Part shown: piece by piece, positions 1 through 60,000 of the stretch
Numbering within the stretch: position 1 is the stretch's first letter
Layout: every line of letters starts with the position of its first letter
Source: Amphiscolops sp. MND2022
Taxonomy: Eukaryota
Direction: 5' to 3'
NCBI GenBank assembly: GCA_964187785.1
Contig: OZ076409.1
Span: 33,606,001 to 33,666,000 of the forward strand
Length of the DNA: 60,000 nucleotides
The notes under the pieces: generated by a model
Databases searched by the model: none
What the model was told of the DNA's origin: nothing
The model's input: the letters and a program-made list of their open reading frames with translations, nothing else
Program-made: the position numbers and the translations under genes

Positions 1-406
1 TCAAAATAGCGCCATAGGGTTAATGGTACTCACACTCAGTTTATAAATTACCACAAAAGCAACGACTAGCTCAAGGGTACAATTTGGCTAGTTTAACTAA
101 AAGACAATTTATTGATTTCGATAAGTAGAACCAACTGTGTTTAAAAGTTTGGTACGTTAGCACTGGTTAAATGTTTGTTTTAAAAGTTTTCAGCTTTCTG
201 TGCCAGTTTTTCTTTCGGGTTAGGAATTTCCATCACGCTGGGGAGGCTTTCTTCTTCATTGGCAGAGTCTGGTTCGATCTTTGCTATCATGACATTGTTG
301 CCCCATCTGTCGGGCTTTTTTGTTACTCCTGATGAGGTTCGGGATTTCTCCCATTTCACTGTGCCTTGGATTGGCGTAGATTCAAGAGATTACTTTTCGG
401 CACTTT

Positions 407-2098
407 CTATTTCATCTTCGCTGTTTGCGGTTTGATCTTATTGATCTTTGTGTGTCTTTCTTCGTTGTCCTGTTGTTCCTTCACAGGCGGGATTGTTGTC
501 TTTTCTTCTTCTTCATGATGTGGTGATTTGTTTTCTTCCACTTGTTTTTGGTGGCTAATTCCCATCTCTTGACCTATTGCTGTTTTTAGCTTCTTAGCCA
601 CTTTATTCGATTTTGCCTCTTTTTTCCTTTTTGCCATTTTGTTCGCGTTTGCCTTCTTGCTTGGACTTGCTAGCTTACTTCCTGCTGCCGCGTCTCTTTT
701 TGAGTAGATAACTTGATGGCCTGTTTTAGGTAAAACAGTAATGGTGTGGCTTGACTCTCCCACAATCTTTCTCTTTACCTTTTTGAAGGCGCCTTCTAGC
801 TTGGTCCCTCTGACTCTCTCCCTGACCAAGATGGTTGAGTCTGCCTCTTCACTAAAAACTTCGGGTTCTATTTCAATTTGTGGGTCTTGTTCTAAAATAC
901 ATTTTTCTATCATTCGTGATTTTTCCGTATTTGGTTTTCTTCCATTTTGTTTCTCGAATGCAGATTTACCGTCTGGTCCCTTTTCTGATCTTAATGCGAA
1001 CAAGATATTTGAAATGCCATTTTTGTCTTTTGAGATTAATATTTTTTCGTTCGTTCTTAGCCTTTCGTTTATTGTTCTAATCATTCGTTCTACTTTTCCG
1101 TTCCCCCGGTAGTCTCTTACCGGGCAAATGACATGTTCTATCAGTTTTTCTTTACAAAATGTTTTGAACTTTTCGCTTTTGAATGCGGTTCCAGGGACTG
1201 TCCGGACTCTTTTTGGTATACCGTTTTTTGATATGTACTCTACTAAAAATTCGATAACCTTATCCGCCGTGGGATTCGGTAAAAATAGCGCATCTGGCCA
1301 TCCCGAGTGATTGTCAACTGATACAAGTAAGTATTTTTTCTTTAAATTGGCGTTTTGGAAGGGGCCGGCAAAATCAAGAGAAACTTCGTCATTCGGCTGA
1401 TTTGCTTGTGGTAACTTTCCGAATTCTTTTTGAGATTTTATACACTTGAAATTCTTACCTGCTTCTCGGCATTCGCTACAATTTCTCGCCTTGTTGATAA
1501 TTTCTCTATGGATGCGAGGCCACCAGACGTCTGAGGCCTCCCTCAGCATTGCGTCACGTCCTGCGTGGCCAAAGTGTATGGCCCGGAGCATATTCTCCCG
1601 CATATCTTTGGGGATAATGAGGCGGTGGTCCATATATAAAAGACCGTTCGAATCCACAGAAAAGGAATTAAAATTTTCCCTCCACGGTGGGGGTAATCGA
1701 GCAATTACAGCTGTATTTTTATTTAGGACGAGATTGATTACTTTTTGAATTGTCCGATCGTTTTCAGCAATCGCTTTTACGTAGACCGAGCTAATTTTTG
1801 ATTTTGTCAAATCTTTGGCTTCTGCCATTTCAATTAGTTGTTTGTCAACTGCTTTCTCTTTTTCAATTTTGCTGTCTATTTGCATAGGCGCTTGGATTGA
1901 CAAAACTTTGTTTGCTTGCGTATGCTGAACTTTCCTACTTTCCTGCGATTTGATTGGCTTACGCCAATCTGCCAATCGCTTCGTTTCTGGCGTGATCTCT
2001 CTGACTACGTTCACCGTAAACCAATCGTTGAATAATTCTTCTGCTTTTGCTACCGATCCTTCGTATTCTGACGGATGCCTTGACAGGTAATCCGCCAT
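407..2098 (-). pseudogene. Integrase portion of copy A pol
   Basis: ADYLSR (end of RNase H); zinc finger HFGH...CSEC; catalytic D in SLDFAGP; second D mutated (RTVPG versus RTDPG in B); E in KVERMI. Frameshifted from the upstream pol. Confidence 0.9.
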
Positions 2099-2237
2099 TC
2101 CTAGCGTTCTTCCGGGGTATGTACAATTGAGAATTCGAAGGGTAAAAGCCTATCCACCCATCTAGTTAACCTACTAGAAAATGTTTTATTACTTTTGTTC
2201 GATTTTAACACACTTTGCCAGGCTTTATGATCTGACA

Positions 2238-2850
2238 CTATTCCGAATGCGACCCGTACACGTAATTTTTAAAATGTTCTATTGACCATACTACCGCCAA
2301 TAGTTCTAACTCATTGATTGAATATTTACACTCTAATTCATATAAAAATCTAGACGCATATGCTATTGGTTTCCATTTGTTTTCCTCGCATTGCTGTAAA
2401 ACAGCTCCCAAGCCTTGTTTGCTCGCATCACATATAATTCTAAGCGGTTTATTTCTTTTGAAATGTGTTAACTCGGCTACGTTTTTCACTTCGTCGTTTA
2501 CTCTCTTAAACGCTTTTTCGTGTTCTTCCGTCCATTTCCATATCGCGTCTTTCTTTAATATGGTCCTAAACGGAAAGCAAATTGCCGCCAGATCGGGAAT
2601 GAATTTGTTAAATTGATTTACTGCGCCAAAGAATGACCGTAATTCTTTCAAATTTGTCGGTCGTAGTTTTTCTGTAATTCCTTGTACTTTTGAATTTACA
2701 GGCGAAATTCAATGGCTTGTCAATTTAAACCCCAACCACTCAATTTCTTGTTTCGCCACATTACACTTTTCTGCCTTTAGCTGTAATTTTGCCGCGTCCA
2801 ATGTTTTTAGAATTTCCCGCACTTTCTCTACGTGGTTTTGCTTTGTTCTC
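2238..2850 (-). pseudogene. RT C-terminus and RNase H of copy A pol
   Basis: Motifs EWLGFKL, LRSFFGAVNQF, ICDASKQGLGAVLQQ, IAYASRFL and YSINELELLAVVW. In-frame TGA at 2709-2711. Confidence 0.9.
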
Positions 2851-3542
2851 TGGAATTTATAATGGAATTAGAAATTAATCAAATTCAAAAGTTGGAGTTC
2901 GTGGCTGAGGAAATTACCAGACTAGTAGTTTACGTTTATTTACATATTTATAACTTTGCATGGAGTCTGCCAGCAAAATGTACAGGAGATTCTTCGCTAG
3001 TTACAGCTTGATTAGTTAGTAGCCGATTATGGCCGTTTACCATGTTTAGTTTTGCCGTTTTGTTCTGTTACCCTTATTTATCTTAGTTAGAATTTTCGCC
3101 ATATTTGGATACTTAGAATTATTACTTCACGCCATTATATTATTCATTTTTCAATTTTATTGAAGGTTAATTCTGAGTGACTGAAGCCATCTTGAAAGAA
3201 GTTGTTCGACTCGTGCCGTTAATTACACTCAAGCTCACTGTTATTTACCCACTTAACTCAAGTTATTTGTTGATGAGAACTTAGAGATTCTTAACACCTC
3301 TTCTGATGATGGTAGCGAGAGGGGGCAAACACCGCGAAGTCAGAGGATGCCGACTCTCAGAAAACTTCCATTCAGAATGTTTACGACGGATCAGGACGTT
3401 TAACCGAAAGTTCTACCGCCAAATTGAAACTCCGGAAAAATCCTGACTTGGCCTGAAACAGAATTCTATTAAATTTATTCTGATTTGAATCTCGCTAGTA
3501 ATAAGTCGCCTCTCGAACTTCAAACTAGCTAGGAAAATAATA

Positions 3543-3848
3543 ATGCGAAGATTTAATCTTGCTAGACAACCTTTCAACATCGATGGAGCAGATTCTGGAG
3601 ACTCAGATAATTCAGTTACCTACATCTCGAGTGGCGATCCCGATTCATCGGACGTATGGGAATCCTACTGCTCCACAGACACAGAGCAAGAAGTAGCCCG
3701 CATCGAAAGAGAGGTCATCGTCAGCCCAATATTGATCGGTGGGCGGATAATGACTGTGGAAGACGAGGAAGAGGAGATGGTTCCTTGCCCCAGTTCCAGC
3801 GGACAACTAGATGTGGTTATATATGTGCCGGTCTACCCCACGAGATGA
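3543..3848 (+). CDS. Acidic, Ser/Asp/Glu-rich ORF of unknown function inside fragment C (possibly frameshifted into 3811-4020)
   Basis: ATG-initiated 101 aa ORF with coding-like composition, followed by ATTAAA at ~4041. No recognisable domain. Confidence 0.35.
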   Translation: MRRFNLARQPFNIDGADSGDSDNSVTYISSGDPDSSDVWESYCSTDTEQEVARIEREVIVSPILIGGRIMTVEDEEEEMVPCPSSSGQLDVVIYVPVYPTR

Positions 3849-4996
3849 TCCAGAACAGATAACGAGGCTCAGAAGGGAGGCATTCGAAAACGGGCTCAAT
3901 ACCGGCTGTATTCTCTTGATAACACCCGCAGTGTCACAGGCGGCAGCCTGTGACGGTACAGCTATAACAACTACCGCAAGAGACCAGGAGATTATCCCAG
4001 GTACTTTGCCGACATTTTAAATACAAACTAGCAAACATTTATTAAAACTCATATGCATTTTACTATATTCATCTTTTTATAGTTTTGTACCTTAACGGAA
4101 ATCGTATTAGCCTGTTAATAGAACAATTTGGCAAATCCAAATCAAATTGCTAAATCTAATTGGAAGGCGCGGTACCAGTGAATCAAATCAATGTGAGTTG
4201 AGTACAAGTATACGAAAGTGAAGGAAACGTGTTCAAGTGACGCTATATGCTACTCTGAAAGCGTCAATTGAGCACGGAACATCATCCAATCAAAATGCTT
4301 CGTTTCCAGTAATAATAATGCTTTCATCTAGTGATGGTCGAATAAGGCCTGACGGCTCAATATGGTTGTTTTTAATCAGTACTCTAGTCGAACGGCCGGT
4401 TCCAGCTATTTTGTGTAAGGTGAAGCTGTGATACCAATTATCTTTATAATTGACCAGTATTATTGTGTTTGCGCTTCTTGTACCAAATAACCCTTTTTGT
4501 GCAGTATTATCCATTATTACTCTAGATTTAGAATTAAGAGACGGCCAAGACCATTTGACTATTTTTTGCCGATGGCCATTCAAGATTAGGGATTTGGCCT
4601 ATATCGGCCATTTTGTGGAAAGTGCGTTTGCTCTGATCTTATTATAGTAGTAAACTGATAAACTGGATTGTGCCGAAATGTTACATTAGCTTATGCATGT
4701 ACTATTAAATTTTCACACCTTGTTAAATTCTTCAGTGTTTGCGTGGTGGCACGCGTCAACATCGCATTCCGATGATATAACACTGCATTCCGTTGATAGC
4801 TAGTGATATTTGTTGACACTCTAGTGTATATGTTTTCAATGATAAATTGTTTGAAGTTGCAGTTTAAACTAAATACCTCTTGAAATGTTGCTTGTAAACT
4901 TCCCAAAATATGTAGAATATCGGGAAAGTATTTTAAGGTCATGTAGCAAGTGATATTGTACGAATGAGAAGAATGTGACAGTCATGCCTTAGTGGG

Positions 4997-5004
4997 TATA
5001 AATA
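4997..5004 (+). promoter_or_regulatory. TATA box (TATAAATA) upstream of ORF 5128
   Basis: GGGTATAAATAC about 130 bp upstream of the ATG at 5128, an LTR-promoter-like arrangement. Confidence 0.45.
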
Positions 5005-5127
5005 CTCATCACTCACTTGGTCGAGACACGACATTGTAAACTCAAATTGAAAGACGATTCCTCCAAACTCACCAAACATAGTTTTCCGATCTGAAGAAAT
5101 TCAAAGATTATTACTCGGATTTTCTCA

Positions 5128-5710
5128 ATGCCTACTACCAGAAAACAAAAGAAAGCTAGGAAGTCAAGAAGACAAGAGATGCTTTCTGAGATTGAGAATC
5201 TAGACATAATGCTTGGTGAAAACCATTTTGATACAATAGAAAGAGAAGAAAGTTTAAATGGCAATCTTTCTAGAAGGCCTGAAAAAGCCGATAGCAATAA
5301 CTTTGAAAACGATGATGAAAATACGTATCTAAATTCAGGAGTTATCAACCCAGGTATTAACGCCAATTACGGTCGAAACTCAGTTAGTGCCAACTCTAGT
5401 GCTGAGAATAAAAGATTGTCAAGTGAATTGAACTCGAGGATATCTAGGGAAATGGATGAGATGATGAACAGTGTCAGAGTCCAAATCCAAAGGGCCATTA
5501 ACGATGCTATTTTCAATCAGGTTTTACCCCAGATTGAAAATGTCATCATGGCCGGTTCAGGACATTAGACCAAGAAAGGATGGAACGTTCCGACCGAGGG
5601 CCCTGAAACTAATACCGAAGTTCTGCGAAATGAAAAGGCCAGAAATAATTCGAAAAGTGAGCTTGTCCAAAACGGTTTCAGTGACGGAGCCATAGATAAT
5701 CCTTACGACA
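5128..5710 (+). pseudogene. Gag-N-like ORF (MPTTRKQKKARKSRR...) with one premature TAG at 5566-5568; the frame stays open to 5710
   Basis: Basic N-terminus and a coiled-coil-like segment (LSSELNSRISREMDEMMNSVRVQIQRAINDAI). After the TAG the frame reads TKKGWNVPTEGPETNTEVLRNEK...DNPYD with no further stop. Confidence 0.5.
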
Positions 5711-5807
5711 GTATTGGACGTTCGAGATTGATCGAGGCTATTCGTTTCCTTCATGTTGACAAAAAGTGAATTTGTTCGGATTGAAGAAGTTGAGGAAAGC
5801 GGAGAAA

Positions 5808-5954
5808 TAACCACTGTGTAACGGTTTTCTTAGAAAGGGTCCCACTAAAAATATGCCCTCTGCTGTGCTTACGGGTCTCAATTTTGTACGAGATGGATGT
5901 ACTGTCAGCAAAACGTTTTCCTTCCAGCTGTTTGCAACATAGCTAATGATCCGT
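5808..5954 (+). repeat. Left copy of the 147 bp flank duplication bracketing element B
   Basis: TAACCACTGTGTAACGG...AGCTAATGATCCGT matches 11256-11402 with 2 substitutions. Confidence 0.95.
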
Positions 5955-6162
5955 TTTTATAGTCTAGCTGAATTGGCTAAAGAACTAGATAGACGAAAGA
6001 CGATGAAGTGTGAGAAACTGTATTGTATGGCGTAACTGTCTGTATTGGCAGATTGTTTTCTTTTGCCACTTTTACTATTTTTGACAGGTTGTTAATAAAT
6101 AGTGTAATTAATTATTTTCCCACTTTTGTTTTATCAAGCTGTACAACAAGTGCTCTACCACA
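5955..6162 (-). repeat. 3' LTR of element B
   Basis: Matches 11048-11255 with about 4 differences. On the minus strand it starts TGTGG and ends ...TATAAAA rather than ...TATAACA. Confidence 0.93.
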
Positions 6163-6173
6163 CTCCCCTCTCT
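6163..6173 (-). other. Polypurine tract of element B
   Basis: Minus strand AGAGAGGGGAG immediately precedes the TG of the 3' LTR. Confidence 0.88.
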
Positions 6174-6400
6174 AGAATAGGAGGTGAAGGGGGAACGATT
6201 TACAAAGTACTTCAAGAATCTCAAAATAGCGCCATAGGGTTAATGGTACTCACACTCAGTTTATAAATTACCACAAAAGCAACGACTAGCTCAAGGGTAC
6301 AATTTGACTAGTTTAACTAAAAAGACAATTTATTGATTTCGATAAGTAGAACCAACTGTGTTTAAAAGTTTGGTACGTTAGCACTGGTTAAATGTTTGTT

Positions 6401-9400
6401 TTAAAAGTTTTCAGCTTTCTGTGCCAGTTTTTCTTTCGGGTTAGGAATTTCCATCACGCTGGGGAAGCTTTCTTCTTCATTGGCAGAGTCTGGTTCGATC
6501 TTTGCTATCATGACATTGTTGCCCCATCTGTCGGGCTTTTTTGTTACTCTTGATGAGGTTCGGGATTTCTCCCATTTCACTGTGCCTTGGATTGGCGTAG
6601 ATTCAAGAGCTGACTTTTCGGCACTTTTTTTTCATCTTCGCTGTTTGCGGTTTGATCTTCTTGATCTTTGTGTGTCAGACTTTCTTCGTTGTCCTGTTGT
6701 TCCTTCACAGGCGGGATTGTTGTCTTTTCTTCTTCTTCATGATGTGGTGATTTGTTTTCTTCCACTTGTTTTTGGTGGCTAATTCCCATCTCTTGACCTA
6801 TTGCTGTTTTTAGCTTCTTAGCCACTTTATTCGATTTTGCCTCTTTTTTCCTTTTTGCCATTTTGTTCGCGTTTGCCTTCTTGCTTGGACTTGCTAGCTT
6901 ACTTCCTGCTGCCACGTCTCTTTTTGAGTAGATAACTTGATGGCCTGTTTTAGGTAAAACAGTAATGGTGTGGCTTGACTCTCCCAAAATCTTTCTCTTT
7001 ACCTTTTTGAAGGCGCCTTCTAGCTTGGTCCCTCTGACTCTCTCCCTGACCAAGATGGTTGAGTCTGCCTCTTCACTAAAATCTTCGGGTTCTATTTCAA
7101 TTTGTGGGTCTTGTTCCAAAATACATTTTTCTATCATTCGTGATTTTTCCGTATTTGGTTTTCTTCCATTTTGTTTCTCGAATGCAGATTTACCGTCTGG
7201 TCCCTTTTCTGATCTTAATGCGAACAAGATATTTGAAATGCCATTTTTGTCTTTTGAGATTAATATTTTTTTGTTCGTTCTTAGCCTTTCGTTTATTGTT
7301 CTAATCATTCGTTCTACTTTTCCGTTCCCCCGGTGGTCTCTTACCGGGCAAATGACATGTTCTATCAGTTTTTCTTTACAAAATGTTTTGAACTTTTCGC
7401 TTTTGAATGCGGTTCCAGGGTCTGTCCGGACTCTATTTGGTATACCGTTTTTTGATATGTACTCTACTAAAAATTCGATAACCTTATCCGCCGTGGGATT
7501 CGGTAAAAATAGCGCATCTGGCCATCCCGAGTGATTGTCAACTGATACAAGTATATATTTTTTCTTTAAATTGGCGTTTTGGAAGGAGCCGGCAAAATCA
7601 AGAAAAACTTCCTCATTCGGCTGATTTGCTTGTGGTAACTTTCCGAATTCTTTTTGAGATTTTATACACTTGAAATTCTTACCTGCTTCTCGGCATTCGC
7701 TACAATTTCTCGCCTTGTTGATAATTTCTCTATGGATGCCAGGCCACCAGACGTCTGAGGCCTCCCTCAGCATTGCGTCACGTCCTGCGTGGCCAAAGTG
7801 TATGGCCCGGAGCATATTCTCCCGCATATCTTTGGGGATAATGAGGCGGTGGTCCATATATAAAAGACCGTTCGAATCCACAGAAAAGGAAATAAATTTT
7901 TCCCTCCACGGTGGGGGTAATCGAGCAATTACAGCTGTATTTTTATTTAGGACGAGATTGATTATTTTTTGAAATATCCGATCGTTTTCAGCAATCGCTT
8001 TTACGTAGACCGAGCTAATTTTTGAATTTGTCAAATCTTTGGCTTCTGCCATTTCAATTAGTTGTTTGTCAACTGCTTTCTCTCTTTCAATTTTGCTGTC
8101 TATTTGCATAGGCGCTTGGATTGACAAAACTTTGTTTGCTTGCGTATGCTGAACTTTCTTACTTTCCTGCGATTTGATTGGCTTACGCCAATCTGCCAAT
8201 CGCTTCATTTCTGGCGTAATCTCTCTAACTACGTTCACCGTAAACCAATCGTTGAATAATTCTTCTGCTTTTGCTACCGATCCTTCGTATTCTGACGGAT
8301 GCCTTGACAGGTAATCCGCCATTCCTAGCGTTCTTCCCGGGGTATGTACAATTGAGAATTCGAAGGGTAAAAGCCTATCCACCCATCTAGTTAACCTACT
8401 AGAAAATGTTTTATTACTTTTGTTCGATTTTACCACATTTGCCAGGCTTTATGATCTGACAATATTCCGAATGCGACTCCGTACACGTAATTTTTAAAAT
8501 GTTCTATTGACCATACTACCGCCAATAGTTCTTACTCATTGATTGAATATTTACACTCTAATTCATATAAAAATCTAGACGCATATGCTATTGGTTTCCA
8601 TTTGTTTTCCTCGCATTGCTGTAAAACAGCTCCCAAGCCTTGTTTGCTCGCATCACATATAATTCTAAGCGGTTTATTTCTTTTGAAATGTGTTAACTCG
8701 GCTACTTTTTTCACTTCGTCGTTTACTCCCTTAAACGCTTTTTTGTGTTCTTCCGTCCATTTCCATATCGCGTCTTTCTTTAATATGGACCTAAACGGAA
8801 AGCAAATTGCCGCCAGATCGGGAATGAATTTGTTAAATTGATTTACTGCGCCAAAGAATGACCGTAGTTCTTTCAAATTTGTCGGTCGTAGTTTTTCTGT
8901 AATTCCTTGTACTTTTGAATTTACCGGCGAAATTCAATGGCTTGTCAATTTAAACCCCAACCACTCAATTTCTTGTTTTGCCACATTACACTTTTCTGCC
9001 TTTAGCTGTAATTTTGCCGCGTCCAATGTTTTTAGAATTTCCCGCACTTTCTTTATGTGGTTTTGCTTTGTTCTCTTGGTTACGATTAAAATGTCATCGA
9101 TGAATACGAACACTTCTGTAAATTTTGCTAATAAATTATCCATTACTTTTTGAAATTCTGTTGGCATAACCGACAGACCGTAAAAACCTGTTACGAATCG
9201 ATACGTTCCGGTGGATTCTCCACCGATTATCTGAAAATTGCAGTGTTTTGCTGTTAATTGATGCAAGGGGACTTGGCCGTATGCGTAGGTCATATCGACT
9301 GATGAAAACCACGCTTCGCCTTCTTCAGTATCCAATTTTTCTGCGACCATATCTAATAACTTATCTAAATTTGGCATTTGGTATTTATCTTTATCGATCG

Positions 9401-11048
9401 CTTTGTTCAGCGCTCTAGCGTCTAATGCAATTTTCACTGAACGGTCCTTTTTGAACGTGATGACTGTTGGCTGAATGAATACGTCATCCTTTATTTCGTC
9501 AATTTTTTCGATATGACCTTCCTTTAGTAAACAGCTAATTTCTTCATCCACTGCCTTTTGCAGTTGGATTGGAATTCGTCTCCCTTTTTGTTGACTTACT
9601 TCCGCTTCTGACTTCAAGTTTATTTTTATTTTGTAATTGTTTACTTTACCTTGCCTTTTGAATAGTTCGCGAAATTCGGTGACTAGTTGCTTAGTTTCTA
9701 CGCTTAGTTCACTTTTCTTCTCTATAGAACTGGCTTCTAACTCACCCTTTTCGGTTGTAGCTTGTATCGGAGTGTTGTTAGCCATTCTCTGCCAATTATC
9801 GACTTCGATCCACTTCGAGCAATTAGGATTCTCGCCTTTTTGATGTAGCTGTCATTCACCTGTAGTTCGCAAAAGACATATCCCAGCAATTTCAGTGGTT
9901 TTCCATTGAAATCCACGTATCGCTCGCCTTCTATCATCTTCCGCACTGGCAACTCCTTCCTCTTCATGATTGATTTTATTTCGTCCAAACCGAAAATTGT
10001 TACAGGGGAGCCCGTATCTATCATGGTTTTGAAGCAGTTGCCAATAATGAATCCTTCCATATAGAATGGTTTTGAATCATTTTCGCTTCCTTCAACATTT
10101 AGCACCATGTAGTCATCTTCATCTTCATTGTCGCTTTTCATCCTGATCCACCAAATGCACTCTGTTGCCAAATCTTCTGGGTTTGCCATTTTTTGGGCAA
10201 GTGTCCTTTTTCTTCTGATTGCAGACTCGTTCTAAATAGCCTTTTCGCCCGCAGTAGTTACACATTGCTTCGGGTGCCTTGCAGCGTTTCAAGTGATCTA
10301 GGGTGAAATTACCCGCACCGCATCTCCAGCACTCTCTTGTGTTGTTGCTACTAATCGCGCAAATAGGTTCTTCTTTTACGTTGGGCTCTTGATTGATGTA
10401 CCCATACGATTTTTGGCGTTTTGGCCCGTCCTCAAAGGCTATCGCAAATTGTAGGGCTTCAGCTGGCGTTTCTTTAGGTTCTGTGCAGAGCTTTTCTTTC
10501 ACTTGTTTATTCGCCATATTTAAAACGAAAATGTCGTGAACTAGGCTTTCTGTTTGGTCACCGAAATTGCATCTCGCCGCGAGTCCGTTTAATGCATTCC
10601 AGAATTGATTTAGTGTCGCCGCCGTTTTCTGTTTTCTCGAAAGAAACGTGTGTCGATCTAATGTCCGGTTACGTCGAATTTGGAAGCATTCTGCGCAATT
10701 TTGCATAAGTTCCCGAAGTTCGATCAGTAGAATGTTTATTCGCGGGAACTTGTCCATCAGCATTTTTCTTGCATTTTTACCAATTGAGATTTAGAGTAAA
10801 CTTACGACTTTCCTTTTTGCAGGGATTTCTTCTAAATTCCCTATCAGAGCCGCCGCACGTGGATTCTGTTGGTCAGCCTCCCTTAGCACTTCGGACACTG
10901 AGATTGAGTGTCTTGCCAGTGTTGCGACTTCGAACAATTGAATCCATTGCTCCCAGTCGTATCCAGGGGTCTTTTCAGCATCCTGCCAGAAGTAATTCAG
11001 TCCTGGTAGTGGGGAGTTTGAATGATCTTCATCAGCGCGCAGCGCCAT
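6401..11048 (-). pseudogene. gag-pol of element B, broken by several stops and frameshifts
   Basis: Gag Cys motifs CWRC...H...C and CNYCGRKGYLERVC; protease MIDTGSP; RT SSVDMTYAYGQV and FIDDILI; RNase H CDAS; integrase HFGH/CSEC, LDFAG, RTDPG, KVERM. ORF fragments: 10791-11048, 10125-10763, 9737-10189, 8934-9785, 8532-8876, 6577-8436. Confidence 0.93.
11035..11047 (-). other. Primer-binding site of element B (TGGCGCTGCGCGC), probably tRNA-Ser-type
   Basis: TGG directly follows the CA of the 5' LTR. The tRNA identity is inferred from resemblance to the complement of tRNA-Ser 3' ends. Confidence 0.8.
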
Positions 11049-11255
11049 GTTATAGTCTAGCTGAATTGGCTAAAGAACTAGATAGACGAAAGAAGATGAA
11101 GTGTGAGAAACTGTATTGTATGGCGTAACTGTCTGTATTGGCAGATTGTTTTCTTTTGCCACTTTTACTATTTTTGACAGGTTGTTAATAAATAGTGTAA
11201 TTAATTATATTCACACTTTTGTTTTATCAAGCTGTACAACAAGTGCTCTACCACA
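11048..11255 (-). repeat. 5' LTR of element B
   Basis: TGTGG...TAACA on the minus strand, 208 bp, followed by the PBS. Confidence 0.95.
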
Positions 11256-11402
11256 TAACCACTGTGTAACGGTTTTCTTAGAAAGGGCCCCACTAAAAAT
11301 ATGTCCTCTGCTGTGCTTACGGGTCTCAATTTTGTACGAGATGGATGTACTGTCAGCAAAACGTTTTCCTTCCAGCTGTTTGCAACATAGCTAATGATCC
11401 GT
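11256..11402 (+). repeat. Right copy of the 147 bp flank duplication bracketing element B
   Basis: Matches 5808-5954 and starts exactly at the LTR boundary. Confidence 0.95.
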
Positions 11403-11714
11403 ATTCTCCAGAAGCTACTAATTACAGTGAAACAGACTGCTTTATACCTTATATAGACTGTCTTTCTGTTTATACCTGAGTCGGCTATCAATCGTATTAA
11501 ATGTGTGATCACCGATGTTCCACCAAAATCCAATCGATAGACCATTGAGATAGCATATCCGCCTTTTCTGGTAAAACATCGGCGAAAACTATGCAACTTT
11601 GTATGTTTCTTACCAAATATTACAAAAACCAAGATGGGAAACATTGATCTTATTAACGACATCTCATCAATTTACTTCTGGCTCATCATCATTTATAATT
11701 TTGTTTCCAATTTC

Positions 11715-12310
11715 AGGCTCTTGTCTGTTCTCCCCACCACCAAAAATTTTGAAAGTAAATTAACTTTAAAAAATTCAGACTAGGCTAATTAAAAGTAAAA
11801 CCTTCTTTCATAACAGGAAGTTAACGTCTGTAACTATTATTTTTTTGTCTGAGCAAAACACTTTTCACGCATTTTGACTATAATTCTGTTCGTATTCACT
11901 GTTTTTCCGGGCTCTTTTCTATAACCTCCCACCACCGAAATTTTTGAAAGTTAATTTCCTTAAAAATTTCAGACCAAGCTACTTAAAAGTAAAACCTTTC
12001 TTAACAGGAAATTAACGTCTATTAGAAGAGATTTGTTTGAACAAAACATTTTTCACTCATTTTGACTGTTATATGTTCGAATTAACTGTTTTTTTGTGAT
12101 TCAAAACAGGAAACTGTTGATTTCTTTATCAAGAATGCGTGACTTCTTAGGCAAAAACAGGGTGAACAAAGTTTGTATCTCAATTCCAAACTGTTATTAA
12201 GGAATTAAAATATAAAATTGAAGGTTTCTGGTTTGTATTCAAGTGTTTTTGCTATCATATTTTCACTAATTTTCCAAAAATTGGCGATGGGGGACAACAG
12301 AAAAGAGCCC
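11715..12310. mobile_element. MITE-like element with ~30 bp imperfect TIRs and a tandemly duplicated (~195 bp) left end
   Basis: AGGCTCTTGTCTGTTCTCCCCACCACCAA (11715) and GGGCTCTTTTCT.. (~11909) versus TTGGCGATGGGGGACAACAGAAAAGAGCCC (ending 12310). 11730-11908 repeats at 11925-12095. Confidence 0.5.
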
Positions 12311-13306
12311 AATTTGACAATAGATGCCAAAAAATGTATTTCATGCTACAGAAAATTTTAACATATTAACCCTCTGAATTCAATATTGGAAGGATGACGG
12401 TCAAAGTTTGCGATCGCAAGCTTGTTTGAAAGTCAATATTTGATTTTCTCCAAACAAAAATTACCCCGGCGACCATCCACAGATCAGCGAAACGATCCGA
12501 GTTTGGCTAAACCGATGCTCATTGGTGTTCCGTTCTCGGTTTTCATTTCAAATACAATCGGATTCTAAAATTGTATAAAGAAAGCTTTTCTCAATTGTAA
12601 TTTTCCTATTAATTAAAAGTGAAATGTTTATGAACAAAGATTTCAATTATTGGATCATTTATTCATTTTCATTTCTTGTATCGGGTGATAAGCTGAGATG
12701 TAGAAAGTCTCGTGAAACAACATCGTTCTGACGTCATTTCAAGGATTGTTATGCAACAAAGCAGAAACAAAATTTTTGAAATTTATGAATAGTGCTTTCG
12801 TTTCAAAACCATACTGTTTCGTGACACAAAACATTAGCTACATCAACGAATTTCCCACAAAAAGTCATTTATTAAATTTTATTGAGCTTACACAAATACG
12901 ATTGCCTAAAGGAACTAATTACAACATAAAGAAAGAAAATTCTATTCTTGTAATCAAAAACTCTTCTCAGGAACTATCCAGAAGGTCTGTTGAACTAATT
13001 GCTTAAAGAAAAAGCAGCTCGAAAAAGTAGGTTAATCATACTTCTATTAAGGGCACATTACATCAATCCTGATTTGAGGGTGAAATATTACCATGACCCC
13101 GTTACTTTCTTTGTAAGCCTAAATTTGTTACTCGAAATTACTTTAAAAAACTGAGTGTGACAACTTTTACGCGCAAAATCAAACAATTCTCAGCGATACT
13201 GCACTGAAAAGAATTTTGTTTTACTTCCGGTTTTCACTCCATTCAAAACCAGGCTGTAAATGGTCTGCAATTATATTTTGATAATTATAGACTGGTCATA
13301 TGCGTT

Positions 13307-14318
13307 CAGGGCCTCCGTAAAAATAATTGTATTGCAATTATTTTCAATAAATAATTTATTTTTTTGGCATTTTTGTAGGGCAATAATTTATTTTCAACGG
13401 AGCTTTAGGGAAATAATTGAGGGACTCAAATGCACTTATTGTTTAAATTATTGACAATTAGGGGTCAGCTCGATTTCAATAGTGCGTCATGCAGCAGCTG
13501 CCACAAAGTTATCGCGCTCGTCTGTGATTGGCTGAGCTCGGGTGACTTTTTAGTGGGGCGAAACTCACTCTCGGCCATCTTCGCCAAGGTCTGTCACCAA
13601 TGCATCTCGAAGCGCAGTTATTTTTAGTCGGCGCTTTTTTACTGAAAAGTGCATGTATTACAGTGGCTAGTTTTTTTTTCTTTTTTTGTCGTCAGACTAC
13701 AATCTCACTCTGAGTGGGCCACTTTTCTTACAATCGAAACTACTAAAACTATTACCATAAGGCCAAGTCCGGTCAGCGGAAATTAGTGCAAAACGGTCCC
13801 CCTTTTCATTTTTTTACTTTTTTAACGTAACCTACAAAACCGGACGAGACTAAAGGGTCCCCCTTTCGATTTTTTTCGGCATTGTGCGACTTTTTTCGAC
13901 AATTTTTTATTTAATGTTTAAAAGAGTCCCCCGTTCGAGTTGTTTGATATTTTGCAACAGAATATATGTTATTAAATTTTTCGACACTATGCGACATTTT
14001 CTGAAAGAAAAAAACTCAAAAAATTCATGGGTTTTTTTCCAAAAAAAGTCTTTTGCGCTTTTTGAGCTTTAGATATAGCGCCGACTTTAGACGTTCCCGT
14101 CTTGTTGTTTCTAAATAGAATTTACTGGGATGCTCAATTGGTGTCGAGAGTTGTAAATTGTAAAAAACAATCCTAAATAATTGTTTCAATAATTTGAATT
14201 ATTGCAATTATTTATTTAACATACCAAGTTAGGGAAATTATTGATTGATGAGAGAGGAATAAGGAATAATTGAGGGAAAGACTTCAATATTATTGCAAAT
14301 ATTTTTACGGAGGCCCTG
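13307..14318. mobile_element. Non-autonomous hAT-type MITE with a nested HINE-like insertion
   Basis: TIRs CAGGGCCTCCGTAAAAA / TTTTTACGGAGGCCCTG; 8 bp TSD TATGCGTT / TACGCGTT (7 of 8 match). Confidence 0.85.
13621..14106 (+). mobile_element. Helentron/DINE-1-like non-autonomous element, copy 1
   Basis: 5' TTTTAGTCGGCGC; 3' GCGCCGACTT, then hairpin AGACG-TTCC-CGTCT, then TGTT. Confidence 0.75.
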
Positions 14319-14832
14319 TACGCGTTTATGGTTACGCATATAGTTCAGTCTTTGATGCGTCTGGTGTGATCAGCATGATTCCATGAAAAGTCAAACTATT
14401 TCAGAAAAGTGAAACTCAAATGTTTGATCGAAAACCACAAGCTGGATCGTTTATCTGTAGTTTTGGCTGGTACCAGGGAAAACCGGAAGACAGCATTGAA
14501 ACACATTATTATAAGGTATCAAAACAGGGTGACAGAAACATGGTTCCTACAATATAGTACTATATAGAAAGAAAAATCTCGAAAACATTCAAAGTGGAGA
14601 TTTTGGCCGTGAGCAAAGGAAATTACAGTCATATTCAAGAATTTAAAAGGTATTAAAGCATCTGATTTGATGAATTGTCAATAAAACTTGGTATCTAATG
14701 AAGAAAAAGGCAGAAGAAAAATACTTGCAGACTTAAAACAAAACAACTTCGTCGCAATAACGTTCGGACCGGCATAACTCAGTGCCCGTCGTAAGGCTCA
14801 AAAAGTGCTATAACGCATTTCATTTCTTGAAA

Positions 14833-14926
14833 CGCCGACGAAAATTCACAGCCATAATGTATTATATGTTTGATGATACGTATCATAAAACATATAATAC
14901 ATTATGGCTGTGAATTTTCGTCGGCG
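14833..14926. repeat. 94 bp spacerless palindrome (47 bp arms, 1 mismatch)
   Basis: CGCCGACGAAAATTCACAGCCATAATG...GATAC|GTATC...CATTATGGCTGTGAATTTTCGTCGGCG. Confidence 0.92.
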
Positions 14927-14940
14927 AATTTGCGTTGGTG

Positions 14941-15193
14941 ATAGCTTAAGTTTCGAAATTAGTTCTATATTACTTGAGCATAATCTCTGCAGCATGGTCT
15001 CCAGAATCATTGTTTGCCCAGATTTAGAGAACAATTTCTTCAACTTGAAACGTTTCCGATATATCGGTTATATATCGAAAACTTTTCAAGTTGAAGAAAT
15101 TATTCTCTAGATCTGGGCAAAAAATGATTCCGGAGACCATGCTGCGGAGATTATCCGCAAGTAATATAGAACCAATTTCGAAACTTAAGCTAT
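14941..15193. repeat. ~250 bp imperfect palindrome (arms ~124 bp, tiny loop), MITE-like
   Basis: ATAGCTTAAGTTTCGAAATT...CGATATAT / ATATATCG...AATTTCGAAACTTAAGCTAT. Confidence 0.88.
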
Positions 15194-15223
15194 AACTCAG
15201 CTAAAACATAATAACATATAACT

Positions 15224-15293
15224 GCCACTTGGCTTAGAGGTTAACGCGGATTTCCTGATCTCGGGGAAGCACGAGTTAGTGGGTTAGAGTCTC
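15224..15293 (+). repeat. Degenerate tRNA-like/SINE head
   Basis: A-box-like TGGCTTAGAGG and B-box-like GGTTAGAGTC. A related start, CCACTTGGCATAAAGGTTAACGCG, occurs at ~52403. Confidence 0.35.
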
Positions 15294-15821
15294 ACACTAA
15301 ACTAGAATTTTTTATGCTTGCAGAAGTAGAGGGGAAACCCGTTGGTTTTGTTTTCAAACCGAAAACCACTCCCTCGATTCTAAGCATGAGCAAGGCGTTC
15401 TTCTGCCAGTATAGAAGGTCACTTAGTGTTTTTTTGAATTATGCGACTTACGGACGAATTTTTTGAAAAAAAACCTCAATGACTGTTAAAGCCTTCTGGG
15501 TTCACCAGTTGGACAATTTTTCATTTTTTTTAAAGAAAGACATGTTCAAAGACTTTTTGAATTGAATAACATTTTATTGAAGCAGTCAAAAAGTGTTTTT
15601 CCAAAATTTGGTTCAATTTATGCAGTTTGAAGTTAAAGGGAGACTCTGAGAACCAAGAAACTATTACGCCATTGTAAAAACTCTAAAATGCGAAACTGTG
15701 TTATGAACAAATAATCTTTAGACTTATGACTAAAAAATAAAAGTTAGAAACAGCTTCAAGATGGGATTTACCTGCTAGGTGCGGTTTTCTAACTTACACA
15801 AAAAAAATGATCCAAGAAATT

Positions 15822-16589
15822 GGTTTAGTATCATTTCACCCCACGTTCATTTCACCCCACATCATTTCACGCCATGTCATTTCACCCCACAACCATTTCA
15901 CCCCAGGTGCATGTCACCCCTCGTTCATTTCACCCCCAAATTTATTTCACCCCACGTTCATTTCAGCCCACAGTCATTTCAAACCACATTTAAATTATCA
16001 AATGCGTCTCAGATTAATGACTAAAGCCACCCAATTTCAATCTTAGCGCTAATAGAAAGGCGTCTTCAATTCAATTACCAATAAGATAAACAACCGATGC
16101 TTGCTATGTGAACCACAAAATCGGAACCGAAAAGTTTTACTTATCGGAATTGTGATATGTCTGAACAGGGCGCTTAAAAAATCATTTATTTCTGTCAATC
16201 AAAATCTACAATTATGGATGCTGCCAATCTTCAGCGAAAAATTGCTATTCGGTTTTCCTACGGCAAGAAAAATCCAACAGGCCAGAAACTGACAATCAAA
16301 TCAAAGCTGATTCAAAGAGAGTAGGCATCAAAGTTTAATTGTTAATTAAGATGAGACGCTTTTGTATAATTACAATATGTTGTGCAATGAAATTGGGGTG
16401 AAATGAACGTGGGGTGAAATGAATTTGGGGTGAAATGAATGTGGGGTGAAATTTATGTGGGGTGAAATGAACGTGGGGTGAAATGATATGGGGTGAAATG
16501 AATGTGGGGTGAAATGTATGTGGGGTGAAATGAACGTGGGGTGAAATGATACGGGGTGAAATGATTTTGGGGTGAAATGAACGCACACC
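15822..16589. mobile_element. Foldback-type non-autonomous DNA transposon with minisatellite (CATTTCACCCCA) inverted arms
   Basis: Left array 15831-15980 and inverted right array 16390-16580. Termini GGT...ACC are flanked by a perfect 8 bp TSD, AAGAAATT (15814-15821, 16590-16597). Confidence 0.85.
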
Positions 16590-16703
16590 AAGAAATTAGC
16601 TAAAACTTTGTCACAGCTTGAATCAGCATGACAAACAAAAGAAGCATCATAAGCGGCACCAATTACAAGTGGTAAAGGACATATTATTATACTTATTATA
16701 TTG

Positions 16704-17287
16704 AACAAGCCGGGACCTGCCCAATGTCGGCGCCATATCTAAGGCTAAAAATAGCAAAAGGACTTCAAAATGCCAAAGTATTCTCTTCTACAGTACCTGA
16801 AAAACCCAAAAAATGGACCGAATGGTGCGCTAAAAGGGGGACCCTTTCGCATTTTTCAACAGCCTTTGTTGTAAAACATTAAAAAATTAAAGGGGGGACC
16901 CTTTGGTGAAAAAAATTGTTTCGGAAAAAGTCTCAGTGCCGAAAAAACTGAAAGGGGGCCCTTTTGGATTTTTCAACATCCATTCTGTCGCAAAACATCA
17001 AAAAATTGAAGGGGGGTTTTGGGGAAAATTTTTTTCGAAAACAAAACTCTCACAAAGCCGAAAAAACTGAAAGGGGGATCCTTTAGTCTCTCCCGGTATT
17101 GTATGTTACGTGGAAAAAGAGTAAAAACCTTTTTGGTTCAGTTCGCTAGGCCAAATGATTCAATTTGGGACCATGAAATTTTGTAGAACTTTCAAGAACT
17201 ATTTTGGTCAGTCCGTGTGGATTGAAAAAAAAAGAAAAAAAGTCACTATATTAGTTGCGTTTCACTTCATGAAGCGCCGACTAAAAA
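16704..17287 (-). mobile_element. Helentron/DINE-1-like element, copy 2, with ~110 bp internal tandem repeats
   Basis: AACAAGCCGGG...GTCGGCGCCATATCT start and ...GAAGCGCCGACTAAAAA end. Internal repeats of GCCGAAAAAACTGAAAGGGGG..CCTTT. Confidence 0.78.
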
Positions 17288-17458
17288 TGAGGCATTAGGG
17301 TTCGCTTCTGTCGCTTCGACACCTTCAACATTCGAAAAAGTATATGAAACTTGCACTCCCTTGTTTCTGCTCCTCGTTTAAAGATGAATTTTCTCTGCTT
17401 GTCTGACTTAGGAGTTGTATCAGGCTCCTCAGATATACATGACAAACAGGAATATTAC

Positions 17459-17644
17459 CCGTTACATGGAATGAATTTTGAAATTCCAAACACAATTTCC
17501 GAGAGGAGATTTCGTGTATGAGATCTTCGTGCCCCCACCACCCTCGACATGTGAAGGTTTCACAGAAATAACGCGTTGTACTGACCGTTTGTAGGCCGCA
17601 AATGAGAGACCAGGACCAACTGAGACTAATAAGTATGAATACAA
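17459..17644 (-). other. Candidate isolated coding exon (186 nt)
   Basis: Strong acceptor (TTTTTTTTCCTTCTGTTCTAG) and donor (G|GTAAT). One open frame: VFILISLSWSWSLICGLQTVSTTRYFCETFTCRGWWGHEDLIHEISSRKLCLEFQNSFHVT. No partner exons found. Confidence 0.25.
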
Positions 17645-19529
17645 CTAGAACAGAAGGAAAAAAAAAACAGACAATTCGAGTAGAAATTCAAAACACCCAG
17701 TCGTTGAAAGTGAAACCAATTTGAGAATAGTTGAGTTTAATTTCAAAAAGCTCTTCGATCCAAGCTCTTAGATTATCTTGTCGTTGTGTCACATTTAGAA
17801 TCGTCGCGTTCATAATTACAAGTTGTCGAGTGCCTATGTCGAAATATGCAGCTTTGGAATCTAGAGTTTAATCATGAGACCTGCTAAACACATTTGCAAA
17901 GGTTCATGATGTGAGAGACCTTTGTCTCATGAATGAAATCGGATTATTCATCGCACAGTGATGCGCAGCTGAGTTATGTGAGATTATTGGCAGTTACGAC
18001 AGCGCGTCGAAGACGGAAGATGTTTTCCATTCAGCATTCGCTGATCATGCACTCGTTACAGCAGAATATGAAATGGAATCAGCGGGGCAACATGCTTGTG
18101 ATATGTCAGTATCATCATATGTAACCTCTGAAAAGTAGTCAGGTTTATCAGTATTTTCCCAGCGTGAGTAATTTGTTGTTTCTGTGGGCGGCATAAGAGG
18201 AACCACTATTGCTTTCTTATGCTGCAATACCATATGACGGAGCAGACGTTTGACAATAAAGTCGTTGGAACGGCTCCGAACTGTAATTGCTTCACGTACG
18301 AATACATGTGTTGAAAATGCATGTGAGAGTTTATCAAGAATGTGTATTCTCTCGTGACGGCTGAAAATATGCGGGAAGAGAAACCTACCGCGGAAAAATT
18401 ACTAAATGAAAACCGAATGTAGCTGACTGTAGGGTTGAGGTAAAGATTATAGTAATTTCATTTTCGCCATTTCCATGCTGTCTCAACTTCTTAAAACGGT
18501 TGATGGGTTTTGCCGTTCAGGGCCAATACCTGAACAAGTGTTTTAACCTCAGTGCGTTTTAGGCAACTACAGTTGCGGGAACCACAGATTCCAAATCGTT
18601 AAACGGAATGCCCGATTGCGTCTAACATGATGAGGTTTCTCTTGTGATTCTGCAGAAGCCAGATCAAGCTGGTTTTTGATGTAGTTTAGGACGTTTGGAA
18701 GCACCATGGCACCTTCGAGCGGCGATACTTTTCCCTTCGTGATCTGATGGTTAATCTGTACGTGTAGTTGCAATACTGGCCGAAGTGTTACGGGGGCCTT
18801 CTCGCGGCCGGCCCCTATTGGTCGTGCAATCTCCAGATGGAGAAAGAAGCTGAGGAATGGGCATGGGTTTTTCGGGTCATTCTATTTGTCGCTCCTGAGT
18901 TTTTGTTTAAGGAGAAATATTGGATATTTTGGTTTTCCCATCTTGGCAACCAAATGAAAGAATGTTGATACTTGTTCGTGTCAGCGACGGATTCGTTAAC
19001 ATTGGCACCGACTTGCCCGCCAATGAGTCAAAAAACAAGTGCATTGTTGCCGAGTCTGCGCTTGAGTGGGAGGGTGAAGACGCTAGTGCTTTGAGGCATG
19101 GATTGAAAGTTCAGCGAGAACCTTTTTCTGAAAAACGTTTTCAGAAGTTTTCAGATACGAAAAAAAGAAAGGAACCTTTATGACACGAAACGCGTTTCCC
19201 GACTGCAAAATATCCTTGAAAAACAGAAGGGAAAAACTGTTAATTCAAAAACAAGTGGTACAATGCTGAATTTTTGGGGCTCGAGCTTTTCGAGGTGCCC
19301 ACATGGTGACGTTTTTTTGCAAATTTCGTGGCATCTGCCAATTTTTCAAAAATGTGAGGCAAATTTCTCAAAACACAGAACAGATATGGATACCATGTTT
19401 TCGCTAAAAGTTGCGCACGATTGTAGGTTACATTTTCTTTGAAACAAATTTCCAACAAAAATTGGCTTCATGGTTTTTTGCAAATAAGTTTTGAAAAGAC
19501 GCAATTTATGAGTGTTTTTCATCTTTAAT

Positions 19530-20250
19530 CCCCTATATCTCGGAACCGAGACCAAATAGAGTCCATGGTTTCGTAAATTGTACAACCATTTCATAGGCTA
19601 CATTTGAGCCGAAAAACGATGTCAAAACTGTTTTTAATACTAGTGTTTTCGGGCAAAAAGGGGATGAAAAAAATGTCTGATATTTGTCTCAGTTGTAGCT
19701 CATATTTCTCAACACTGATGAGAGATACAGAAACCAATTTCTCTCAAGAAGTACAGCAAGCATACAAGCTAGTCTTTGTACCAACAAAGTTTCCGTCATC
19801 AAGTATGACGCCTTCGTTTTTCTGCCAAAAATACTTGATTTTTTTTTCAAATTTTTTCTTAGTTCTTTTATACTTGAGTTCCTTTATCTCATGACCGCTA
19901 CCAAAAAAGATCGAAAAAGTTCATGGTTTCGTAACTTGAACGAGGGTTATGAAGGCTACTTTTTAGGCTTGGAGTGACGTCGAATTTTTTTCGCTCTGGT
20001 TTTTTGGGCAGATAAAGGGATGAAAAAAATATCTGAATTGTTTCCTATGTTCTTCCCAAGTTGTAGCTCAAATTTCTCTAAACTTAAAATAGATACGAAA
20101 ACATTTCTTCCTCACAACGTGAAGCAAGGATGTGAGCTAGTTTTTGGACCATCAAAGTTTCCTTCCTTCGATTTTCTGCCAAAATTACATTTTTCTTTTC
20201 TCCAAGGAAATCTTTTTCCAAGTTTTTTCATCAAAGCTTCTTGATCTGGG
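19530..20250. repeat. Diverged ~360 bp tandem duplication
   Basis: CATGGTTTCGTAA at ~19564 and ~19922. GGGATGAAAAAAAT.TCTGA and CAAAGTTTCC recur with similar spacing. Confidence 0.6.
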
Positions 20251-20959
20251 ACTAAATGAGTTCACTAGATTTTGGGCCATGGAACTTATACTATTTGTAG
20301 CCACTTCTGCAGACCATTGAACGTTTCTGCTCGAGGCCAAGCGCGACACGCCGTCGCGCATATGTTTTTCTTAGGTCACGTTTTCGATTTCTGAACATGA
20401 TGAAATTAAGTCGGTCATTTCGTCCACATTGAAAAACATTGAAGAAAAGAGAAAAACTTGACGAACTGGTCAGTGTAAATATGTCGCCGCACAATTGGTA
20501 AAAATGGTGGCTGGAAGTGAGTTTTTTCGTTGCCTAGCTCGAACAAACAACAGCGACTGTATTTGAACACCTTATGTATGGGCTGTTCAAAAAAGTTTTG
20601 AAAATTGTGAACACTTATAGTAGATTTAATTTGTTACCAGAAAATCCAAAAGTAAATATAGCAACAGAACAAATTCAAAAGCAACTTGTATGCTTTAACT
20701 ATCAAATCAATTCATCAAAGTTTGCGCACAGAAATCGACTCGTCAATATGTACAATTCAATGCAGAACTCCGTGGGACGTGTGTAACTTGAAAATTGAAT
20801 TCAAGTCCACCTTTAATAGTTTTGTTTGGGAATATTATGAAACTTATACCTTTGAAAATTATATTATTGACATTGCAGCTCTGCACTATGCTACTTTAGG
20901 AGGTAAACACTGAATGACAAGTTTGTCACGATTGTCGGATTAGCGTTTTCCAATCTCAA

Positions 20960-21566
20960 TTTTAATCGGCGCATTTTAGTAGAAAATATGCCCGACTCTT
21001 ATAGTGGGTAGTTTTTTTAGTCGGCGCATTTTAGTAGAAAATGTGCCCGACTCTTACAGTGAGTAGTTTTTCCTTTTTTTAGACGTGTAAGGTCCATTTT
21101 TTTGTTCATTTGTTCAACAACGTCAAACATCAACAACTTCGAACCTCAACAACTCGAACCTCAAAAGCGCGTCCAAAACGAAAAGAAGTAACAAAACAGA
21201 CGTCCAGAACCTCGAAATCGCACTAAGGATATCCCCATAGCCCCACTTTTTTTCGGCACTATGCGACTATTTTTGAAACTTTTTGGATTGCACCAAAGCG
21301 TCCCCTTAATTTTTTAAACATTTTGCAACACAATGGATGTCAAAAAATCCCAAAGGGTCCCCCCTTTTACAATTTTCGGCACTGTGACCCTGTTCAAAAA
21401 TCTCATTTCGAAAATTTTTTGGTAAAAATTTTCAAGTCCCAAAGGGCTGCACTTCAATTTTTTTCATATTTTGCAACCAGCAGCAGTTTCACAAAGACCG
21501 AAGGGTCCCCCTTTCACAATTTCGAGCGTTAGATATAGCGCCGACTTTGGCCGTTCTCGGCTTGTT
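20960..21566 (+). mobile_element. Helentron/DINE-1-like element, copy 3, with a duplicated 5' hairpin
   Basis: TTTTAGTCGGCGCATTTT-AGTAG-AAAATGTGCCCGACT present twice; 3' GCGCCGACTTT-GGCCG-TTCT-CGGCT-TGTT. Confidence 0.78.
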
Positions 21567-22275
21567 GTAGAATGGTGAAGCAACATTGGGTTGTATCTGA
21601 AAATCCTCAAGGGCCCAAAACTGAACCCAAAAATTCCTTACATGAGCCACGGAATTCTGTGTGTTTTTGTCTTTTCAGTAGTTCAGATCTATACGTTTGT
21701 CACCTTTGTTGAAGAGAAAATTTTTGTTGTTTTTTTTGCTTCTCGTTTTGTGATACACCGGAGCAATAGTCGGACATGCTACTGCGCAAAATATATCATG
21801 AAACAGTTTTCTGGTCTTCATTGTACGTACTTTAGTTGATATTTCCTGCCTATGACTGCCCCTAGGTAGACCGCCTTATGTTCCAATAACTAATGTATGT
21901 AATTAAATCGAAGACTTTATAAATGTAAATTTTTCGAAGTATGAAATATGTCCACCGAAAATTCAATTTGACTTAATTCAATTCAATATACCTTATTTAG
22001 TAAGTGAATAACATCACAGAAATGATTATAGCGTCCAGTTCCTCTCTCATCCGCAAGAAAATTATCAGACGCTAGTCAAAATTAAAAAATCAAAGTGAAA
22101 GGCTCCTCTGACAATTTCGTTGATAAGTCATTTTCTTTATTGAAATTGGCGGAAACGGGAAAAAGGGCAATGAAATGCGCAATTTTCACGTCAATAGTTA
22201 CTAATATCATTATTTTTGTACTCCGTTTTTTCGCACTAACTTCGAGTAGTTTTCGGCTTGTTGAACATTTGGGTA

Positions 22276-23081
22276 CCCATGTTGAGCTTTCCTTGAGAAT
22301 CTGTACAGATCCGTGAGCCTTTTTTCAATGAGGATCTGTACAGATCGTGCCACTGCTACGTAAGGATAACTGCAGATCTGCAAGGATCTTTACAGATGTT
22401 CAAAGGTTTTCTGTACAGATTTTTCAGGAAATTTTTTTCCGGAGCTTTCGGGAAACAGTGTCTTTGCATTTCTGGCGTCTTCAACAAGCATTTTGCTGAC
22501 CAAGGCTCAGTCAGTTGAAACTCTCCATCAATCTAAATTCTTGAGCAGGAAAGTTTGTCCCCATCACGGTAATTGTGGTGTCAGGGGAATATTCGGTATT
22601 GGTTTTGCACGGTAATTAATCAATTCCAGTTGAACTTTCCCGAAGTGGTTGTTCAACTTTGAGAGGATCGTTTGCCATATCGACTTTGATTTGGCGGATG
22701 TAATTAGACATGTGACCACCGTCTGGGTTGGTAGAGGTGTTGATAAAGTGATGTGGTAGTAGTATTTCGGATACATGGTTTGCTGGATTAGTTTTAGTAA
22801 TTGCTGGAAACTTGGAATACGTTATAGTAATTTTTTGGTCATGATTAATTTTCGTCAAATCCTGGAATATCTGTCAGGTTCTGTGCAGATCTGTACAGAT
22901 TCACACAGAAACTTTTTAAAACTTCAATTGAGAGACGTGTTTATCTCGTAGAGTACTTTTTAATCAACAAATATTTAAATGTCAAACTGTATTTACGACT
23001 AGTTAAATTTCGACAAATCCTGGAATATCTGTCAGGATCTTTCAGGATCTGTACAGATTCGCTGGGAGTGCTCAACATGGG
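22276..23081. mobile_element. MITE with ~37 bp imperfect TIRs and a TA TSD
   Basis: TA|CCCATGTTGAGC...GAATCTGTACAGATCC and GGATCTGTACAGATTC...GCTCAACATGGG|TA. The palindromic motif ATCTGTACAGAT recurs subterminally at both ends. Confidence 0.82.
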
Positions 23082-23868
23082 TATTGATATGCCGAAGGAA
23101 AAACGGCTGGTTAATCAAAACCACTAAGAGCTCACGCTTAAGAAGTGTTATTTTGAGCAGTGTGATATATTCTTTTACAATTCAACTTAGGTCCACCTAA
23201 AATCTAAAAATGTTTTTTGTTCACTGAATTTCTGCATTTCTCAAGGTTTCAGTGCTACGGTAAATTACACCATCTATAAGAGTAGATGCCAACAATATGA
23301 CGCGTTTATACGCTATTTGCTAAATTTCCTTATTGTTAGTGGCTTAGCTTTTGCATTCAAACACGATTATTTTGCAGGGACTCGTAATTAGGTTTTCAAA
23401 AGTGCTTGAGCTTGAAATTTGAAACGGCAATTTTTTCACCATTTGTTTTCCTCTGCTGTGAATCCCCCTTCATAAGCGTGTTTTCCATTCGCGTCACTGT
23501 TTTTTCGCTTTTTGCGGGAGCTTTGACGCTTGTTGTATCTCGTTCAAAATAAAAGTTATCTAAAGTGTCTTTCAGGTCATTACAAGCTTGTACAAAATAG
23601 AAATGGCGCCATTGAAATTCTTCTTCTTTCATCTCGTGCGAAAATGACGGCGAAATGGAAGATAAATAATTGAAAAGAGATGAGAAAGAAGGAAACGTGG
23701 AGACAAATAACCAACTATGATTACAATTGGGATGTTTGTTTTATTGTTTTTCATCAAGGCTTAAAGCAACAATTTATGTTTCCCACAAGTAAGGCAAAAA
23801 TTAAACGGTCGATATTATGGTTGTGCTACTAATGAAATTTTTCTTCTTACAGCGCTGGTATTGAATCA

Positions 23869-24072
23869 AGAAATCGATGCACTAACTTCGCACAAGCTAA
23901 TTTTGGGAGCGCAATAATAGATGTTCTAAATATGAGAATGGCAAAAACCCACGCTTTTCAAATTATTAAGTATGATTATGAATTTGAAAAGCGTGGGTTT
24001 TTGCCATTCTCATACTTAGAACATCTATTAAGGCGCTCCAAAAATTAGTGCGAAGTTAGTGCATCGATTTCT
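23869..24072. repeat. ~200 bp imperfect palindrome (arms ~95 bp)
   Basis: AGAAATCGATGCACTAACTTCGCAC...ACCCACGCTTTTCAAATT / AATTTGAAAAGCGTGGGT...GTGCGAAGTTAGTGCATCGATTTCT. Confidence 0.88.
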
Positions 24073-24626
24073 AGCATCAATGTATTCATTTTAGATGCTT
24101 CCATTGTGCAACACGCCTGAAGTAGCTACCAAAAAAGGCAATGGAAGTGATTGAGATAGATCTACGTCAAAGGTCAATTCAATAATGGATTATTTTCTTC
24201 ATTTAAATTTTTTTATATATATATAAAATATATTTCGAAAAAAATTCCTCACATGTTTCATACTCGTGATTAGCTCCATTGAGAAAAACACAGAAAAATA
24301 GGACACTTCTCATCTTTCTGTATCTTTCTCAAAGAAGCTAATCGCAAGAAGGAAAATGTCAGGAATTCTTTTTCGAATTATTTTTGCAGTGAGCCCCAGT
24401 TTAAAAAATTCTGTAAGAGACAAATTGCTCGTAATAAATTACTTTTAATGAGAGTAAGCTTTTTGGTTTTCCAGTAGCTCTAACTATTTGTTCAGCATAG
24501 CTCCACTACAACTCAATTAAACCGTAGGTACCATGCACGAGACAAGGACTGGCTGAGTATCTACATAAATTTTTATTACCTCCGAAGGAGAGACGAATCA
24601 ACTTAATCGAAGACGGTGGGGGTAAG

Positions 24627-25105
24627 TGTGACAAGGAAATCACCACCTTTATAACTTTGCAATTCTGCCTTCTTTCGAGGGGTTTGTCTCGCTAGTCTTT
24701 AGCTGTTTTAAGGTATCTTTTCACAGCTGAAAAGAAGCGGTTTGAAAGTTAATTTATACACATCAAATAAATAAGGCGAATATTAGACACAAACACAATT
24801 TCACATCCACGAATGATAGAATTAAGAATATGATATTACCGATAATAGCGGAGAACAGTACGGATTATATTAGAAAGCATATAACACAAGAAAACAATCA
24901 GCAAAGGCTTCAGCAAGGTTTGGTTGTGTATCCGTAAGGATGGGGGTGATATCGTAAGAAAATCAGATGAAATAACTCTCCGCAAATCTTCTCTATCGGT
25001 CTTGGAGTGAATTGTATCTCAACGACAGTCTTGGAGTCTCACCTCACGCAACACAGGGTCTTGGAGTCCCACCTCACTAGTAGCTGCAGATAGAAATCGC
25101 CCACA
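24627..25105 (-). mobile_element. Candidate solo LTR (~480 bp)
   Basis: TGTG...CACA termini, three GTCTTGGAGT repeats, and a minus-strand TATAAA. The flanks TAAG / TAAC match only imperfectly. Confidence 0.4.
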
Positions 25106-27419
25106 TAACAATAAACCAAACTGTTCGTGCTCCAGATTTTAACTCAGTGAGTGTGTGTCTTCAAAATGACACACACTTCGGCCAAAGTTACTTCTTTGGC
25201 AGTTTAGTCCTTTCATTATTATTAGTTATTTCATTATTCATCTCTCGTCATCCTTCCTGTTTTGTAGGCCTGACGAAGTGTTGAGTAATACAGTTTTTCC
25301 TGCTTCGGTACCAAAGGTTCATCAGAAGTACACTTTCACACCACGAGTCAGTCCTAGGTCCATCTTCTTGTCAATCATGACTTGTGGTTTTACTTCGTTT
25401 TCAAAAGAATTTGAGGGAGAGGTGTTACTGACTCAAGTTTTCCTACTTTTGTAGGCACGATTTTAACTTCGGCTTACTAATTGACATTTACACTTATTTT
25501 TTTGTCAGGTCTCTTTTTCCCAAACGACTCGTGACAACTCTCGTCAGCAAAGTTTGGCTGAAAAAAATGAATTCCATTAATTTACAAGGACCTAAAAGGC
25601 TACTTTAATTCGCATTCCGAAAAGTCAAATTCCGAGTTACACCTTTGAAGGGCAAAAACTAAGTGATCCGATCACGGGGCTAAACACAAGTATATCATTT
25701 GCAAGTCAAGTTAAAGGGCTACAAAAACGCCATGTTCAACTTTCTATTTTGAATCCTTCTTGTTGAAAAACGGCCTCAAAATTGGTCGTCAAAAATCACA
25801 TGTCACATTTTGCAAAAAACCTCACCTTCAGAGCGCTCGAACTCTATCAATTCGAACGATACCGCGTTAAGGCTTATTAACATCGCTAACCCAAGCCATT
25901 AGAGGTATTTTGAGTTTTAGATGAGGTCTCTATCTTGTTTCAACAAATATTGGTGGCGCTTTCTCTAAAAGGGGTCATTTTCGAACCATTTTTTGGTGAC
26001 CGGACCGCAAACTTTGGAGGTCAATATCTCAAAAGCAAGTCTTTTTTCGGGAACACGCTTGTGCTGTGCTAAATGCTGTGCGCCAGACTCCTGTGCGTCT
26101 AACCTGAAACTTTCAGCTTCTATGTCGCCCAAAACGTGCGGGATGGTTCGCAACTTGGTAGGTCGATGTCTTTACTGGCAAAACGAAATCACAACATTCA
26201 ATTCGTGGGGGTTTTTCACTAGCGCCCCGCAGCGCTTTATTTATTATTTCATTCACTCATCCACTCCAATTCTCAGTTACGCTGCAATGGGGGCGGCTTT
26301 TGTGCGCTTGTACGTGAAGTACTAGGCGATAACATGCAAAAAACAGCGATTTTGTCTATTTTGGGCCTTGTTTAACGTTTGCTGGCTCGGATAAAAAAAC
26401 TACTGAACACAATTACTTTTCCATTTACCACAAATTAGGACATTCATTTATCTTGATTTTGAGCTATATTTGATCAGTTTTCGACAACTATAGCGATCAA
26501 ACAGAATTTTTAATGAAAACTTATTCTTGGAAAGTCGTCAAAATTGTTCAAGAAATTATTTTCAAAGCTTCCCCCTAATATGTTCTCGTTGTTGCACAAA
26601 GTTCATGTTTTCAACTTAAACTTTCCTTTGGACGCGCTGTCGAACGATGTAAATTGTTTGTTGATACCTTTTTTCATTTTTGAGAAATCAGGTTTTGATT
26701 TTTACTTTGCATTAAGAGAGAGGGTAATTCCAAAGTGTGGGGCGGCCGTTTTCCTATTAGGTACACGTAAAGCCACTCACAGCGCGTTCTCGATTTCATT
26801 CCTTTTGCTTTCTTACACGCTTTAGTGAGTTGCATTCTATGCTTATACCGCGCACTGTGAAGTTTCACTCTCGCATACCCTCATTTACACGTACTAACAT
26901 TGCAATTTGACTGAATTTCTGTTCACAGTAAATTATGACTTCTAGTTCAATTTCTGTTGAAACTCGTTCCTCCAAAGTTCTTTATAAAGTTTATTCAACA
27001 CGTATTCAGGTCAAAAAGGGACATTTACGTGGTTTCGTATTTCTTATATTGGCAATAGGTATCGAGAAATTCGATGTAAAGTTTCGTTCCAATTAAAATT
27101 TTCTTACATAGGTTTAGGGGGTACATTAAACAATAGTGCGAGATACTTGAAGTACTTACTGTTATCATTTCTCTCATATGATATCACACTAGGATATTCT
27201 ACCTTGCTGTTGAAATAAAATATATTAAACATCGTAACATGAGCGAAAAGTCAAAAATCTTACAATGAGTGATTCTCTTGGAATATCAATAACAAAAAAT
27301 ACAATGTCTTATATGTTTTGAGTTGGTAGATTTCTGGTTGTAGTCCATCCTAATAACTGCGTGTTTATGAACGAGATAATTGCTAGACGCTGTAATTACT
27401 AATAAATCGAGTTGAAGGA

Positions 27420-27460
27420 GACAAGACGCCCACTGAGCAGCGGGATATTTTGCGCCCCGA
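27420..27460 (-). repeat. Terminus of a sister hairpin-ended repeat family (inverted copy at 52025-52066)
   Basis: ACAAGACGCCCACTGAGCAGCGGGATATTTTGCGCCCC versus GGGGCGGAAAATATCTCGCTGCTCAGCGGGCGTCTTGTT. Confidence 0.6.
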
Positions 27461-30400
27461 TATAAATTAGCTACGACATTTTTCTATGCTCCAGTTTGAA
27501 AACTCCTACACTATTAAATTCATTTCACGCCCTACTTCGAGAAACACTCAAAAAATGATACTTCAAATAAAGCATGTTTAGTAGCCAAACTTTGCTTTTG
27601 AACTTCATGGATAATCATACTAAATACACTTACGAAGATTATCAAAAAACTTTGTAGGCTTTCAGTGCCTATTCTCAAAAAAGACTTTACTTTTCCGAAA
27701 ACCTCCTGGATAGTTGTTGTTTGTCGTTCAATTTGCTGGAAACGCTTGCAAAAAGCTTGAACTGAGAAAATGCTCGAAAGCAGTACATTATTGCAACTTA
27801 ATTGTCGAAAATGGAAAATTTACATTTCTGGGATCATTACGAGCTGGATAGTTTGTGTTAGCTTAGATTGCTTCTTGACAAAAACGTTCAACATTAAATG
27901 CAACATAATGGCCGCAACGTGGATTTTGTCTTTTTAGTGGCTTCTGGGGCTTTTTTATTCATAAACTCCACGTTTCTGGTCTTGCCAAATGACTGTTTAC
28001 TTCGTCTTTGAAATGTGAAGCTATTGGAATCTTTCGAAACGTTCCAAAATATTGCGGAAATAGCCCAAAGTAATAGCGCACAAGATAGCTCACTGGTCCG
28101 TTTTTGAACTATCTGTATGTTCTATTGAAAAAAGGTTTAAAGTTGCACTTATAACTGAGAACTTCCGAAGTTTCTGATTGTTTTGGTGTCATTTTGGAAA
28201 ACATTACAAAAATTGACTAACGTTGTCAAAATAAAATCTTCAAAAAGTATAAAAGTTGAAAAGTATGATAGAAAAATCTCTTCTAAAGGCATGTTGCATA
28301 GATCTTTGCGTCAACGTGAAATGCTGCTGATATTCTAACCCTTGAGAACATTCGAATACCAATGCTCCATCGGAAGCGACCTGCTCCATCAAAAGTGGTC
28401 AAAACTTTGAAAAATTTTGGTGCCATTTCAGAGCTTTTTGTCGATAAACTCTGAATTGCTTGTCGTAAAAGCGTACGTCATGACTTGTTGTTGAAATCTG
28501 TGGGTGTTTGAATTCTTAAGAACTTTCGAAAAGTACAAAAACTGCTAGTCAAAATAAAAATGACTCTTTTTCGGGGCAATTTTGGAGCATTAGAAAAACA
28601 TTGGACTGCCCTTCGTAATAGCGTACAATTACGCCCTGTTTGTTTGAGCTCTCTTCTATAGCTTTGAATTGTTTGAAATGTCTAAAAATTGCCCTTAACA
28701 TTGAAAAAAATGGAAAATTTTTCAATCTCCAAGTATTGTATTTCGGGGTCATTTTGAAACTTTCTGGACAAGATGTTTCGAATTTTTTTTAAGAAAGCGT
28801 CCTGGGTAGGTGGTACTTCCGTGTTGAAATTTTTCAAGATTTTCTAACCCACGGAAGTATTTGAAAACTGGAATAATTGAAAAGTTCAAACGTTTTTGTT
28901 TTTCAAAACTGAAAAAATTTAGGACTGTTTGGGGGTCGTTTTTGGATTATTGTGGTCATAAGCAAAACATCGAAAAATCTTTGCAAATACATAATGCACG
29001 AAACTAAATTTGTCTGTTGACCTCTATGGGTGATTACTTTCAACTTGGTCCGGACATGGGAACATGCAACGTTTGGAAAAAACACATCAGGGTTAGTGAT
29101 TTTCCTTTCGTAAATGGAAATATGGACGAATAGTAAGGATCTTTCTCGTAACGAATCTCTTAACAGCTTTGAAATTGAAACCCAATATGCATCTTTGATA
29201 TGCTTTGAATGTGTAGCAAACAAAGACCTATTTTACTGTGTCTGCCATATCTCATTACCATTGCCCCTTTATGTCAAAAATGCTACGGAATCAAACGCGT
29301 CCCATTTGAACGCTTTAATGAAAACCAGTATGATTCTTCTGTTTTTTGTCTTTTTGTTGGGTTGGATCGAGGTATTTATTTTATAGTGAAAATATGAAAA
29401 GTACCAAATTGAGCCTGAACAGTCAAAATTCAAAAATTAGCGTTTTATCCTTGACTAACAAGTGTATTGTGCATTATTCGTGTGACTTTTTCAACCCATT
29501 TCAAGTGGTCGATCGTATACGACTACCATAGTTATCGGTGTTGAGAGCCGCACAAAAAAAATTGAGGCTCTCATTCGAATGGTATGCAACTTTAGCTCAA
29601 ACGGTTTCAATGATGATTTTAAAGGGCTTAGCAAATGTGCATGTAACCGAAAAAAGGTCGTCTCTGGACGTAACCTACACAGTAATCCTGGACGGTAAGA
29701 AAAGACCTAGCAATAGTCTTTTTCACGTCCGGAGATCAGTTTTCCAAGAATCGAATAGATTTATTCAGATAAGTTTCGTACTTTGTTTAGAATGGTGCTA
29801 TTTGCGTAATTTTTTTGAGAACCCAATTCCCAGTGTTTCTAAAGACGCCTCGTTCTTCTGACGTTACCTCACCGAGAAAAACGTTATCATTGTGAAAAAT
29901 GTGCGTTTTCAAACTTTGGATCGAAGTTCACATTGTACTTCTTAGTTTTGCATAAGACTCAACTACCAAGTCTAACCAAGGCTCTTTCTTAAACGTTGTT
30001 AAAGGCCACTTAAACGCTGGCTTTGTGAGTCTAACGCCACCCATCAGAATGGATCTATTAGTAATTTCGAGAATCAGAAAAATGATTCGGACGAATGAAA
30101 TATCTCAAGTCACAAGCAGCATAGTACAGTGGAAAAAATCTTCGGAGCCACGAAAAGGGACTTCTTTTCGTTGATTAGGCGTTTTAGGAGTTCAGTGTCT
30201 CTAATCATCGACAATGCTAGCGTCTTCCCTTTTCCCGGCTACGTTACTTATGTCTGCAGTCATTAACAAACAATTAATTAAAAGTTATCTTGGACAGCAT
30301 TAGAATCGCGTAATTATTCATCATTGCACTCATGTTGACCGAGTTCCATTAGGAAATTTTATTTCAATCATTTGAAATGGCTGAATTATAAATACAATTT

Positions 30401-30660
30401 GAAAAATAGAAATAAATGCAATACACAACTACCCACCAACAAATAAGGACAGTATACTGTCAACATAAAGAATCAATTTGTGTCGTGTAAACAACTATTC
30501 TTTGCTAGGATTGTGACTGAGTTTGCAAAAAATCCAATTGAGTTTTCAACTAAGGTAAGTCTCGACAATCAACCTTATGATCTCTGGTTCCAAAATTGTC
30601 TAGTCTTCGAAGGTGACACCTTCTTCGAAAAAAAAACAAATTTTCGAAGCACCCTGTTTA

Positions 30661-30967
30661 TTACGTAACTTCAAACCTCCAAGACTCAGGTCTCATGCGA
30701 GATCTTCCCAGAATTTTGAATTTTCTGACGAACTTGTTTTTGGCCAAAGCAGTTTCAATCATCACGTGAAAATGTACAATGGCAGGATAGAATCCGCTGA
30801 AGTGAACAGCTATGACTTTCGTCGGATACCGTATGGTGGGGTTCTTGTCAGGCAACCAATTCACCACTTGTTCAGTCAGGTTCTTGTTCGGTATTATAGA
30901 AGCTCTTTGGGCGCATAAGCCAATGTAAACATCCTCCAGCCATAACCTCTGTACGTAGCTGAACTCT
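30661..30967 (-). CDS. Beta-1,3-galactosyltransferase-like (GT31) gene, exon 4 (last coding exon)
   Basis: Acceptor CTAATTTGACTTGTTTCAG; the phase-2 join with exon 3 gives AGA(R)-EFSYVQRLWLEDVYIGLC, containing the GT31 EDVY motif. Stop TAA at 30661-30663. Confidence 0.85.
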
Positions 30968-30991
30968 CTGAAACAAGTCAAATTAGACACT

Positions 30992-32618
30992 AACAAGACG
31001 GGAACGTCTAGAATCGGCACTTTACCTGAGGCTCAAAAAGCGCAAAGTTTTTAAAAGATGCACAGGATGTTTTCCTGAAAAACTCAGGAAGAAGTTTCGA
31101 AGCACCCAAAGGGTGCCTTTCGTGCTCAGAAAACGCTTCAGAAGCTCGAATATAGGGCGCTGAGACAAATGCAAGCGATTTTTTTGAGTCTACGCCTCCT
31201 CCTCAGTAAAACACACTGTAGTTCGGATATAATGTCAAACATTCGGATATAGCGCAATATTTTCGAACCTTCAAAATTCGGATAGTATTGAAAAAAAATA
31301 TTGGTCGATATATATTGAAAAAAGTTGAGACAAAAAATAAGAATTTTCAACAGTCTCAAAGCGCCAAAAAATCTAAAAAGGGGACACAAAAACTCTAAAA
31401 AGTCGGCGCCATATCCAAGGCTCAAAAATAGCAAAAAGACTTCCAAGTGTCAAGTATTCTTTTACAGTACTCGAAAATCGAAAATTTTTCAAAAAAATTT
31501 TTTTTGAAAAAAATACATACTGAAAAAATGGACCGAGTGGCGCGCCGGGGCCCGCTAGCGCGAGCCCCTGGCGCGCTAAAGTCTCACAATGCCAAAAAAC
31601 TGAAAGGGTGGACCCTTTGAGGTTTTTCAACATCCATTCTGTCGCAAAACATGAAAAAATTGAAGAAAACAAAAATTTTCATTTTCTGGAAAAAATCTCA
31701 CAATGCCGAAAACAAACTGAAAGGGGGAACCCTTTGGGATTTTTCAACATCCATTCTGTCGCAAAACATCAAAAAAAGTGCAGGGGGGACCCTTTGGGGA
31801 AAAAACTTTTTTTCGAAAAAAAAAGTCTCACAGTGCCGAAAAAAAATGAAAGGGGGGAGTCTTTGGACTCGCCCGGTATGGTATGTTACGCGGAAAAACA
31901 GGAAAAACCTTTTTGGTTCAGTTCGCTAGTCCAAATAGTGCATTTTGATGCAATAATATTTTGTAGAACTTTTGTAGAACTATTTTGGTCAGTTCATGTG
32001 GATAGAAAAAAAAAGAGTCACTATAATAGTCGTGTTTCACTTCATGAAGCGCCGACTAAAAAGAGTCACTATAATAGTCGCGTTTCACTTCATGAAGCGC
32101 CGACTAAAAAATAAAGGCGAACCTCTGGAGACATTAAAATGTTTTGGGAAAATGTCTCACAAAACCGAAAAGGGGCCTCATAGTGCCGAAAACAATGGGA
32201 GGGGGACCTTTCTGCTTTGGAATGGTTTTGTAGTTCATGTCAGAGGCTTTGGATGCGTTTAAAATCAAGTACAAAACGTTGTATTCCATGACTATGTAAC
32301 TAAGAAAGAGAAAAAAATGTATAAAATATAAGGTTTCTATTCCCGCAACATTATCTCAAAACAAACGTATCACAAATGAATATGTTTAATCTAAGTTGTT
32401 TTTGAAATTGTTTACTAACAACTCGTGTAGTCCTCACACTAATGTAAATGAACTGAAACTCGGTAAAGATCAAATGGACGGATGAACCGTATAAAACAAA
32501 ATACTTATGGTAAAAGTGCACATAGTGCGCCAAAAATGGACTATTCAGAATGAGGCTGACAAAAGAACTCACTGTAATGGTCGGGCTCTTTTCCTTTAAA
32601 AAAACGCGCCGACTAAAA
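30992..32618 (-). mobile_element. Helentron/DINE-1-like element, copy 4 (outer), containing a nested copy (~31400-32110)
   Basis: Outer ends AACAAGACGGGAACGTCT and GTCGGGCTC...GCGCCGACTAAAA. Inner copy runs from AGTCGGCGCCATATCC to a tandemly doubled GTCACTATAATAGTCG.GTTTCACTTCATGAAGCGCCGACTAAAA end. Confidence 0.72.
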
Positions 32619-34839
32619 CGTTTAAAGAATGAACATTATTCATAAGTGGAACTAAAAATATTGCATCAAACTTGTAGACTTCTGAAAAAATGTGCGGTAT
32701 TGACTTTTGATGATTTTGCATAGCTTCTTATCAACTGGGAACTGATCTCAATTAAAAACTAGCGTAACACGCATAAACTGACGAATTCTTTTCAGCATTT
32801 GGCAACCAATGTCCCGATTTTCACCAAAACGCTACACCAAAATGAGAATTTTTAACATCTTTTGCTGATTTATAGATCAACGATCCCGAATGAAGCCCAA
32901 ATCTGGCTCAAAGAAGGGACTACTTCGACAAAAGAGGTAACTCTTAATATGGAAACGGTTAAACCGTTCCATAACAGTTTCTTTTACAGTTTCAACTCAG
33001 CTAGTAGTCTGGATATATTTATTACCTTATCTCAAATCAGACCTGATAGCAGACTTCACTTTCATTTTTATCGAACTAAGACTTCAATGTGATCAAAAGC
33101 ACACAAAAACTTTGTATCAATTAAATGTTACGGCAACATTTTCGAAACCTGAAGATTCGTGATTCAAGGCTGTCTATCGTTGAGGCCGTTATTGATTCCT
33201 GACTGGCAATTGCATGTAAAAAGTTTAATTCCAGGCTCAAAAAGTTTGGAATTGATAGCGCCATCTAATGTCTAGAATAAGATAAATCTTCTGAGTTCGA
33301 ATCAGTTTTTAGCACTAGTAAAATGATTCAAGACTTCCAGCGTTGCCGCCTGTGTATGCTAGATTGCGCGAAAGTGCTGAATTATCGAATAGACAATCAA
33401 TGCCTTCAGTCTCACAACCTGGACAACTGAAGAATTGAATTTGAAGTGGAAAGGCGCAAAGTTATGATGAACATTGGAATGAAACTAAGAAAGCGTTAAA
33501 ATTGCTTCACGCAAAGAATTGCCAACAGAGCGCTCGATGAGTGCTAAAAAACTTTGTCAAGAGAAAAGTTGAATGAAAAGTTAGAAACCATGCCAACGGA
33601 TGTCGAAATTCTTTTAAAAAATTTTTGATTGAAAAAAAAACAAAAAGAACAACGGTGATCAGTCAGACCTTTGTGACCTTGAGACCACAGCTTCAAGCCT
33701 ACTATTGCAGACTACTTGACAATGAGGCACCATAACTTGCAGACTTATCCGAAGAGACGCTGACTTAGAAAAACAGAACTGCTTCATGGGAATTACACGG
33801 CAGAATTCGGAAACCAAACAATCATTGTTGTAGCAAATGTAATTTGACAGCATTGAAAATACGTTTAAAATATTCATAGCCACAGCAAAAGTATATGTAT
33901 GGCTATTTATAGGTAGAGCGGGTCAATTTTTGCATCACAAAAGATGACGATCACTGCACCATGGAATTCGTGGAATCTTTTGGCGAAACATCACATTGCG
34001 ATGCGATGCGAAGTCTATAGCTAGTTATGGATAATTTTCAGTGCACAACAGTACCTTACCTACTTGTTTTTGTGTTAAGTTTTGAAAATGCTTACCAGCT
34101 TCACTGCATTGAGGGCAGTTCTGTGCAAACGCGACCACTTTTTAGTAAAGCTCCGGCTTCCAGACGTTCGACACAGTAACTAACATGCCATCTATTCCCA
34201 GGTGCCTTAATGTATCGATCTCAATAAACTTGAGCGTAATCGTTTTGGAATCACCAGTTGTTCGTCCATGTACATAAAATTGTATTCGTCAAAGCGGAGG
34301 CAGTTATCCCTTCATGGCGTCAGAAGACGATTAAGTTTTGTCGAGTTGGTTTTTTCATAATGCGGATGGTTTGTTGTAGGAATTGATCAGTTTCGTACTG
34401 GGAAGCGAACGTGAAAGTTCCCGAAGATTGCAGAACCTCAATTTGAGTTATAGAATAGCATTGCGGGTTTTTATTGGAGTTTTCTTAGCCTCTTGCGTTA
34501 GAGCGTTGCTCATCGTTTCACTGTCGCTTAACGTTGCACTATTGCCGCTTGCCTGTGGCAGCTCGGGTAATACCGCTATCTGTTGAATTGTTCATTTGTT
34601 TTAGCGAATTCACTTTCGCTCTCCTCTTTCACGCTTTCTTGCAACTTCGTCTTGTAATTGTTAATTTTCTTAATAATTATCGATATTTGTGCAATAATGC
34701 AATTATTGCCATCATTGACTAATTTTAGTTATGGTTTCGAGAGAAAAAGTTTCGGATCATGCTAATAAACCCCTCCAACCACAGATACACCTTGTTTCTT
34801 ATCCCCCCAACACGAAGTTGTTTCGACACTTAAAGCAAA

Positions 34840-35097
34840 AATTACCAGGATTTTAAAATAATTTTCAGACAAAAATGCAAAACTTTACCCCTGGAACTTA
34901 AGTTTCATTGTGACACCAAAATTGAGTCAAACAGTTAATTGCATTCAATCAACTCATCAAGACGCTTATTGAGCAATGGTGTACTTTCAGTCCTACCGGC
35001 GGAACTACTTACCGGGGCTTTACAATTCAATTTAAGCTTGTTCCAGGGGTAAAGTTTTGCATTTTTGTCTGAAAATTATTTAAAAATCCTGGTAATT
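34840..35097. mobile_element. MITE-like hairpin with ~58 bp TIRs
   Basis: AATTACCAGGATTTTAAAATAATTTTCAGACAAAAATGCAAAACTTTACCCCTGGAAC and its near-perfect reverse complement ending at 35097. Confidence 0.8.
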
Positions 35098-35214
35098 ATT
35101 TAATTATTGAAATGAGATCTTAAAAACAATTGTTTTAAAGACCTCATTTTAATAATTAAATAATTGAATAATTCCAATGATATCTTTCCGTGAACCCTGT
35201 TAGTTCTAATCAAT

Positions 35215-35320
35215 ACGACGAAATTTCTGACGATCAAATTTCTTACGACGAGATGTCTTGATTTGCTAATACGACGAAACTTTCTTCGACGGAATTTCCG
35301 ACGACGAAATTTCTGCCTCC
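35215..35320. repeat. Short array of ACGACGAAATTTC units; probable single arm of a foldback-type element
   Basis: About 7 degenerate ~15 bp units ending CTGCCTCC. No inverted partner seen. Confidence 0.5.
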
Positions 35321-36927
35321 CGACAATAAAAATGCTACAATTTGCCAAACAAGTTCAATATATTTTTGTCCTACAAGCTCACCAGATGAATATTTACTAC
35401 GTGTTTGCAATCTATGTTCAAATCCCTTGAAAATGTGAAAACTTTTACAGAATTTGCTTAAAGTAGTCATAAATGGACGTTTTAGCTTTTCGGGTAAATT
35501 TAATTTAACCTACTCCAAAACCTAAACGCTACGGGATAGCTAACTGGCTCTTCGTTGATTTTTGGTGACATTCTACAAAAAATGTCTAAAAAGTCTACCA
35601 CGATTTGAAAATCAATTTTTTTGTTATTTCGGGACATTGTTCCAACGGACCATTGCTGGTATCTCTTCGGAAAAGTAACCTGGATAGCCCGTTTTTTCGA
35701 CTTGGAGCGTTTTGGATGTTTTGCCTCACGAAATCAAGATAAAACTGTAAAGAATTTGCATTGAAGAGTCGAGAAACTGAAATTTAATATTTCAAGTGCT
35801 TTGCAGTTAAGTTGGATCTTTTCTAGAGCAAACCAACTCTTTCTCTTTTTGAAACCTGGATAACTCGTTTCTTTACAGTGGAAGATTTTTCCTCTTTTGG
35901 ACATTCTAACCCACAGAAAACTCGTTAATTGTACAAAAACTGCCAAAAAGGTGTTGAAAAAAGAACTTTTCGAACTTCTTCACTATTCTGGTGTCTGGTG
36001 CTATTTTGTGACACTTTCAAAGCCACAATTTTTGGATTTCTCTTCAAAAAAGCATCTGGAATAGCTGTTTTTTTCGTCTGGATTTTTTGACTAATTCCTT
36101 CACGAAAATTTTGAAAACTACAAAAGTTGCAAAAAGTAGTTTAAAAATTGGATTTTTTGTCACAAGTGTTCTATTTCTGCTTGGTAAGGTGAAACAATTT
36201 GGATACTGATATATGTTTTATGCCAAACTGTACTTAAAACTCCAAGAATGCAACAATGGTTCCGTATCAATACTAATCTAATGTACATATATATGTATAT
36301 AAATATGTATAAACAAAAAGAGGAACAATTATAGTTTGTTGATCAATCAATGTTCTTTTTCAGTTTGATTGGCATTTGGGTGAACCGAATAAATTTGGAC
36401 GCGGCACTACACCATATTACAACAAGTTTGGGCTAACTTTGAGACACTTTTTCAATATAAAGTTTCGGATTTTCATCGAAAAATAGTCTTGATAACTAAA
36501 TCATTGATCGTGGACTTTTTGGTTACTCCAACCCACAAAATTATTCGATAACTGTACAAAACCCGCAAAAAAAAGTTGAAAACGAGAAAAATGTGGAAGT
36601 TTTGACTGTTTTTGGTGTCATTCTGTGGTCAACTCGGAAAAAAATAAAAAATCTCCACGAATACATATCGCAGGAAATAAAGGTTATACCAGTTGAATTC
36701 TATGGGTGAACCCATTGAGTTTGATTTTGGGTCATGGCAAATCTTGGGAAAAAGACGCGGCTCAATACGGGCGGAAAGTAACAAAATAGACCTGGAATGG
36801 GTTTTAATTGTTTAGTCGTCTGGCCTTTCTTTTGGTCTCATGAGACAATTTACACCAAGTTCAAGCGGATCCTAGCTTGATTTCTACTTTTCATCAGTTT
36901 TTCTTTTACTTCCACTTTTTTTAGCTT

Positions 36928-39900
36928 CGCTCCGAGTAATCACCAATCAGGTGATTAGCCATCATTTTCTTTTCTCGAGAACAATAGAGATTTTGCAAAG
37001 CCACAGAAACGTTCAAACGTTGAACAAAATATGTGTACTACTAGGAAAAATGGAAACGTTTATCATTTTCCAATTCAACCCATGCATTATTTGGAGACAA
37101 AACTCAGCGTTTTACAACATAAAGTTTAGTCCCTCTGAGTAGTAATGTCTATAACAACCTACTAAGAAGTATCAAACATTGTACACAACGCTAACATAAA
37201 GCCCAAACTGCGAAGATTTCAATCATGGCATCGAAAAATCGAAGAACTGAGATTTAGTCTTCCGAAGAATGCTGGGAAAATAAGCTTTCATATTCACCGA
37301 AGTGTTCAAGATTGAATGAATTGTAGCCAAACGTGTCGTAAACAAGGAGTTTTGTGTTTTTTGTCCACATTTTAGATTACTTTTCCCTTATGAAACCTCA
37401 ACTGTTAGCTAAACTTTCCATTGCTGTTGCTCAGCCTGCCGAGTTTTCCGATTTGGGACAAAGTTCAAAATTTGGAGAAACAATGAGGTATGTTGACAAC
37501 GATTGGGGAAACAGGATTTTTGATTCTTTCGTTGTCGAATTCAAGGAAATATTTGGCAACAAGCCTACACGTTCAGGTCAGTCGTAGCTCTTGTCTAGAC
37601 CAAAAATAGAACAAAACTGGTAAAAACAAAATCGGGTTCTTTATTCTTTTTTGCTTCACTTCGAAGCACATTTCCAACAAGAAACTGCAGTTACATTTCC
37701 GGTAACGGTACTGGATAACTCGTTTTCCGTCCTTGAACCTCACAATATGCTACAGATTAGCTATTTCCGTCAAATTGGAAAATTTTGAATTTTGTCACCA
37801 ACATCTTTTGAAACAGTACAAAAATTGCATTGGAAGATCGAATAATTAAACATTTTTGTTACTTATTTTTTTTAGTTTGGGGTCATTTTAATGTCAACCA
37901 AAAATGTCCAAAATTCTCTTGAAATACATATTAAACAAAAAGAAGAATATGTCAGTTTGATTTTATGGGTTTCTATGGGTAAATCCCTTCAATTTATGTA
38001 TACTTTTGGAGTTAAAAGGAGTACTAAGTAGAATGAGACTTAGATCGTTTTCTCACTGACTATGCTAAGAGTCTTTTCAAGCTAGAGGTTACGAGCTTTC
38101 TTGAAACCTAACTTTGATGAGTTGAAACGTTTAGAACCTGAATCTGCGGTAGCACAGTCCCAACACATTAATCACTACACAATGGTAAAAAAACATGAAA
38201 CTTTGGTTCCTTTTATACCCCTTTTGATGGAAACCTTCTTTCGTCCGAAAACACATCGCTTAACTTTTCGCTTCTCACCTCCAGAATCAACAACAAAATT
38301 AATTTTTGAGAAAAACATTCGGAAGATGAATTTATGACTTTGGTTCACTCCGAGTAATCACCAATCAGTTGACTAGCCATCAAGTTCTTTTCGCGAAAAC
38401 AATAGAGAATTTGCGAAGCCACGAACACGTTCAAACCTTGAACAAAATATGTGTATTACTGTGAAAAGTGGAAACGTTTATCTTTTTTCAATTCAACTCT
38501 TGCATTGTTTGGAGACAAAACTCAGCGCTTTCAAGATAAAGTTTAGTCGCTCTGAGTAGTAATGTCCATAGCAACCTACTAACAAGTATCAAACATTGTA
38601 CACAACGCTAACATAAACCCCAAACTACCAAGATTTCAATTATGGCATCAAAAAATCGAAACACTTAGATTCAGACTCACGATGAATGCTGGGAATATAA
38701 GCTTTCATATTCACCGAAGTGTTCAAGATTGAATAAATTGTAGCCAAACGTGTCGCAAACAAGGAGTTTTGTGCTTTTTGTCCAAATTTTAGATTCCTTT
38801 TCCCTCATGAAACGCCAACTGTTAGCTAAACTTTCCATTGCTGTTGCTCAGCCTGCCGAGTTTTTCGATTTGGGACAAAGTTCAAAATTTGGAAAAGCAA
38901 TGAGGTATGTTGACAACGAATGGGGAAACAGAATTTTTTGATTCTTTCGTTGTCGAATTCGAAGAATTATTTGGCAACAAGCCTACACGTTAATTTTTCG
39001 TGCTCGAACCACACAATAATCCACTGATTAGCTATTTCCGTCAACTTGAAAAGTTTTGAATTTTGTCACGAACATCTTTTGAAACAGTACAAAAATTGCA
39101 TTGAAAGATCGAATATCTAAACAATTTTGTTACTTTATTTTTTTTATTTTGGGGTCATTTTAATGTCAACCAAAAATGTCCAAAATTCTCTTGAAATACA
39201 TATTGAACAAAATGAAGAATATGTCAGTTAGATTTTATGGGTTTCATGGGTAAATCCCTTCAATTTGTGTATAATTTTTATAATTTTGGAGTTATTAGGA
39301 GTACTAAGTAGAATGAAACTCAGAAAGATCTTTTTTTGACTGACTTTGCTGAGAGTCTTTTCAAGGTAGAGGTTACGAGCTTGCTCGAAACCTAATTTTG
39401 ATGAGTTGAAACGATTAGAACCTGAATCTGCGGCAGCACAGTCCCAACACATTAACCACTACACAATGGTAAAAAAACATAAAACTTTAGTTCCCTTTAT
39501 ACCCCTTTTGATGGAGACCTTCTTTCGTCCGATAACACATCGCTGAACTTTTCGCGTCTCACCTCCGGAATCAACAACAAAGCTTTATTTTGAGAAAAAC
39601 GTTCCGAAGATGAATTTCTGACTTTGGTTCACTCCGAAAAAATCACCAATCAGTTGATTAGTCATCAAGGTCTTTTCTCGAAAACAATAGAGAATTTGCA
39701 AAGCCACGGAAACGTTCAAACGTTGAACAAAATATGTGTACTACTGTGAAAAGTGGAAACGTTTATCATTTTTCAATTCAACCCATGCATTGTTTGGAGA
39801 CAACACTCAGCGTTTTCAAGATAAAGTTTAGTCGCTCTGAGTAGTAATGTCTATAACACCCTACTAAGAAGTATCAAACATTGTACACAACGCTAACATA

Positions 39901-41905
39901 AACCCTAAACAGCCAAGATTTCAATCATGGCATCGAAAAATTGAAAAACTTAGATTCAGTCTCACAGAAATTGCTGTGATTATAAGCTTTCATTTTCACC
40001 GAAGTGTTCAAGATTGAATAAATTATAGCCAAATGTGTCGCAAATAAGGATTTTGTTTTTTTTGTCGAAAGTTTAGAGTACTTTTTCTCTACGAACCGCA
40101 TACTGTTAGATAAACGTTTCATTACTGTTGCTCAGCTTACCATGTTTTCTGATTCGTAACAAAGTTCAAAATTTGCGAACAAAATGGACCTATGTTGACA
40201 ACGATTGTGCAAACAGGAAAATTTGATTCTTTCGTTGTCGAATTCAAAGAAATATTTGACAACAAACCTACACGTTCATTCCAGTGGAAGATCTTGTCTA
40301 GACCAAAAATGGAACAAAACTGGTAAAAACAAACTCGGGTTCTTTATTCGTTTTTGCTTCACTTCGAAGCACATCTCCAACAAGAAACTGCAGTTACGTC
40401 TCCGGAAATGGTACTGGATAACTCGTTTTCCGTCCTTGAACCTCACAATATGCTACAGATTAGCTATTTCCGTCAAATTGGAAAATTTTGAATATTGTCA
40501 CGAACATCTTTTAAAAGTACAAAATTGCACTAAAAGCTTGAATATTTAAACATTTTTTTTACTCAAATTTTTTAATTTGGGGTCATTTTGATGAAAACCA
40601 AAATAGTCCAAAATTCTCTTGAAATGTATAATAAACAAAACGAAGATTATGTCAGTTGGATTTAATGGGTTTCTATGGGTAAATCCTATCAATTTGTGTA
40701 TAATTTTGGAGTTAAAAACTCTTCTTCCCCATATGCAATAGTGGCGGAAAATGCTGATTATAAAAAATCAAACTGGGCCGGTTTGATGACTTTCTGTTCG
40801 AGTACTCACGAAAACTTTACGCAAGAAGGTAGGAGTACTAAGTAGAATGAAACTTAGAATCATCTTTTTCTGACTGACTTTGCTGAACGTCTTTTTATGG
40901 TAGAGGTTACGAACTTGCTTGAAACCTAACTTTGATGGGTTGAAACGATTAGAATCTGAATCTGCGGTATCACAGTCTCAACACTTTAACCACTACACAA
41001 TGGTCAAAAAATCATGAAACTTTGGTTCGCTTTATACAACTTTTGTTGGAAACCCTCTTTCGTCCGAAAACACATCGCCGAACTTTTCGCTTCTCACCTC
41101 CGGAATCAACAACAAATCTAATTTTTGAGAAAAACGTTCGGGAGATGAATTTAAGACTTTGGTTCACTCCGAGTAATCACCAATCAGTTGATTAGCGATC
41201 AAGTTCTTTTCTCGAAAACAAAAGAGAAATTGCAAAGTCACGGAAACGTTCAAACGTTTAACAAAATATGTGTACTACTGTGAAAAGTGGAAACGTTTAT
41301 CATTTTTCAATTCAAACATGCATTGTTTGGAGACAAATTTCAGCGTTTTACAAGATAGAGTATAATCGCTCTGAATAGTAATGTCTATAACAACCTACTA
41401 AGAAGTATCAAACATTGTACACAACGCTAACATAAACCCCAAACAGCCAAGATTTCAATCATGGCATCGAAAAATCAAAAAACTTAGATTCAGTCTCACG
41501 AAGAATGCTGGGAATATAAGCTTTCATATTCACCGAAGTGTTCAAGATTGAATAGATTGTAGCCTAACGTGTCGCAAACAAGGATTTTGTGTTTTTTGTC
41601 CATATTTTAATGTACTTTTTCCTTATGAAACGCCTACTGTTAGCTAAACTTTACATTACTGTTGCTCAGCCTGCCGAGTTTTCTGATTTGGGATAAAGTT
41701 CAAAACTTGAAAAAAAATTGAGGTAAGTTGACAACGATTGTGGAAACAGGAAGTTTTGATTCTTTCGTTGTCGTTTTGTCGTATGGAGACAAAACTCAGC
41801 GTTTTACAAGATAAAGTTGTACACAAGATAAAGTCAAACATTGTACACAACGACAACATAAAGCCCAAACCTCCAAGATTTCAATCATGGCATCGAAAAA
41901 TGGAA
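36928..41905. repeat. Tandem array of ~1.3-1.5 kb units (about 3.5 copies) inside GT31 intron 3
   Basis: Unit start CTCCGAGTAATCACCAATCAG at ~36930, 38348, 39632 and 41167. Units are colinear and closely similar, with indels. Confidence 0.92.
39413..39469 (-). repeat. tRNA-like (SINE-head-like) module repeated in each full array unit (also ~38129-38185 and ~40947-41003)
   Basis: Minus strand CCATTGTGTAGTGGTTAATGTGTTGGGACTGTGCTGCCGCAGATTCAGGTTCTAATC, with A-box-like and B-box-like motifs. Confidence 0.45.
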
Positions 41906-42442
41906 CTTCCTGAAATAATATTTTAAGGAAAATTATTTTAGAGTTGTGGAGTTGTTTTTCCCCTAATTACGTTCCCTATTCTCCGTGGAATTCCATACTC
42001 GGACAATTTTGGAGCAAGTTTTTCTATGCGCATAGATCCTTGCTGGTGCGATGAACCACATGGAACGATGCTATCCATTTTATACATGAGAAAGTAAATG
42101 GTTATTTGCAATATTACGCATTATCTGCAAAAATCTTGCAATGTCTCATGTAGCAGACAATACCTGCCATATTATTGTATGTCAGACATTTTTGCTAGCC
42201 CCAGACGTTGTTTTTGCTTGATTTTTGGACGGAGCTTTAAAACAACCTGAAAAATTGCAGGGATCAACTTTCTTCCAAGACCAAACCATCTGACGAAAAC
42301 TTATCACAAAAATGCAGGATCTTGTACGGAACACCGAAAGATTCTGGAATATGATCCCTAAAGTTCACCAAGAGTTACATTGACCCGGTACCTTAGAGGG
42401 TTCAATATAAGTTCAAGGAAAATAAAGTGTTTAAGAAACTAC

Positions 42443-42878
42443 CTGTAGATAGCATTGACCACATCCATGCTCATGAAGTACATGGGACCCAGACACAAAG
42501 GGGGCAAAAACCTGCCCTTGAACAGTTTGGGGCTGAGGAACCACTTGTTTCTTGGGTCCCTATTGGGTTTGGCACTCAAGTAGCACTTGCCCCCGAACAC
42601 GGGCTCCTTCGGGTGCAGCCCTAGAACCATCTCCAAAAACAGATGCATGTTCATGTACACATCATCGTCTATCTTGATGACGTAATCGAAATGACCACAA
42701 TGTGAAACTGCCCAGTGGAAAGCAAACTGTATCTTCAACGTCAAGTTGTGGTAAGTGTCACTGAAATCAACTCGCAAAATATCTTGAAACAATTTCTGTT
42801 CGTTGGCAAGTCGTAATTTCAAATCACGAGGACTGTCTCCAATAACGAAGAGAAACACAGTTGAAATTGTGCTCATTT
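42443..42878 (-). CDS. Beta-1,3-galactosyltransferase-like (GT31) gene, exon 3 (catalytic core)
   Basis: EQKLFQDILRVDFSDTYHNLTLK, YVIKIDDDVY (DxD) and PPLCLGPMYFMSMD. Acceptor CCAG (phase 1) and donor AG|GTAGT (phase 2). Confidence 0.93.
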
Positions 42879-43319
42879 CTGGTCGATGTCACACGTTTGA
42901 AACTTCTCATTTTAAAAATAAGACCCATTACAGTTTGGAACTTTTAACAAGTAGCTTATAGTTTTTGACATCCAAAATTTCATTCTTCGGAGCAGAAGAA
43001 AATAAACTGTCAAAATTGTTCAAGCGACAGTTTTTCAGAGGGCGAGTCGCTCAAAAGTATCTCAATGAAAAAAATCACATTGAGAAGAGCAATGCACAAC
43101 TTGGTCTTTTGATTGGCTCAAAATGCCGATAAATGTTTGAGTTTTGGTCACCTGCTGTTTAGACACCTAACACGCCCTAAGAATACCATTATTCTTCATT
43201 TCTAATAATTGCCTTCAAATCAAGACTTTTCGTACAGTATTACCAAAATTAAGATTGATAAATTCTCAATACAAAGCCAAATAAGTTTCTAATTTTTTTG
43301 TTTCGTTTTGGACATCAAC

Positions 43320-43536
43320 CAGGTATAGTTTTTAGGAAGAGTGGCGATGCCCATGTTGTGCGCACTGTGTCTCTGGCGTTGAAATTTTTGGCGACAGAGG
43401 GGATGAGGAAGAGAAGCTTCATGGTTCTTGTGCCATTCTTGAGTAGTTTTCTTGGACATAACCTTTTGTTGCCCCCATGAATCCACCATCGCTCATCACC
43501 AGGTTTGAGGAACCACAAGTCTGTTGTACCCAGCAG
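43320..43536 (-). CDS. Beta-1,3-galactosyltransferase-like (GT31) gene, exon 2
   Basis: LLFLIPSVAKNFNARDTVRTTW (GT31 RxxxRxTW motif). Acceptor TTTTCTGTTTGTAG (phase 0) and donor G|GTTGA (phase 1). Confidence 0.9.
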
Positions 43537-43751
43537 CTACAAACAGAAAATTACCTTCAATTAATCACATCACAGCTATGCTACAAAAATAGCGGAATAG
43601 CCAATTAGTGGAGCGAAAAGTTTTCCCTAACGAATTAAATCATTTCGCAACTACTATTTCATTACGGGCTCTTCAATAAGTTCGATACCTTTCGTTTGAG
43701 ATCACTTTGTAAACCGATTAGATTTATGAAATGCTCCCTCAAATCGTTCAA

Positions 43752-43824
43752 ATAATTGAATAAATGCAGGTACTCACGCCAAAGAAAGTTTCTTTGGCGT
43801 GAGTACCTGCATTTATTCAATTAT
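43752..43824. repeat. Perfect 73 bp palindrome (36 bp arms, 1 nt loop) in GT31 intron 1
   Basis: ATAATTGAATAAATGCAGGTACTCACGCCAAAGAAA-G-TTTCTTTGGCGTGAGTACCTGCATTTATTCAATTAT. Confidence 0.95.
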
Positions 43825-44033
43825 CCGTACTAAGACTTTTAGCCTCACCCTAGATAAAAATCAGAACTCTTGAAAACATCATCTTAACTTACAACTGAGA
43901 AACTGAATGAGCTGTATCCGAATTTTCAAAGTTGTATTAGAAAATGCTAAAATTCATTGCGGGAAGAAAACTTTCTGGTGCAGTGAAATAATTATCCCAG
44001 TCCTCTGCTTGACCAAACGTAGAACAAGACATA

Positions 44034-44682
44034 AATAAGCCCGGGAACGGCAAAAACAGCAAAAGTATTTCAAAATGTCAAGTATTTTTTACAGTACCCG
44101 AAAAACCCAAAAGTTGGACCGAATTGGCACACCGTAGACCCGCTAGCGCGGGCCCCTGGCGCGCTAAAAGGGGGACCCTTTTGGATTTTGTAACATCCAT
44201 TCTGTTGCAAAATATCAGAAAAATTGAAGAGGGACCCTTTGGAGAACAAAAATTTTCGAAAAAAGTCTCATGATGCCGAAAAAAAATGAAAGGGTGAACC
44301 CTTTAGGATTTTTCAACATGCATTCTGTCGCAAAACATCAAAAAATTGAAGGGAACCCTTGAAGTCATTAAAAAAATTTCGAAAAAAGTCACAGCGCTGA
44401 AAACGTCAAAGGGGGACCGTTTGGGATTGATTTTTCAACATCCATTCCGTCGCAAAACATCAAAAAAATTGAAGCGGGGACCCTTTAGTCGCGCCCAGTA
44501 TTGTATGTTACGCGGAAAAAAAGGAAAAACCTTTTTGGTTCAGTTCTCTAGGCCAAATGGTTCAATTTGACACCATGAAATTTCGTAGAACTTTGTAGAA
44601 CTATTTTGGTCATTTCGTCTGGATTGAAAAAAAAGGTCACTTTGATAGTCGCGTTTCACTTCAAGAAGCGCCGACGAAAAAA
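44034..44682 (-). mobile_element. Helentron/DINE-1-like element, copy 5
   Basis: AATAAGCCCGGGAACGGC start, ~110 bp internal repeats, and ...GAAGCGCCGACGAAAAA end. Confidence 0.75.
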
Positions 44683-44723
44683 CAATGAACAACGATCTTC
44701 TGACATTATACCCGGATCATATG

Positions 44724-44791
44724 TGGTACTGAGCTCAATTCGAACCTTCCTGCTTCCCCTGCCAACGCTCTAACGTTTAGGCTATCGACCC
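44724..44791 (-). repeat. Degenerate tRNA-like/SINE head
   Basis: GGGTCGATAGCCTAAACGTTAGAGCG...GGTTCGAATT...ACCA. The acceptor stem does not pair, so this is not a functional tRNA. Confidence 0.35.
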
Positions 44792-44920
44792 TTACATCTG
44801 AGACCTTTCAGTAAAACTTATGAAGCAATTCAAAAAAGTGGTCTTTTCAATGATAGCTGGAGAACAAATTTGCTGCTGCAAAAATACCGATTAAAAGAAA
44901 ATTAGAAAATGAAGCCTAGC

Positions 44921-45460
44921 TCTGTCAAAAAATTTGAAGATTTGTCGTTTTTGATGCATTTTCTGTACATTCTCCAAAAGATATCGTTCTAAGTTCCAAC
45001 ACAATCAACTCAACATCAAAAAACGAGCTTTGCATTACACTCTTTGCAGAGAATTTTGCATCATTTTGCTTCAAAAACACTTCAGAATGACTCCAAAGCA
45101 GTCGAAAAATTTCAACATCTTTGTTTTGTGCAACTTGTGTACTTTTTGAATAGTTTTGGAGTCAGAATGTTGGCAAACGTTCAACAAAGAGTCAATTCAT
45201 AATCCGGTAGTCTTTAAAGGAATATTTTCAGACTTCTATTGGAAAATGGCTCAAAATTGACCGCAAAAATTCAAAAATGTCGAAGTTTTTGTCGATTTCA
45301 GACATTTTCAGTGAATTTTTATTTGAGATAGGAAAATTTCGGTTAAAGAAAAGCTTCGAAAAATTCCAGGTGATAAAATTAGGTCCAAAGCACGTTTTAC
45401 AAAAAAAAATGCCTAATTTATGGTCGAAAGTTTCCTCAGAATGACCCAAATATTGGAAAA
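44921..45460 (+). repeat. ~540 bp dispersed repeat, with a direct copy at 50081-50610
   Basis: TCTGTCAAAAAA.TTGAAGATTTGTCGTTTTTGATGC through CCTCAGAATGACCCAAATATTGG is shared. Confidence 0.85.
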
Positions 45461-45951
45461 ATATTGGAAAGTATTGCTGATTAAAGTCCTCTAATGACAT
45501 ACCGCCTCACCTAGGTTGGTCAACTTTCATTGGCTCTGTTCGTCAAAAATGACAAGTAGGAATTTCTGTTTGAAAAATGCAAAAAACACTTAGCCACTAA
45601 GCTTGGGGTTTTAGTTTCATCCTGAAAACAAAAAACGATGAGCTCTCCATTCTTTCCCAAAATGTACAGTGCTTAAGTCCTTAGTTGAGATCTAAGAAAA
45701 AAAGTATGAAATATAGCTGAACACAAATTTCTGCCAAAAACATCTTAGTTTGAGGTGTTTTAAAAAATGATTTTTTCCAAATACTGAAATATGATTATTT
45801 ACTAGAACAGAAGTTTGACAATATGCTTTGAATGGGGTCATTCTATGATTCGTTCTTCTATCACTATCTTAATGTAGGCTCCAAAACTTAATAAATTCAA
45901 AAATTCAAATTAATGATCATTGGGTTTGGAGAAATTCGCAAAAATATTAAC

Positions 45952-46155
45952 CTCGCGTGGCTTGTTTGGGTCAGTTGCCTGCTTCCAATCTGTGAAGAAG
46001 GAAAGTTCACCGATTCCCAGTTCAGTTAGTTTGCACTGAAGACAATCAGGTTGATTCTTCTGAATAGTTCGGACCAAAAACAGCAGAGACACACATAAAA
46101 GAATGACCCAAAACGTTTTCTGCTTCCTCATTCGGCAAGCTTTGTGAGCTAACAT
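45952..46155 (-). CDS. Beta-1,3-galactosyltransferase-like (GT31) gene, exon 1 (type II signal anchor)
   Basis: Basic tail RMRKQK followed by hydrophobic FWVILLCVSLLFLV. Donor GAG|GTTAAT (phase 0) matches exon 2. The four exons total 1164 nt (387 aa plus stop). Confidence 0.82.
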
Positions 46156-48118
46156 TAATCGGCGGAGTGAGCAATTGATTCATGAACGTGGTGGACTCTT
46201 GATGTTATATTTAAGATGAAATGATACAAAAGTATATTAATACGTAAGTGTTCTTAAAATCTATTCATTTTTCCGTCATGAAAGGTTTGTCTCTGTAACA
46301 ATAAAATAAAATCACATAATGTTAGCTGTTTCTGACATGTCTAAGTATAACAATGGTTTCCCAAATCTGTGTACATTTCAGTTTATTTCTCAGTGGCTCA
46401 ATCCTGTGAAAAAATTGGATGTAGCGTCGCCTGTTTGTTGAGAGGTTTTTCGAGTTGACAATCCGGAGGATGCTCTTGGCACTCACTGCTCTAGTGGCTA
46501 TCTCCGCTACCACAAGCCAGAGAAACGATAAGTAGTCAACTAGAATATAACACGGTTCTTTTCCCCCACCACCATTTTTTTTGAAAAATCAGTGAAAATG
46601 GTGCTACAAAAAAGTAATACCAAACCAAATTTGACATTTAACTTCAAGGTGTCAATTCAGGATCCAGATAGGAAGTTTGTTCACACTATTTTTGATGAAG
46701 TGACGCATTGTTGATAAGGAAGTCACCAGCTTCCTGTCTTGAGTCATGGAAAAACGCTTAATTTTCAACATAATCACAGTCAAAATGCGTGAAGAATGTT
46801 CTGTTCATACAAAAAACTATTCCAGTAGAAGTTTATTTTCTCTTACTGAAAAAAAATTAGTTTCAATTAAGTCAGTAAGAAAAAGTTCCATGAAATTCAT
46901 ACCAAAATTTTCGATGGTGGAGGAAAAACAGAAAAGATAATCTGTAACACGGAATAAATAAGATAAACACCAACAATTTCTGCATGACACATCTATACCT
47001 CCGAAAATAATGAAATCAAATGACTTCACTGACTGCATTTGGGTGAAAGCAAAAAACTCATTTTGCAGCTCGAGAAACGTTCACAAAAACTTTTTTAAAA
47101 CCTTTATTATAATATCAGCATTAGTTTGAAACCACGTTTTTCACTTCTGCTAAAACAGCACAAGATTTTTACTATTTTTTTTCGGATTCAATTGTTTTTT
47201 TATGCTTGAAAATAGCTGAAAATTAAAAAGTTGAAATAATTCCTTACTTTTTTAATAATGAACTTGACTAAAAGTACCGATTCACATCTACATGGAAAAT
47301 CCACCATTTAAGCATGTTGACGCTCGGAATCGAAGTACGTGTATAACAAATTCATTGAGCGGAAATAAAGAGAATAGAATTGAAAAAGAATAGAAAAGAA
47401 AAGAAGAGAATAGTTAGTTCGGTCTGAAAGAATACTAGGAAACAAAAAGTTATAAAAGATGACAAAAGGAGAACTTTTCAGCTCATCGAACGTTTGCCAT
47501 TAGGAACCGATTCTTGTGCAATTGGTGCTTGTTTCAATTCCTTGTGATCCTTGTTGTATTTAAGGAGATTTTGTTTCGCGGTGACCGTATTCGATTTCAA
47601 CTCTTCAAGGACTATTTTCAACTTTTTCAAGATCTCTTTTGAGGACAATTGCCCAGCTTCGCTGTTCCAATTCAAGTCTGTTGATAGTAAATGACAGATA
47701 GCAGTACTTTCTATTTTTTTTCGAGTAATGTTGTCTTGGCCAACCAAGTTTAAATCAAGGTTTATCCGAGGTGACTCAATTCGTACGCAATTTGAATACT
47801 TCCTGAACTAATTCAAAAAGAACCTTCATGGTTTGTGTGTGTGTCTCGTACTGATTCCCACTTTCAATGGTAAACTCTTGATCTCGAAAAGCTTCGCTGT
47901 ACTTTGTGAATTGGCGCGATTGGCACGTTCGATTTGTGAGTAGATTCATCATAATGAATGAGACGAGACCAATTGTAAGTAAAGGTTGAGCCTAGTAGTA
48001 ATGAAAAAGACCGGCTTGGGGAAAACAGCCACGTAGTAATGCACGAAATTCGCATTTTTGTTGAGCTTTTAAGTCACGTGCTCTCTTTTCTTTCATCAAA
48101 TTTTTAAGCCCAAATTTA

Positions 48119-48602
48119 AACAAGACGAGAACGCCTCAAGTCGGCGCTATATCTAAGGCTCAAAAAGCGCAAAACATTTTTTTTTGGAAAAAAACTTGAA
48201 ATTTTCGAAAAAAATTTCTTTCGGAAAATGTCGGACAGTGCCGAAAAATGTAAAAGGGGGGACCCTTTTTGATTTATAAACACGCATTCTGTAGCAAAAT
48301 AACAAAAAACTCAAAGGGGGGACCCTTTGGGCACATTAAAAAAATTTCAAAAAAAGTCTCACAGTGCCGAAAAAAAATCGAAAGGGGGGGGGGGGACTTT
48401 AGTCCCGTCCGGGCTTGTAGGTAACGTTTAAAAAGTAAATGAATGCGCTCCCCGTTTGCCTTTAGCGGTCCAGTAGTTTAGTACTTATTTAGTGGTTGAA
48501 CGTTAATTTTAACGTTCGTCGCTTCGAGTCTGTCTTAAATAAAAAAAAAACGAGTGACTGTAATAGTCGGGCTTTTTTCTTAAGAAAAACGCCGACTAAA
48601 AA
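48119..48602 (-). mobile_element. Helentron/DINE-1-like element, copy 6
   Basis: AACAAGACGAGAACGCCTCAAGTCGGCGCTATATCT start; AGTCGGGCTTTTTTC-TTAA-GAAAAACGCCGACTAAAA end. Confidence 0.78.
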
Positions 48603-49159
48603 TAATCATTTCTCTTTCTACAGAAGGCCTCACTTGAAAGATAATTTTGCAGTTCGGTAGCTCAGTGACTCGGGCTCATTGGTAACAATTGATTGGTTGT
48701 CAAGCAGCTTCGAAAATTCCTATTGCTTTGGAGCTTTCTATTTTCACTTTGATTTTAAGTGCAACGAAGGTTACGTCTTTGTACTGTTACTTTACTTCAA
48801 GTATATTGTTACTGTACAAAAAAATTGAGCCTAAGACTAATTTTGGGGTGCTACCATGGTTTCATGGTTCTTGATGGTACAATTTTTGACATTGATGACA
48901 AGCACAAAGGTTACGACTTTGTAAGAACGCTTGGAAACTATTATTATTATTTTCCGCCCATATTTCATATGGGAAAGGAAATATTTAAATCAAACGGTTT
49001 TTAACCCAAGCGCCAAGTTTTAATCAAACACCAAGCACCAAATTTATATTTAACTTTAAGGTGTTACCCTTTGAATTCAACCCACATAAATTTAGCTTCG
49101 TGCGATTCGTATTTTTTGAGATTTCTGGACTTTTTTTAGTTGACCCCACGGACCACAGA

Positions 49160-50640
49160 ATGACCCAAAAAAAGACCCGAAAATAGTAAAAACTGCAAAA
49201 CTTTCCATTTTTAAAATCAATTTATTGAAATTTTTGTCAAATTTTCGATAGATGTCGTGGATCAAAAAATTGAAAAGGTTCGAAAGGGCAAAAATTCGCT
49301 GTCTAGTAATCGTTCATGAAAATATAAATATGGTTTTCTTGAAAGAAAGACCCAAAAATGACAAAAAACCAAAAACTTCCCAATTTCTAACGTTTTTACG
49401 CAATTTTTGTCATATTTTCGATAGACTTCGTGGATTAGAATGCTGAAAAAGCTCAATATGGTACTCATTCGTTGTCCAGATGGCTTCTCCGAAGAGATAG
49501 TTGCTGTTTTCTGAATGAAAATGTCTCAAATTGACACCGGAAATGACAAAAATCCCGAAATTTTTCAATTTTCAAAGATTTTATGCATTTTTCTTGATTT
49601 TTGCAGGACTTTGTGGAATGGAACGATGAAAAGCATCAACAAGGAAAGAATTTGTTGTCCAGTAGGATTTTCCGAAGAGTTTATTCAAGTTTTCCAAGAA
49701 AATGTCTCAAATTGAAACCGAAAACGACAAAAAACCCAAAATTTTCCAATTTTCAATTATTTCATACATTTTTTCACAAATTTTCGACAGACTCCGTCTA
49801 CTATAACGTTAAAAAGGGTCAACAGACAAAGAATGTGTTGTCCAGTATGCTTATAAAAAAAGATAAATGCAGTTTTTCAAACGAAATCTCCGGAATTGAC
49901 ATCGGAAAAGACAAAATTTTCCGATTTTCAATATTTCCGTTCAATTTTTGTCAAAATATCGATAGACTTCGTGGACTAGAATGGTAAAACGCCTAAGGCA
50001 TGGGCAAGTGTGTTGTTGTTCCATTGAGCTTTCGTCACGACAAAAGTTCAATTTGTAGTAGGATAATGCTTCAAATTGACTCTGTCAAAAAAGTTGAAGA
50101 TTTGTCGTTTTTGATGCATTTTCTGTACATTTTCCGAAAGATTACGTTCTAAGTTCCAACACAATCAACCAACAACAAAAAACGAGCTTTGCAATACATT
50201 CTTTGAAGTAAAATTTTCCAGCATTTTGCTTCAAAAACACTTCAGAATGACTCCAAAGTAGTCGAAAAATTTCAACATCTTCATTTTTGTGCAACTTGTG
50301 TACTTTTTGAATAGTTTTAGAGTTAGAATGTTGGCAAACGTTCAACAAAGAGTCAATTCATATTCCGGTAGGCTTTAAAGGAATATCTGCAGACTTCTGT
50401 TAGAAAATGGCTCAAAATTGACCGTAAAAATTCAAAAATGTCGCAATTTTTGTCGATTTCAGACATTTTCACTGAACTTTTATTTGAGATACGAAAATTT
50501 CGGTAAAATAAAAGTTTCGAAAAACTCCAGATGATAAAACTAGGTCCGAAGCACGTTTCACAAAAAAATGCCTAATTTATGGTCCTCAGAATGACCCAAA
50601 TATTGGGAAAACTGAGAACTTTCGAATTTTTACAACTTTA
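49160..50640. repeat. Degenerate ~170-185 bp tandem repeat array
   Basis: A TGAC.C..AAA..ACAAAAA-type anchor recurs at ~49349, 49531, 49712, 49896, 50076, 50247, 50418 and 50591. Confidence 0.6.
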
Positions 50641-53572
50641 GGCAGTTTCCTGTACAATGTTTGAGCTACTTCCTTGCATGAAGAGGTGTAAACAAACTCA
50701 ACAATGACTAATACGGGTATCTCCAGTAGGTAATTTTGTAGAGATAACTGCATTTTTTGTTGAAATTGGCTTTAAAACACCCAAAGATCCGTGAAACAAC
50801 AAAAAAGCACGTTGTTTGACAAACTAATACCAAACTTTTGTCCAAACCACAAAAACTTTTGAAGAACAGAACTTCCAACGAACTGAGCGTTGAAACTATA
50901 AGGTATTCAAAACGCAATTGTGGAAAAAGTGGGATGAAGTTCATCGAGTTAACAACAAAAGTCTCAACGTTTCCGAACTTTCTTTACTTTCGACAATAAA
51001 TACCCAATTTTTGACCCTTACCGAAACTATACCTCACTCAGAAATACCATAGGCGCAGGATTGAAATGTTTAGCTACCGGAAGTGTTTCGAAAAGATATC
51101 AGACAAGTTTAATTGCCCAACTTTCAAAAATTTACTGAACACGTAAATTTCGACCTCATTTATCCAATATTTATATTCAAAAACCTCCAAGAAAAATCAT
51201 TAGATATGGAGTACACCTTCCAAAGGAAAATGTTTCGAGCAACTTCGTGAGTTAGAATGGTGCAAACATTCAACAACAGCTAAACTCGGTGTCAAGTAGG
51301 CCTAACTTTGAAGAGACATCCGTAGATTCATGTTAGAAAAGTTCCTCAAGTTGACTCCAAAGTTGCAAAAACTATTTCCAATTTTTAACACTTCTGGTGA
51401 AACTATTTGCTAAAATTATAACAAATCCGGATCGCTGAACTTTCCTAAATTTGCAAAAGACCTAGTTTCAAGCTTTTACCAGTTTCTCAGTGCCAAAAAT
51501 TTTCTCAAGAAATACGCCGGAAACTAGGAAACCACTCTTTGCCCAACAGGAATCACAAAAATCTATTTTTCTATTTTTTTTTCTGGTAAAATTCTCTGAT
51601 GGCGAAACGCGTTTCAGCTCGCAAAACTACCTGTCTCAAGCCGAAATCAGCTATGAAAGCAAGGGGTAATTTCCACAATCAAGAAGAAACCTCGTCAGTT
51701 CCATATGATCAAAAGTAACAAAGAAGTCACCCCAAGACTCGGGAAACCTATTTCCGTCATAGAAAACCTCAAAAATTAATAATTGCAAAAAGTGTTTTTC
51801 AAAAATTATTTTCAAAAAGTTATTGAAAGTTTTATCTTTTCTCGGCGAGTTGCATACTGCCAAAAAAAAACGAAAAGTGGCCAGCTATCGCAGAAATTCT
51901 AAGTTAGGGGTTTCCTTCCAAATGGGCTATAATGAATCAAAGCTTTCCTTTCTTCGAAATTCTTTGCGCTTTTATAGTGCATTGGCTATTCTCGAGCCTC
52001 GATTTTAGTTAGTTGTAGAACAGTTTGGGGCGGAAAATATCTCGCTGCTCAGCGGGCGTCTTGTTTTGAAGTCAACAAAAAAATTAATACCATTACCAGT
52101 TTCTCAAATCTTTAACGAATACGTTGACTTTGATGCTTTCAGGACTCTAATCGAATCGTACACTTTTGGTTTTTTCAAGAAACGAAAAAAAATCACATTT
52201 AACACGAGATTTTTTCCAACCATTTTTCTCAAAACCTACTAGACGCTGGTGGAAAACTGGAATGTATGGATTATGCTTCTTCTGCGGCCGCGGGGGGTTA
52301 ATAAGAGAACAAGGATCAAATACCATTTTGTCGATATCGACATCGTTTGCACTGAACTTTCGGTACCTTGGCGGAATAAGAAACATGGTCCGAAAGTACT
52401 TTCCACTTGGCATAAAGGTTAACGCGTACTTCTCTGCCAGATGACGGGGCTTGAGAAAACTTTTGACGGGGCCAAAACTTTTTTCTTGGCAGAGAACGAA
52501 AGGAGACCAAAAACCTTAGAGGTTTTTTCGGCATCATGCAACTTTCTGAAACTTTTCATTATGCCAAAGGCCTCATTCTTTTTCAAGTTTTCATTAGGAA
52601 AAAATTTTCCTGTATACCTTCCTCTGGCTTTTTTCCACAGTGTGAATTTTCTAAAGGAACTATAGGTCTCTTAATTTCTTCGTCATCACCACGAAAAACT
52701 TGCGAGCTGAGAGGGCCCTATTGGTCAGTCTGGAAAATCAGTCAAGAAAATTTGTGCTCTAGAAAAATTACTGTCTAGAAAAAAACGAACATCTAAAAAC
52801 AACGTAAACAATGAGAAACGAGGCGTCTACCAGTTTATTTGTTCAATAACGAGGCTACCTGTCCTACATCATTTCAAGTTCACAGAAAGCATTTTTTCAA
52901 AAGAAAAACTGTCACTGGTGATTTTGGAGGACTTTTAAAAGTTGCTGAGGACTATGAACAGCTAACTTGGGCTTTGCAGATTTGAGTTTTAGGGTTTGCG
53001 AAGGATTTTCCTTTGAGAATGGTAAAAATTGAACAATTCCAACCAACCATTTCACCTCAGACGAAAGATATCTAGTAGGAAAGTTTAATAGAAAACAATT
53101 TAAGTTTCCATTCTCAATATAAACAAGTGGTACATTTTATTTCAATTCCCTCTAATAAAATGAAGATTCAAGAAACATCATTCCGAAAACCGAATGTCTG
53201 AATTTTTCTGAATCGAAAATATTTTGAAAATTATATGAATAAACTCACTTTGAAAAGTATGAATAGTAGGCAAAAGTGGAAAATCATTTGGTTATTTGCT
53301 TTGATTTTTGTTTTCTCACAATAGCGTAGTTTCTCGCGCTCACGAGCAACTATGAATGCTAGTTTTTCAGGTCAATAAGTTTCTAAAGAAGCTCAATTGG
53401 ACAATTGAATGCGCAACTGTTTGTGGAAAGAGTACTTTGACCCATGCAAAAACGATTGTTTCCGAAAACTAGACTGCGTTTCTGCTAAAATTCACATCGC
53501 AAAACCAACGATAGTTTTGAAAATATACTATTGATGAAAGCATTGCATGAATTTATTTTGCAATTAAGCCAC

Positions 53573-53786
53573 TGTGGAATGCAGAAACCAAACTGCCATA
53601 TTACATAACCGTCACATCGGACAGAGAGTTGTTTAGAACATTATTTACTAACAAACTCTAATTGTTTCTGTCCTATTTATGTTGATAGCTTTATAGATCA
53701 TACATTTGTTTGAGAATACTTTAGAACGGTTGCTAAAACACTTACTCCTCCTAATCTGTTTTTAACTGAGATGTTAGATCTTAACA
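53573..53786 (+). repeat. 5' LTR of element D
   Basis: TGTGGAATGC...GATCTTAACA, matching 59057-59270. Confidence 0.96.
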
Positions 53787-53805
53787 TGGCGCAGTAAGCA
53801 AGATT
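53787..53805 (+). other. Primer-binding site of element D (TGGCGCAGTAAGCAAGATT), tRNA-Ser-like
   Basis: Immediately follows the 5' LTR and resembles the TGGCGCAGT.. tRNA-Ser PBS class. Confidence 0.82.
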
Positions 53806-53852
53806 TTACCTTTTTACCCCATAAAACACCCTTTCTTAACCCTATCAACAAA

Positions 53853-55265
53853 ATGACCACAGCAACAAAGATACAACTACCGTATCTAGAGGATACCGGT
53901 CTCGACGGAAAGAAAATATATACACCAAGAGAATGGACCGAACGATTCCGGCACTACGTAAAAAGAATCCACAATATCGACATCAAACAAATATTGACGG
54001 ATGACACGGTACCCACCGACGGAGATTGGAACACAAAAGAACCAGAAATCAGGCAGGATTTTATCTGGAGCGCCGGACCGTCGGCTATCGAGATCATCAC
54101 CAAAGGGGAATTCAATACAGACCCCGATACGATCAAAACCGAAAAGTTAATACAACTATTCCGGGAACACTATATCCCCAAAAGAAATACATATCACAGC
54201 CGTGGAGATTTCTTCTGGGCAAAACAAGAAGAAAACGAAACACCCGAAGAGCACTGGAAAAAACTAGTAACACTGGAGAAAAACTGCGATTTCAAGAACA
54301 TAAAGCAAGAAGATATCCTCATATCAAAATTTATCACAAGTATAACCGACAAAAAACTTCGGGAAAAACTTATCCGTGAAAAAACCTTAGACCTGAAAAC
54401 AACCATAGAACTCCTTACCCAAAACAGCTACGACCGCCGAAACAAACAATCCACCATACCACCCGCTTTGGCGAAGGACAAAGAAATAAAACAAGAGCCC
54501 ATACAAAGAATACAAACAAAACAATACCGTAACCAACCGAAGAAAAACAACTGCGGATTCTGCGGACAGCAAAACTGGACACCACAACATAACTGCCCGG
54601 CAAAAATGACAAAATGCAATAATTGCCAGAAAATAGGACATTTTGCACGAGTATGCCGCGGAAAACCGAACAACAACACAAGAAAAATCAACTACCTGGA
54701 AGACATAACATCAGAAGAAGACGATGAAGAAAGTGGACCCGAAGAAATACACCAAATCACACAAATAAACAAAATAATACCGGACAACAACGACCATTAC
54801 GGAGTAGAAATAAAAATAAACGGAAGAAAACAAAAATTCATCATCGACACCGGCTCTCCGGTTAGCATCATGCCAAACGATAAAACCCTATACAAACCAG
54901 AAGATATCCAACCGCTGAAGGAAAGATATCAAGACGTAAACAAGAACGAAATAAAATTCCTAGGGAAAGTATGGGTAAATATCGAATACAACAACACACA
55001 AACCAACCTACCACTCCTGATCACAAAAAGAACCGACATAACACCATTATTAGGTGTAAATTGGCTGAAACAATTACCAATCACTATCAACGGCATCTCA
55101 TTGAACAAAGAAACCAACCAATCAGAAGCAGCGATACATACAAAATTCAGAAAGCTATTTGAAACAAACCACACAATCAAGAATACCGAAGTGAAAATAC
55201 AAATCAAACCGGGGTGCTACCCAATACAGCAGAAAGCACGACCAATCACCTACAAGACGATGTAA
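53853..55265 (+). CDS. Gag plus aspartic protease of element D (frameshifted just before RT)
   Basis: CGFCGQQNWTPQHNC and CNNCQKIGHFARVC Cys motifs; protease FIIDTGSPVSIM...LLGVNWL. Confidence 0.92.
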   Translation: MTTATKIQLPYLEDTGLDGKKIYTPREWTERFRHYVKRIHNIDIKQILTDDTVPTDGDWNTKEPEIRQDFIWSAGPSAIEIITKGEFNTDPDTIKTEKLIQLFREHYIPKRNTYHSRGDFFWAKQEENETPEEHWKKLVTLEKNCDFKNIKQEDILISKFITSITDKKLREKLIREKTLDLKTTIELLTQNSYDRRNKQSTIPPALAKDKEIKQEPIQRIQTKQYRNQPKKNNCGFCGQQNWTPQHNCPAKMTKCNNCQKIGHFARVCRGKPNNNTRKINYLEDITSEEDDEESGPEEIHQITQINKIIPDNNDHYGVEIKINGRKQKFIIDTGSPVSIMPNDKTLYKPEDIQPLKERYQDVNKNEIKFLGKVWVNIEYNNTQTNLPLLITKRTDITPLLGVNWLKQLPITINGISLNKETNQSEAAIHTKFRKLFETNHTIKNTEVKIQIKPGCYPIQQKARPITYKTM

Positions 55266-55736
55266 AAAACGAACTGAACCGACTAATAAAATCCGGACAC
55301 CTAGAAAGATTGGAAACAATCGAAGAAGACTGTTTCGTATCCCCCGTAGTAATTACGGTAAAAAAAGACAAAACGGTCAAAATTGCACTTGACGCCCGCA
55401 AACTAAACGAAAGCTGTATCAAAAAGAGACCACACATGCCAAATATGGACGAACTAATCAATCAAATCTCATCTGAGTTATCAAAGAATGAATCAGACCC
55501 AATCTGGATATCAGTAATAGATTTGGACTACGCCTACGGACAAATGAGACTAGCACCGGAAACAAGCAAACACTGCAACCTCGCGATCACGGGCGAGAAA
55601 ATAAATGGATATTACCGATTCCTAAAGGGATTTTACGGACCAGCCGACATACCAACAACCTTCCAAGAAAAAATAGACCGAACACTCGGCCACCAAATAC
55701 CCGTGTGGTTGGATGACATAATTATCGCAACACGCG
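55247..55736 (+). pseudogene. Truncated reverse transcriptase of element D
   Basis: SPVVITVKKD, IALDARKLN, VIDLDYAYGQ, GFYG and WLDDIII motifs, then a jump to AIQYFAKFIPNLS in another frame. Confidence 0.9.
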
Positions 55737-55787
55737 ATACAATATTTCGCAAAATTCATACCAAACCTATCCGAAAAAACCGACAAC

Positions 55788-58700
55788 ATGCGGCAGTTAT
55801 TGAAAAAAGGAACAAAATGGGAATGTACGAAAGAACGTAACACCGATTTCAAAAACCTAAAGAAAGAACTAACGACACAAGCATGCCTAGCACACTACAA
55901 CGGCAACAAAGATAACATTGTCACTACCGATGCAAGTAACACCGGTCTGGGAATAGCCCTATGGCAACGACAAAACAATAACGAACTGAAACCGATCGCA
56001 TTCGCCAGCAGATACTTAAACGACGCAGAAAAAAAATATTCTGTAGGTGAATTAGAATTATTAGCCGTCGTATGGGGCCTTGAACGGTTTAGATTCCACT
56101 TATACGGAAAACAAGTTCAACTTTTCTCAGACCACCAAGCTTTAGAACCTTTACTAAAGAAAAACAAAATAAACAAACAGTACAGCGCACGACTAACACG
56201 ATGGTTAGATAGATTAAACCATTTTGATATAACACTGAAATACACCGCCGGAAAAGAAATCAAATTTACCGATTTCATTAGCCGAAATCCGACAGAAACC
56301 GCAGATCCGGAAGAAAATTACGAAGAAGAATTTGTCATCAACGCCATCGCGCAACTTGCAACGGTAAATAAACATATTGGACGGATTTTCAACCAATCAG
56401 AAAACAGCAACACCGCAAAGACGGACAACATGCACGATACGCGCAAGCGGACTGGTACGAACCACTGCAAAACAAACAACGGCCATTCTAACTCAACACT
56501 GACCGCATATCAAACAACTACGGACAAAAGCGAACAATTGACAAATCAATCTCGCGCTGCCAATACAGAAAATAAAACAATGGCAGATAACAATAACAAC
56601 CGTCAAAATACGGACAAATTCAACCGCGACAGCCAATTAAAATACCACTGGGGCGCAGACGATGAGATCATGGGAATCATCAACAGGCGAGACAATTCAC
56701 CAGAAACAAAAGAACTCATCGAAAGAAGAATCGAATTGACAAAACCCGGCCATATGCGATATCAATGGCACAAAAAACTAGACAGAGAAATCCTTCTCCC
56801 AAGAAGACCAAATGACGGCGACCGAAAAGAAATAAAAAGAATCGACATCCGCGATACACACCTGGGAGGTGGATATTTCAAAGACTTCGGTGACGAAATC
56901 CCACCAGCAATAGGAACAACCACCGAAACCAACCCGGACACAATCAGCGTACAAAAAACTACGCACGACACCGAATCAACGGTCTCCTCATCGCCGGAGG
57001 AACCCACCACCACAAAGGAACCAGGATCTTACCCAGCAATCCCCGTACAAGAATATCGAGACGAACCGATAGAGGAAATAGCCGTCCGATACGTACGGAT
57101 AAATCGCGTCATCGAAGAACGAGCTCCGAGAAACCGGCAAGAAGAGGATAACATTCGAGCAGCTGAACTAGACTTCATGCTCGACCTGGAAACCCTCATA
57201 AAAGAAACATCAGCGGACCCAGACCTGATAGAACTACAATGTTGCCTAGAAGATAAAAACATGCTAGCAATCCCCGAAGACTACAAACACGTAGCCAAGA
57301 GATTAACACACCGCTGGGGAATAACAATGATCGACGACCGCATTATCATCCCGAAAAGCCTCCGCTATGCTGCACTAAATGCCCTACACTTCGGTCACCC
57401 GGGAGTTAACAAGATGTGCAACGACGCAACAATCTTCTGGTGGCCAAACATGCGAGCCGACATCGAAAAGAAAGCAAGAACGTGCTCCGCCTGCTTAAAC
57501 GCCGGTAAGAATTTAAAAACACAACTACCAAATACCGAAAAATCAAAAATTGAACCGCCAAAAAACCCAGGGCAGGAAATTCAAATTGATTTTACGGGAA
57601 ACCTAAATAGTAAACATCTAAATTCATCCCCATTCATCCTAGTGGCCGTCGACAAAAACAGCCGATGGCCAGTAGCAAAAATCTGCAAGAATACTAACCA
57701 CGATACGGTTATAACATTCCTACGGGAATATATAAACGTATATGGCGTACCGGAAAAAATCAAATCAGATAGAGGTAGTGCTTTCATCTCGAAAGAATAC
57801 AAGAACTTCTGCAACGAACAAAACATAATCCGTAAATACGGTACTCCAAACCTACACACTGGAACAGGATTGGTCGAAAGAACCATCCAATCACTGAAGA
57901 ACTTAATAAAAGCAAACCTAGAAGACACACAAAATCTACGCGAAAGCTTAAACAAAGCATTATATGTATTACGCTTCACCACACATACTGAAATGAAGAA
58001 AACCCCTTTCGAACAACATTTTGGACGGAAACCAAGAACAAAACTATCTAACCTCAAAAATGCTATTTCAGTTGACTCCAAAGAACTGTCGGTGTACATT
58101 ACACGAAACTCCACCGGTGAAATCACGGATCACCTAGTAATGTCGAAGAAAAAGAACAACGACCCAAAATACCGGAGGGGAATGACGTTCACCCAAAACA
58201 AGAAACCGTCAAATACGGTAAGTAACAACTACCCATTTACTTTCTACGAAAAAGCACATACAAAAAGCTCACTCGGTAGCAAATTCGAAAATAAACCGCA
58301 AACCGCAATTTCCGGGACAAAACATACAATCACTACCGATAAAAACAAAGTCATACACAGAAAACTAATATCTAACCCGAAACCATATCAGAACGCCGCA
58401 ACAACAACGGAGAGGATAAATACGAGACAATCGACCGAACAACCCTCCTGCTCAAAAACAAACGAAGGTGGAACTACAACCTGCAGCTACCGTAGAAAAG
58501 AACCACCACGACCAGAAAACGCCGAAAACAGCTCAGACTGGCTAAAAAGAAAAGAACAACCAAGAAACCAAAAAGGACAATTCACCAGCCCAGAAAAATC
58601 TACGGGAAAACCCATGGAACTAGACTTGAGCATAGTGTCCGACGAAGAATTCCAATGCTACAACACAAGCGATGGAAAACCCGTACATACAAATCTGGAC

Positions 58701-59120
58701 GATGAATTACAACTCCTACCGAAGGAAACGAACCTAACACCAGAGACAGGTATTAAAACCACAAATGAACAGAACCTATCCGTGAGAAAATCAAAAAGAA
58801 TACCATACGCCAAACAAACCGAAAAATTAGGCGGTATACCTTACCAAACCAATAATAATAAAAAGAAAACAAATAAACATTGTGTTTTACAGGAAAATCC
58901 GACAACTCCTTCGGACCAAACGCAGACAAACAGTGAAGAAGAAACAGACGACCGTAAAATACGGATGATCACAAAGGAACTACAAAATAACCGTACTATA
59001 CGGATCTTCAAACCCAACAAACCGCACAAACCCGATTTCATCCGGTGGGGAGGAAATGTGGAATGCAGAAACCAAACTGCCATATTACATAACTGTCACA
59101 TCGGACAGAGAGTTGTTTAG
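55788..59120 (+). CDS. RNase H, long spacer, integrase and long C-terminal tail of element D; the ORF ends inside the 3' LTR
   Basis: TTDASNTGLG, IAFASRYL, ELELLAVVW, DFISR; LHFGH...CSAC; QIDFTG, KSDRGSAF, LVERTI. Confidence 0.92.
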   Translation: MRQLLKKGTKWECTKERNTDFKNLKKELTTQACLAHYNGNKDNIVTTDASNTGLGIALWQRQNNNELKPIAFASRYLNDAEKKYSVGELELLAVVWGLERFRFHLYGKQVQLFSDHQALEPLLKKNKINKQYSARLTRWLDRLNHFDITLKYTAGKEIKFTDFISRNPTETADPEENYEEEFVINAIAQLATVNKHIGRIFNQSENSNTAKTDNMHDTRKRTGTNHCKTNNGHSNSTLTAYQTTTDKSEQLTNQSRAANTENKTMADNNNNRQNTDKFNRDSQLKYHWGADDEIMGIINRRDNSPETKELIERRIELTKPGHMRYQWHKKLDREILLPRRPNDGDRKEIKRIDIRDTHLGGGYFKDFGDEIPPAIGTTTETNPDTISVQKTTHDTESTVSSSPEEPTTTKEPGSYPAIPVQEYRDEPIEEIAVRYVRINRVIEERAPRNRQEEDNIRAAELDFMLDLETLIKETSADPDLIELQCCLEDKNMLAIPEDYKHVAKRLTHRWGITMIDDRIIIPKSLRYAALNALHFGHPGVNKMCNDATIFWWPNMRADIEKKARTCSACLNAGKNLKTQLPNTEKSKIEPPKNPGQEIQIDFTGNLNSKHLNSSPFILVAVDKNSRWPVAKICKNTNHDTVITFLREYINVYGVPEKIKSDRGSAFISKEYKNFCNEQNIIRKYGTPNLHTGTGLVERTIQSLKNLIKANLEDTQNLRESLNKALYVLRFTTHTEMKKTPFEQHFGRKPRTKLSNLKNAISVDSKELSVYITRNSTGEITDHLVMSKKKNNDPKYRRGMTFTQNKKPSNTVSNNYPFTFYEKAHTKSSLGSKFENKPQTAISGTKHTITTDKNKVIHRKLISNPKPYQNAATTTERINTRQSTEQPSCSKTNEGGTTTCSYRRKEPPRPENAENSSDWLKRKEQPRNQKGQFTSPEKSTGKPMELDLSIVSDEEFQCYNTSDGKPVHTNLDDELQLLPKETNLTPETGIKTTNEQNLSVRKSKRIPYAKQTEKLGGIPYQTNNNKKKTNKHCVLQENPTTPSDQTQTNSEEETDDRKIRMITKELQNNRTIRIFKPNKPHKPDFIRWGGNVECRNQTAILHNCHIGQRVV
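59047..59056 (+). other. Polypurine tract of element D
   Basis: GGGGAGGAAA directly precedes the TG of the 3' LTR. Confidence 0.88.
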
Positions 59121-59270
59121 AACATTATTTACTAACAAACTCTAATTGTTTCTGTCCTATTTATGTTGATAGCTTTATAGATCATACATTTGTTTGAGAA
59201 TACTTTAGAACGGTTGCTAAAACACTTACTCCTCCTAATCTGTTTTTAACTGAGATGTTAGATCTTAACA
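59057..59270 (+). repeat. 3' LTR of element D
   Basis: One C/T difference from the 5' LTR. Confidence 0.96.
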
Positions 59271-59978
59271 CCCACAAAATAATAGAACAAGCCGCTAACA
59301 CCATAAGTTGGCGCCTCGCTTCAGGCTCAAAAAGAGCAAGAGTACTTCGAAGCGTCAAGGAATCTCCTGAATGAATTATCAATTTCACAGTACCGGAAAA
59401 AGTCTTTCTGCTTTTATTTATTCTCACCAGAAATATCAATTGCTTCGGATTAAATGTCAAATTCAGATACAGTGTGCTTTTCGTTCGATTTCGGAAGGAA
59501 ACGGAACATCAAAACGGATAAGATACGAAACTCCCCTCTTCCCAAGTGAAACGCTATTTATTCAGATATAACGTCGAGAATTCGGATATAGCGCAATATT
59601 TTCTAACCACTATCTCCTCTTCAGTAAAACGTAATTTACTTCGGATATAACATCGAACATCAGGAAATAGTATGCTGCTATAAATAAATGCTTTAACTAA
59701 CTTCTCTGAAATTAATTCGAACCAAAGACATGTCCAGGAGCGGTAGAATGTTTACGAGAGACAACTAAAATCAAATTCACGCTAAAATTTGCGTCAAATT
59801 TTGAGAAAAACACCGCGGAGTTTCCAACCACGGAAACACCGAATTCCATTTTACTGTATTAAATTCGAACAATTTTAGTGAATCTACAATGTGAAGCCAA
59901 AAATTTGAGTAGAGAATTTAGATTGCATATTATGCAATAAATCCTTAGTTAAAGATCTGACTAAAGAGTCGCAAGAAT

Positions 59979-60000
59979 AACAAGCCGGGAACGGCCCAAG
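59979..60000 (-). mobile_element. Terminus of a further Helentron/DINE-1-like copy running off the window
   Basis: AACAAGCCGGGAACGGCCCAAG, the same terminal hairpin as the other copies. Confidence 0.65.

Follow-up and report, generated by a model that had tools for sequence, protein, structure and literature searches.

The most probable account of an unusual insertion in Amphiscolops sp. MND2022, in which a Ty3/gypsy-type LTR retrotransposon (element B) lies between two near-identical 147-bp copies of host DNA, is one-ended integration finished by host repair. The locus lies in the window, which is the whole 60,000-nucleotide stretch that was analysed (G000:C1:33606001-33666000). Half-site integration followed by host repair had been offered as one reading in the initial annotation of this DNA, and it is now favoured over the alternatives, with support from five other copies in the same genome that carry long duplications. 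It is proposed more tentatively that about one in ten Ty3/gypsy insertions in this animal may be completed by host repair with a host duplication of 60-900 bp, that about one in five may be non-canonical, and that each family may have its own weak end (U5 in the family of B, U3 in a second family) while the terminal CA is intact.

Long duplications around LTR elements are already known from HERV-K, XMRV and HIV, and B's locus repeats that observation. The value of the present analysis lies in the recurring series and the family-specific weak end and not in the single locus of B, where the defective CA is incidental. If the proposal is true, routine LTR retrotransposition would steadily generate duplications and deletions of host DNA, which are discarded by TSD-based annotation, and the affected copies would be a natural record of host repair completing half-integrated cDNA. 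If the junctions hold, they would provide an inherited, drug-free data set on the repair of half-integrated LTR cDNA and on the cause of one-end failure. The series also suggests that pipelines demanding a 4-6-bp duplication, such as that of PMC7497039, drop these events.

The 147-bp duplication and element B

The features of the locus, in window positions, are the following.

1..2851, minus strand: interior of copy A, forming the element portion of a 6.2-kb tandem duplication (sequence comparison)
2852..5807, plus strand: host flank copied in the same duplication as the element (against the copy left of the window, 35 substitutions over 2,938 bp)
5801..5806, plus strand: GGAGAA just outside the left 147-bp copy, left arm of a 6-bp inverted repeat
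5808..5954, plus strand: left 147-bp host copy, against the U5 end of the 3' LTR (sequence comparison)
5955..5956, plus strand: TT at the LTR terminus, private to B (TG in copy A and 10/10 other copies)
5955..6162, minus strand: 3' LTR of element B, 208 bp (sequence comparison)
6163..6173, minus strand: polypurine tract adjoining the 3' LTR (read from the sequence)
6577..8448, minus strand: open frame with integrase zinc-binding (PF17921) and core (PF00665) domains (Pfam)
8532..8933, minus strand: RNase H-like part, PF17919 and PF17917 (Pfam)
8934..9851, minus strand: reverse transcriptase, PF00078 (Pfam and solved relatives)
9737..11069, minus strand: gag and protease region, broken, with DTG and CCHC-like motifs seen by eye and without a Pfam match
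11030..11047, minus strand: stretch starting TGG with no spacer after the 5' LTR, which we take from its sequence to be primer-binding-site-like
11048..11255, minus strand: 5' LTR of element B, intact at both ends (sequence comparison)
11256..11402, plus strand: right 147-bp host copy, flush with the U3 end of the 5' LTR, with 2 substitutions (sequence comparison)
11404..11409, minus strand: right arm of the GGAGAA inverted repeat that brackets the 147 bp

The repeat of 5808-5954 at 11256-11402 had been reported in the initial annotation together with a clean right junction and a left junction that reads TT where the other LTR has TG, and all of this was borne out when the copies were compared (E about 2e-70) and both LTR ends were read. 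The duplication and the TT end are confirmed as real, with the junctions as assembled. The right junction is flush, and the host flanks outside the two 147-bp copies are unlike each other except for one common A. There is no N in the window. A query of the 147 bp plus left flank (5700-5954) gave 3 matches in the 1.07-Gb assembly, all at B's locus, and the right flank gave a single match; an empty allele with a single 147-bp copy was not found in this assembly. The first five bases of the 147 bp (TAACC) and the last five (TCCGT) are unequal. Microhomology at the junctions amounts to 1 base at U3 and 0 at U5, with no filler and no truncation, and priming by microhomology was set aside on these counts. 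The GGAGAA inverted repeat stands at equal offset from both junctions (chance 0.0016, spotted post hoc), but it was rejected as a general signal because it is not present in the four long-duplication copies of the second family.

Element B is 5,301 bp long and lies on the minus strand, and its two LTRs (5955-6162 vs 11048-11255) have 4 differences. The element resembles Ty3/gypsy elements (Metaviridae) in its direct TG...CA LTRs, its internal primer-binding-site-like and polypurine tracts, the order of reverse transcriptase, RNase H and integrase on the minus strand (PF00078, PF17919/PF17917, PF17921, PF00665), and the 5-bp duplication in most copies of its family; the U5 end of B is the sole deviation in the LTRs and tracts. 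Ty3-G Gag-Pol is among 3 solved relatives of the reverse transcriptase (E 5e-16). A difference from the Metaviridae is that the reading frames of B are broken. On these sequence features B is classified as a Ty3/gypsy-type LTR retrotransposon. Its short LTRs, abutting primer-binding site and CCHC-like gag may place it near the Mag lineage.

Copy A and the origin of the TT end

A third copy of the 147 bp (149 bp, G000:C1:33605586-33605734) lies to the left of the window, directly against the 3' LTR of copy A (G000:C1:33605735-33605942), which begins with TG and has its terminal dinucleotide intact. Both belong to a 6.2-kb unit, containing host flank, the 147 bp, the 3' LTR and the element as far as the reverse transcriptase, that is present head to tail twice (G000:C1:33602641-33608851 vs 33608859-33615076, 98.3% identity). 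The join of the tandem units at window position 2851/2852 cuts the element inside the reverse transcriptase. When A and B were compared with ten other copies, 22 derived sites were common to both, with 21 substitutions private to A, 26 private to B and 3 ambiguous. The 98.3% identity over 6.2 kb and the 22 shared derived sites rule out copy A as an independent insertion. Additionally, the two LTRs of B and the LTR of A carry a common subtype-site combination that is absent from the other 26 ungapped LTRs compared, so a single cDNA is the likely source of both. As judged from these comparisons, A and B are one insertion that was doubled by the 6.2-kb tandem duplication. The initial annotation had held that an intact 3' LTR of copy A flanked by a normal 5-bp TAACC duplication would point to a secondary rearrangement. 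The LTR is intact, but it is flanked by the 147 bp and not by TAACC. The joining of an empty site to a filled site by later rearrangement is not favoured.

Because copy A is the same insertion and has both the 147-bp flank and TG, the long flank existed together with an intact end. The T at 5956 is among the 26 private changes of B, and G is found at this position in A and in 10/10 other copies. A point change that struck B alone, later and independently, is the likely origin of the TT end. With a prior of about 3% for a later hit on one of the four terminal bases, this is a modest coincidence. The TT/TG difference could conceivably also stem from a heteroduplex formed at insertion or from edge conversion in A, though either requires additional steps. 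The initial annotation had linked the defective CA to the long duplication, such that a cDNA with a defective CA at U5 blocked integrase and caused the duplication, and this link is not supported. The TT is located at the end inferred to be host-joined, the prior of about 3% for a later hit is low, and the XMRV integration with a 273-bp duplication had lost its CA (available text of PMC2857682). However, the same junction is intact in copy A, so that a defective end at the time of insertion would need heteroduplex or conversion right to the LTR edge. Two older copies of B's family with TT ends (L072 and L083) have 5-bp duplications. The LTR termini are intact in each of the five remaining copies with a long duplication. 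A defective CA is the least credible of the explanations considered here.

The 6.2-kb tandem duplication contains the U5 junction and so came with or after the insertion; it is probably later, with the ages of the two events inseparable by divergence (Fisher p 0.55-1.0). The 147-bp copy of A differs from the left copy of B by 5 substitutions and a 2-bp insertion, which is above expectation (p about 0.003). Divergence between A and B is also higher in the junction zone (11/355) than in the rest of the unit (79/5852, p=0.018).

Long duplications in two families

Loci of B's family were collected by sequence searches of the assembly, and the counts are lower bounds. Young copies were those with two LTRs and an LTR at least 93% like that of B (n=24, with B's locus counted in). 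An exact 5-bp duplication is present in 20 of the 24, which agrees with the fixed 4-6-bp target-site duplication of Ty3/gypsy elements, but it is not found at B. The remaining four copies are B's locus, L045, L053 and L044. There is a 59-bp duplication with 12 bp of filler partly repeating neighbouring host sequence at L045, a 5-bp duplication with host-templated inserts inside the LTR end at L053, and 382 bp of extra element DNA without a duplication at L044. The odd end is U5 in all three of these polarised copies. The 24 do not include 12 older copies that gave two LTR matches, nor 7 loci at which just one LTR was usable. A duplication of 5 bp flanks nine of the 12 older copies (read by eye in three cases; one of the nine is a solo LTR within a duplicated segment) and is missing from three, and a long direct duplication was found in none of the 12.

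Several loci have features of their own. At L053 (G000:C13:23196254-23201580) two short copies of the host flank lie within the first bases of the LTR end, and these inserts resemble the templated insertions of polymerase theta. Both L045 (G000:C6:25415422-25420540) and L074/L075 (G000:C7, near 30918193) lie in palindromic host DNA, and the flanks of L074 are 100-bp inverted arms at 87%. At L065-L067 (G000:C13:4411426-4420573) a copy lies in a 44-bp tandem array with a partial 3.66-kb tandem copy on its 3' side. The layout there appears to be the same as that of A and B, either much younger or an artefact. The tandem part is 99.9% identical whereas the element's own LTR pair is 97.6% identical, which indicates that tandem duplications can postdate insertion.

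A second Ty3/gypsy-type family, younger than that of B, was used as a control. A young member in the window (53573-59270) has 214-bp LTRs that are 99.5% identical and a 5-bp duplication with one mismatch. This family yielded 39 two-LTR copies, of which 30 carry 5-bp duplications (a single mismatch in two of them) and 9 lack one. The count excludes two solo LTRs, each between 5-bp duplications, and four loci that are incomplete, among them two whose U3 ends are odd. Long duplications were found at four of the nine (372, 449, 710 and 893 bp), and no duplication was found within 10-14 kb at the other five. U5 is intact in 9/9 of these copies, U3 is damaged in 7 and no polarity is seen in 2, so that the odd end is U3 in 7/7 polarised copies. 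Two further loci of the survey are unusual. L156/L157 of the second family (G000:C13:54762000-54781800) is inverted internally over a stretch that takes in most of the 5' LTR, yet its 5-bp duplication is normal. L129/L130 (G000:C7:28659567-28665504) has no 5-bp duplication and is flanked by GATGAT+AC on one side and GT+GATGAT on the other.

The five long duplications other than that of B, located at C6:25415422 (L045), C5:2876659 (within L118/L117), C6:26089495, C11:53225835 and C11:60195804, include the following from the second family.

L152: 372-bp duplication with 9-bp filler
L141: 449-bp duplication with 19-bp filler
L151: 710-bp duplication with 1-bp filler
L118/L117, G000:C5:2875516-2883507: 893-bp host duplication with 15-bp filler and 235 bp of element DNA

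L118/L117 is the clearest one-ended case, as the 235 bp come from the polypurine-tract side of the element and are added beyond the U3 end, and the LTRs are identical.

When both families were pooled, 50 of 63 young two-LTR copies had 5-bp duplications, and long duplications (59, 147, 372, 449, 710 and 893 bp) were present in 6/63 (95% interval 3.6-19.6%). This becomes 6/75 with the older copies counted and 5/62 without B's locus, which prompted the survey. Non-canonical copies amount to 13/63 (11.5-32.7%). All six long duplications abut one LTR end without a gap; at the opposite end, the five other than B's carry filler, extra element DNA or both. The polarity of the odd end differs between the families (7:0 for U3 in the second family vs 0:3 in B's family, p=0.008). 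No longer duplication was found within 10-14 kb of the copies without a TSD (L049, L044, L142, L144, L136, L129/130 and L110/109), and these may reflect host deletion or later rearrangement.

The divergence between the duplicates was compared with that of the LTR pair of the same element. The values are 1/710 with 0/214, 4/893 with 0/214, 5/372 with 2/215, 8/449 with 3/214 and, for B, 2/147 with 4/208. The two youngest long-duplication loci differ from the rest (p=0.001), and the rank correlation over all six loci, a small sample, is positive (Spearman 0.70, p=0.12). For B itself the ages of duplication and insertion are compatible in a test of low power (p=1.0). Since duplicate divergence tracks LTR divergence, within these small numbers, origin at insertion fits and mixed haplotypes fit poorly. 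The 147-bp duplication of B most likely arose at insertion.

Mechanism, alternatives and known systems

Under one-ended integration, integrase would join the U3 end only, host synthesis would run 147 bases past the nick, and the extended host end would be joined bluntly to U5 by host repair, the route being fill-in synthesis past the nick and then end joining or recombination. The 6.2-kb tandem duplication would then yield copy A, and the TT would arise still later as a point change in B only. The timing, the integrase-joined end and the repair route at B are what we infer indirectly. In a weak target-site profile built from 24 canonical copies, true sites have a median of 0.48 (quartiles -0.40 and 2.16) and random sites a median of -1.82. 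The U3 cut site, with 2.23, resembles a true target, and the U5 join site, with -0.81, does not. These scores and the U5 bias of B's family suggest that integrase joined U3 at B. The U3 end of B is flush at an intact LTR terminus, and the duplication is far beyond the family norm (147 bp vs 5 bp) and as old as the insertion at the low power of that comparison. Truncation, filler, extension or microhomology joining, the usual mark of one-ended integration, is absent at B and present in the five sister copies. Host repair is thus not directly visible at B, where the proposed U5 polarity is borrowed from the sister copies. The excess divergence of A's 147-bp copy and the 6-bp inverted repeat likewise count against the preferred reading.

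The main rival is that integrase joined both ends, uncoupled and on opposite strands 147 bases apart, and that gap filling made the duplication. Both junctions of B do indeed meet the LTR termini flush, free of filler and with 0-1 base of microhomology, an A stands three bases before the cut at both sites, which is the strongest preference of the family (30/48 half-sites), and the 273-bp XMRV case is described as uncoordinated staggered breaks in the available text of PMC2857682. However, the U5 site of B scores below most true sites, and the lengths of the other duplications (59, 372, 449, 710 and 893 bp) rule out 147 as a nucleosome length and give nucleosome-sized spacing no support. Integrase adds neither filler nor extra element DNA, yet one or both are seen at one end of each of the five other long duplications, and uncoupled joining is considered unlikely. 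It is distinctly improbable that a normal 5-bp insertion gained the 147 bp through a later rearrangement such as a template switch, gene conversion from an empty allele or the 6.2-kb event. The locus has since been rearranged by the 6.2-kb tandem duplication, the A-B junction zone is more diverged than the rest, and pseudo-TSD models of such a kind are raised in the available text of PMC5488345, but both breakpoints lie exactly at LTR termini. Normal insertion into a pre-existing tandem repeat is ruled out, as it needs equal ends where the 147 bp has TAACC and TCCGT. The idea that tandem duplications are common in this genome was weakened by a count of only 3 head-to-tail duplications (at least 300 bp and at least 95%, within single stretches) in 1.09 Mb of fetched DNA, so six duplications at LTR ends are not chance.

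Very little probability is given to an assembly artefact in which filled and empty haplotypes were mixed. Gaps do occur elsewhere in the assembly (200 N in L050 and L070), and near-identical tandem units, such as the 99.9% one on C13, can be artefacts. However, the window is without a gap, the left junction is present twice in diverged form (A and B), element B is full length, and duplicate divergence varies with the LTR age of each element. More remote still is recombination between two insertions 142 bp apart on homologous chromosomes that duplicated the DNA between them. Flush, intact ends on both sides would be expected from this, as found, but pairs within about 150 bp are expected at 1e-4 for 40 copies and 0.01 for 400, one rare subtype is common to the LTRs, and the fillers at other loci would be unexplained.

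One-ended integration finished by host repair, the preferred reading, has precedents among retroviruses. In the available text of PMC5041404, integrase joins one end of HIV-1 or ASLV DNA and host enzymes join the other, with outcomes that include a truncated end, extra viral DNA, host duplications of hundreds of bases, and deletions; short homology or a truncated end is usual but not invariable. All of these forms are present among the 13 non-canonical copies here. The HIV-1 and ASLV events were provoked in cultured cells through inhibitors, a weak integrase or mutation of an end, whereas those reported here are natural and have intact LTR termini, and B's locus is without the usual short homology. 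For XMRV, the available text of PMC2857682 gives one 273-bp duplication in 15 unselected integrations, a frequency similar to this series, at an end that lost 5 bases including the CA. The CA was lost there, whereas the end at B was originally intact, judged by copy A.

For HERV-K (HML-2), the available text of PMC5488345 gives 8/451 sites with a duplication above 10 bp (13-450 bp, searched over 4-500 bp), and two long duplications of 111 and 250 bp have validated pre-integration alleles. These are likewise inherited LTR elements between near-identical long host duplications. They are endogenous retroviruses, whereas the elements here are Ty3/gypsy-type, with long duplications in 6/63 young copies, of up to 893 bp and mostly with filler, and with the empty allele not found in the assembly. 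The long-duplication rate looks higher here than in HML-2 (p=0.004 for 6/63 and 0.008 for 6/75; 0.013 and 0.025 without B's locus), a comparison that is affected by the different method and rules of the HML-2 survey, which stopped at 500 bp. No report of long duplications at Ty3/gypsy insertions was found in literature searches that covered mainly open-access main texts.

Other repeats were observed in and around the window. A 1.7-kb repeat at 3975-5710, with a copy at 89% identity some 25 kb to the left of the window, begins near TGTGAC, ends with ACGACA and has a 157-residue open frame without a Pfam match; it is possibly an LTR-like unit. A tandem array of 1.3-1.5-kb units at 88-91% occupies 36926-41905, and a 3.5-kb tandem duplication (98.4%) lies about 40 kb left of the window at G000:C1:33560292-33567292. 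Inverted repeats resembling hairpins, and inverted arrays built from a 16-bp unit, are found at 14833-15196, 15828-16583 and 23860-24081.
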